NCBI GenBank assembly: GCA_050633305.1
Contig: JBOEGF010000006.1
Location: 170,485-218,158, forward strand
DNA from: Nannocystales bacterium
GTDB lineage: Bacteria; Myxococcota_A; Polyangia; Nannocystales; Nannocystaceae
Direction: 5' to 3'
DNA: 47,674 bases
The notes beneath the pieces are model-generated. The model did no database searches and had not been told where the DNA came from. It saw only the letters and a program-made list of their open reading frames with translations. This document shows positions 1 to 47,674 of the stretch, one piece after another. Position 1 is the first letter of the stretch; every line of letters starts with the position of its first letter. Position numbers and translations under genes: made by a program.

Positions 1-248
1 GTAGGATACGGTCGTACAGCGGATACCGTCAACCTACGTTGGTCCACGTCAAGACCCTGGCCGATCACGTAGCGTAGAATCCCCCGAAAAGGGCTGGATT
101 CCACGGTATTGCAGCCAAAACGGTGCCGGATAGCCGACATTCCGGTCGACCAGCACGTGAGTCAACGCAAGGTCTGATTTGGTGGGAACCGCGCTGATCT
201 GCCACCGGCCCAAGAGACCGTGCGGTTGGCGCCAACGATTCGACCCGT

Positions 249-2216
249 TCAGCAGAACGGGCGCTCGATGTCGAGCTCGGGCTCGCCGCTGGGCAGGATC
301 CGCCGAAGGTACTCGTAGGCGGAGTCGCAGAACACCGACGGTCCCTGCCCCATCAGCTCGGCCCGCTCCTCGAACGGACGCACACCGCCGGAGTCCATCA
401 GCCGCTGCTCACCATCGCCGAGGTTGTGGAAGCGCGTCAGGTTGGACGGGTCGGCCAAGCCGAGCGCATGTCCAAGCTCGTGGCTCGCGGTGGTGCCCAC
501 CAACGAGCCGAGCGTCCACACGGCACACGCCGCCTGCAGTTTTCGGTCTTGGGTCGGACAGTTCGCGCCGCTGGTGATCGTCGGGATGCCGCCCCCGAGC
601 TCGTCGTCGGAGTTCACGGGGCGCCCGCGGTCGGGCCTGAACTCATCGAAGATGTCGTCGAACAATGGGTTGCCGATGTCCGAGGGGGGCGTGCCCTCGG
701 GAGGATGCTCGGAGAACGCCATGAGCGACTCGATAAAGACACCGCCGTATCCGGGGTAGCCGTCCACCTCCTGGGTGACCGCGTTGACGCCTCCGATTCT
801 GTCACTCAGACGCTGGTTGTCGACGTCTTTCCCCGAGGTGTTGTCGTAGCCGAGCAAACCCAAGCCGTTGACGTCCGGGCCGTTGATCTCGAGGATCGTG
901 AACTCCGCGAAGTCCTCGGGCTCGCTCTCCCGCAGTTCGACGTTGATGCTCTGGTAGTCGCGGCGCATCACGTCCAGGACCCGTTCCCGCAGACGCTGGT
1001 CGAGCGCCCGAATGCCGAAGGCGCGCAGGCTCTCCACGTACGCGGGCGTGAACTGCACCCACACAACCTGCTTGACCGGCCGGATCTCGAACGAGACGGG
1101 AGTGGCCGCCCCGGTCACGTTCTCGTTGTTGAAGCTGACGACCGGCTGCATCGTGCCTTCGAACGTACCCTCGGCGTACCGAATGCCGCCGAGGTCTTCG
1201 AGGCCGACCGCGAGCGCATCCTGCTCGTTGACGATGAATCGCATCGTGCTCCCATCGACGTACTCGGGGATGAACGACAGACCGGTGACAGGCACGCCTC
1301 CGACGGAGTTCTTCGGGAAGAACTCCCCTTCGAGCTCCATCAGGGTGATGCCGTCGTCCGCGCCGACAAACCCTCCACCTTCGATTCCGATGTACTGACC
1401 CACGCTCCCACCATCACCGAGCGCAGTCACAGTCGTTTGCAGCAGATCGTAGGCGACAGGAAGCTCGTCGCTGGAGATCCGGGACCCATCGGGCATGACG
1501 TTCTCCAAGTGCAGACGGCCTTCGAATCGACCGCCCGAGATCCCGGAGATGTGCGGGGAAAACGGGAAGGTTGCCCGGGTCCGGCTGAACGCCGATGCCG
1601 ATTCGATGGGGATTTCCGTACGACTGCTGGGACCACAAGCGTTCCCGCCCACAGGGACGGTGCACCCCTCGACGACCGCGAAGGTGGTCCCTTCCCCGCC
1701 CCCGAGCAGAAACCCGGACCCCTCCAATTCGATGTCGGAGTTGACGTAGATCGCCCCCTGTTGCGTCGCATCAGACAGCACGGGGTCGAGCGTGCGGCGA
1801 AACTCGATCGAGCCGTCCAACGGGGGCGTGAAGAAGCTCGTCCCTTCGGGGACGTAGTTGACCATCACACTCAGCAGGCCGGTGAACGTGCCCTCATCGG
1901 CGCCCAGGATCGCGAAGGTGTCGCTGGTGACCTCGACCGTCATCGACTCGAAATCAACGAACTTGGCCGGGAGGTCGACCGTCGCAGCGCGGCCCTCGAT
2001 CTGGCCGCTGAGGCGCAGCGAGGAGATGCCCAACGGGGCATCGAGGAAGGACGAGCCCTCGATCTGAATCACGGTCCCGGGCAAGACGATGTTGGGTTCG
2101 ACGGAGCGCAGCGACAGGGTCTCGAGCCCGGTCGGATCGCGGCCGGTCTCGGGCTCGGCGCACGACCCCAGGGCCATGATCGAGATCATCGGGAGGACAG
2201 CGAGTCGAAGGTCCAC
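249..2216 (-). CDS. Lipoprotein with C-terminal metzincin-like zinc metallopeptidase domain
   Basis: Signal peptide with lipobox (MALGS-C); beta-rich Ig/IPT-like N-terminal part; HELGHALGLAD zinc motif followed by a Met-turn-like RLMDSG. Confidence 0.7.
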   Translation of the reverse strand: MDLRLAVLPMISIMALGSCAEPETGRDPTGLETLSLRSVEPNIVLPGTVIQIEGSSFLDAPLGISSLRLSGQIEGRAATVDLPAKFVDFESMTVEVTSDTFAILGADEGTFTGLLSVMVNYVPEGTSFFTPPLDGSIEFRRTLDPVLSDATQQGAIYVNSDIELEGSGFLLGGGEGTTFAVVEGCTVPVGGNACGPSSRTEIPIESASAFSRTRATFPFSPHISGISGGRFEGRLHLENVMPDGSRISSDELPVAYDLLQTTVTALGDGGSVGQYIGIEGGGFVGADDGITLMELEGEFFPKNSVGGVPVTGLSFIPEYVDGSTMRFIVNEQDALAVGLEDLGGIRYAEGTFEGTMQPVVSFNNENVTGAATPVSFEIRPVKQVVWVQFTPAYVESLRAFGIRALDQRLRERVLDVMRRDYQSINVELRESEPEDFAEFTILEINGPDVNGLGLLGYDNTSGKDVDNQRLSDRIGGVNAVTQEVDGYPGYGGVFIESLMAFSEHPPEGTPPSDIGNPLFDDIFDEFRPDRGRPVNSDDELGGGIPTITSGANCPTQDRKLQAACAVWTLGSLVGTTASHELGHALGLADPSNLTRFHNLGDGEQRLMDSGGVRPFEERAELMGQGPSVFCDSAYEYLRRILPSGEPELDIERPFC

Positions 2217-2410
2217 GCGCGCAGCCTACCCAACGCCGTCGTCTCCGCCCACCCTTCGCGGACTCCGCGCAGCCGTACCCGCAGTTGGACCCAGGGCACG
2301 ACCGCACGTCGCCGAGAGCGCCTTGTGATCCAAGTGAACCACGCGTGCGTCTTCGACGTCGAAGGACCGACACGCGGCCCCTGCCCGCGTTAGTCTGGAG
2401 GCCTCGCGAC

Positions 2411-4102
2411 ATGCTTAACGTAATGATGCGCTCGAACGCGGTGCTGCTCGGCGGCACCGCGATGATGGTTTTGGCCGGCTGCAAGGAGGGTTCGCCCCCG
2501 CTGCTGTCCGACCCCGGCAACCAGGTCGCGGTGGTCGGCCAGGAGTTGCGGGTCACACTCACCGCCTCCGATCCCGACGGTGGGTCCCTGGACTTCAGCT
2601 TCCGCTCCAGCATCGCGGGCATCGAGGCGCACGCTCAGGTCACGCGAACCCCAAACGGCCAGGGACTGTTCACGTACACGCCGGTCTCTGGGCACGAAGG
2701 CGACCACATCTTCGATTTCGTCGTCTCGGACGGCGAGTTCGACACCACCGTCCCGATCACCGTCGAGGTCCGAGGAGCCTCGGGCATTGACAGCGCACCA
2801 ACGTTCCGAGAGCCCAAGGCTGGCCTCATCCTCGAAGCGGGGGCGGACTGCGCCACCATTCCCTCGCTCGAGGTGATCGTTGAAGACCTCGATACGGTGG
2901 AACTCGAGCTGACCCAGGCGCCGCCTGTGCTGCCCGGCGCGACCTTGACCATCGACCCCAGTTCGTTCGGCAAGGAGGCGGTGTGGAAGTGGTGCCCACG
3001 TCCCGAGGACGCGTCGGTGTTCCAACACCAGCTCACGCTCTCGGCGGACGACGGCGAGAACCCGCCCACGCTGAAGAACGTGCCCATCGTGATTCGACCG
3101 GGCACCGGCGCTGACTGTCCCGGAGAGGCACCGCAGATCACCCACTCGCCCCAGGACATCTCGACGCTCCAGGACATCCCGATCGTCGCCGAGTTCACCG
3201 ACGACGTCGGCATCTCCGCGCCGGTCGTGTACTACGCGCTCGAGGACCCCGTCACGGCGGGCGAGGTGGACTTCAGCAAGCTGAGCCTCGCCAACATGAC
3301 CCTCGACGACGGGGGCGCCACCTCGGGCACTTGGCGCGCGATCGTGCCCAACCCGGTCGCCGAAGGTGTGGAAGGCGACGAAGCCACGCTCTACTACGTC
3401 ATCGAGGTTGTCGATACCGACGACCCGGAGGGCACGTGCAATCACCGCTCGAACTCCCCCTCCAGCGGCGTGCATTCGTTCACAATCTCCCACCCCGGCG
3501 AGGCCGGCGATGGCGCGGGCATCTGCGAGATGTGTTCGTTCGACGTCCAGTGCGGCGGGGACAACGACCTGTGCCTGCAGCTGGCGAAGGGCACCTTCTG
3601 CGGCACCGACTGCGATGAGGGGTGTGGCGAAGGGTTCGCATGCAGCGAGAACCCGCTGACCTCGGTCGAAGGTGCAGCCGCCCGCCAGTGTGTTCCCACC
3701 GACGATGTCTGTGGCGGGGGCGGAGACAGCTGCGAGGGCGACCAGTTCGACCCCGACGATGACACGCCCAAGAGCGCCAAAGGTGTCGCGCTCAACGGCG
3801 ACTACAACGACGACCTCATCATCTGTCCCAACAACGACGACTGGTTCGCGATGAACGTGGCCACGACGTTGCGACTGACCATCAGCGTCGATGGCGACAG
3901 CCCCCCGGACATCGACCTCGCCCTGCTCGACTCCGAGCTGTCCAGCATCGACAGCTCCACCCTGGCGGGATCGACCGAGGAGATCATCTCTCCGTGCCTC
4001 GAACCGGGCACCTACTACGCGCTCGTGGACATCTACCAGGGCGGCGAAGTGCCGGGGAACTACACGATCGACATCGACTACGACGAGAGCGCTTGCAAGT
4101 GA
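2411..4102 (+). CDS. Lipoprotein with Ig/cadherin-like repeats, Cys-rich segment and C-terminal PPC-like domain
   Basis: Start moved to ATG 2411 (MLNVMMRS...VLAG-C lipobox); ASDPDG and VSDG cadherin/Ig-like motifs; CPNNDDWF...DIDLALLD...PGTYY pre-peptidase C-terminal-like motif. Confidence 0.7.
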   Translation: MLNVMMRSNAVLLGGTAMMVLAGCKEGSPPLLSDPGNQVAVVGQELRVTLTASDPDGGSLDFSFRSSIAGIEAHAQVTRTPNGQGLFTYTPVSGHEGDHIFDFVVSDGEFDTTVPITVEVRGASGIDSAPTFREPKAGLILEAGADCATIPSLEVIVEDLDTVELELTQAPPVLPGATLTIDPSSFGKEAVWKWCPRPEDASVFQHQLTLSADDGENPPTLKNVPIVIRPGTGADCPGEAPQITHSPQDISTLQDIPIVAEFTDDVGISAPVVYYALEDPVTAGEVDFSKLSLANMTLDDGGATSGTWRAIVPNPVAEGVEGDEATLYYVIEVVDTDDPEGTCNHRSNSPSSGVHSFTISHPGEAGDGAGICEMCSFDVQCGGDNDLCLQLAKGTFCGTDCDEGCGEGFACSENPLTSVEGAAARQCVPTDDVCGGGGDSCEGDQFDPDDDTPKSAKGVALNGDYNDDLIICPNNDDWFAMNVATTLRLTISVDGDSPPDIDLALLDSELSSIDSSTLAGSTEEIISPCLEPGTYYALVDIYQGGEVPGNYTIDIDYDESACK

Positions 4103-4137
4103 GAACGCAGCTGTCATCGCAACCAGGGCGCGAGGCC

Positions 4138-6012
4138 ATGCGACGTGGGGCGCCAACCGCCACGCTGGCCACCGCGGTTGGCCTGGGTCTCCTGCTCGTG
4201 GGCTGCAAGGACGAGAACCAGGCGCCGATCGTGGCGCCGGTCGCCTCACAAGCGGTTGCTGTGGGCGAAACGCTGACGCTCAGCGTGTTCGCCACGGACA
4301 AGGACGGGGACGAGCTCACCTACACGTTCGCCGCGCCCGCCGTCCCAAACGTCCAAGCCAGCGCCACCTTCCTCGCCTCCGAGGATGGCTCCGGGGGCGT
4401 CTTCTCCTACATGCCAGCCGCGGACCACGTCGGCACCCACATCTTCGACTTCATCGTCAACGACGGCTCGCACGAGGTGTCCGTCTCGACGACCGTCGCG
4501 GTCACCGGAGGCGCAGGCTCTGGCAGCGCGCCACAGTTCGTCCGGCCGCTGTCCCAAGGAACTGTGCTCGACCTCGTCGAGTCGAGCTGCGCCCGCTTCG
4601 ACGTCGTGGTGGAAGACCCGGACTCCGAGTCGATCGCCCTGACCCAAAGCGCCCCGACGATCGCCGGTTCTGTCCTCGAGCCTGACCCTGGCGGGTTCAC
4701 CGGAGCATGGGAGTGGTGCCCAAGCCGCGAACAGAAGGACGTCGCGGATCAGTGGAGCCTGACCCTGTCTGCAGACGACGGGGACAACGAGCCCACGCTC
4801 AAGGAGTTCGTCGTCATCCTGCGCAAGCCCTCCGGCGAAGGCTGCCCCGGCGAGTTCCCTGACATCGCCCACGACGTCGTCGACTTCAACACGGTCCTCG
4901 ATCTCGAGATCGTCGCCACGATCACCGACGACCAAGGACTGCGGGGTCAACCCGCCGTGCTCTACGCCTTCGAGGATCCGGGCAACCCGGTCCAGTTCGA
5001 CAAGCTCAACAACGTCGCCACGATGGAGCTGAGCGACGGCGATGAGCGGGACGGGACATGGCGCGCGACGATTCCCAACCCCGTCGCCAACGAGCCAGAG
5101 GGGAGCACCGCGACGCTTTGGTACCTGGTCCAAGCCAGCGACAACGACGACGTCGATGGGGACTGCGACCACCGCACCGACGCCCCGCCTGTGGGTGCGT
5201 ACCAGGTCGCGATCACGAACAGTGGTGGCAGCGGCGGCGCAGGGCTCTGCGAGGGCTGCTCCGCCGACGTGCAGTGTGGCGAGCCCGGCGACCTGTGCGT
5301 TCCCAACTCCGACGGCGAAGCCACGTGCGGCCGGGCCTGCGAAGACGACTGCGGCGAGGGCTACGTATGCTCCCCAGCCAGCACCACCTCAGTCGACGGC
5401 GCGATGGGACGTCAGTGCCTCCCCGTCAGCGGAAGCTGCGAAGGAGGCAGCGGAGGCTCGTGTGAGGACGACGCTGCGGAGGACGACGACAACCCCAAAC
5501 AAGGGGGAGCGCTGCCTCCGATCGACGATGGCGAGTACTCGGCGATCCTCTGCCCCGATGACGAGGACTGGTGGCTGTTCCAGCTCACCGAGGATGCCGT
5601 CATCACAGGAACGCTCGCTGGCCCCGCCGACGAAGACCTCGACCTGGCCCTGACCAATGGTGATGGCGAGCTCATCGCCAGCTCGCTAGGGGGAACCTCA
5701 GACGAGTCGATCGTCTCGGCCTGCCAACCAGCAGGCGCGTACTTCCTGCGGGTCTACGAAGGCATCGATGTGGCGGACGGGACCGACTACGACCTGACGC
5801 TCGCCCTCGACGCCAGCGCGTGCATGGTCTCCAGCGGCAACAGCTGCTGCGAAGCCAACACGAGCCCAGGCTGCAACGACCCCGAGATCGAGATGTGCGT
5901 CTGTGACAACGACCCTTGGTGTTGCGGCATGGACGACAACGGTGAGGGCGTCTGGGACCAGTTCTGTGTCGACGATGTCGGCGACCAAAGCTGCGGCCCC
6001 GCGTGCCCTTGA
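4138..6012 (+). CDS. Paralogous Ig/cadherin-like, Cys-rich, PPC-domain lipoprotein
   Basis: ATG 4138 after GAGG (alternative GTG 4099 overlaps the upstream stop); LLVG-C lipobox; collinear with the previous gene (WxWCP, DDGxNxPTLK, GTWRAxxPNPVA); extra C-terminal CC..GC..C.C..DPWCC..WD..C module. Confidence 0.7.
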   Translation: MRRGAPTATLATAVGLGLLLVGCKDENQAPIVAPVASQAVAVGETLTLSVFATDKDGDELTYTFAAPAVPNVQASATFLASEDGSGGVFSYMPAADHVGTHIFDFIVNDGSHEVSVSTTVAVTGGAGSGSAPQFVRPLSQGTVLDLVESSCARFDVVVEDPDSESIALTQSAPTIAGSVLEPDPGGFTGAWEWCPSREQKDVADQWSLTLSADDGDNEPTLKEFVVILRKPSGEGCPGEFPDIAHDVVDFNTVLDLEIVATITDDQGLRGQPAVLYAFEDPGNPVQFDKLNNVATMELSDGDERDGTWRATIPNPVANEPEGSTATLWYLVQASDNDDVDGDCDHRTDAPPVGAYQVAITNSGGSGGAGLCEGCSADVQCGEPGDLCVPNSDGEATCGRACEDDCGEGYVCSPASTTSVDGAMGRQCLPVSGSCEGGSGGSCEDDAAEDDDNPKQGGALPPIDDGEYSAILCPDDEDWWLFQLTEDAVITGTLAGPADEDLDLALTNGDGELIASSLGGTSDESIVSACQPAGAYFLRVYEGIDVADGTDYDLTLALDASACMVSSGNSCCEANTSPGCNDPEIEMCVCDNDPWCCGMDDNGEGVWDQFCVDDVGDQSCGPACP

Positions 6013-6061
6013 GGGCTCCGTCGTGAAGGGGGCCAAGCGGTCCCCTTCACCGCGGCCGGCT

Positions 6062-7126
6062 CTACAGGTCGAGTTCGCCTTGCCGCGTGTCGCCCCGAGG
6101 CGTCTTGACCGCGCGACCCAGGTGCTGGGACGCCTTACGGGTCACTTGTCGGCCACGAGGCGTCCGCACGAGAAAGCCTCGCTGGAGTAGGAAGGGCTCG
6201 TAGACGTCCTCGAGGGTGTCTCGGGGTTCGCTGATCGTGGCCGCGAGAGCGTCAATGCCCACGGGGCCTCCGTCAAACGCGTCGATGATCGTCACGAGGA
6301 TCTTGCGGTCGACACCATCGAGGCCCTCCAGGTCGATGCCAAGCTGCTCGAGCGCGTACTCAGCGTCCTCGATGTCGATGGTCTGGCGGCCCCGAACCTG
6401 GGCGAAATCGCGGACGCGCCGGGTGAGGCGGTTGGCGATTCGCGGCGTCCCGCGGGAGCGCCGTCCCACGAGCTTCGCCCCCGCTTCCGTGGCCGGGCAT
6501 TCGAGCAGCGCGGCTGTCCGGCTGACGATCTGGCTGAGCTCTTCGTCCGAGTAGAACTCGAGCCCTTCGACGATCTGGAACCGCTCCCGTAGTGGGGCGG
6601 ACAGCAGCGCGGTGCGAGTCGTCGCGCCCACAAGCGTGAACGGGGCCAACTCGAACGGCATGGTTCGAGCACGAGAGCCCTCCCCCACCGCGAGGTCGAT
6701 CCGGCCGTCCTCCATGGCGGAATACAGGCTCTCCTCGACGGTCGGACTCAGCCGATGGATCTCGTCGATGAAGAGGACGTCACCGGACTCGAGCGCGGTC
6801 AGATGCCCGGCAAGGACCCCCTTGTGCTCCACCGCGGGGCCCGAGGTGATGTGAATCCTGACCCCGAGCTCGTTGGCGAGGATCTGCGCCATGGTGGTCT
6901 TGCCCAGCCCTGGAGGACCGTGCAGCAGCGTGTGGTCCAGGGCTTCCTTGCGCTGCCGAGCGGCCTCGACGAACACAGACAGTTTGTTCTTCAGCGCGGT
7001 CTGACCGATGTACTCGGCCATCCGCTGGGGGCGCAACGAGAGGCGCTCGGTGGAGTCCTCCTCGCGAGCGTCGGCGGAGACGATTCTGTCCGCCTCGTTG
7101 CCATCGTCGTGTCGCACCCGAGCCAT
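6062..7126 (-). CDS. ruvB: Holliday junction branch migration helicase RuvB
   Basis: LRPQ..EYIGQ, Walker A GPPGLGKTT, LFIDEIHRL, GATTR, RSRGTPRIANRL, GGPVG, YEPFLLQ..RTPRGR. Confidence 0.97.
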   Translation of the reverse strand: MARVRHDDGNEADRIVSADAREEDSTERLSLRPQRMAEYIGQTALKNKLSVFVEAARQRKEALDHTLLHGPPGLGKTTMAQILANELGVRIHITSGPAVEHKGVLAGHLTALESGDVLFIDEIHRLSPTVEESLYSAMEDGRIDLAVGEGSRARTMPFELAPFTLVGATTRTALLSAPLRERFQIVEGLEFYSDEELSQIVSRTAALLECPATEAGAKLVGRRSRGTPRIANRLTRRVRDFAQVRGRQTIDIEDAEYALEQLGIDLEGLDGVDRKILVTIIDAFDGGPVGIDALAATISEPRDTLEDVYEPFLLQRGFLVRTPRGRQVTRKASQHLGRAVKTPRGDTRQGELDL

Positions 7127-7130
7127 CGAA

Positions 7131-8678
7131 TCACTCCCACTCGATGGTTGCGGGGGGCTTGCTACTGATGTCGTAACAAACGCGGTTGATCCCCCGGACC
7201 TCGTTGATGATCCGATTGCTCATGATGCCCAGCACTTCGTATGGGAGCTTGGCCCAGTCCGCGGTCATGGCGTCGGTACTGGAGACCGCCCGTATGGCGA
7301 GCGCGTTCTCGTAGGTCCGGCCGTCTCCCATCACGCCGACGGAGTTGACGGGCAACAGCACGCCGAAGACCTGCCACAAGTCCCGGTACAGCCCAGCCTT
7401 GCGAATCTCTTCGATGATGATCGCATCGGCTTCGCGCAGCTTGTCGCAGCGTTCCTTGGTGACTTCCCCCAGGACACGCACGGCCAATCCTGGACCGGGG
7501 AACGGATGGCGCCAGACCATGTCTTCGGCCATCCCCAGCTCGAGGCCGAGCTTGCGGACCTCGTCCTTGAACAGGGAGCGCAGCGGTTCGACCACACTCA
7601 TGTGCATGCGCTCGGGCAGACCGCCAACATTGTGGTGAGTCTTGATCGTGGAGGATGGACCACCCACGCTGACGCTCTCGATGACGTCGGGGTACAGCGT
7701 CCCTTGGACCAGGTACTTCGCCCCGCCGATGGTCCCAGCCTCACCATCGAACGCGTCGATGAACGTGGCTCCGATCCGCTTGCGCTTGACCTCAGGGTCG
7801 GTCACCCCGGCGAGCTCACCGAGGAATGCGTCCGCCGCATCGACCACCCGGAGCGGGTTGTGCAGCTTGCCCTCGAACATGCGCTCGACCTCCTGGCGCT
7901 CGTTCTTGCGAAGCAGGCCGTTGTCCACAAACACGCAGTGCAGTCGGTCCCCAATGGCTTTCTCCACCAACATGGCGGCGACTGACGAGTCGACGCCTCC
8001 GGAGAGACCGCAGATGACGTGGCCGCTGTCTCCGACGGCGCCGCGAATCTTCTCGACCGCCTCGTCGACGAACGCCGCCATGGTCCAGTCGCCATCGAAG
8101 CCGCACAACGTCGTGAACGCTGCGAGGATTTCGCGACCGCGAGGGGTGTGAAACACCTCGGGGTGAAACTGAACGCCCCACATCCGCCGTTGTGGGTCCT
8201 CGATCGCCGCGAAGGCGCAGTTCGGGGTTCGGCCGAGTCGGTCGAACCCTTCCGGCAACACCTCGACGTGGTCCCCGTGGCTCATCCACACCGTCTGCTC
8301 GGATCCCGCCTCGAACGGCGAGAGCGGGCCGCTGGAGGACTCGACACTCAACGTCGCGCCTCCGTACTCCCGGTCGGTCGCCGCCACGACGCTCCCGCCC
8401 AGGCCGTCGACCATCACGTACAGGCCGTAGCAGATCCCCAACACCGGGACGCCCGTCTCGAAGACAGCAGGGTCCAGCTTGGGAGAGTGCTCCTCGTAGA
8501 TGGAGGATGGGCCCCCGCTGAGTACGATGCCCAGCGGTTTGACAGCCTGGATCCGCTCGAGTGCTTTGTGGAACGGAACGATTTCGGCGTAGACGCCTTG
8601 CTCGCGAACGCACCGGGCGATGAGCTGAGTGACCTGCGAACCGAAGTCGACGACGATGAGCGTTTGATGATGGGCCAC
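7131..8678 (-). CDS. guaA: GMP synthase (glutamine-hydrolyzing)
   Basis: [59 protein letters not shown]. Confidence 0.98.
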
Positions 8679-8705
8679 GGAGGCTCTGTCCTGTTGCCGC
8701 GCCGA

Positions 8706-11334
<2,629 letters not shown>

Positions 11335-11361
11335 CGCGACATGGTAGCGGATGCGCGCGCC

Positions 11362-12516
11362 TCAGCGCGGATGCTCGAACAGGAGGGCACTGAGCATGAG
11401 GTTGCCGTGCGAGGTCTTGCCCGGGAGGATGTTCCCAAACTCCCCGAACGTGAACGGCATCGCGTACGGCACGTTCGGCAGCTTCTCGGAGGTTGCCTTC
11501 AGCATGGTTTCGGCCTCGTCGCCGATCGCGATGCGGCATCCGCCACAGTTGACGATCACCGCCGCGGCGAGGTCCTCGGGTCGAAGCCCGCCACGGTCCA
11601 ACGCGTGATCCAGGATCTGGGCCCCCCGGCGAAGCAACGAGCGGCGGGTGGTGTGCATCATCGTGACGGTCTCTCCCTCGTTCACCTCGGCGAAGAGTGC
11701 GAGCGCACCGTCGTGACGACGGACGCGTTCGGGGTGCAGGAGCGTGTACGCAGGCACCGAGCCCACCCGAACGCGTGTGACCCCCAGGGGCCGCAGTGTC
11801 GTCTTGTCGAGCACGACACCGCCTTCCCGAAGAGCTTCGCCCAGCAACCCGCCCGTCCACTCGTCGTACACCTCGGCCGCGGGGCGCCCATCGAGCTGCA
11901 CCAAGACTTGGCCCTCGACCTGGGTCGCGGCGGCGGTCTTCGACGACGGCAGGTACCCGCTGTTGAACGTCGGCAAGATGCGGCCAGGCCACAGGGCAGC
12001 AAGCGCGACACAGCCCTCCCCGACCGCGCGCGAGCGATCGAACACCCTCCACCTGCCCGACACGTCGGTGTCGGCAGCGCCGCCCCCGGTGATCATCGTT
12101 GCCTCCCCGAATGAGCCTTTGAGGGCCGAGAGCAACGTCGGGTCCTGCCCAGGCGTGCAGAACGCGAAGCAGGCGTTGACGTCTGGCCCGTCCAGCCTCG
12201 ATTCGAGTTCGCCGACCAACGCCGCGGGAGTGCTGGCCAACGCGCATTCGAGCACGTCCACCCCGTCGCAGAACCACAAGCCCACCGCACGACTCAGACC
12301 AAGGTCCGAACCGACCCCCCGACACGAGGTCACACCGACAAAGGGTTGCGAGACTCGCTGGGCCAACTCGGCCCGAACCCGGTCCACGTCGAGTTCGGCG
12401 TCGACGAAGATGACCCCGCCCGCGACGCTGGATGGAAGATCCGCGACCAGGTCTCGTGCCACGGCGGCGGGGTCGGTGGACGCGGAGACCTTACGGGAGA
12501 GCGAGGGCTCGGGCAT
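11362..12516 (-). CDS. Stand-alone FIST (NO/sensory) domain protein
   Basis: GVTSCRG, GGGAAD, LDGRPAAEVY, NCGGC, FTFGEFG..HGNL motifs typical of FIST_N/FIST_C; start taken at ATG 12516. Confidence 0.85.
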   Translation of the reverse strand: MPEPSLSRKVSASTDPAAVARDLVADLPSSVAGGVIFVDAELDVDRVRAELAQRVSQPFVGVTSCRGVGSDLGLSRAVGLWFCDGVDVLECALASTPAALVGELESRLDGPDVNACFAFCTPGQDPTLLSALKGSFGEATMITGGGAADTDVSGRWRVFDRSRAVGEGCVALAALWPGRILPTFNSGYLPSSKTAAATQVEGQVLVQLDGRPAAEVYDEWTGGLLGEALREGGVVLDKTTLRPLGVTRVRVGSVPAYTLLHPERVRRHDGALALFAEVNEGETVTMMHTTRRSLLRRGAQILDHALDRGGLRPEDLAAAVIVNCGGCRIAIGDEAETMLKATSEKLPNVPYAMPFTFGEFGNILPGKTSHGNLMLSALLFEHPR

Positions 12517-12746
12517 GCCCAACGTGCTTCGTACAGCGGCGAGCAAAGCGCAAGTGCCCCGGCATCCGCCTCCGCGCACGCTCTTGATTCGGGACCTTAC
12601 GGGCCCTCGAACAGCGTTCTGCACAATCGCGCGAGACCGACCCCTTGGGGCTGCGCGCGTCGGCCACAGCCACCACGAACCCATCCCATCCCCCCTGGGA
12701 ACGAGATCATGTGGGGCAGAGTCGGGTCCGGGGTTCCCGCGGCCCG

Positions 12747-12914
12747 CTAGAGAGACGATCCGCTAAACCACGCGTGTCAGAGGGCGTCTGGGGGGAGCTG
12801 TGGCTAGGAGAGAGGCCGAAGCCATGTCGGGAACACGGTGAGCGGTGAACGACACCACCACAGCTCGCCCCAGGCGTGCACTGGGGCGCGTGTTTTAGCG
12901 GTTCGTCTCTCTAG
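12747..12914. mobile_element. 168-bp CTAG-bounded palindromic element (MITE-like)
   Basis: Terminal inverted repeats 12747-12774 and 12887-12914 match at 26/28 nt; inner arms gcgtctggggggagctgtgg and ccacagctcgccccaggcgt also pair. Confidence 0.65.
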
Positions 12915-15448
12915 TCCCCAGGATCCAGGTAGGCACCGAGGCGTTCGGCGAGGCGGGTCTGCTGCGCGTCGCTGAGTCGCTCGACGTAAAATGTATCCAC
13001 CGCGCGCTCAGCTTCCACGTTGATCCGCGCCAAGATGATCGCGATCCCTTCGGTGGCCAGCGCCAATGTGATGCGCTCCAGCGTGTCGACCTCCGCCTCG
13101 GTCTCGATCTCGATGATCGTCCGGGTGCCCGACGGGTCGTTCTCGAAGGTGACCGTCGTCTGCGTCCGAGGCCGCGGTGACCACGGCCGGACCGTGCGGG
13201 GCTCGGGCGCGCGCTGAAGCTCGGTCGGCCCCCATGGCTCGTCCAAGCGCGAGCGCATCACGTCGATCAGCTCCGGAGAGACACCGCGCTCCTCCTCCCC
13301 GCGAGCCCGGACCCGGAACACGTCCAGTGCGACAGGCGGGACGTCGTTGCTCGAGAACACATCCGCCGCCATGACCTCGATGCCCAGTTCGCACAGAACC
13401 GATGCGGTCTGGGCGAGCAGACCCGGCCGGTCCGCCGCGGCGAGGGTCAGCCGCAACCCGCCCGCACCCACGCTCAGCTCCAGGGCAACGCTCTCCCCCT
13501 CGGCCAACATGCGCTGCACCAGTGCGCCGTGCTGGTTGCGAAGGTCCGCGTCGAACAGCGTCCGGTAGCGCTCAGGCATGCCGATCGGCTCATCTGGGGC
13601 GGGCTCTTGGTGCCGGGCTCGCGTCGTGCCCCGCCGCAGGTGTGCCCGGGCGAGCAGGTACAGCTCATCGAGCAGCGCGAGCTTCCACCCGGTGAGGTTT
13701 CCTGGGCGCACGGACGCGGTGTCGACGAGCGACAGCAAGTAGAGCTCGGCGAGCCCCTGCGGCGTTCCCACCCCGCGGGCGAAGTCGGCGATCAGCTGCG
13801 GGTCGGAGAGGTCCCGTTTTTGGCTGAGCATCGGCATCGACAGATGCTCGGCCACCAGCATGCTGCAGCGTTGCACATCGGCATCGCTCAACCCCAGTCG
13901 GCGCGCCGTGGCCCACGCCACCTCGGCCCCGCTCTCACACTGGTCCCGACCCGACGCCTTCCCCGTGTCGTGCACGAGTGTGGCGAGGTAGAGCACCCGG
14001 TCGTCTTCCAGCTCAAGATGCAACGAGGTCGCGAGCGGGTAGTCCTTGTTGTGATCGCCTCGAGCGATGCGTTTGAGCATCGTCAACGCTGCCAGCGTGT
14101 GCTGATCGACCGTGTACACGTGGTAGGTGTCGTGCTGCATCCGGCCGCGGATGTCGCCGAACTCGGGCACGACGGCCTCCAGCAACCCCAACTCCGAGGC
14201 GAGCTCGAGCGCCGAGGGGTGCTCGACATCATCGGTGTTGGTCAGGAGCTCGAAGAACGCCGAGTGGGCCTGGGCATCCTCGGCGACCCCGGCGATCGCC
14301 GGAACCGCGAAGACCTCGGTGATCGCATCAAACGTGGTGCCTCCCAGCGGCACATGGTGGTCCCGCGCGCGGGCCAACGCTCGGAAACACAGCGATGGCA
14401 GCTCCGCCAACGGCTCGCTTCCGGTGTACACGAGGCGGCCCCGCTCGATCGAGAACCGCTCGTCGAGCCGACGGACCATGAACACCGTGGCACGACGGGG
14501 TCGACAGCGGTCGCGCAGGCGCTTGCCGTATCGCAGCATCGCTCGCGCCGAGCGGTAGTACTCCTGCATCGTGACCTCCACCGCCTCGATGAGGGTCTCG
14601 TCATCACAGCCCTCCAGCGCAGGCGCCATCAACGGGGGCAGCAACTCTTGGTACGCGAAGCCGAGCCGCTCCTGCGGACGCTTGGCGGCCAGGTGCAGCG
14701 CGATGCGAAGCCGCAGCACGACATCGCGGGCTTCTTGGAGCAGCGCCGCCATGCTCGGCGGAACGTGCCCGTCGAGCGCGAGTTGGCCAAGGTCCGCGGT
14801 GTGGTGCGTGGCTCGCAACACCCACTCGAGTGCAGCCAAGTCGCGGAGTCCACCCGGACCGTGCTTGAGGTCGGGCTCCACGAGATACACCGTGCCGCCG
14901 TAGCGCTCGTGTCGTTCCTGCGCTTCGGAATCGAGCCGGTCGAGGAACTCCGCCCGACGAGGCCCCAAGAACTCCTCGAACGCCCGCTCGCGCAGGTCGT
15001 CCACCAGCTTCGGGTCGCCGAGCAGCGGTCGTAGGTCGAGGAGCCCGGTGCAGGAGGTAATGTCCGAGGCCGCATCCGCCAGCCACGCAGAGGGGTCATC
15101 GGCGCGGACGTTGGCCCGCATGCCTGCGTCCCACAGCGGGTGCACGATGTTCCGGACCAGCGCCTCAATCTCGGGGTCCCCCGCCGTGCTGTCCGGAGCG
15201 AGCAGGACGAGGTCGAGGTCGGAGTACGGGGCCAGTTCCCGCCGCCCCAGACCGCCGACCGCCGCCAGGCACACGCTGGAAACCTCGCGGTTCGCCTCTG
15301 CAAGGGCCTCCGCCGCGGTCTCGCGCACCACCGCGTCGACGACCTCGGCGAACTGTACAGCCAGCGCCGTGCCGCCGGCACCCGCTCGCAGCGCGCTACG
15401 GAGGGAGTCTCGTGCGTCTTCGAGCCTCGAAGCGGGTTCGGCAACCAT
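12911..15448 (-). CDS. glnD: [Protein-PII] uridylyltransferase / uridylyl-removing enzyme
   Basis: GGLGRRELAPYSDLDL nucleotidyltransferase motif, EPDLKHGPGGLRD, HVYTVDQH...HD HD domain, C-terminal ACT-like DRPGLL. Confidence 0.93.
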   Translation of the reverse strand: MVAEPASRLEDARDSLRSALRAGAGGTALAVQFAEVVDAVVRETAAEALAEANREVSSVCLAAVGGLGRRELAPYSDLDLVLLAPDSTAGDPEIEALVRNIVHPLWDAGMRANVRADDPSAWLADAASDITSCTGLLDLRPLLGDPKLVDDLRERAFEEFLGPRRAEFLDRLDSEAQERHERYGGTVYLVEPDLKHGPGGLRDLAALEWVLRATHHTADLGQLALDGHVPPSMAALLQEARDVVLRLRIALHLAAKRPQERLGFAYQELLPPLMAPALEGCDDETLIEAVEVTMQEYYRSARAMLRYGKRLRDRCRPRRATVFMVRRLDERFSIERGRLVYTGSEPLAELPSLCFRALARARDHHVPLGGTTFDAITEVFAVPAIAGVAEDAQAHSAFFELLTNTDDVEHPSALELASELGLLEAVVPEFGDIRGRMQHDTYHVYTVDQHTLAALTMLKRIARGDHNKDYPLATSLHLELEDDRVLYLATLVHDTGKASGRDQCESGAEVAWATARRLGLSDADVQRCSMLVAEHLSMPMLSQKRDLSDPQLIADFARGVGTPQGLAELYLLSLVDTASVRPGNLTGWKLALLDELYLLARAHLRRGTTRARHQEPAPDEPIGMPERYRTLFDADLRNQHGALVQRMLAEGESVALELSVGAGGLRLTLAAADRPGLLAQTASVLCELGIEVMAADVFSSNDVPPVALDVFRVRARGEEERGVSPELIDVMRSRLDEPWGPTELQRAPEPRTVRPWSPRPRTQTTVTFENDPSGTRTIIEIETEAEVDTLERITLALATEGIAIILARINVEAERAVDTFYVERLSDAQQTRLAERLGAYLDPGD

Positions 15449-15570
15449 GCGCGCTGACCCTATCAGGGCATGTCACGCCTCGGTGACTCGGACTTCACGG
15501 GCCCCCACCGCGCGCGCGCGACGTCCACCCGAGACCCTGGGAATGCCCCGAGGCCGCCTCCGCAAGCGCC

Positions 15571-16044
15571 CTACCCCTCGGACACGTCCACCACCGCTTC
15601 GATTTCGACGCAGCGCTGCCAATCCGCACGCGCCATGATCACCGAGTCGGTGAGGGACCCAGGATTGAACGCAATCCGCTCGTTGGCCAGGATCGACGCA
15701 TCGACCCACAGGGGAAGCGCAATGATGGGACGCCCGAATGGGGGCACGCACCCGGGAACACACCCGGTCAGCTCGAGCAGCTCGTCCGTGGTCGCAAACC
15801 GAAGTCGGCGCACGCCGAGCGCCGTGCGCAGGCTCTTCGAGTGGGCTCGACGCGCTGCGCTGATCACCAGCACGACAAACCGGTCCGCGGCCTTGAGCAC
15901 CAGCGACTTGCCACCGATCTCCATGGGCTCGCCCCGGACCCGGGCACTGTCCTGCGAGGTCCGCGTGGGCTCGTGTTGCAGGCTGCGGTACGGCGCGCCG
16001 CAGGCGTCGAGATGGGCGAGAATTGCGTCGTGAACCGGCATCAC
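15571..16044 (-). CDS. YbaK/EbsC-family aminoacyl-tRNA editing deacylase
   Basis: HEPTRTS, GKSLVLK, LRFAT, GCVPPFG, IAFNPG. Confidence 0.85.
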   Translation of the reverse strand: MMPVHDAILAHLDACGAPYRSLQHEPTRTSQDSARVRGEPMEIGGKSLVLKAADRFVVLVISAARRAHSKSLRTALGVRRLRFATTDELLELTGCVPGCVPPFGRPIIALPLWVDASILANERIAFNPGSLTDSVIMARADWQRCVEIEAVVDVSEG

Positions 16045-16068
16045 ACGGGGTGGAAGCAGAGCGCAGGC

Positions 16069-17538
16069 TTACTCCAAGCTCTGCAACGCGTGCCGCACCG
16101 TATCGTTATCCCGCAGTGCGAGCGACGCCTCGTAGGAGGCTCGGGCTTGTGCCGTATTCCCCTCTCGTACGGAGAGGGTCCCTAGATTGTAGTGGACCGA
16201 CGCGGCGAAACGATCGCCCGGATGAAGCGTGAGCGCCTTGTCGCAGTCCGCTCGGGCCGACTTGTACGTCTCCGCGAGCAATCGGGCATAACACCGCGCG
16301 GCGTACGGACGGGCCGCCTCGGGGTCCAACTTGATCGCTTGGCTCAGCGCTTTGTCAGCCCCGGCGTAGTCCTTCGCCTTGGTGAGCTTGCGACCCTTCG
16401 CCAACAGAGCCCTGGACGCCTTGGTGTCCTCCTGCGGTGCTTTGGCGCTGTCGACCTGGTTTGTCTTGCCCGGCGCCCACGGGGTCTCGTCGAGACCGGC
16501 GAACCACGCCAAGGCTTCGTCGCGGGCGCTCCCGGTGCGCTCGAGCTTGGACCAGCCCACCACGCTGGCATCTCCGACATCTTGGAGCGCAGCCTGCAAT
16601 CCGGCGGAGAGCGGCGGCGCCAAGCCGAGCTTGGACGCTGGCGGAAGCAAGGTCGTCTCGACGTACCCGTGGAACGCATAGTCCCCGGTGCACACATAGG
16701 GGCCCTCGGCTTCCGCATGCCAACGCAGCCGGACCATGCCCGCCTCGAGCGACATCTTGACCGCCACAACGTCCATCTGATCGCGAATGAAGCCGTCCAT
16801 CGTGACCGAGGGCTCGTCCCAGCACTCCTTGTAGTTCTTCAACATGCCCTCGGAGAGGGCCGCCTCCTTCATCATCACCTCGGGAAGCTTGACCTCGGGC
16901 CACTTCAAGCGGGCGCCGGCCGACACATCGTGCAAGTGGGTCGCGCCGCCGTAGGATCCGTGCGCGCCGCAGTAGTACCCAGCGTCCGAGGTTGCAACCA
17001 TCAGCCATGCGCCCACCCCACCTTCGAGCGACAGCGTGAGCGCATCCACCTCCCCGTAGATCCGCTCGGCTTCGGCGGTCTCGAGCGACACAGGTGTCCC
17101 CCCGCCCATCGGCGCGGCCTCGAGACCCAGCGTGTTCACCGAACCCGTCTTGCGGCATGCGGGGTCCTGTTCGGACTCGAAACACTCGCACCCGAAGACC
17201 TCCGCCTTGGCGTCCTTGCGCCGCACATGCCACAGCGTCTCCCCGTCCGCCACGACGACCGCGGAACGGCTGGCGGTGGCCTTCGTCCCCGCCTGGGTGG
17301 TCGTGTACCACCGAGACTGCAGTCCGCTGCCAGAGTCGAACCACACCAGCCACTCCTCTTCGACCGCCGGCGGAGCCACCGGAGCCTTGGTGGTCGGTTC
17401 CATGGCAGCGTCCGCAGAATCCCTGGTTGCCGCGGACGCTGCTGGCTCGGCGTCTTTCTTCGGCGGTTGAGGTGCCGCACCGCCGTCGCAGGCGAGCGTC
17501 AGCGACAAGGGGATCAACCAGCGCAACTCGGAGATCAC
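16069..17538 (-). CDS. Lipoprotein with C-terminal TPR repeats
   Basis: GTG 17538; LTLA-C lipobox; C-terminal TPRs (AIKLDPEAARPY, SVHYNLG). Confidence 0.7.
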   Translation of the reverse strand: MISELRWLIPLSLTLACDGGAAPQPPKKDAEPAASAATRDSADAAMEPTTKAPVAPPAVEEEWLVWFDSGSGLQSRWYTTTQAGTKATASRSAVVVADGETLWHVRRKDAKAEVFGCECFESEQDPACRKTGSVNTLGLEAAPMGGGTPVSLETAEAERIYGEVDALTLSLEGGVGAWLMVATSDAGYYCGAHGSYGGATHLHDVSAGARLKWPEVKLPEVMMKEAALSEGMLKNYKECWDEPSVTMDGFIRDQMDVVAVKMSLEAGMVRLRWHAEAEGPYVCTGDYAFHGYVETTLLPPASKLGLAPPLSAGLQAALQDVGDASVVGWSKLERTGSARDEALAWFAGLDETPWAPGKTNQVDSAKAPQEDTKASRALLAKGRKLTKAKDYAGADKALSQAIKLDPEAARPYAARCYARLLAETYKSARADCDKALTLHPGDRFAASVHYNLGTLSVREGNTAQARASYEASLALRDNDTVRHALQSLE

Positions 17539-17566
17539 GGACGGCAGCGTACCAAGGCCGTGCGCT

Positions 17567-19402
17567 CTAGTAGACCCCGTGCAGCGATCCTCCGGGTGCG
17601 GCGAGAGCATCGACTTGGCGCTCCACCTGTGGGTCCTCGATCAACGCAGGGGCATGATGCGGCTTGAGCCGGGCGTCGATCACAAGTGCCCCGCGGGATC
17701 CCCAGTGCTTGTGCTCGGTGAACGCACCCACGCCGGTGAGGTCGTGCGAGGGGTTGCTGCGCGTGAACGTGACCCACAAGAAGTTGTGGAAGCTCTGCGC
17801 CACGAACTCCGCGTCGTCGACGAGTACCACCAGCGCAAAACCGGTATCGGGGCGGTCGAACAGCCCGCGAGACGCGAAGTCGCGGGCGAGAGCCTCGGCA
17901 GCCCCAGGCATCTGCGCGTGCGAGGGCCCTTCGATGGCGACGATACCTGGACGAACAACCCGCGCGGGACCGAACCCCTCAGGCAATCCAAAGTCGGTCG
18001 GCAGCGTGGCCTGAAGAGACCGGATCGGCTCGCCCGCGGCGGCCAGGACGAGCTTGGACCCGCTGTTGAACCCGGTGCCCGAGTAGTCGAGGGTGTCGAT
18101 CGTGGTCTTGGTCTGAAAGTGTAGATCGCGGGTGAAGTCCAGCCGAGAGAGCACGTGCTCGAAGAACGTCCCTTCGTCATCGACCCGAAGACTCGTGTCG
18201 TCCTCGTGAGCGGCAATGATCAGGTACTTCGCCAGCGAGGCCTGTCCGAACCCCAAGACCGCGTTGGCGATGGTCAGCAGCTCTTGTGGTTGTCGTGGCC
18301 CGTACGGCACATATCGCTCGCTTCCGAGTGCGAGCAGGAGCGGATGCACACCCGCCGAGTCGACCGCATGCATCGCTCTGAGGCCTGGGATGGAGACCGG
18401 CACCATGGGCTCGGTCAGCTCGTGAATCAGGGCACCAAACGTCGTGTCTTCTTGCGGAGGACGGCCCACGACCGTGAACGGCCAGATCGCGTCTTTGCGG
18501 TGGTACACGCCCTCGACCCGCATCACGGGGAACTCGTGCTGAAGGCTGTAGTAGCCCAGATGGTCGCCGAACGGACCCTCCGGCTTGGTTGCGCCAGGCT
18601 CAATGGTGCCCACGATGCAGAAGTCGGCCTCCGCCGAGAGCGTGTGACCGCGGTGCTCGCAAACGCGAAAACGGCGACCGGCAAGCATGCCCGCAAAGAC
18701 CAGCTCACTGAGTCCTTCGGGCAGCGGCATGACAGCGGCGAAGGTGTGCGCAGGCGGGCCCCCGACGAAGACGCTGACCCGCAGCGGTTCGCCCTTGGCC
18801 AAGGCGGCCGCATGGTGCACGCCGATGCCGCGGTGAATCTGGTAGTGGACGCCGACTTCGTTGTCGGGTTCGTAGGCATTGCCGCCGAGCTGAACTCGGT
18901 ACATGCCCATGTTGCTCTTCATCGGCCCTGGATGCTCAGGGTGCTCGGTGTAGACCTGCGGCAGGGTGACGAACGGACCGCCATCGTCCGGCCAACTCTT
19001 GATCTGGGGAAGGTTGGAAAGCGTCGTTTGCCCCTGGAGGACAGGTGCCGACCCGACCCGTTTCGGGAGCGCACGAAGACCGACCATGGGCGCCCAAAGG
19101 TACTGCCAAGGTTTCCGCAGTGCCGCTTCGGGGTTGGCCTTGAGTCTGATTGCGTCCGCGGTCCGTCGCAGGGTGTCGCGAAAGATGAACCGCCCCCGAT
19201 CCAGCGTGCCGAACAGGTTGCTGACCGCCCCAAACGGCGAGCCCTTGACACGATCGAACATCACCGCCGGCCCGCCCGCGGCGTACACCCGGCGCTGCAC
19301 AGCGGCCATGACCAGGTTGGGGTCGACCTCCTCGGTCACGCGGACGAGGTGGCCATGCGCTTCGAGATCGTGCACGCAGTCGCGCATGCTGGCGTGGGAC
19401 AT
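17567..19402 (-). CDS. UbiD-family prFMN-dependent decarboxylase (candidate MqnL)
   Basis: NMGMYRVQ, EGPFGDHLGYY, TVVGRPPQED, IDTLDYSG, IDARLKP. Confidence 0.88.
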   Translation of the reverse strand: MSHASMRDCVHDLEAHGHLVRVTEEVDPNLVMAAVQRRVYAAGGPAVMFDRVKGSPFGAVSNLFGTLDRGRFIFRDTLRRTADAIRLKANPEAALRKPWQYLWAPMVGLRALPKRVGSAPVLQGQTTLSNLPQIKSWPDDGGPFVTLPQVYTEHPEHPGPMKSNMGMYRVQLGGNAYEPDNEVGVHYQIHRGIGVHHAAALAKGEPLRVSVFVGGPPAHTFAAVMPLPEGLSELVFAGMLAGRRFRVCEHRGHTLSAEADFCIVGTIEPGATKPEGPFGDHLGYYSLQHEFPVMRVEGVYHRKDAIWPFTVVGRPPQEDTTFGALIHELTEPMVPVSIPGLRAMHAVDSAGVHPLLLALGSERYVPYGPRQPQELLTIANAVLGFGQASLAKYLIIAAHEDDTSLRVDDEGTFFEHVLSRLDFTRDLHFQTKTTIDTLDYSGTGFNSGSKLVLAAAGEPIRSLQATLPTDFGLPEGFGPARVVRPGIVAIEGPSHAQMPGAAEALARDFASRGLFDRPDTGFALVVLVDDAEFVAQSFHNFLWVTFTRSNPSHDLTGVGAFTEHKHWGSRGALVIDARLKPHHAPALIEDPQVERQVDALAAPGGSLHGVY

Positions 19403-19469
19403 CGGCCGGGGCATAGCATGGTCCACCCCGCAGGCCATCTTGCGCGGCCTCTCCCGTCTCCGCGAAGGG

Positions 19470-19853
19470 CTAGCGGCGGGAGGCCAGCACCCAGGCGAGC
19501 CACTCCACGCCCAGACGCTGCCCGAGGTTCTTCGTGTGTTCGTCCGAGGGGAGCGATCGCATCAGGTGGATCGGGTGGGTACCGAACACATTTCGACAGC
19601 GTTGGGCGGTCCCCTCATCGACGCCGGAGGTCCGGATCTGAGCATGACCCGTGGTCTTCACCGCCCGGACCGTCGCTCGTACGACCCCGGCACGGTCCAA
19701 CACATCCCCGAGGTCTTGGAGCAGCGGCGTGGGGACGTTGCCACGCACAACCAACATGCGCCCACCACGCACGCTGATACAGAAGATTTCCTGCCGTCGA
19801 ATGATGATCAGCGCGCCGAGCACTCCGACCACAAGAAGAAAAAACAACGGCAC
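19470..19853 (-). CDS. DUF3634-like small membrane-anchored protein
   Basis: N-terminal TM helix, then F.I.VR.G...VVRG.VP...QR.RNV pattern. Confidence 0.6.
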   Translation of the reverse strand: MPLFFLLVVGVLGALIIIRRQEIFCISVRGGRMLVVRGNVPTPLLQDLGDVLDRAGVVRATVRAVKTTGHAQIRTSGVDEGTAQRCRNVFGTHPIHLMRSLPSDEHTKNLGQRLGVEWLAWVLASRR

Positions 19854-19897
19854 CGCGTGGGTCTACCACGCGCGGGTGCACCCGACGGGACTTCGGG

Positions 19898-20653
19898 TCA
19901 CGCTGGGCTGCGCAGGTCGACCCGAGCACCGCCCCGGGTCTTCACGATGCCCCGCAACGACCACCCCGGGTCGAGCGTGAGCGTGACGAACACGGATGCT
20001 CCGGTCCGCCGGATTCCGGTCACCCGAGCGCCCGCGATCCTCGGCCGGGCGCGAAGCGCCGCTGTGGAGGCTTCAGCGTCCATGACCAGTCGAACAATGC
20101 CCGAGGCCGGTTGGGAGGCCACACCGACGACAAGCCCCCCAGACCCCTTGAGCGACAACGAAGCGCCGTCTCGTCGAGACGCAAGCCGCACCCCCTCGAG
20201 CTTCGCCCGCGACCGCACCGCAGGAGGGGGCGGAGCCGACGTGGTGGTCTTCGTCTTGGCTGTGACGGCCGCGGGAGGTGTCGCCGCACGGACGGGTCGA
20301 GCGCGCGGTGCCGCTTCGGGGGGCGCGGTCCCCATCTTGATTCGGGGCGCGTCACTCAGGTCCCCGGGTGTTTCCGGCGCGTCTTGAGGCGCTGGTGATG
20401 GCGCATCCAAGGCGGCCAGAAGACGAGCGGCCTGCTGGTCACGCGGCAGTGCGCTTGCTGCCAGCGCGTCCCGCATCACCGAATCGATAGACCCGTCTCG
20501 CACGCTGGCCCGAGCTCGCGCCAGCAGGGCCGACGCCGTCGTCTCGGGTGCCGCCGTAACAAGGCCCCGCATCATCGGCTGGACCGGTGCGCTCGCGCTC
20601 ACGCATCCAGACACGAGGAGCGTCAGCATCCCGGCAAGCGTCACAACACGCAT
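19898..20653 (-). CDS. Lipoprotein with Pro/Ala linker and possible AMIN-like C-terminal domain
   Basis: ATG 20653; LVSG-C lipobox; low-complexity linker; beta-rich C-terminus. Confidence 0.5.
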   Translation of the reverse strand: MRVVTLAGMLTLLVSGCVSASAPVQPMMRGLVTAAPETTASALLARARASVRDGSIDSVMRDALAASALPRDQQAARLLAALDAPSPAPQDAPETPGDLSDAPRIKMGTAPPEAAPRARPVRAATPPAAVTAKTKTTTSAPPPPAVRSRAKLEGVRLASRRDGASLSLKGSGGLVVGVASQPASGIVRLVMDAEASTAALRARPRIAGARVTGIRRTGASVFVTLTLDPGWSLRGIVKTRGGARVDLRSPA

Positions 20654-20731
20654 GGATTCACCGTAGCAGCCCCGACGCACGTGCCCAAAAGACCCCCTCA
20701 AACGACCGCGCATGAGCGTCGGGTGCGGCGC

Positions 20732-22174
20732 TCAAGGCAATTGCAGCAACGCGGCGCTTGGCTTCCCGTTGGCCAGCTCGACGCCCAAGAAGACGCGCGG
20801 AGCTGCACCCCGGTCTTGCCGAAGTCGACGCACCTCGGAGATCCGGCCCGCCAGGTCCTCGTACGAGTCGATGTCGGTCCCCATCATCGAGCGGATCCGG
20901 GACCCCACCAACGCGTCGGGGTCCCCCCACATCCGGGTCCCGGGGAGCACCGCGCGCACGGTGGGATGCTCCGCCTCACTGTCGAGCCGCAGCCCGAGCT
21001 GTTCCTCAGCGTCGATGCCCACCTGGTCACGGGCACTGGCGGCGGCGATCTCGACCTGAAGGTCGAGAGTCTCGGTGCCACGGACCGCCATCACCGCGAG
21101 CACCTCCCCTTCGAACATGCCGCGCACGGTCCGTTGCAGGTGCGCACTCAACGACTCAATCCTGGTGTCTTCGAGCCCGTCCAGTCGCTTGCCACGAAGG
21201 GCCACGATCACATCGCCGCGGCGGAGTCCCGCCAGATCCGCGGGCCCATCCGCCTCGACGTTTCCAACCACAAGCCCGGCTCCATACCCCTGCGCTTGTG
21301 CGAGCGCCGGATTGGCATCTTTGGAGCCCAGCGTGATGCCGATAACCCCGGAGCGCGCCCCCTCCGGCGCGGTGAGAGCCTCGAGAAACCCCCGAACGTG
21401 ATCCATCGGCAGCGCGAACGCGATGCCTTGCGCCTGTTCGGGCCGGGCGACAACGATACCGACGAGCTCCCCGTCGAGGTTGAAAAGGGGTCCGCCCGAG
21501 TTCCCCACGTTGATCGACGCGTCGAGCTGAAGCACCGCGCGCTGCGGGTCGCTGAGGATTCCGGTGCGGTCGATCGCAGAAACGATGCCGCGGCTGACAC
21601 TGTTGCGAAGCCCCAACGGATTGCCGATCGCGAACACCTCCTGGCCGACCACCAACTCCGACGAGCGACCGATCGCCGCCGCTTCAAACTCGGCCGGCTC
21701 GCCCTCGGCCGGCTCAAGACGAACGATGGCCAGGTCCTCCTCGGGGTCCGCGACGAGCACCGTCGCCCCCACTCGACGGTCGTTGGAGAACCGAGCCGTC
21801 AGCTCTGGCACCGCACCGAGGCGGGCGCCGAACAGCGTCGGCGGTGGACGCAACGCTTCGGCCAGCACGTGGTAGTTCGTGAGCACGATGCCCGAGGGGT
21901 CCACGATGACCCCAGCGCCCAACCCCGCGGATGACTCGAGGTTGACGACGCTGCTCATCGTTCCCGCCACCGCTTCCGCAAGCGTCGGACGGAGTTGTGC
22001 GGGCTCGGCGGCGGCCCGAGGCGCGACGTCGGGGGACGGGAGCACGACTGAAGGGGGCTGTGGCGGCGGTACCTGTTGCTTGCCCAGGTACACGGCCGCG
22101 CCTCCAAGCAAGACGCCGGTCAAGCCGGCGCCGGCGGCGAGCCACAAGGAACTGGATGCACGCGGGGGCGACAC
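20732..22174 (-). CDS. HtrA/DegP-like S1C serine protease with PDZ domain
   Basis: N-terminal TM; TNYHV, DLA, GNSGGPL catalytic triad motifs; GPADLAGLRRGDVI PDZ. Confidence 0.92.
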   Translation of the reverse strand: MSPPRASSSLWLAAGAGLTGVLLGGAAVYLGKQQVPPPQPPSVVLPSPDVAPRAAAEPAQLRPTLAEAVAGTMSSVVNLESSAGLGAGVIVDPSGIVLTNYHVLAEALRPPPTLFGARLGAVPELTARFSNDRRVGATVLVADPEEDLAIVRLEPAEGEPAEFEAAAIGRSSELVVGQEVFAIGNPLGLRNSVSRGIVSAIDRTGILSDPQRAVLQLDASINVGNSGGPLFNLDGELVGIVVARPEQAQGIAFALPMDHVRGFLEALTAPEGARSGVIGITLGSKDANPALAQAQGYGAGLVVGNVEADGPADLAGLRRGDVIVALRGKRLDGLEDTRIESLSAHLQRTVRGMFEGEVLAVMAVRGTETLDLQVEIAAASARDQVGIDAEEQLGLRLDSEAEHPTVRAVLPGTRMWGDPDALVGSRIRSMMGTDIDSYEDLAGRISEVRRLRQDRGAAPRVFLGVELANGKPSAALLQLP

Positions 22175-22291
22175 CGAGGGTCAACGTAGCAGCTCTGGCT
22201 GCTCGAGTCGCAGCACCCACACATCCCAATGGCTTCGAGGGTCCGCGGGGGTTCGTCCGGATCCGGTGCCAACACCCAGACTGCATCCGCG

Positions 22292-22951
22292 CTATCGCCC
22301 GAATGCCTCGACCAGCGCGGCGATGGTGGGCTCGTCGAGTTGGGATGTGGGTTCGATCCCGTTGGCGAGCTGGAAGGTTTCGAGGACAACCGCGAGATTC
22401 GCTCCGGGACTGGCGAATCCCAGGCTCATGAGCCGCGCCCCTGCTCCGCGGACCGTCTGCGGAGGGTCCAAGTCTCCCACTTGCAACACCGCCACGGCCC
22501 CATCGTCGAAGGTTATCGTCACCACCCGCAGCCGCGTGGAGATCCATTCTTCGAGATACCCGTCGCCGTCGGTCTCACCGCGCCGCCCATTCCCTCCTTC
22601 GTCGAACAGATAGCCCATGTTGGCCTTGGGCCCCTCGTCGGCGTGCACGAAGCGCATACGAAGGCGTTCGGGGATCCCGCGCCGCTTGAAGCGATGGAGC
22701 AACCCGGTGTGGCAGTTCGGCTGTTCCTTCTGCCGGATCTCCGGCACAGACACACGGTCTCCGGGAAGGAGAACATTCGGGTCTCCCCGCGTCTCGCGGA
22801 GCGTGCGATTCTCGGGAGCATCCCACAGGGTCTGCCAAAAGAAGCCGTGCTTCTCCGCGATGGAGCTGATGCATTCCCCGCGGCGTACGACGTGACTGCC
22901 TTCGCCGACAGGCTCCAGGGGGTCGGTGCTGACGTGATCCGACGAGGGCAC
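22292..22951 (-). CDS. LysM-like plus C-terminal peptidoglycan-binding-domain protein
   Basis: GTG 22951 after GAGGA; HVVRRGECISSIA..GF.W..LWD.PEN...R..PNVLLPGD LysM-like; RL.SLGF...FQ..NGI..T..LD..T PG_binding_1-like. Confidence 0.75.
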   Translation of the reverse strand: MPSSDHVSTDPLEPVGEGSHVVRRGECISSIAEKHGFFWQTLWDAPENRTLRETRGDPNVLLPGDRVSVPEIRQKEQPNCHTGLLHRFKRRGIPERLRMRFVHADEGPKANMGYLFDEGGNGRRGETDGDGYLEEWISTRLRVVTITFDDGAVAVLQVGDLDPPQTVRGAGARLMSLGFASPGANLAVVLETFQLANGIEPTSQLDEPTIAALVEAFGR

Positions 22952-22952
22952 A

Positions 22953-25577
22953 TCATCCTCGATACGGGCGCGTCGCCCCGCATCCGTTGCAGCGATGTTC
23001 CACCTCTTGCGGGGAAGAAGGGCCCCGCCCTGTCGCATCCCAGCGCAACGCCACGGCCCCTCGAGGGTGCCCTGGATCGGTGTCGCCCTGCATGCCGACA
23101 TAGCGCGCCCGTGCGCTTGCGTTGTAGCGGCGGCTCCAGCCGAGTGCTTCGTACTTCAGGATCGCGGCGCTGTGCGGGTGCCCGAGCCCCCCGGCATCGA
23201 CCGCATACTCGTGGCTGTTGTCCGTCGGATCGACGCCGTAGGAATATGCGACTTGCCCCCCTTTCAGGTACCGATCCGCTCGGCGTCCAACCGCCAGCGC
23301 GGCCTCCCGTCGACGGGACGCCGAAGCAGCGCCGCGAATGACAGCCTCCACCGCTTCCGCGGAGACGCCCGCCGTGTACCCGGCTGCCCGAGCAGCCGCC
23401 CATCCGGCGGCGAGGATGGCAAAGTCCATCGCGCCTCCGGGTCGGTGGTGCGCAGCCGCGCTCTGTGCAGCCTGAACACGGGCAAGCATCGTCGGGATCC
23501 CTGCTCCGGCCGGCATCGCTCCCAGTGATGTGAATCCGCGGTGCACAGCGTTGTCGTTGTAGGCAGCCCGAGCCGCGTACGTACGGTTCTCAAGCAGGCA
23601 CGCCGTCGCCACCGTGGCCACATCGTTGAGCACACCGTCCCGAGCGCCATAGATGCCCAACTGAACTCGGAAACCGCGTCGTTTCGAGGGCACCAGGCCC
23701 ATGACGTAGTTCCCTGACATGTATGAATAGGCGAACGCGGCGATGTCTCCGGCGTGCGTTGGATTGAGCGCCGGTCCGTGGTGCGTGATCGCATCCGCCG
23801 CAAGGTTGGCGACATGACCGACCAGTTTCCTGGGAACGATCCCCTTCGCACACCGGGCAATGTCCTCGTTGCTCAGCGGTGTGCCGGCACGGGCCCCGGC
23901 AATGCTGGACCGAGCGAGTTCTACGACCGTCTCGACGGGTGACACCCCGATGCTACGGGCAATCGACTCGCAGAAGTGCGCCAGCGCTGCGGCAAGCCCC
24001 ACGACTTGGCTGTCCTGGGTTCGCCAAGCCGCGAGCGCCGAGGCAGCAGCCGCCGCACTGAGTTTCTCGTCGTTGGCCTCCCCTGGATATGCCTCATCCA
24101 CGCAGAGGATTGCCGCCGCCGCCGCCCGAGCCACCCGGGAGACGTGAGCCCGGATGTTTCGACGGGAGTGCTTCGTGCGGCCGCGCTTGAGGCTCAACGC
24201 GGCCAAGGACGCCTCGGCGACCAGGCTTCGACCCGCGCCTGCTCGCGAAGCGCGACGTACGACAGCCATCGCCGTCGACGAGTGCGGAGCCATGGGCATG
24301 TGCACCGCCGAGAGGACCTCACCGCACTCATAGATCGCACCATGGTGCATCGCGGTCATGGCCACGACCTCCGGCGTTTTTCGGGGCCGACGCAATGACG
24401 GAACGAAAGCGAAGTCTGCGTCCCCGGTGAGCAGCACGAATTTCTGCGACGTGCGGAACTTCCCCACATCTGCCGTCAGTGCAGGCAAGGGCGGCCGGGC
24501 TGGACCCAAAGCCCGCCGGACAAGTGCCGGATGCAAGCGAGCCGGAAGCTTGGCGTCCCAGGTGAAGTGGGGAGCGGCGCGCATGCACTGATGACGGCGA
24601 GAGCGGACATTGACCGCCACCACGGCGCCCGTCGCCGCGACAAGCTCTGCACGAATAGCGCCTGGTCCGATCCCTTGTGCCGCGAGGGAGGGGAACGTCG
24701 CAGGGAACGCGCCGAGGTGCACCAGGATACCGACCCCGGTGCGGTGGGCTCGGGCGGCTCGGAGTGCCGCGACTCCACATTCTTGAACCGGCAGATGCGG
24801 CTGTCGGGTCGTGAAGGACTGCGAAGCCGCCAACATGATGACCAACGGCTCGGCCAGGCGAGCGTCCGCGACCGTGTAGCCTTGCGCCGCGTAGTTCCCT
24901 CGCACCCACGCGACCGCCCCGCGAGACCGGCCGATCGCGGCGGCGGACACCGCTGCCACCGGCTGGTTGGGAACGGCCGGCGCAGCATTCACGAATGGAC
25001 GCCGAAACCCATCCTGCACACAAATGAATGCGGCCAACCCCGACCCGTTGGCCTTGTTCGCCGCGTTCGCGTTGCCAAGACACCGCTCGACATACCCCCA
25101 CGGGAACGTCATCGAGCGGGGCAGCGCACGGCCGGCATGACGCTCGCGCGGCCATTGCAACACCTCTCCGCCGGCGTTCCGGATGTCCCGCTTGAGACGC
25201 GTTCCCAGTGCGCTGTGGGCCTGATCGGGCATCAGCCACCGCATCGTGAGGGCCTCCGGGCAGTGGAAGACGTAGTTGTAGTGATCGCGATCCAGATGGC
25301 TGAGAATGATCAGCGGATCATCACATAGACATGGTTTGGTCGGAGGCGCGGGTTGCCTCGCCCGCGTCGTGCTGTACCCCAAGTCGTAGTACGCGAGGAT
25401 ACGCCCATCGGCGCCTACGATCGGGTTGCAGTTACCCTGCCCCACATCCAGGACCCCGACGAACGGTTCGGAGATCGAAGCCCCACACCCACAAACGACA
25501 CCACCGTGGACCGGTGTGTTGCAGGCGTGGCACGTCAGCGACTGCGCGGGATTGTTCTGACCTTGTAGGTACGCCAC
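22953..25577 (-). CDS. ComEC/Rec2-type metallo-beta-lactamase-fold putative nuclease with two large insertions and terminal Cys motifs
   Basis: DVGQG, YDLG, ILSHLDRDH, NGSG, LLTGDA, HHG and SYG...GHP motifs in canonical order; CHAC/CGC at N-terminus, CNGC at C-terminus. Confidence 0.7.
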   Translation of the reverse strand: MAYLQGQNNPAQSLTCHACNTPVHGGVVCGCGASISEPFVGVLDVGQGNCNPIVGADGRILAYYDLGYSTTRARQPAPPTKPCLCDDPLIILSHLDRDHYNYVFHCPEALTMRWLMPDQAHSALGTRLKRDIRNAGGEVLQWPRERHAGRALPRSMTFPWGYVERCLGNANAANKANGSGLAAFICVQDGFRRPFVNAAPAVPNQPVAAVSAAAIGRSRGAVAWVRGNYAAQGYTVADARLAEPLVIMLAASQSFTTRQPHLPVQECGVAALRAARAHRTGVGILVHLGAFPATFPSLAAQGIGPGAIRAELVAATGAVVAVNVRSRRHQCMRAAPHFTWDAKLPARLHPALVRRALGPARPPLPALTADVGKFRTSQKFVLLTGDADFAFVPSLRRPRKTPEVVAMTAMHHGAIYECGEVLSAVHMPMAPHSSTAMAVVRRASRAGAGRSLVAEASLAALSLKRGRTKHSRRNIRAHVSRVARAAAAAILCVDEAYPGEANDEKLSAAAAASALAAWRTQDSQVVGLAAALAHFCESIARSIGVSPVETVVELARSSIAGARAGTPLSNEDIARCAKGIVPRKLVGHVANLAADAITHHGPALNPTHAGDIAAFAYSYMSGNYVMGLVPSKRRGFRVQLGIYGARDGVLNDVATVATACLLENRTYAARAAYNDNAVHRGFTSLGAMPAGAGIPTMLARVQAAQSAAAHHRPGGAMDFAILAAGWAAARAAGYTAGVSAEAVEAVIRGAASASRRREAALAVGRRADRYLKGGQVAYSYGVDPTDNSHEYAVDAGGLGHPHSAAILKYEALGWSRRYNASARARYVGMQGDTDPGHPRGAVALRWDATGRGPSSPQEVEHRCNGCGATRPYRG

Positions 25578-25580
25578 GGG

Positions 25581-26270
25581 TCAGCCTTGGTCGTCGCCCG
25601 AGTTGAGCGCGTGAAGAACCGGCTGCGCCACCGGCGGGTCAAGCTCCAAGAAACGCGGGGGCAACTCGCGGATCCTCGACAGTGTATAGGCGCCTCGGTC
25701 CTCGAACTCAGTCTCTGCACCGCGCTGAAGCAACAGAGGTGCTGTCAGCGTCGCCCCCTCCCCCGCAGCGGGAGAGAACGACAGATGATACCAAGCACCG
25801 CTCTCGGGAGGACGCTCGATGCCATACCGGTGGACCCAGTCGTCCGCATCGACCACAACATCGAACAGCACGTTGTCTGGCGGATGGCCGTCGAAATACC
25901 GGTTGTAGCCGGCCCGGATTGCACGAAGCACGACGCGGTGTGCCGGAGCGAAGCTCTCCCATGCGTCCGCGAACGTGGCTCCCTGCAACAGGTGACGGAG
26001 CCGCCCAAAGTCATCGCCGAGGGCCTCGAGCGCATCGTGCAACCACGACGCGAGCACGCATTCGAAGTCCAGTGTCCAAGGCCCGTGCGCCTCTCCCTCC
26101 ACAGATCCGAGGAATCCATACGTCTCGATGAGCTGTTCAACGTGGTTGGCCTGCTCAGCGTTGCGGGCCACGTGATGGGCATCCGCGTGTTCGGGCGCAA
26201 TGACGGCCTGGCCCAGCACGGGATCGGGAGCCGGGTTTGCTGGCGGCGCGGTCTGTGTCGTACGCGGCAT
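25581..26270 (-). CDS. Hypothetical protein (229 aa), in frame with the downstream MBL gene
   Basis: ATG 26270; globular-looking composition; separated from the next ORF by only TGA-CCC. Confidence 0.6.
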   Translation of the reverse strand: MPRTTQTAPPANPAPDPVLGQAVIAPEHADAHHVARNAEQANHVEQLIETYGFLGSVEGEAHGPWTLDFECVLASWLHDALEALGDDFGRLRHLLQGATFADAWESFAPAHRVVLRAIRAGYNRYFDGHPPDNVLFDVVVDADDWVHRYGIERPPESGAWYHLSFSPAAGEGATLTAPLLLQRGAETEFEDRGAYTLSRIRELPPRFLELDPPVAQPVLHALNSGDDQG

Positions 26271-26713
26271 AAAAAATAGGGAGAGGCTCTTACACCCACA
26301 CCGGACCCTGGGAACGGATCCACCCCGAAGGGTGGGTCGGCCCATGCCAGCCGCCTCACATCAAGTGCAAGGTCGGCCCGTCTCCCCTCACCCTGGCACT
26401 CCCGCGTCTGCACTTTTTGGCATTGGGAATACCTGGCGGGCGGTCTTGGACTCCCGCCTATGAATGTACAGATTCTAGAATGCGATGCAAGAGACCTTCG
26501 AGCAGCTGAAATCGATCTGAGATAGCCGGCGTCGGCCTCGACGGTTGAAATCGCCGTGGGCTCGACCCCGGGCCTCCTTGCCAACGACGACACGCCGAGG
26601 ACCAGGAACAAGAACGCCGCGTCAACTCCCGGGACTCGACCTCCCCCTCCCTGGAACAAGCCCACCTGAAGCGGCTGCAACACGGGTGGGACATACGGTG
26701 GCCCGCCTCGGCT

Positions 26714-28021
26714 TCACTGGCCTGCGGGGGGACTGAGCCACCGTGGTGGGTCCTCGGCCCTCGCCTGCGCCAGCGCTTGCGCGGCGGACATCATCTCCGG
26801 CGGCCAAGGCTCACGAACGATCTCAAACGTGCCGTGGTCGAAGGGCTGGTTGGGAGCGGCCGTCTTCGGCGCAAGCCGCTCTCGGTCGCCCTCACGCAGC
26901 AGCTCCAACGCGCGGTGGTGGCAGTACGGATTGTTGCCACGCTTGCCGGTGAGTACGTGTCCGGTCCACGTACAGCCCGACATGCACTCCTGCTTGTAGT
27001 AGCAGGTGCCGCAATACCCCCACAGCTCGGTCACAGGGCGCTCACGGGTGAAGCGAAGCGCGGAGCTTCGCTCCCAGATGTCGAGCAGCGCATGGTCGCG
27101 AATGTTGCCACCAGTGTACGCGGCGGTCGGCAAAGAGGGGCAGCCTTTGATGTCGCCGTTGGCCTCGACGCCCAGGGTGTCGCGGCCGGCTCCGCACGAC
27201 GCCGTATGCATGCCCTGCTCGTCTCGCCTTAGCATCGACTCGTAGGGCCCGAAGTAACCGATGTTGGTGCCCGGCCAGAAGACAACCCCGGCTTCGTCAC
27301 ATCGCCGTTGCATGCGGGCGACCATCGGCATGACCTCGATCATCTGCCATGGTTGCAACAGCAGGTCGGGATCGTCGGCCGCCCGCCCCATCGCCACGGT
27401 CAGCTGGACCTGCCAGCTATGGACACCCAGCGGCTTGATCACGTCGAAGAGCGGCACGACCTCGCGGAGGTTGGTCGCACAGATCTGAGTGTTGACCGAG
27501 ACCGGCACCCCTACCTCTGTCAGCGCTTCGAGGGCTCCCAGGGCTGCCGCATGAGAGCCGCGGACGGCCCGGAGATGATCATGGGTCGCCTGCAGCCCGT
27601 CGACCGACACCGACACCGTCGAGATCCCCACGTCTGCCATCGCCTGGGCGCGCGCCCGGTCGATTCCGCGTCCCCCGGTGGTCACGGAGGTGTCCACGCC
27701 GCGCTCGATGAGTGTTGCGGCGATCTCCAGCCAGTCCTCCCGGAGGTAGGCCTCACCACCGATGAGGGTGATCGAGTCCAACCCGAGGTCCGCGATCTGG
27801 TGCGCGAGGTCCAGCGCCTCGGCGGTCGAGAGCTCATCGGGACGCGCGTGCCCTGCTCGTGACCCGCAGTGTCGACAGGCGAGGTCACACTTGAGCGTGA
27901 CCTCCCAGACCGCATACGACGGCCGGACCGCATCGACCGCGCGCACGGTCGAGTCCAACGGCCGATCGCGCACCGCAGGAGGGCCAGGGGGAGCGATCGG
28001 CAGAGAGCGACGGCGCATCAC
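26714..28021 (-). CDS. Radical SAM/SPASM peptide maturase (splicease-like)
   Basis: AVWEVTLKCDLACRHCGSRAG (CxxxCxxC), IGGEAYLR, NIGYFGPYE, SPASM CGAG...GDIKGCPSL...CGTCYY..ECMSGC...NNPYCHHR; start overlaps the upstream stop (GTGA). Confidence 0.9.
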   Translation of the reverse strand: MMRRRSLPIAPPGPPAVRDRPLDSTVRAVDAVRPSYAVWEVTLKCDLACRHCGSRAGHARPDELSTAEALDLAHQIADLGLDSITLIGGEAYLREDWLEIAATLIERGVDTSVTTGGRGIDRARAQAMADVGISTVSVSVDGLQATHDHLRAVRGSHAAALGALEALTEVGVPVSVNTQICATNLREVVPLFDVIKPLGVHSWQVQLTVAMGRAADDPDLLLQPWQMIEVMPMVARMQRRCDEAGVVFWPGTNIGYFGPYESMLRRDEQGMHTASCGAGRDTLGVEANGDIKGCPSLPTAAYTGGNIRDHALLDIWERSSALRFTRERPVTELWGYCGTCYYKQECMSGCTWTGHVLTGKRGNNPYCHHRALELLREGDRERLAPKTAAPNQPFDHGTFEIVREPWPPEMMSAAQALAQARAEDPPRWLSPPAGQ

Positions 28022-28584
28022 GGCTTCTTCGGAGCTGGCTTGGGCTTCGCAGGCCGAGGCGGCGCCCCGTACTTGGTCTTGTGCTTGCGAGGCGGCGGCG
28101 TGGGTGCCGGTGGTTTCTCGATCCCTGGGTTGTCCGGTCGTGGCGGCGCTCCGTACTTCCGCGCAGGCCTCGTGTCGGGAACGATGGGAGTCTGCGTCCC
28201 ATCGGGGTCGGTGTTCTCGCCACCTTCCGCCTCCGAAGGCGCCGAGTCCTGCGCCTCGGGCTCGGGCTCAGGCTTGTTCGGCTCAGGCTCAGGCTTGTCC
28301 GGCTCGGGCTCGGGCTCGCCGGGGTCGTGACCGCTTGGGTCTGGAATCGCGGAGTCGAGTTCGACCGGCTCCCCTTTCGTCGGGTCGCTCGGGGTTGCGC
28401 CGAAATCGGCGGCGCCGGGCGTTTGCGGCACCCCATAACAGGCGGCCAGCCCCAGCGGCATCATCGCGGTGAGTACCGCCGCCTTCCAGATGTGCGCCGT
28501 CGTCTTCGGACGCTTCCCGCAAAACGGACACTCCTCGCCATCGCGAACGTGCCTTTGGCAACCCGCACAAACCGTCAGAGCCAT
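28018..28584 (-). CDS. Putative maturase substrate B: Zn-ribbon leader + lipoprotein with YG motifs
   Basis: MALTVCAGCQRHV...CPFC; LGLAA-C-YGVP; Pro/Glu linker; two KYGAPPRP motifs. Confidence 0.75.
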   Translation of the reverse strand: MALTVCAGCQRHVRDGEECPFCGKRPKTTAHIWKAAVLTAMMPLGLAACYGVPQTPGAADFGATPSDPTKGEPVELDSAIPDPSGHDPGEPEPEPDKPEPEPNKPEPEPEAQDSAPSEAEGGENTDPDGTQTPIVPDTRPARKYGAPPRPDNPGIEKPPAPTPPPRKHKTKYGAPPRPAKPKPAPKKP

Positions 28585-28674
28585 GCCGACATCATACATC
28601 CACCCAAGCGACAACGGGACGCAAAGCGAGTCCGGCGCTCCGCGTCGGGGTAGACGCAGGGCCACCGGGTCGGA

Positions 28675-29163
28675 TCAATCCCCGGGGGTCGGTTTCGGCG
28701 GGCTCGGGACCGGCTTGGGGCGCGGCGGCGCGCCATACTTGGGCTTGGGCCGCGGCGGCGCACCATACTTCGTCGCGCGCCGCGGTTCTTTGACGAGCGG
28801 AGACTCGGTCCCGTCGGGCTCGGTGTTCTCGCCCCCCGCAGCGTCGGCCTCGCCGGGATCATGTCCGCTGGGGTCAGGCTCGGCCGAATCGAGTTCTGGC
28901 GTCGTGGGCTTTGGAGTTTCTGGTTTCGTCGGGGGTTTCGTCGGCACGGTTTCGGGCTCGGCGTCGCGGACCGACGGCTTCGCATCCACGGCTCCCTCGG
29001 TCGCCGGCTCGCCGCTGCAGCCCGCCAATCCCAGCGGGAGCATCGCAGCGAGCATCGCGGCTCTCCAGTCGTGAACGACCGTGCGCGGTCGAGTGCCACA
29101 AAACGGGCACACGTCTGAACCGCGAACGTGTCGGCGACAGCCACCGCAAACCGTGAGACTCAT
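28675..29163 (-). CDS. Putative maturase substrate A: Zn-ribbon leader + lipoprotein with tandem KYGAPPRP
   Basis: MSLTVCGGCRRHV...CPFC; LGLAG-C; paralogous to B (ELDSA.PDPSGHDPGE, GGENT.PDGT). Confidence 0.75.
   Translation of the reverse strand: MSLTVCGGCRRHVRGSDVCPFCGTRPRTVVHDWRAAMLAAMLPLGLAGCSGEPATEGAVDAKPSVRDAEPETVPTKPPTKPETPKPTTPELDSAEPDPSGHDPGEADAAGGENTEPDGTESPLVKEPRRATKYGAPPRPKPKYGAPPRPKPVPSPPKPTPGD
28711..28770. repeat. 30-bp tandem duplication encoding KYGAPPRPKP x2
   Basis: 28711-28740 vs 28741-28770 match at 27/30 nt. Confidence 0.9.
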
Positions 29164-29252
29164 GCGCCGATCATACGGGCCCACAGCGGCAGTTTCAGCA
29201 CCGGCAGCGTTGACACCCCCGCGACCTCGCGGTAGGTCCCCGGCGCAACCGA

Positions 29253-29275
29253 GTTCACTTCAAAATGAAATGAAC
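29253..29275. promoter_or_regulatory. Palindromic putative operator upstream of the GbsR/MarR gene
   Basis: GTTCACTTCA-AAA-TGAAATGAAC (9/10 arm match), AT-rich, downstream of TTGACA at 29210. Confidence 0.55.
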
Positions 29276-29297
29276 CCCGCGCGAAATTGCACAGCCC

Positions 29298-29882
29298 ATG
29301 ACCCCGCAACTTCACGACGCCGACAGCGCGCTCGCGTTCGCCCAGGACGAACTGGCGGACGTATTCGGCAATATCGCGGCGTTTTGGGGCTTCACCAAGA
29401 CCCAGGGCCGCATCTACGGCCTGCTGTTCCTGTCTGAGTCGCCGATGAGCCACGGCGACATCCAGCGGCGCCTCAGCATCAGCGCGGGCTCCACCAGCAT
29501 GACGCTCTCCTCGCTGGTCCAGTGGGGCGTGCTTCGACGCGACGGTCGGCTGTACGTCGCCGAGACCGACATGTGGAAGGTGATCACCGGCGTGTTCCGT
29601 CGGCGCGAGCGCGATCAGATCGACACGGCGATCGTGCGGGTCGACCGGATCGCTGCCGCGCTCTCCTCCCTTGAGGCCCCCTCGAAGGCCTCGGCATTCG
29701 CGCTCACGCGTGTCCGGCAGCTGTCCGAGTTTTTCAGCCTCGGTCGGCGCTTCATCGACGCGTTCATCTCCCGCGGGCCAGTCCGCGATCTGCTCACCAA
29801 CATCGCGACCCGGGCCGCCACCTTCGGCACCCGAAACCCAACATCCGCCACTTTGGAGCCCGATGCCCCGCTCGGCCACTGA
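29298..29882 (+). CDS. GbsR/MarR-family transcriptional regulator
   Basis: FG..A.FWGF....GRIYGLLFLS..P....DI...L.IS.GS.S..L..L.QWG winged-HTH pattern. Confidence 0.85.
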   Translation: MTPQLHDADSALAFAQDELADVFGNIAAFWGFTKTQGRIYGLLFLSESPMSHGDIQRRLSISAGSTSMTLSSLVQWGVLRRDGRLYVAETDMWKVITGVFRRRERDQIDTAIVRVDRIAAALSSLEAPSKASAFALTRVRQLSEFFSLGRRFIDAFISRGPVRDLLTNIATRAATFGTRNPTSATLEPDAPLGH

Positions 29883-30906
29883 ACTCTCGACCCCGCCCCG
29901 TCCCGCGGTCCCCTCGAACACGCAGGCTGCGTTTCTCGCGGGGTGCATCGGCATGGTCGCCGAAGACTTGGCCGCCGCCGAGACGCGGCTACAGACGTTG
30001 ATGCACTCGGACATCACCGTGATCCCCGACGCCGCCGGGCACCTCGCCTTCGCCGGTGGAAAGCGACTGCGCCCGCTGCTGGCCTTGTTGTGTGCGCAGG
30101 CCGCAGGTGTCACTGACCCCGATCGCATCACCGTCGCCGCCGTGGGCGAGCTCCTGCACACCGCCACATTGCTGCACGACGACGTCATCGACGAAGGCGA
30201 GTTCCGGCGCGGGCGCCCCTGCCCTCGCATCGTGCATGGCAATGGCATCTCGGTCCTCACCGGCGACTTCTGCCTGTCTCGCTCTCTGCAAGCCGTGGCC
30301 AACACCGGCCACATCGACGCGGTGCAGTCGATGGCCAACACCGTCATGCGCATGGCCGAGGGAGAGGTCGCACAGCTGTACGGAGCCGGCGGCGCGGCGC
30401 TGGATCGCGACCACTACAACATGATCATCGAGCGCAAGACGGCCACGCTCATCGCGTGGTGCTCGCAGGTTGGGTGCTTGGCGCGGCCCGAAGACCGCGA
30501 GCCCCTTCGGCGCTTCGGCATGGAGCTCGGCTACGCGTTTCAGATCGCCGACGACCTGCTCGACTACGGCATTCGCAACGCTTCGGGTCCTGGCGAGACG
30601 GGCAAAAACCCTGGCCAAGACCTCCGAGAAGGCAAGTGGACGCTTCCCTTGCTGCTCGCGTGTGAGGCCGACCCACAGCTGCACGCCGACGTGCTCGAAG
30701 CGTTCGATGCCGGGCCGCCCATGGCCGAGGCCACCGCGACCGACATCGTCCAGCGGGTCCTGGCCAGCGATGGTGTCGCGGCCGCGCGCACCATCGCCGA
30801 CCAACATGCCGACGCTGCCGCCGAGGCGCTCAGCGCCCTTCCGCCCAGCGCGGCCCGCGAGGCCCTGCAGCAGATCCCCAGCTACGTCGTTCGGAGAACC
30901 AACTAG
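29863..30906 (+). CDS. Polyprenyl diphosphate synthase (IspB/HepT-like)
   Basis: GGKRLRP, LLHDDVID (FARM), FQIADDLLD (SARM), GKNPGQDLREGK; ATG 29863 after GGAG. Confidence 0.92.
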   Translation: MPRSATELSTPPRPAVPSNTQAAFLAGCIGMVAEDLAAAETRLQTLMHSDITVIPDAAGHLAFAGGKRLRPLLALLCAQAAGVTDPDRITVAAVGELLHTATLLHDDVIDEGEFRRGRPCPRIVHGNGISVLTGDFCLSRSLQAVANTGHIDAVQSMANTVMRMAEGEVAQLYGAGGAALDRDHYNMIIERKTATLIAWCSQVGCLARPEDREPLRRFGMELGYAFQIADDLLDYGIRNASGPGETGKNPGQDLREGKWTLPLLLACEADPQLHADVLEAFDAGPPMAEATATDIVQRVLASDGVAAARTIADQHADAAAEALSALPPSAAREALQQIPSYVVRRTN

Positions 30907-31671
30907 ATGACCAGCACGACCCCCTCCGTCCGAACCGTCGACGAGCACGGCGACCGCGTCCAAGGCATGTTCGATCGGATCGCGCACGGCTACGACCGCG
31001 CGAACCGCCTGATGAGCCTGGGCATCGACGTCCGTTGGCGCAACGATGCCGTCCGGGACCTGTTGCCCAAGGACATGCCGGCAGACCGCCGTGCCCAGGT
31101 TCTGGATCTTTGCGCGGGCACCATGGACAGCAGCGTCGAGATCCATCGGCAGTACCCGCAGGCCGACATTGTCGCCGGCGACTTCGCCGAGGAGATGCTG
31201 GCCAAAGGCGCTCACAAGCTCACCGGTGCGGTCGGCGAACGCATCACCGCGCAGCCGATGGATGCCCACGAGCTGCCGTTCGAGGACGACAGCCTCGACG
31301 CGATCTTCTGCGCGTTTGGTGTACGCAACGTGTCCGACCTCCCGCGAGCCACGGCCCAACAGGCCCGCGCGCTTCGCCCGGGCGGCCGCCTCACCATTCT
31401 CGAGTTCTTCCGCCCCACCTCGGGCCTCTCTCGGTTCCTGCACACCGCCTACAACCGCACCGTGCTGCCGGTCGTTGGTTGGGCCGCGACGGGGGACCTC
31501 GACGCCTACACATACCTGCCCAAGAGCATCGGCAAGTTCGAGACCGTGGGCGCCTACGAGACCCTGCTAACCGAGCAAGGCTTCACGAACGTTTCGATCA
31601 CCAAGCTCACGATGGGCATGGCCTGGATCGTCCGTGCCGAGTTGCCCACCGCTTCGCCGGAGACGACGTGA
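30907..31671 (+). CDS. menG: Demethylmenaquinone methyltransferase (UbiE/MenG)
   Basis: MFDRIA..YDRANRLMSLG, VLDLCAGT, FGVRNV, LRPGGRL.ILEF, Y.YLP.SI. Confidence 0.88.
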   Translation: MTSTTPSVRTVDEHGDRVQGMFDRIAHGYDRANRLMSLGIDVRWRNDAVRDLLPKDMPADRRAQVLDLCAGTMDSSVEIHRQYPQADIVAGDFAEEMLAKGAHKLTGAVGERITAQPMDAHELPFEDDSLDAIFCAFGVRNVSDLPRATAQQARALRPGGRLTILEFFRPTSGLSRFLHTAYNRTVLPVVGWAATGDLDAYTYLPKSIGKFETVGAYETLLTEQGFTNVSITKLTMGMAWIVRAELPTASPETT

Positions 31672-32285
31672 CCCCCCCGCCGGCCATGCCCAGCCGCATC
31701 GTCGTGTGCGTCGCCGGGGCTTCGGGATCAACGTACGCCAAGAGGCTGCTCGAGCTGCTCGCCGACGTGCAGCAAGGCCGCATCGAGGGCATGGACGCCC
31801 TGCCTGACCTGCAGGTCTCCTGGACCGCCTCAGCCAATGCGGCGGTGTGCTGGAAGGGCGAACTGGGCGAGCCCATGCCCGAGAGCATCCACGGCTTCCG
31901 ACGGTACGGACACAAGGATTTCGGCGCTCCGTTTGCCTCGGGCAGCAACGCGCCCGATGCCGTCATCGTCGCGCCCTGCTCCATGAGCACCCTCGCTCGG
32001 CTGGCCCACGGGGGCGGCGGAGACCTGCTCTCGCGGGCCGGCGAGGTCGCGCTCAAAGAGCGCAAGAAGCTGATCCTCTTGGCTCGCGAGACGCCGCTGT
32101 CGCTGGTGCACCTGCGCAACATGGTGGCCGTGACCGAAGCCGGCGCCGTCGTGCTACCCGCCATTCCTTCTTTCTACGCCGGCGTGCAGACGCTCGAGCA
32201 GGCCATCGATTCGGTCGTGCTTCGAGCCTTGGACCAAGCCGGCCTCCGACTTCCTCTGCTTCCTCGATGGGGAGACGACACATGA
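31668..32285 (+). CDS. ubiX: UbiX-family flavin prenyltransferase
   Basis: GASG, ASGS, APCSMSTL, RA..VALKER, RETP, P.FY. Confidence 0.9.
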   Translation: MTPPPAMPSRIVVCVAGASGSTYAKRLLELLADVQQGRIEGMDALPDLQVSWTASANAAVCWKGELGEPMPESIHGFRRYGHKDFGAPFASGSNAPDAVIVAPCSMSTLARLAHGGGGDLLSRAGEVALKERKKLILLARETPLSLVHLRNMVAVTEAGAVVLPAIPSFYAGVQTLEQAIDSVVLRALDQAGLRLPLLPRWGDDT

Positions 32286-32866
32286 GCATCACCGCCCAAG
32301 AGCTGCTCTCACTTCACCTTTCCCCGGCCTCCGCAGGTCGGCGAGCGTCCGCCCGCCGGGCCGCAATGTTCGGCGACGACATCTGGATTCGGGGCTGCGA
32401 TGCCGCCTCCGCCGAGCCTGCCTCCTGGCCCATGTCCGCCACCGCCGGCGACAACCTGGTGCTCCACGTCGAGCCGACCTCCGAGGGGCGCCGCGCGTAC
32501 GTCTCGTGGCTGCTCGAGGTGGGCGCCGTCCTACCCACTGGCGTCGCCGTGAGCGCCTACTCCACCGAGGCCGCCGGTTTGCACCGCCTGTGGTGCCTCG
32601 CAGCCGCCCGTATGGCCTTGCCCGCCGGCGTGCGCGTCGAGGTCCGCCACGACCTGGTCAGCATTCGCCTCGCCCAGATCGCCCTGGGCTTCGGCGTGGA
32701 CACCTTTGCCGGAACGCTGGAGTCCGACCGCAAGCTCCCGCTCGCCGGCGTCACCCGCCCCGACGAGGCCACCCGCGAGGGCATCGCCACCCTCATCCGC
32801 TCCGCCGGCCTGCGCCCGGTGTTCGAGCCTTCCAAAACGACCGCCAACGATCGAGCCGCGTCATGA
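32282..32866 (+). CDS. Degenerate CofH/MqnE-like C-terminal-domain protein lacking CxxxCxxC
   Basis: C-terminal half aligns by eye to the adjacent MqnE C-terminus; ATGA overlaps on both sides. Confidence 0.6.
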   Translation: MSITAQELLSLHLSPASAGRRASARRAAMFGDDIWIRGCDAASAEPASWPMSATAGDNLVLHVEPTSEGRRAYVSWLLEVGAVLPTGVAVSAYSTEAAGLHRLWCLAAARMALPAGVRVEVRHDLVSIRLAQIALGFGVDTFAGTLESDRKLPLAGVTRPDEATREGIATLIRSAGLRPVFEPSKTTANDRAAS

Positions 32867-34038
32867 CCGTCTCCAAAGCCGACCGCCAACGCTTCAGCAC
32901 CATCACCAGCAAGGTCCGCGACCGCGTGCCGCTGGATCTCGATGACGGGGTGTTTCTCTACCACTACCCCGACCTGCTTGCGCTGGGCTCCCTGGCCAAC
33001 GAAGTCCGCGAGGACCGCCACGGCGACCGCACGTACTTCAACATCAACTTTCACATCAACCCCACCAACGTGTGCGTGGCCAACTGCCGGTTCTGCAGCT
33101 TCGCCCGCCTCGAACCGGGGATGCCCAACGCCTACACGATGAGCCTCGATGAGATCCGCGGCAAACTCGTGGAGCGCAAGGACCAGCCGGTCACCGAGAT
33201 TCACATCGTCTCGGGCCTGCACCACGACCAGCCCTTCGAGTGGTACCTCGACACGCTTCGCGTGCTGAAGGACGAGAAGCCTTCAATTCACCTCAAGGCG
33301 TTCACCGCGGTCGAGATTCACTACTTCCACGAACGCTTTGGCATGAGCTACGAGGAGGTGCTCACCAAGCTGATGGACGCCGGACTGGGCAGCATGCCCG
33401 GCGGGGGGGCGGAGATCTTCCATCCGCGGGCCCGCAAGAAGCTGTGCGACGACAAGGCCACCGCCGAGCAGTGGCTGCAGGTGCACCGCACCGCCCACAA
33501 GCTGGGCCTGCGCACCAACTCGACCATGCTCTACGGCACCATCGAGACCATCGAAGAGCGGGTCGACCACATGCTGCGGCTACGGGACCTCCAGGACGAG
33601 ACCGGCGGATTTCAGACATTCATCCCGCTGTCGTTCCACCCCGACGGCAACAAAATGGCCAAGCTGCCCTCGCCCACGGGCGTGGACGACTTGCGGACGT
33701 ATGCGGTCAGCCGCCTGATGCTGAACAACTTCGACCACATCAAGGCGTACTGGATCATGATCGGGGTCAAGACCGCCCAAATCGCCCAAAGTTTCGGCGT
33801 GGACGACATCGACGGGACCGTCCAGGAAGAGAAGATTTACCACATGGCCGGAGCGGACACCCCTCAGGTCATGACCCGCAACCAGCTGATCCGGCTGATC
33901 CGCGAGGCGGGCCGGACCGCGGTGGAGCGGGACACGCTCTACAAGGTGTTGTGGGAAGACGACGGCGCAAAGCTGCCCGGCATTCGGGTGGACGCGAGCG
34001 TGCCGTTTAGCGCGAATCGCCTTCCCGTCATTCAGTAG
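32863..34038 (+). CDS. mqnE: Aminofutalosine synthase MqnE
   Basis: HINPTNVCVANCRFCSF, HLKAFTAVEI, SMPGGGAEIF, HIKAYWIM, EEKIYHMAG, VERDTLY. Confidence 0.92.
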   Translation: MTVSKADRQRFSTITSKVRDRVPLDLDDGVFLYHYPDLLALGSLANEVREDRHGDRTYFNINFHINPTNVCVANCRFCSFARLEPGMPNAYTMSLDEIRGKLVERKDQPVTEIHIVSGLHHDQPFEWYLDTLRVLKDEKPSIHLKAFTAVEIHYFHERFGMSYEEVLTKLMDAGLGSMPGGGAEIFHPRARKKLCDDKATAEQWLQVHRTAHKLGLRTNSTMLYGTIETIEERVDHMLRLRDLQDETGGFQTFIPLSFHPDGNKMAKLPSPTGVDDLRTYAVSRLMLNNFDHIKAYWIMIGVKTAQIAQSFGVDDIDGTVQEEKIYHMAGADTPQVMTRNQLIRLIREAGRTAVERDTLYKVLWEDDGAKLPGIRVDASVPFSANRLPVIQ

Positions 34039-34059
34039 CGCCCCCGAAAGGACCCTGCC

Positions 34060-36048
34060 ATGACCACTCTCAAGCTTTGGGCCGTTCAATTTCTCAACGC
34101 GCGGCCGTTGTACGCACCGCTGCAGACGATGAAGGCCACCGGATCCGACGGTTTGCCGTTGTTCGAGATCCACGAGGCCCTGCCGGCCGAGTGTGCACGC
34201 AAGCTCGCTTCGGGCGAGGCTGACTTGGCGCTGCTGCCGGTGGGCGCGTACGCGGAGATGCCGGAACTGGAGGTCGTCCCGGGCTTGGCGATCGCGGCGC
34301 GCGGCAAGGTGGACACGGTGGTGGTCGTGGGCCACTGCCCGTTGGAGGAGGCCACCGAGGTGCTGCTCGACGGCGCGAGCCGGACGTCCATCGCGCTGCT
34401 CAAGGTGCTGCTGCACGCGAAGGGACTGACGCCCACGCTGACCCCGGTCGCGCATGGCGAGGGTGCTCCGGCAGCGACGGGCACGACGTGTGCGTTGGTG
34501 ATCGGGGACGCGGCGTTTGGGCTGCCCGAGACGTTCCCGCATGTCACAGACATGGCCGCGGCCTGGTTCGAGCTGACCGGTCTGCCGATGGTGTTCGCGT
34601 TTTGGGCAGCGAAACCGGGCGTGTTGACCGATGAGCACGTCAAGGCGTTGCAAGCTGCCAAGGAGCGCGGCCTGAAGTTCGCCGAGCAGCATGCGGAGAA
34701 GTACCGCAAGAGCGTGCTTGCCGAGGGTCGCGAGGCGCTGAGCACCAACGCCTACGCGAACTACCTGCGCAAGACGATCCGGTTCAACTTCGACAGCTAC
34801 GAGCGCGAGGGCCTGGTCGAGTTTCTCTCGCGCGCGAACGCCTGCGGGGCGGTCACGATCCCTGGCCTGGCCGAAGGGGACACGGTGCATGTGCACTTCA
34901 AGGGCGCGACGTACGATGTGGCGGAGCGGGCTCGAAGCGCCCACAAGCCGCTGAGCGCCGATGCGATTCTGGCCAAAGGAGCGGCGGGCGAGCGGCTGAG
35001 CTTTGCCGAAGGCCTTTATCTGTACGACAACGCGGACCTATTCGCGCTGGGCGAGGCCGCAGACGCCCGTCGCAAGGCGCTGCACCCCGAAGAAGTCGTC
35101 ACGTACATCATCGACCGCAACGTCAACTACACGAACGTGTGCACGGCTCGCTGCCAGTTCTGCAACTTCTACCGACCGCCAGGCAAAGAGGACGGCTACG
35201 TGCTCAGCCGCGAAGTGCTGGCGCAGAAGTTCAAGGAGACGGAAGCGCTCGGCGGGGTTCAGATTCTGCTTCAAGGGGGGCTCAACCCGGACCTGCGCAT
35301 CGAATGGTACGAGGACTTCTTCCGCTGGACGAAGGCCAACTTCAACCTGCGGATGCACGCGCTCTCGCCTACCGAGATCATCCACATCGCGCACCTCGAG
35401 GACCTGCCGGTCCGCACGGTGCTGGAGCGGCTGCACGCGGCGGGGCTGGACTCGCTGCCCGGCGGTGGGGCGGAGATGTTGCACGACGACATTCGCAACC
35501 GCATCTCGCCGTTCAAGAACAGCACCGACGAGTGGATCGACGTGATGAAGGTCGCCCACGAGCTGGGGCTGAAGACCACCTGCACCATGGTGTTCGGCTT
35601 TCAGGAGACGGCCGAGCACGCCCTCGTGCACATGGACAGGCTCCGAGAGACCCAAGACCTGGCGCTATCACGCGGAGTCGACGGTGCCGTCCCGGACGGG
35701 CGATTCACCGCGTTCATCGTCTGGCCGTTTCAGGCGGCGGGCACGAGTTTGCGGTTGCGCGATGACACCAGCGCGTGGCGGTACCTGCGAATGCAGGCAC
35801 TGGCGCGGCTGTACTTGGACAACATCCCGAACATCCAGGTCAGCTGGCCCACGCTGGGGCCTGAGATCGGCGAGGTCGCGCTGCGCTTTGGCGCCAACGA
35901 CTTTGGCTCGGTGATGATCGAGGAAAACGTGGTCTCGCAGGCGGGCGCGCACTTCATGCTCACCGCCGAGCAGATCGAGCACCACATTCGGCACGCTGGG
36001 TTCACCCCCAGCCGCCGCAACATGCAATACGACCGGCTCACGGCATGA
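34060..36048 (+). CDS. mqnC: Fused chorismate dehydratase MqnA - cyclic dehypoxanthine futalosine synthase MqnC
   Basis: N-part: FLNARPL, SRTS..LL, LVIGD.A, W.ELTGLPMVFAFW (MqnA). C-part: VTYIIDRNVNYTNVCTARCQFCNF, LQGG, FGANDFGSVMIEENVV (MqnC). Confidence 0.9.
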   Translation: MTTLKLWAVQFLNARPLYAPLQTMKATGSDGLPLFEIHEALPAECARKLASGEADLALLPVGAYAEMPELEVVPGLAIAARGKVDTVVVVGHCPLEEATEVLLDGASRTSIALLKVLLHAKGLTPTLTPVAHGEGAPAATGTTCALVIGDAAFGLPETFPHVTDMAAAWFELTGLPMVFAFWAAKPGVLTDEHVKALQAAKERGLKFAEQHAEKYRKSVLAEGREALSTNAYANYLRKTIRFNFDSYEREGLVEFLSRANACGAVTIPGLAEGDTVHVHFKGATYDVAERARSAHKPLSADAILAKGAAGERLSFAEGLYLYDNADLFALGEAADARRKALHPEEVVTYIIDRNVNYTNVCTARCQFCNFYRPPGKEDGYVLSREVLAQKFKETEALGGVQILLQGGLNPDLRIEWYEDFFRWTKANFNLRMHALSPTEIIHIAHLEDLPVRTVLERLHAAGLDSLPGGGAEMLHDDIRNRISPFKNSTDEWIDVMKVAHELGLKTTCTMVFGFQETAEHALVHMDRLRETQDLALSRGVDGAVPDGRFTAFIVWPFQAAGTSLRLRDDTSAWRYLRMQALARLYLDNIPNIQVSWPTLGPEIGEVALRFGANDFGSVMIEENVVSQAGAHFMLTAEQIEHHIRHAGFTPSRRNMQYDRLTA

Positions 36049-36950
36049 ACGCAGTCTCGCGCACCTCGCTTTGGGAGACCTTTGCCGCCTTCGGGCGCAT
36101 GGTCCGGCTCTCGCACACGATCTTCGGGCTGCCGTTCGCGTTGGCCTCGGCCGCGCTGGCGCATGTGTGGTCGGTGGAACACGGCGGCGAAGGGATGACG
36201 CTGCTGCGGCTTCTGTGGATCCTGTTGGCGTTCACGGGCGCTCGAACGGCTGCGATGGGGTTCAACCGGATCGTGGATCGCAAGTGGGACGCGATGAACC
36301 CTCGGACGGCGGACCGGGAGATTCCAGCGGGAGTGATCGGGGTGAAGACGGCGTGGGCGCTGACGCTGGGGTCGGCTGGCGTGTTCGTGCTGAGCTCGGC
36401 GATGCTCGGGCGGCTGGCGCTGATGCTGTCACCGCTTTGTTTGGCGGTGGTCGGCGGGTACAGCCTGTTCAAGCGGTTCTCGTGGTCGTCTCACCTGATG
36501 CTGGGGCTGGCGCTTGCGCTTGCGCCGGCAGGGGCTTGGGTCGCGGTGACGGGTTCGCTGGATGGCTGGGCGACGCCGGGGATGCTGATGATCGCGGTAG
36601 CCAGCTGGGTCGCGGGGTTTGATGTGCTGTACAGCCTGGGGGACATGGAGTTCGACAAGAAGGTCGGGCTGCATTCGATCCCGGCGCGGTTTGGGGTTGT
36701 GGGGGCGCTTTGGATCTCGGGCGGGCTGCATGTGGTGACGGTTGGGATGCTGATCGGGCTGCATGTGATCGCAGGGCTTGGGTGGCCGCATGCGGTTGGG
36801 GTTGCGTTGATCGGCGGGTTGCTTGGGGTCGAGCACTGGTTGGTGCGGCCGCGGGATCTGTCGAAGCTTGGGAAAGCGTTCTTTGATGTGAACGGCTACA
36901 TCTCGCTGGCGTACCTTGGGTGCACGCTGGTGGATGTTTGGCTGGGGTAG
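36045..36950 (+). CDS. UbiA-family prenyltransferase (MqnP-like)
   Basis: HTIF.LPFA, ARTAAMGFNRIVD..D..NPRT..REIP, WVAGFD..Y...D, AFF.VNG; multiple TM helices. Confidence 0.9.
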   Translation: MNAVSRTSLWETFAAFGRMVRLSHTIFGLPFALASAALAHVWSVEHGGEGMTLLRLLWILLAFTGARTAAMGFNRIVDRKWDAMNPRTADREIPAGVIGVKTAWALTLGSAGVFVLSSAMLGRLALMLSPLCLAVVGGYSLFKRFSWSSHLMLGLALALAPAGAWVAVTGSLDGWATPGMLMIAVASWVAGFDVLYSLGDMEFDKKVGLHSIPARFGVVGALWISGGLHVVTVGMLIGLHVIAGLGWPHAVGVALIGGLLGVEHWLVRPRDLSKLGKAFFDVNGYISLAYLGCTLVDVWLG

Positions 36951-37365
36951 TCGCTGCTTGCGGGGGGCGGCGCTTCGACTGCGGTGCAAGCTTGCCTTCG
37001 ATACCAGCCCGGCTGTCCGGTCCTCCGCAGTCCACGGCCATGCTCGGAATGCCTCGCGCTGGGATGTGCGAGAGCCAGCCCCACGTCTGGGCCACTTGCC
37101 CATCACGCAGCTGAGCCTCGAGTAAGTGCATCGAACGAATCACCCGCCGCCGGCCAGGACCCGGCGGTCTCGCTCCTCGTGAATGCGACCGAGGTTCCCC
37201 CCCGGAACCGTGGGCTCGGAGGCCGCCTGCCCTACCCTCGTGAGAGCCACGCCCAGCGAAATGTGGCGTGGGCCCTACCTTGGCGACCCCACACACACCT
37301 CTTCGCCCGTCGACGGACTTCTGAACGTCGTCGCCGAACCTCGCCTTTGTCGGTGCCGCAGTACC

Positions 37366-37790
37366 GCACTGCAGGACTTGGGTTTGGTGGCGCGGTTTAT
37401 GTCGCTCGACACGCCCTTTGAACTCGACGGTACAGACAGCGCGCGGGAGCTTCGACTCAGTCAAGATATGCAGGAGGGCCACGCCGAGGTTCTCTGGGAT
37501 GCGATCGCAGTGCACACCACCGTATGGCTGGCTGCGGGCAAGCGCCCTGAGATCTCGATCGTATCGAGTGGTCCGTTCATCGACGTCGCGGGTTTCGGAT
37601 TGGGCGCACTCGACCCTGTGCAAGCTGCCGACGTGCTCGAGGCATTCCCGCGGCTGGCGTTCAAGCAAAGAGTCATGGATACGATGAGCGAGCCGTGTCG
37701 AGTCAAACCGGCGGCCGTGATGTTGTCGCAGTTCGCCGAGAGCGGACGACGCCACCTTGAGGACTTTGACCCGCCAATTCCTAGAGGACC
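37366..37790 (+). pseudogene. 5'-truncated HD-domain hydrolase fragment
   Basis: ALQDLGL (HD appears as QD), FELDG, LWDAIAVHTT, KRPEI, DVAG, AFPRLAFK resemble HD-domain proteins; no plausible N-terminus and no proper stop before the convergent gene. Confidence 0.55.
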
Positions 37791-37815
37791 TGGCTCTGGC
37801 GGCCCCGTTCGAGAG

Positions 37816-38604
37816 TTAGGGGGCGCTCGCAAACGCGGCCTGGTCGGGTCCGACGAACGGCGGGGCCCCCCGTCCGAGGCGAAGGGTGTCCAGCAGGACG
37901 TCGAGCATGTCGGGCGCCGGAGCGAGATGAGCACTGAGCACAGTTTGTGGACGGAGTTCCGACACCCGACGCAAGGCTTGGTCCATCGCGGCGGGATCCA
38001 CCGACCGTACCCAAGGAGACTCGGCCATCAACCATGTCAACATCCCGTCCCGAAGAGCGTCGGCTGGTACAGAGCTGGCCCGCTCCACAGGCTCGAGGAC
38101 CAGGCCACCGAAGCAGTCAGAGCTGAACAACGCTCGCGAGACCGGATCCCACAACATCGTGGTCTCTGGTGCATCATAGACCGGCGGCGCGACGGCGGTG
38201 ACCTGACGGTCGCCCAACTCGAGCGTCTGCCCGGGGTTGAGCAAGAACACCCGCTGCGGGGCGATCGGCTGGACTTGCGAGAGCTTTGCCATGCCCATAT
38301 ACGTCGTGACGACTCGGGCGAGTGGCGCCCGCATGAGCAGTTCATGAAGAGGGCCCACATGATCGTTGTCGGCGTGGGTGATGTAGATCCAGCGCAGTGA
38401 TTCTAAATCGAGGACCGACGAGAGCCGCTCGATCATCGCGTCTCCATACGCAGTGATCCCCGCATCCACCAGCATGGGCTCCGTGGCACGCAGAACAAAG
38501 GCATTCGTCACCATGGTTCCCATGCCTGGCACGGACATCGACGTTGAGAGTTGGTCAATGTTTGTAGCGACGTTGGGGTGGAACTCGATGTCAGGGGTTT
38601 CCAT
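37816..38604 (-). CDS. MBL-fold metallo-hydrolase (FprA/ODP-like)
   Basis: ATG 38604; NAFVL, LVDAG, THADNDHVG, PP.YD.PET, LFSSDCFG, SAH. Confidence 0.8.
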   Translation of the reverse strand: METPDIEFHPNVATNIDQLSTSMSVPGMGTMVTNAFVLRATEPMLVDAGITAYGDAMIERLSSVLDLESLRWIYITHADNDHVGPLHELLMRAPLARVVTTYMGMAKLSQVQPIAPQRVFLLNPGQTLELGDRQVTAVAPPVYDAPETTMLWDPVSRALFSSDCFGGLVLEPVERASSVPADALRDGMLTWLMAESPWVRSVDPAAMDQALRRVSELRPQTVLSAHLAPAPDMLDVLLDTLRLGRGAPPFVGPDQAAFASAP

Positions 38605-38722
38605 GTGACTGTCCTCGAGCCTGAGCCCGGCATGCGTTGTGCACCACCTCGTTGTCCCGTACACACCGTTCGTCCTCACGAACAGTCGGGCCCCGGTCCC
38701 ACGCAGCACAGGCGCGTCGACC

Positions 38723-39664
38723 TCAGTCGAGTTCACCTTCGCCAGGAGGGACATAGAGGGGAGTCCGAAGGCGGTCGCGGATTCGCTCGGCGAAAGCGAC
38801 CACGCGCGAGGGCGTGTGTCGTCGAGAGGGCCGCAGCGCCCAGAGCGAGTAGTGCTCCGCGGTGTACGAGGGCAGGACCACTCTCACATCCGCGCCACCC
38901 GCGTGCATCATCGAGTCCGGCAGCACTGCTGCTCCCGCCCCCTGCCGAACCAAGCTGAGCAGACCAGGGCTGCTCTGTGTCCAGGCCCGATGATGAACCT
39001 GGAGTTCCCGTGCATCTCCACCATCCCGTGGGGTCAGGGTGAGGTTCCGACGGCGTCCCGCGCTACCAACCCAAGGGATCTCGAGCAGCTGCTGAAGCTG
39101 TTCCTCTGGAGGACCCTGGAGCGCGTCATCCCACCGACTCCCTCGCCCCACTGCGACCCAGCCATGCTCCTCCCCAACGCGTTGGCCGACCCACGACGAA
39201 TCGGCAAGCTCTCCGACGCGAATGGCCAAGTCGATGTTGTCGCGCACCAAGTCGAGATTTCGGTCATCGGGGATGAGTTCGATCGCGAGTCGAGGAAAGG
39301 TCGCCAACATTTCGCACAGCACCGGGGACACGAGCACCTCACAGAGGGTGACCGGCGCTGTTACCCGCAACACCCCACTGGGCTCGTCACCCCGGGTCGC
39401 CAGCCACGCCACCGCGTCCACCCAGTGCTCTCGCATCCGCAGCACGGACTCCAAGAACGCAGCCCCCTCATCGGTGAGGCGAACCGCCCGCGTCGTTCGG
39501 GTCAGCAGCTGCGTTTCCAGCCGCGACTCCAGCTCTCGGACGCGGGCACTGACCGTGCTCTTGGACAAGCGGAGATGGACCGCGGCCGCCGTGAACGACC
39601 CGCACTCCGCCACCTCCGCAAAGATCAGCGCTCGGGATGCCAAGTCAGGATCGATGTTCGCCAT
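38723..39664 (-). CDS. LysR-family transcriptional regulator
   Basis: FAEVAECGSFTAAA..L.LSKSTVS..V..LE..L...LL.RTTR.V.LT.EG; DLAIRVG. Confidence 0.93.
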   Translation of the reverse strand: MANIDPDLASRALIFAEVAECGSFTAAAVHLRLSKSTVSARVRELESRLETQLLTRTTRAVRLTDEGAAFLESVLRMREHWVDAVAWLATRGDEPSGVLRVTAPVTLCEVLVSPVLCEMLATFPRLAIELIPDDRNLDLVRDNIDLAIRVGELADSSWVGQRVGEEHGWVAVGRGSRWDDALQGPPEEQLQQLLEIPWVGSAGRRRNLTLTPRDGGDARELQVHHRAWTQSSPGLLSLVRQGAGAAVLPDSMMHAGGADVRVVLPSYTAEHYSLWALRPSRRHTPSRVVAFAERIRDRLRTPLYVPPGEGELD

Positions 39665-39666
39665 TG

Positions 39667-39688
39667 ATTGTCCAGGAGGAGGAACAAT
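39667..39688. promoter_or_regulatory. Putative LysR binding site
   Basis: ATTGT...ACAAT inverted repeat immediately upstream of the LysR start, in the divergent gap. Confidence 0.5.
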
Positions 39689-39743
39689 GAATCCCTGACT
39701 ACACCATTGTCCCGAAAAGCGAGCGAATCAAGCTGAAAAGGAC

Positions 39744-40595
39744 ATGCTTCAGCTCATGACCGGCGCCACTGGACACCTCGGCGCAAACATTCTGTCCCAC
39801 CTTCGAACCCGCAATGCTCTCAAACACCTCGTGTTGGGTGCGCGTGACCCCTCCCAATTGGCGCCGGGGGCTCTCCCAGCGCGACGGGTCGACTACGACG
39901 ATATCGGTTCGATGCGCGAGGCGTTCGCGGGTGTTTCGGACCTGCTCTTGATCTCGAGCAATGCCGCCCATCACGTCCGACGGCGACAACACGCCGCCGC
40001 AGTCGATATCGCCGCCGAGGCGGGGGTGAACCGTATTGTGTACACCAGCTTCGTCGGCGCCGATCGGCCGGGAACCAATGAACTCCTCGAAGTTCACCAT
40101 GCAACCGAACGGAAGCTTCGGGAGTCCGGAGTGCCTTGGGTTGCGCTCCGCAACGGCGTCTACATGGACAGCCTCCCCAGGTTCCTAGGCCCGTTTCGAG
40201 AGACCGGGGTCGTCGCCCACCCCACCGGAGACGCGCCCGTGGCTTGGACGTCCCGAGCGGACATCGCCGCCCTCACGGCCGATATCTTGCTGGACGGATC
40301 GGTCCGTAACCAGGTCATCGACGTGGCTTCCTCGCAACCGCGGTCCTTCCCTTCGATCGTGCAGGAGGTTGCGACGAGCACGGGGCAGCGGGTCGCGCTC
40401 GTCCAACCGACCGAGGACGAGTACCGCGCCATGCTAGGCCGAGCCGGGCTGGACCAAGATACCGTGGAGATTTTCTCCGCAGTCTGCCGGGCCATGCGTG
40501 AAGGGCAGCTCAACGTGTCGAGCCACGTCTTCGAGTCCCGCTTGGGTCGGAGTCCCGAGTCGGTCTCTACATACCTCGCACGAGCGGAACTGTAG
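39744..40595 (+). CDS. NmrA/Qor2(YtfG)-like NAD(P)H-dependent oxidoreductase
   Basis: TGATGHLG Rossmann motif, DYDD, LLLISS, IVYTS, H..TE, LRNG.Y, SR.DIA. Confidence 0.88.
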   Translation: MLQLMTGATGHLGANILSHLRTRNALKHLVLGARDPSQLAPGALPARRVDYDDIGSMREAFAGVSDLLLISSNAAHHVRRRQHAAAVDIAAEAGVNRIVYTSFVGADRPGTNELLEVHHATERKLRESGVPWVALRNGVYMDSLPRFLGPFRETGVVAHPTGDAPVAWTSRADIAALTADILLDGSVRNQVIDVASSQPRSFPSIVQEVATSTGQRVALVQPTEDEYRAMLGRAGLDQDTVEIFSAVCRAMREGQLNVSSHVFESRLGRSPESVSTYLARAEL

Positions 40596-40649
40596 GCGCG
40601 CACACGCCGACATGCGCGGTCCCCATGGCTGGTCGGGAGTGAAGTCTGC

Positions 40650-40829
40650 GTGGACGACGGACGCGGGTGTACGAAATGCGCGTCGGTCGTCGATCGCTGC
40701 ACCGCAAGCGACGACTGCGCGTGCATCGAGGACGTCCAGGCATTGGGCTGCGCCGACACGCCGGTCTGCGAGCCAAGCGAGAACGGGCTTCGGGTAGTCT
40801 GCGAGCCTCTCGACTCGGACTGCGACTAG
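40650..40829 (+). CDS. Small Cys-rich ORF (59 aa) or gene remnant, not in the ORF track
   Basis: GTG 40650: (M)DDGRGCTKCASVVDRCTASDDCACIEDVQALGCADTPVCEPSENGLRVVCEPLDSDCD*. Confidence 0.4.
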   Translation: MDDGRGCTKCASVVDRCTASDDCACIEDVQALGCADTPVCEPSENGLRVVCEPLDSDCD

Positions 40830-40989
40830 GGCGCGCCGGAGCTTCCATGCGCACGCGCGCCGCGTCCGGAGGCGAGTCTGCCCCGATGTCTTGCGCCCGC
40901 CGTTTGCATTGGACGCCGTGCAGCGCACCGGCGTTCGAGGTGTCGACCGATTCCGCAAACCCGCGCCGTTGCGTATGGTTCCGAAGGCG

Positions 40990-41745
40990 ATGCAATGGGC
41001 TCGGACTTCGTTGGGTATGCTCGTGCCGCTGGCGTGTGCGAAGCCGGTCGCGCCAGAACCGCCGGAAGAGGCAAGTGCGGAGGTCTCGGCGCCCGTCGAC
41101 ACGCCGGATGCAGAAGGCCCGAGAATCTGGCTCACGGAGGAACAGGCGCAGTTCCCAGGCATTGGTGGCTGCTCGTTCGGCGTGCGGTACAGCGGCTTTC
41201 CGGCGGTCGACCCGAGCGGGGAAGAGGTTGTGACCGCGGCCTGGGATGACCCCGGAGACAACCTCGGTGAAGAGGACCTCGGGCGTCTGCGAATCGCACG
41301 AAGCACGCTCGACGGCCGGCGCGACACCTTCATCGTCTACGACGCTGAGGCGGGCCCGTGCGAGGCGATTCGAGCCACAATCGAGACGCGGGTGGGAGAG
41401 CTCCGCACCGAGCTGGCGTCCTGGAAGCCCCTACCGCGGATCGTCGGTGCCGCGGCGCCCCAACCCGGCGGTTCCGAGACCCTGTCCGAGCCGCAGTTGT
41501 CGGCGTTCATCGAAGACGCGACACTGGTCTTCCAGGATGGGGATCGCGAGGTCCTGCGGCTGGAGCTGCCCGCCATCGAGAACTGGGACGCCGTAGACGC
41601 CATTCACGGTGACGCTGAGTTCGGGGGTATTGTCGTCGCTGTACGCGCCTACGGGCTGAAGGAGGCTGATCTCGTGGACCTCGTGATCGCCCGAGTTCCG
41701 CCGTCGTTCTTTGGCGATCTCGTCGAGCACCAACGTCAGCCGTGA
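40990..41745 (+). CDS. Hypothetical lipoprotein
   Basis: ATG 40990; LVPLA-C lipobox; acidic globular body. Confidence 0.55.
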   Translation: MQWARTSLGMLVPLACAKPVAPEPPEEASAEVSAPVDTPDAEGPRIWLTEEQAQFPGIGGCSFGVRYSGFPAVDPSGEEVVTAAWDDPGDNLGEEDLGRLRIARSTLDGRRDTFIVYDAEAGPCEAIRATIETRVGELRTELASWKPLPRIVGAAAPQPGGSETLSEPQLSAFIEDATLVFQDGDREVLRLELPAIENWDAVDAIHGDAEFGGIVVAVRAYGLKEADLVDLVIARVPPSFFGDLVEHQRQP

Positions 41746-42297
41746 CATCGGGTTCGTGAAACCGGGGTCGCCGCCGCGATCGGCATCGCAGCAACCGCGA
41801 CGAACAGCCCGCTGAACAACACGTGGGATAGCCCACCGTGGCCACTGGTCGGGGTCCCTCCGTACTCGAAGAGGCTCTTCCATCTCAGTCCAGTGCCTGC
41901 ACAAGGTCTCACTGGGTTCTCGCCGGCCGCGAGGTCGAGGCACCCACAGGCCCTCACCGCGCACTCCTCCTGCTCTTTTTCGACCCCCATCATCATCCGT
42001 ACCGGCCTCAAAAACGCGCCCACAATCGGCGGGCGCAAGCCCACCCAGCCCGCCGCCGGCGATGAGTCCGGCAAGCGGGGCCGCGAGAACTGCGGCGAGA
42101 GCGAGGACCTGACCGGAATCGGAGAAGATGGTGTTGGAGCCGGCCAAGTCGGCGGCGACCAGGCTTGCGGCGTAGTCGCTGACCAGCACGGTGGATGCGA
42201 CGACGATGAGCCACGCCGAGGGGGAGCGACCCTTCCTCTCAGCCGCGGCGTACGCACCCATGCCGAGCGCCACCGCGAGAAGGACCGAGCCAAACAC
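41736..42297 (-). pseudogene. Possibly frameshifted membrane-protein remnant
   Basis: Hydrophobic helices (VFGSVLLAVALG..., AWLIVVASTVLV..., LALAAVLAAPLAGL) in one frame; coding-like signal appears to switch frame near 42050. Confidence 0.3.
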
Positions 42298-42411
42298 GCG
42301 GGACGTTCTACACGGCGAGTTGGCGACGGCGCACTGAACTGAGCCTGGATCCGACAGTTCGCCTCGCACGACGGCGAAGGTTCCCCGAGACAGACCTGAT
42401 AGGTTCGGCGC

Positions 42412-42797
42412 ATGCGAAAGATCGGTAGTTGGTGGCTAAAGAGCCACGACGCCCGTTCGGGTGAAGAGGTGCGTTGGTCGTGCTTCGCGAACCGCACTCA
42501 GAACAGCTCCCGCGCGGTCGGTGGAACGCTCTTCGTTACCAGTCACAGAATCCTCTTCAGTCCCCATTGGGTGGATGCTGTTTTGGGGGAGACGTCTGGT
42601 CGGTGAATCTCCACGAGGTCACGAGTGTCGGCGTGCAACCCAAGGGCGGCGACACTTTCGGTGGGGGCCTTCGCAATCGACTCAAGGTGCTCTCCGGAGG
42701 AGAAACGGATTTGTTCGTCGTCAACGAACTCGACGCCCTGGTCGAACGGCTGCAACGCGAGCTCGAGGAGGCGCGAGCTGCAGACGGAAAGCCGTGA
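42412..42797 (+). pseudogene. GRAM/PH-like small protein split by a -1 frameshift
   Basis: ANRTQ..RAVGG.LFVT..RILF.PH in one frame continues as GG..WS..L.EV..V...GGLR.RL...FVVN.LD in the -1 frame at TTTTGGGGG (42581-42589). Confidence 0.6.
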
Positions 42798-42901
42798 CGT
42801 GACCGCTGCGGCTTTCTGCTGAAACCTGAGTAGACGCAGCAACTCGTGAACGCCGGCCCCCTTGTAGAAGTCTCGGCTTCGAGCGTCGCTGACGTCGCGG
42901 G

Positions 42902-43960
42902 TCAGTCGTCGACTGGAAACAGTCGGTGCCAGGGCGAGCAAGAAATCTCGAACGACGCATCGCCGTCGGCCTGGAGCAGGACCGTGACCCCACCGTCCCC
43001 TCCGTCCGTCTCCTTGACGTAGTAGAGTGAGTGCCAAGCCTCGCCGCCCCATTGCAGAGGATCGACCCTGTGAAGCTCGAGAGAGCCCGACGGCAAGAGC
43101 GAGTCGAGGCTTTGCAGCGCCTGGCGCGGACTCCGAAGCTCGACTCGCCCGAGGTGGGAACCATCGCAGACGAAGTAGCCATGCTCGCCTACCGCGTCTT
43201 TGAGTTCGCACGACGCGGGAACTCCAAGGGCCCGGGATGACCGATCGCGCAAGTCGTGGACGGAGTACGCGGTCGGAGCTCCGGCGGGCGTCCGTCCCAC
43301 GACCACCAGGTCTTCCTCTTCGGATACGCGAGACTGTACCTGCTCGTCTTTGAAGGACGCGATCTCTGCGAGACCTTCATCGAACGACGCCGTCCACAGA
43401 ACGCGATCACCAGGGACCACCATACGCCCCGAATCCGTGATGATGGGTTCCCAAGCCATGCCGGGCTGAACGTCGACCGGATGCCGCTGGACCAGGACAT
43501 CCTCTTCGACCCGGAGGAGGTCGAGCGATAAAAGACGCCAATCCTCGTCGTACTCCGCCACCGCAACCCCGCCTCCGGACGGAGAGAACCACGGCCACCG
43601 GTATGCCGAACCTGTCGTAGGTGCCTCAAAGAGCGGGATCGGATCTCGGCCGATATTGGTCCGAGGGAGTAGCTCAATCCGGTCGTCGTCGAGCCGAAGT
43701 GCGGTCCAGCCTGAGAGCTGCGAAGTCCCAACCAAGTCGTCGAATGTCCCCGCGATTTGGCGTATCGCGCCACCCAGGGTCCACAAGACCGTGTGCTCGA
43801 CGTTCGACTCGATCACATAGACGCCAGCCGAGAACCAGCTCCCGCGCGCCTCCGGCACGGGATACAACGTGCCGTCCGGCAATGCGCGGTACGGCATCGC
43901 CCCCTCGAGCGTTTCGGCTGGAACGAGATTCACGAAGTACGCATCGGGCGTCCAGCCCAT
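42902..43960 (-). CDS. Hypothetical beta-propeller-like protein, probably 5'-truncated
   Basis: 352-aa ORF with TolB-like PWFSPSG; the frame stays open upstream to about 44148 with no start codon or signal peptide. Confidence 0.45.
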   Translation of the reverse strand: MGWTPDAYFVNLVPAETLEGAMPYRALPDGTLYPVPEARGSWFSAGVYVIESNVEHTVLWTLGGAIRQIAGTFDDLVGTSQLSGWTALRLDDDRIELLPRTNIGRDPIPLFEAPTTGSAYRWPWFSPSGGGVAVAEYDEDWRLLSLDLLRVEEDVLVQRHPVDVQPGMAWEPIITDSGRMVVPGDRVLWTASFDEGLAEIASFKDEQVQSRVSEEEDLVVVGRTPAGAPTAYSVHDLRDRSSRALGVPASCELKDAVGEHGYFVCDGSHLGRVELRSPRQALQSLDSLLPSGSLELHRVDPLQWGGEAWHSLYYVKETDGGDGGVTVLLQADGDASFEISCSPWHRLFPVDD

Positions 43961-44116
43961 CGGACACCCCGTTGGATGGAACTCGGGAGAGAACGGCGAG
44001 GGACCGGCGGACTCGACCCAGTCTTCGCCGATCGCGAACGACTCGGTCCGGACGCCACCATGCTTCGGACAATCAGCGAACAGTGTGGACCGACTGTACC
44101 CCGGGTCCCGTCCCGC

Positions 44117-44136
44117 GGGCGGGCGGGCGGGCGGGC
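44117..44136 (+). repeat. (GGGC)5 simple repeat / G-quadruplex motif
   Basis: gggc gggc gggc gggc gggc read directly. Confidence 0.85.
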
Positions 44137-44397
44137 GAAATGGAGCAGGCTACAGCAGAGCTTGTCTCCGACTTCGGGCGGGCCCACGGTCGACCGCCGG
44201 ACCCGACGCGGCGACGTCGTGGGTCAACCCGGCCTTCTGCATCGTTGCGGCTGAGGTCGTGTCGCCGGTACGACGGCGAGCTGTGCTGAGTGACCAGCTA
44301 GTTTCACTTAGGCGCGGGCGGTGTCGAGACTGTTGGCCAGCGTACCAACCGAGCGTTTACCGATTCGTGGGCAAAAAGAGTCACCCCGTTTCCGATC

Positions 44398-46227
44398 ATG
44401 GCCCCTCGGCAGTGCGTGGGTAGCCGTGCTCGGTTCTTCATCGACAGCGTACTCCGGCTCGGTTCGAGTCGGCGAGCAGCAGCGGTTCGGACGACGAGGG
44501 GCCTCCGCTGGCTCGTTCCCCTGCTCGCGTGGTCCGTGACTGGCTGCTACGAAGGAAGCGGTGGCGTCGCGGGCCCTGACGACGGGTCCGGTGGCAGCGA
44601 TTCCGGAGACGTCGACACCGACGACGGTGAAAGCGGGGGTGTCGAGACGGGCGGCGAGGAGCCCACGGGTCCCGGCTCGGTCGACGTCTCACCGGTTCCT
44701 CTCCAACACCTGACCGTCAACCAATACGAGGCGACGGTGCGCGATTTGTGGCCTGGCGCGCCTACCGGGATCTCGGGCGCGTTCAGCTACACCGACCCGC
44801 ACACGGGCGAGACCCGCGAGCTCGGACCGCTCGATGACGACGAGTTCGCGTTTGGATTCGAGATGGGGACGTCGATGTCGACGTTCTTACCCGAGCGCTA
44901 CTTCTATCGTGCCGAAGCCTTGGCCACGCTGCTCGTCGAGGATCTCGATGTGGTCCTCAGCTGCGAGCCCGGCCGCGAGTGTGCGCAGGACTTTGCGCGA
45001 ACGTTCGGTCTTCGAGCGTACCGCCGCCCGCTCGACGACGAGCAGCTCGGCGAACTCATGGCCGTGTACGACGACATCGCAGCCGAGTACGACTTCACCG
45101 GCGGCATCGAGGCGATGGCGTTCGCGATGCTCAGCTCGCCGCACTTTTTGTATCGCATCGAGCGTGTGCCTGATGATGCTCCGTCGGGCACGGCCGTGTG
45201 GGCCGACGACTACGAGGTTGCGACTCGGCTCAGCTACTTCTTGACCGGGTCGATGCCCGACCTCGAGCTGTTCGCGGCCGCCGAAGCCGGCGAGCTGTCG
45301 AGCCAGGAGCAAGTTCGTGCGCAGGCTGAGCGTCTGCTCGGCTCTGAACGTGGTCACGTCGCGGTCACAGGCTTCTTGCGTCAATGGGCCAACCTCCAGG
45401 CTGTGGGCGCACTCGAGAAGAATCGCGACGAGTTCCCCGACTTCGATCCTTCGCTCGGTCCAGCCTTGAGGCGGTCGCTCGAAGCCTCGTTTGCCGCCTT
45501 GGCCGCGGATTCCGAAGCCTCGATTGGCGATCTGTTCACCGACCCACGGATGTTCGTCGACGACCAGCTCGCGAGCTTCTATGGCGTCAGCGGGGTGTTC
45601 TCGGACGAGCTGCAGCCGGCGCCGCAGACTCAACGGTCCGGCGTCATCGGCCACCCCGGAGTGCTTGCGGTGAACTCGGTCAATGAGGAAACCCAGCTCG
45701 TCAAACGCGGGCTGTTCGTCCGCAAGCGCCTGCTGTGCGGCGAAATTCCGCTCCCCCCCGAGGACGCCATGCTCGACTTGCCTCCGGTCGACGAACAAGA
45801 CCCGCCCGAAAACATGCGCGAACGGTTCGAACGTCACGTCGAGAATCCCAGCTGCGCGGCATGCCACGCGTTCATCGACCCACTGGGGTTCGCATTCGAG
45901 AGTTTCGATGGCCTCGGCCGCTACCGCACCGACGACGTCTATGGCCCCGTCGACCCCAGCGGTGAACTGCTCGGTACAGGTGAGGCCGACGGGCCCTACG
46001 CCGACTTCAATGCGTTCATGGAGCGCTTGTCCGGCAGCGAGCTTGCTCGAGGCTGCGTCGCCGAAAAAATGCTCGAGGTTGCGCTGTCGCGTCCGGTCAT
46101 CCGCGACAGCGACATCGCCGAACTCGAGTCGATCTGGACACGCGCGGCCGAGGCGGGCTGGAACCTACGCGCCCTCGCGCTCGACCTGACCACCACGGAA
46201 TCGTTCCGCAGCAAGTACGTGCCCTGA
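44398..46227 (+). CDS. DUF1592/1588/1595-type myxobacterial protein with CxxCH motif
   Basis: VTG-C lipobox; LT..QY..TV.DL, RAYRRPL, L.SPHFLYR.E, ATRLSYFL..S.PD, KRG.FVR..LLC, CAACH..IDPLGF.FE.FD..G.YR. Confidence 0.88.
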   Translation: MAPRQCVGSRARFFIDSVLRLGSSRRAAAVRTTRGLRWLVPLLAWSVTGCYEGSGGVAGPDDGSGGSDSGDVDTDDGESGGVETGGEEPTGPGSVDVSPVPLQHLTVNQYEATVRDLWPGAPTGISGAFSYTDPHTGETRELGPLDDDEFAFGFEMGTSMSTFLPERYFYRAEALATLLVEDLDVVLSCEPGRECAQDFARTFGLRAYRRPLDDEQLGELMAVYDDIAAEYDFTGGIEAMAFAMLSSPHFLYRIERVPDDAPSGTAVWADDYEVATRLSYFLTGSMPDLELFAAAEAGELSSQEQVRAQAERLLGSERGHVAVTGFLRQWANLQAVGALEKNRDEFPDFDPSLGPALRRSLEASFAALAADSEASIGDLFTDPRMFVDDQLASFYGVSGVFSDELQPAPQTQRSGVIGHPGVLAVNSVNEETQLVKRGLFVRKRLLCGEIPLPPEDAMLDLPPVDEQDPPENMRERFERHVENPSCAACHAFIDPLGFAFESFDGLGRYRTDDVYGPVDPSGELLGTGEADGPYADFNAFMERLSGSELARGCVAEKMLEVALSRPVIRDSDIAELESIWTRAAEAGWNLRALALDLTTTESFRSKYVP

Positions 46228-46250
46228 GCAAAGAAATCCAGGACCAGACG

Positions 46251-47531
46251 ATGCACTATCTCAAGCTTTCACGACGCTCGATCTTGGCCGGCATGGGCGC
46301 CAGCGTAGCCTTGCTACCGTTCACCGTCCGTGGTGGGGGAGAGCCTGGCGCCATCCGCCGATTCGTCTCGATGTACTCGAGCAACGGAGTTCACCCGAGT
46401 TGGGGCGCCAGTGGCTCGGGCAACGCCATGGTGCTCAGCGAGAGCCTCTCTCCACTCGAAGCACATCGAGATCGCATTGCGGTCGTGGAGGGCATTCAGT
46501 TCCGCGCCTTCACAGCACCCGAACACTACGACGGCACCGTGGGATCGCTCAGCGGCGTCGCCTCTTCGAACCCGCAGGAGTCCTACGGCCAGTCGATCTC
46601 GATCGACCAGGTCATCGCAGACCTCAACACCCCACTTGGCGGCTACCGCTCGCTCAACGGCTGTCTGTTCTTCGACGGCGAGAATCGCTATTCCTTCACC
46701 GAAGCGGGCGGGAATGTCCCCCATGAACAGGATCCTGCTCAGATCTTCAACGCCATGTTCTCGGGGTTCATCCCTCCCGAACCCGGAGGTCCGGCCGAGC
46801 CCGATCCCAACACGGTCCGCCGACTTGCCCTGCAGCAGCGCGTCGTCGACACTGTACACAGTGACTTCTCCCGGGTGCGCGACCGACTTGGCGGCGACGA
46901 CCGGCTCCTGATCGAGCGCCACATCGACAGCCTCAATGAGCTGGCAGTTCGGCTCGACAACCAGGACCTGGGCTCGGGGGCGGGCGCAGGCTGTGACCCC
47001 ATAGACCCGGGCGACATTTCGATGGGCACGAGCAGCGACGAGCTGATTGCGCGCGCTCGGGCCCACATCGATGTGGCGGCGATGGCCCTAGCCTGCGACC
47101 GTACGCGGGTCGCGAGCCTTGCGATGGGCTACATCTCCGGCGGGATCAGCGGGCATCACGAAGCGTCGCACTCGTCCGACTACGACGCAGGCATCCAGTA
47201 CGACCAATTCTACGCTGCTCGCTTCGCCGAGCTCATCGACGCGCTCGAAGCAGTCGGCGTGCTCGACGGCACACTCGTGTACTGGTTCAACGAACTGGGC
47301 AAGTACGAGATGGAAGGCAACGTCGCTGACCACGGCGTCAACGACATGCCCTACGTCTTCGCGGGAGGCTTGGCCAGTGTCGGCCGGAGTTTCCAGATCG
47401 GCGGTAGCCCCAACCACAACTACCTGCTTGCCGGCATCCTGCAGCAGTTCGATATCGACTCGGACTTCTTCGGCGATGACGACCTTCGGCAGTCAGGGCA
47501 ATCCGCCATCACCGAAGTCTTCGCGTCCTAG
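46251..47531 (+). CDS. DUF1552-family Tat-exported protein
   Basis: SRRSILAG twin-arginine signal, SIDQ.IA, DP...F..MF, A.ACD.TRVA, HH..SH, LD.TLV, H....P...AGG. Confidence 0.88.
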   Translation: MHYLKLSRRSILAGMGASVALLPFTVRGGGEPGAIRRFVSMYSSNGVHPSWGASGSGNAMVLSESLSPLEAHRDRIAVVEGIQFRAFTAPEHYDGTVGSLSGVASSNPQESYGQSISIDQVIADLNTPLGGYRSLNGCLFFDGENRYSFTEAGGNVPHEQDPAQIFNAMFSGFIPPEPGGPAEPDPNTVRRLALQQRVVDTVHSDFSRVRDRLGGDDRLLIERHIDSLNELAVRLDNQDLGSGAGAGCDPIDPGDISMGTSSDELIARARAHIDVAAMALACDRTRVASLAMGYISGGISGHHEASHSSDYDAGIQYDQFYAARFAELIDALEAVGVLDGTLVYWFNELGKYEMEGNVADHGVNDMPYVFAGGLASVGRSFQIGGSPNHNYLLAGILQQFDIDSDFFGDDDLRQSGQSAITEVFAS

Positions 47532-47560
47532 TGTCCTGAGTCCGTAACGTCGATAAAAAG
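47528..47560. mobile_element. Probable IS630-family terminal sequence
   Basis: CTAGTGTCCTGAGTCC; the reverse strand reads ...TDSGH-stop, as recalled for many IS630 transposase C-termini; sits on the TAG stop of the upstream gene. Confidence 0.4.
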
Positions 47561-47674
47561 TGGCAATTAGGGGAATTTCGACGTTTTCGAGCTGTTGCAC
47601 TGGTGTGGCAGCATCAACGCGAAAGATGGGGCGTCCTCTCACACCGGTCACTATCAATGCGAGCGACCGTGCGG

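Follow-up and report, generated by a model that had tools for sequence, protein, structure and literature searches.

The window (the whole 47,674-nucleotide stretch of DNA that was analysed) encodes a radical SAM/SPASM enzyme related to the tyramine spliceases beside two predicted zinc-ribbon lipoprotein precursors with Tyr-Gly sites. This arrangement suggests that the cell probably makes membrane-anchored proteins carrying protease-inhibitor-like keto-amide groups. Known tyramine spliceases act on X-Y-G precursors and comprise type I enzymes (PlpX/PcpX), which have a Y protein, and binary systems (RhaX/RasX/RcsX). We favour, with a probability of about 0.6, a model in which the locus is a binary spliceotide-type system whose substrates would exit via the lipoprotein pathway, the zinc ribbon and signal peptide together serving as a disposable leader.

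Two precursor genes beside a radical SAM/SPASM gene

Open reading frame calls and the sequence itself give three minus-strand genes in the same orientation, encoding two small paralogous precursors and the enzyme.

28675..29163, minus strand: subA, a 162-aa precursor from ATG with a zinc ribbon, a lipoprotein-type signal, a Pro/Glu-rich tail and two KYGAPPRP motifs
28018..28584, minus strand: subB, a 188-aa precursor from ATG with the architecture of subA; its stop overlaps the enzyme start
26714..28021, minus strand: radical SAM/SPASM enzyme, 435 aa, PlpX-like (splicease-like)
28018..28021, minus strand: GTGA overlap of subB stop and enzyme start, read from the sequence
29170..29198, minus strand: promoter-like site CTGAAA-17-TATGAT, with 7 nt between its end and the subA ATG

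The GTG start of the enzyme overlaps the TGA of subB, and the alternative ATG lies only 3 nt downstream, so that coupling to subB holds for both starts. The promoter-like site near subA, one against 0.1 expected, is a consensus match only. Among sequencing runs, the locus was matched by one DNA run, at a low share of words, and by no RNA run.

Both precursors contain the same series of elements.

29098..29148, minus strand: subA zinc ribbon, C6-x2-C9...C19-P-F-C22
29017..29061, minus strand: subA hydrophobic stretch AAMLAAMLPLGLAG plus Cys49, lipobox-like LAG-C
28717..28770, minus strand: two KYGAPPRP in subA, residues 132-139 and 142-149, predicted splice sites
28519..28569, minus strand: subB zinc ribbon, C6-x2-C9...C19-P-F-C22
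28438..28482, minus strand: subB hydrophobic stretch AAVLTAMMPLGLAA plus Cys49, lipobox-like LAA-C
28417..28440, minus strand: CYGVPQTP in subB, a YG right behind the lipobox Cys, kept in the L001-L003 orthologs
28135..28158, minus strand: KYGAPPRP site 1 of subB, residues 143-150
28051..28074, minus strand: KYGAPPRP site 2 of subB, residues 171-178

The two proteins are identical at 82 of 189 positions (43%, E 9e-43, BLASTP), and every tyrosine in them precedes a glycine (2/2 in subA, 3/3 in subB). The initial annotation was thus right to describe two paralogous substrate genes, the second translationally coupled to the enzyme gene, that share ribbon, lipobox and two KYGAPPRP motifs each and keep all their tyrosines within YG. 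The four Cys of the ribbon and its Pro and Phe are invariant across 82 aligned homologs, and the hydrophobic stretch ending at C49 is 14 residues long in both proteins. No match to subA was found in Pfam or NCBIfam, and a protein atlas queried with subB returned unnamed Myxococcota clusters only. Orthologs of subB at the loci of the closest relatives (L001-L003) are 63-71% identical and lie directly upstream of the enzyme gene.

Recurrence of the pair across Polyangia

At 63 of 80 related Polyangia loci the enzyme gene is accompanied by one to five adjacent zinc-ribbon genes bearing YGx[PAV]. Seventeen loci yielded no substrate under this strict definition, and at 13 the roughly 4 kb around the enzyme contained no zinc-ribbon ORF at all, four of these 13 having short flanks. 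The 97 homologous substrates collected from 61 loci are disordered proteins of 110-260 aa with one to six sites each. Ninety-five of them lie on the enzyme strand and 86 within 1 kb of the enzyme, while 40 show translational coupling or a gap of less than 100 nt. The tails are otherwise unalignable, and 278 of the 295 tyrosines in the mature parts precede glycine (about 59 would be predicted at the Gly frequency of 0.20). Across this set the core motif is [PA]-x-Y-G-[AG]-P-P, in which the residue before Tyr is mostly Leu, Ala or Val; Lys at this position is peculiar to the Nannocystaceae subclade.

The association extends to whole genomes, and one homolog bears the name of Enhygromyxa salina, a cultured relative that also has the system. 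Of the 201 genomes surveyed in the phylum, 39 encode the enzyme together with the leader, 16 the enzyme alone, eight the leader alone and 138 neither; 39 of the 47 leader-bearing genomes therefore also had the enzyme, and no zinc-ribbon leader match was found in 16 of the 55 enzyme-positive genomes. The co-occurrence of ribbon, lipobox and YG with the enzyme, anticipated at the outset, was borne out at both scales. So was the earlier remark that no separate PlpY/RRE, protease or transporter gene is adjacent, since no other gene family near the enzyme was present in more than seven of the 80 loci. An HtrA protease gene follows the enzyme only in L001-L003 and at none of the other 77 loci; it was treated as local synteny for this reason and rejected as a part of the system.

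This genome encodes five enzyme paralogs, i.e. four beyond that of the window, and three of these four lie no more than 2 kb from a zinc-ribbon/lipobox gene. About 18 zinc-ribbon/lipobox genes are present in the genome, 13 of the 18 being separated from every enzyme paralog by over 10 kb. In the partner of one enzyme paralog, FGGSYYAGP stands in place of YG.

The enzyme, its predicted chemistry and probable substrate export

The expectation that profile and tree would place the enzyme with the spliceases held for the best-matching family and for the wider group, but not for the curated cutoffs; on a position next to TIGR04103 the two trees differ. The features on which this assessment draws are as follows.

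27866..27889, minus strand: radical SAM motif CDLACRHC, residues 45-52 (CxxxCxxC; C45, C49, C52)
27239..27265, minus strand: NIGYFGPYE, residues 253-261, conserved across the TIGR04103/TIGR03913 superclade
26912..27196, minus strand: SPASM region, Cys 276, 294, 337, 340, 346, 350 and 367

The three Cys of the radical SAM motif are all invariant in 65 aligned relatives, and the enzyme matches Pfam Radical_SAM with 74 bits. The Pfam SPASM match covers residues 276-340; the seven SPASM Cys, which we take to be the canonical SPASM pattern, are invariant or at least 90% conserved in the alignment of relatives. The best family is TIGR04103 (nif11-class maturase 3; 480.4 bits, E 3.6e-144), presumably the PlpX family, followed by TIGR03913 (426.9 bits, profile positions 17-389 of 477) and a third-ranking family at 155 bits. 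Both leading scores fall under the curated cutoffs (480 against the TIGR04103 equivalog cutoff of 725 bits, 427 against 591.75 bits for TIGR03913). The TIGR04103 cutoff was reached by none of the 86 relatives scanned, the highest score being that of P0130 (550.6 bits).

In pairwise comparison, the enzyme shares 53% of residues over 379 aa with the named nif11-class maturase 3 of the cyanobacterium Nostoc punctiforme, and its identity to P0124, a member above the TIGR03913 cutoff, is 46%. The motifs named in the initial annotation as typical of the splicease clade do fit it; they are also present in the named TIGR04103 protein and vary little or not at all across the superfamily. In a quick tree the clade of the window's enzyme joined the TIGR04103-containing clade (SH-aLRT 83). 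In a careful tree the clades form a polytomy inside a 37-row group (support 92/91) that holds both TIGR04103 and TIGR03913, the TIGR04103 references being proteins that carry the family name rather than experimentally characterised spliceases. Among solved structures there was no splicease chain, and the top matches were SkfB and PqqE (E about 1e-20). Judged by sequence, the enzyme is closely related to known tyramine spliceases, with the order of the clades left as a polytomy.

It is unlikely, in our estimate, that the pair is real while the enzyme performs other radical chemistry at Tyr-Gly-x-Pro, such as cross-linking, hydroxylation or epimerisation. The 53% identity to a named TIGR04103 protein speaks against this, although the enzyme lies under the equivalog cutoff in a clade of its own and SPASM enzymes are chemically diverse, as the further family matches indicate. 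The cores conserve only Tyr, Gly and Pro, with no Cys, Trp or fixed second cross-link partner, and they match the PlpA-derived splice tags PIRP(L/G)YGLPI, as these appear in the available text of PMC10533398; the YYAGP in the partner of one enzyme paralog counts in favour of other chemistry. Thioether, Lys-Trp and cyclophane chemistries each require residues that are missing from the cores and were not considered further. For a sactipeptide or ranthipeptide thioether maturase the core Cys donors are absent, the lipobox Cys being the sole Cys of the mature part in 93 of 98 cases, and no sactipeptide-maturase family scores above 112 bits against the enzyme. A three-residue cyclophane to C-beta at position +2 is disfavoured by the Gly found there in 69 of 278 sites.

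With regard to export, 105 of 106 ORFs selected by the ribbon signature alone have a Cys within 75 aa past the ribbon. In 98 of the 106, the hydrophobic stretch (median 14 residues in the 97-substrate set) ends in a lipobox-like [LAT][ATVS][AG]-C followed by G or S; the lipobox and signal peptidase II assignments are pattern-based only.

The spliceotide-type model would combine these features as follows. SubA and subB would be synthesised in the cytoplasm and recognised there by the enzyme, which has no signal peptide, probably via the local P/A-x-Y-G-A/G-P-P core and probably also via the N-terminal zinc ribbon and/or the signal-peptide helix. The enzyme would cut a tyramine equivalent, C8H9NO with a mass of 135.06 Da, out of each x-Y-G site, leaving an alpha-keto-beta-amino amide, derived from Lys at this locus. 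The disordered modified chain would then be exported by the Sec/lipoprotein route, the conserved Cys lipidated, and the ribbon removed together with the signal peptide by signal peptidase II, which would make a dedicated leader protease or exporter unnecessary. The predicted product is a flexible membrane-anchored stalk bearing electrophilic keto-amide groups, and its most plausible role would be to inhibit or trap Ser/Cys proteases in tethered form. Weighing against this model, the n-region spans 34 residues and includes a folded zinc ribbon, which is unusual for a Sec/SPII signal; in addition, an oxygen-sensitive cytoplasmic enzyme must act ahead of export.

The long n-region could instead indicate that the substrates are N-in single-pass membrane proteins which keep the ribbon in the cytoplasm, the hydrophobic stretch serving as a transmembrane anchor. 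We regard this as quite improbable. While the n-region is unusually long and folded, and the strong conservation of the ribbon might reflect a lasting function, a median of 14 residues is short for a transmembrane helix; moreover, the stretch ends in the lipobox-like motif in nearly all signature-selected ORFs, at a Cys that is generally the only one of the mature part. Finally, it is extremely improbable that adjacency is meaningless, with the YG/Pro-rich tails acting as low-complexity surface linkers and the enzyme targeting something else: 13 loci without a nearby zinc-ribbon ORF and many substrate paralogs unlinked to the enzyme gene are set against a pair kept at 63 of 80 loci, close spacing or coupling in 40 of 97 substrates, Tyr almost exclusively in YG within unalignable tails, the association of enzyme and leader across genomes and the lack of an alternative conserved neighbour.

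Comparison with known systems

The window's enzyme shares a superclade with TIGR03913 (GDL motif peptide-associated radical SAM/SPASM maturase). All ten examined members of the TIGR03913 clade have a zinc ribbon at the C-terminus of the enzyme, whereas the window's enzyme has none and its substrates carry a similar ribbon (hhalign of substrate ribbon against enzyme ribbon: probability 97.3%, E 2.5e-11). A tentative reading is that the ribbon serves this enzyme superfamily as a portable module for docking or activation, placed on the substrate leader in Polyangia and at the C-terminus of the enzyme in TIGR03913, combined here with leader removal by signal peptidase II and display of warhead arrays. 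In spliceases an activating helix is found on PlpY or on the RhaA leader, or has been engineered onto the enzyme, and the ribbon would be its natural counterpart. On this view the ribbon and the signal peptide together would be a self-removing RiPP leader, cleaved by signal peptidase II in the role of leader protease. Myxobacteria would display families of 'warhead arrays', keto-amide groups anchored by lipid whose P1 residue varies (Lys, Leu, Ala, Val, Asp, Glu); during predation, these could neutralise proteases on vesicles or at the cell surface.

Scott et al. 2022 reportedly catalogued 939 predicted splicease systems. The present system resembles spliceotide systems in its radical SAM and SPASM enzyme, for which TIGR04103 is the best HMM, and in substrates that are encoded beside the enzyme with Tyr confined to X-Y-G. 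It differs in that the enzyme falls below the family cutoff in a Polyangia clade of its own, and in that the leader is a zinc ribbon with a lipoprotein-type signal rather than a Nif11/NHLP or helical leader. The substrates also differ, being disordered proteins of 110-260 aa with one to six sites and many paralogs per genome, some unlinked to the enzyme gene, and there is no dedicated protease or exporter. The local core P-x-Y-G-x-P is like that of the PlpA splice tags cited above. As in binary splicease systems, which are described as lacking a Y protein (PMC11414181, available text), and unlike in type I systems, no PqqD-like Y protein (PlpY/PcpY) is found among families present in more than seven of the 80 loci. 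Known systems do not splice every YG, as the DYG site of RcsA stayed unmodified according to the available text of PMC11626197.

Literature searches found nothing that combined tyramine, radical SAM and lipoprotein, or ketoamide, radical SAM and Myxococc, and queries for TIGR03913, TIGR04103 or 'GDL motif' gave irrelevant matches only. If the predicted chemistry is correct, backbone tyramine splicing would extend past small secreted peptides to a large family of exported lipoproteins, one that is widespread in Polyangia. It would bring a new leader type, a zinc ribbon ahead of a signal peptide, and a compact means, of two genes, to equip proteins anchored in the membrane with electrophilic keto-amide handles. 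It would also suggest a tethered myxobacterial defence against own or foreign proteases.

A RiPP precedent for the lipoprotein pathway is provided by the DAG-RiPPs, which the available text of PMC13056109 describes as RiPP-lipoprotein hybrids made by ChrH-type MNIO enzymes, the genome mining described there being confined to MNIO gene neighbourhoods. As in those systems, the precursor here has a signal ending in a lipobox Cys (assigned by pattern), its modification would precede export and be the work of a cytoplasmic enzyme that lacks a signal peptide, and the general lipoprotein machinery would carry out leader removal and lipidation, putting diacylglycerol and N-acyl groups on the Cys. With tyramine splicing at these sites, the RiPP-lipoprotein route would be extended from MNIO enzymes to radical SAM spliceases. 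In contrast to the DAG-RiPPs described in that text, all of which depend on MNIO enzymes, the enzyme here is a radical SAM/SPASM protein with a different predicted chemistry, and its substrates carry an additional zinc ribbon ahead of the signal.

Gene organization and substrate architecture

Three co-oriented genes in the window encode two paralogous proteins, subA and subB, followed by a radical SAM/SPASM enzyme.

Genes of the locus
28675-29163, minus strand: subA, 162 aa, ATG start
28018-28584, minus strand: subB, 188 aa, ATG start
26714-28021, minus strand: radical SAM/SPASM enzyme, 435 aa

The GTG start of the enzyme gene overlaps the subB TGA stop (GTGA), and an ATG lies 3 nt further on. 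SubA and subB (82 of 189 residues identical, E 9e-43) are very probably substrates of this enzyme. Both share the same order of elements: a short N-terminus, a zinc ribbon (C6-x2-C9...C19-P-F-C22), a basic stretch, a hydrophobic run of 14 residues ending LAG-C or LAA-C at Cys49, and a tail rich in Pro, Glu, Asp and Lys with two KYGAPPRP sites. Gly comes directly after each of the five tyrosines that subA and subB contain. SubB carries a third YG straight after Cys49, which may not be a substrate site. No Pfam or NCBIfam model matched either protein at E up to 0.01.

The window has a G+C content of 63-69%, and its closest protein relatives carry the label Nannocystaceae, a family of Myxococcota. 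A similar gtatgat element lies ~7-8 nt upstream of each substrate ATG (29150-29200 and 28585-28625, minus strand), the promoter scan scoring the subA copy only. With no clear Shine-Dalgarno sequence seen upstream of either ATG, leaderless transcripts are one possibility and a duplicated promoter another. A MarR-like regulator (29298-29882) is divergent from subA, and quinone biosynthesis genes flank the locus at 17567-19438 (minus) and 29671-36048 (plus), encoding UbiD, a polyprenyl synthetase, a UbiE-type methyltransferase, a UbiX-type flavoprotein, an MqnC/CofH-like radical SAM protein and VitK2_biosynth. On the enzyme side, three genes (22292-26345, minus; 269, 874 and 254 aa; no family match in Pfam or NCBIfam) precede a DegP/HtrA-family serine protease gene (20732-22174, minus; Trypsin_2 plus PDZ; TIGR02037 207 bits, under its cutoff). 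The three related loci closest to the window lack this block, and in them the protease gene comes next after the enzyme gene, in the same orientation; the block looks like an insertion specific to the window's genome. The protease gene was not found in the other 77 of 80 related loci, and a functional link between it and the Lys-type sites is possible but unsupported.

Affiliation of the enzyme

Pfam identified Radical_SAM and SPASM domains, with the cluster motif CDLACRHC at residues 45-52 and SPASM cysteines at 276, 294, 337, 340, 346, 350 and 367. The best NCBIfam match was TIGR04103 ('nif11-class peptide radical SAM maturase 3'; 480 bits, E 3.6e-144, curated cutoff 725), which we take to be the same family as InterPro IPR026482. 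The second was TIGR03913 ('GDL motif peptide-associated radical SAM/SPASM maturase'; 427 bits, cutoff 592), and the third-ranking family reached only 155 bits. The enzyme was compared with cyanobacterial proteins named by their sources as TIGR04103-family, of which that from Nostoc punctiforme UO1 is 53% identical over 379 residues (E 2e-143). Identity to P0124, the sole relative scanned that scores above the TIGR03913 cutoff, is 46%. The motifs AVWE.TL.C...C.HCGSRAG and NIGYFGPYE, which the initial annotation had taken to fit the splicease clade, are indeed common to the enzyme and its named relatives, and they vary little or not at all across an alignment of 65 sequences. PlpX, the founding splicease, is assigned to IPR026482 (PMC11002830).

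A quick tree (75 rows) recovered the window's Polyangia clade (16 rows) with SH-aLRT 99 and joined it to the TIGR04103-containing clade at SH-aLRT 83. In a careful tree (44 rows) the Polyangia, TIGR04103-containing and TIGR03913 clades received supports of 89/97, 100/99 and 100/95, respectively; together with two clades holding the other paralogs of the window's genome they form a polytomy, inside a group supported at 92/91. We therefore place the enzyme within the splicease superfamily on a branch of its own and do not regard it as a PlpX equivalog. A PDB search found no splicease structure present. Tyramine splicing is the likely activity.

Conservation of the enzyme-substrate pair

A one-genome-per-species scan yielded 163 relatives; we retained 80 loci, almost all of them from Polyangia-type MAGs. 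A zinc-ribbon ORF with YGx[PAV] is present in 63 of these loci, and four more (L048, L060, L061, L069) have a variant, contig-cut or truncated copy; 13 have no zinc-ribbon ORF, four of them with short flanks. Defining substrates by ribbon, hydrophobic stretch and Cys gave a set of 97, of which 95 share the strand of the enzyme; the distance to the enzyme is at most 1 kb for 86 and at most 100 nt for 40. In all-against-all ORF clustering across these loci, every other gene family was confined to seven of the 80 at most; an RRE/PlpY protein, a protease and a transporter are therefore not part of the unit.

The substrate tails are barely alignable outside the YG sites, for which the set gives the consensus [P/A]-[L>A>V>K,M,R,E]-Y-G-[A/G]-P-P. 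In the mature parts, Gly follows Tyr in 278 of 295 cases (~59 predicted from a Gly frequency of 0.20), and at least one YG occurs in 94 of the 97 proteins.

The window's own 11.0 Mb genome encodes five enzyme paralogs, the four others being 42-51% identical to the window enzyme.

Further enzyme paralogs (contig:coordinates)
C24:108622-109767
C24:119713-120990
C23:241644-242855, with an in-frame TGA
C14:165384-166559

In other genomes, about a third of the enzyme matches bear a flag for a single in-frame stop, in most cases TGA; a possible cause is that the match extends into the overlapping stop of the gene upstream. In the window's genome, a zinc-ribbon/lipobox gene lies within 2 kb of three of the four further paralogs. 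Genome-wide, a ribbon regular expression matched 26 ORFs, 18 of which add the hydrophobic stretch and Cys (17 with YG). Five of the 18 are no more than 2 kb from an enzyme paralog, and a run of four sits at a distance of 10-12 kb; the remaining nine are elsewhere. Two longer partners (C24:109838-110944, minus; C23:242903-243937, plus) combine ribbon, lipobox and a Ser/Thr-rich linker with one GGF(I)YG site and a domain rich in Cys (CAKxEKCMPWANDGG), which suggests that folded lipoproteins can also serve as substrates. A third partner (C24:121008-121457, minus) has FGGSYYAGP twice in place of x-Y-G, and Y-A-G-P may be a second site type. Because these partners share the module despite differing cargo, zinc ribbon plus lipobox goes with the enzyme superfamily.

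We searched 201 genomes of the phylum for the enzyme (E up to 1e-80) and for a 60-position ribbon and signal profile (E up to 1e-3).

Co-occurrence of enzyme and leader
Both present: 39 genomes
Enzyme only: 16 genomes
Leader only: 8 genomes
Both absent: 138 genomes

In seven of the eight genomes with leader only, the matches are weak (E 7e-5 to 8e-4), leaving one (G050) with strong leader matches and no enzyme. Relatives are not independent, and the co-occurrence is therefore an association rather than a statistical test. The proposal of the initial annotation would have been refuted had homologous lipoproteins mostly occurred without the enzyme; at genome level they do not.

Predicted route and comparison with known systems

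To avoid circularity, 106 ORFs were picked by the ribbon signature alone. A Cys follows the ribbon within 75 residues in 105 of them, YG is present in 103, and in 98 the sequence around the Cys resembles a lipobox, taken as A, G or S at -1 and small or hydrophobic residues at 10 or more of the 12 positions before the Cys. In 93 of these 98 the lipobox Cys is the sole Cys of the mature part. Preferences are L/A/T at -3, A/T/V/S at -2, A/G at -1 and G/S at +2, and the hydrophobic run (median 14 residues) is short for a membrane-spanning helix. This pattern makes a lipoprotein route quite likely; the atypically long n-region counts against it.

Beyond the conservation of the pair and the splicease-like character of the enzyme, the steps that follow are inferred. 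In the cytoplasm the enzyme would modify x-Y-G sites; the unfolded product would be exported and its Cys lipidated; signal peptidase II would remove the ribbon together with the signal, leaving a mature lipoprotein whose flexible stalk displays keto-amide residues. The residue before Tyr would set specificity (Lys at the window; Leu, Ala, Val, Asp or Glu elsewhere). Tethered protease inhibition appears the most plausible role, because spliced peptides, unlike their unspliced versions, are reported to inhibit Ser/Cys proteases (PMC11626197). We give the combined reading, an enzyme-substrate pair with tyramine splicing and a lipoprotein route, a probability of about 0.6. Against it stand the scores under curated cutoffs, the polytomous branching order of the clades, and the loci and genomes with no detectable partner. 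Moreover, known systems can leave a YG unspliced, as described for the RcsA DYG site (PMC11626197).

Spliceases acting on peptides and proteins are already known: Scott et al. 2022 looked next to SPASM enzymes for genes rich in YG and predicted 939 systems, spread over 189 genera (PMC10533398, PMC10849128). The Polyangia clade may already be among them; within the literature searched, nothing combined splicease chemistry with lipoproteins or Myxococcota. The YG consensus of the substrate set resembles PlpA-derived splice tags such as GPIRPLYGLPI (PMC10533398).

All ten TIGR03913-clade enzymes examined (P0124, P0129, P0132, P0134, P0135, P0137, P0142, P0148, P0151, P0153) carry a C-terminal CxxC-x10-CP(H/F)C ribbon, whereas the window's enzyme has none. 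Generic Pfam zinc-ribbon models did not match subA or subB, and the substrate N-terminus profile aligned with these enzyme tails at an hhalign probability of 97.3% (E 2.5e-11, single comparison). This alignment suggests that the ribbon may make contact with the enzyme, in trans in the window and in cis in the TIGR03913 clade. An analogous arrangement is described for the activating helix, located on PlpY or on the RhaA leader (PMC11414181). For the route, some precursors of ChrH-type MNIO enzymes, the DAG-RiPPs, are described as undergoing cytoplasmic modification before they mature into triacylated lipoproteins; genome mining for them was limited to MNIO neighbourhoods, and they provide a recent precedent for lipoprotein maturation after cytoplasmic modification (PMC13056109).
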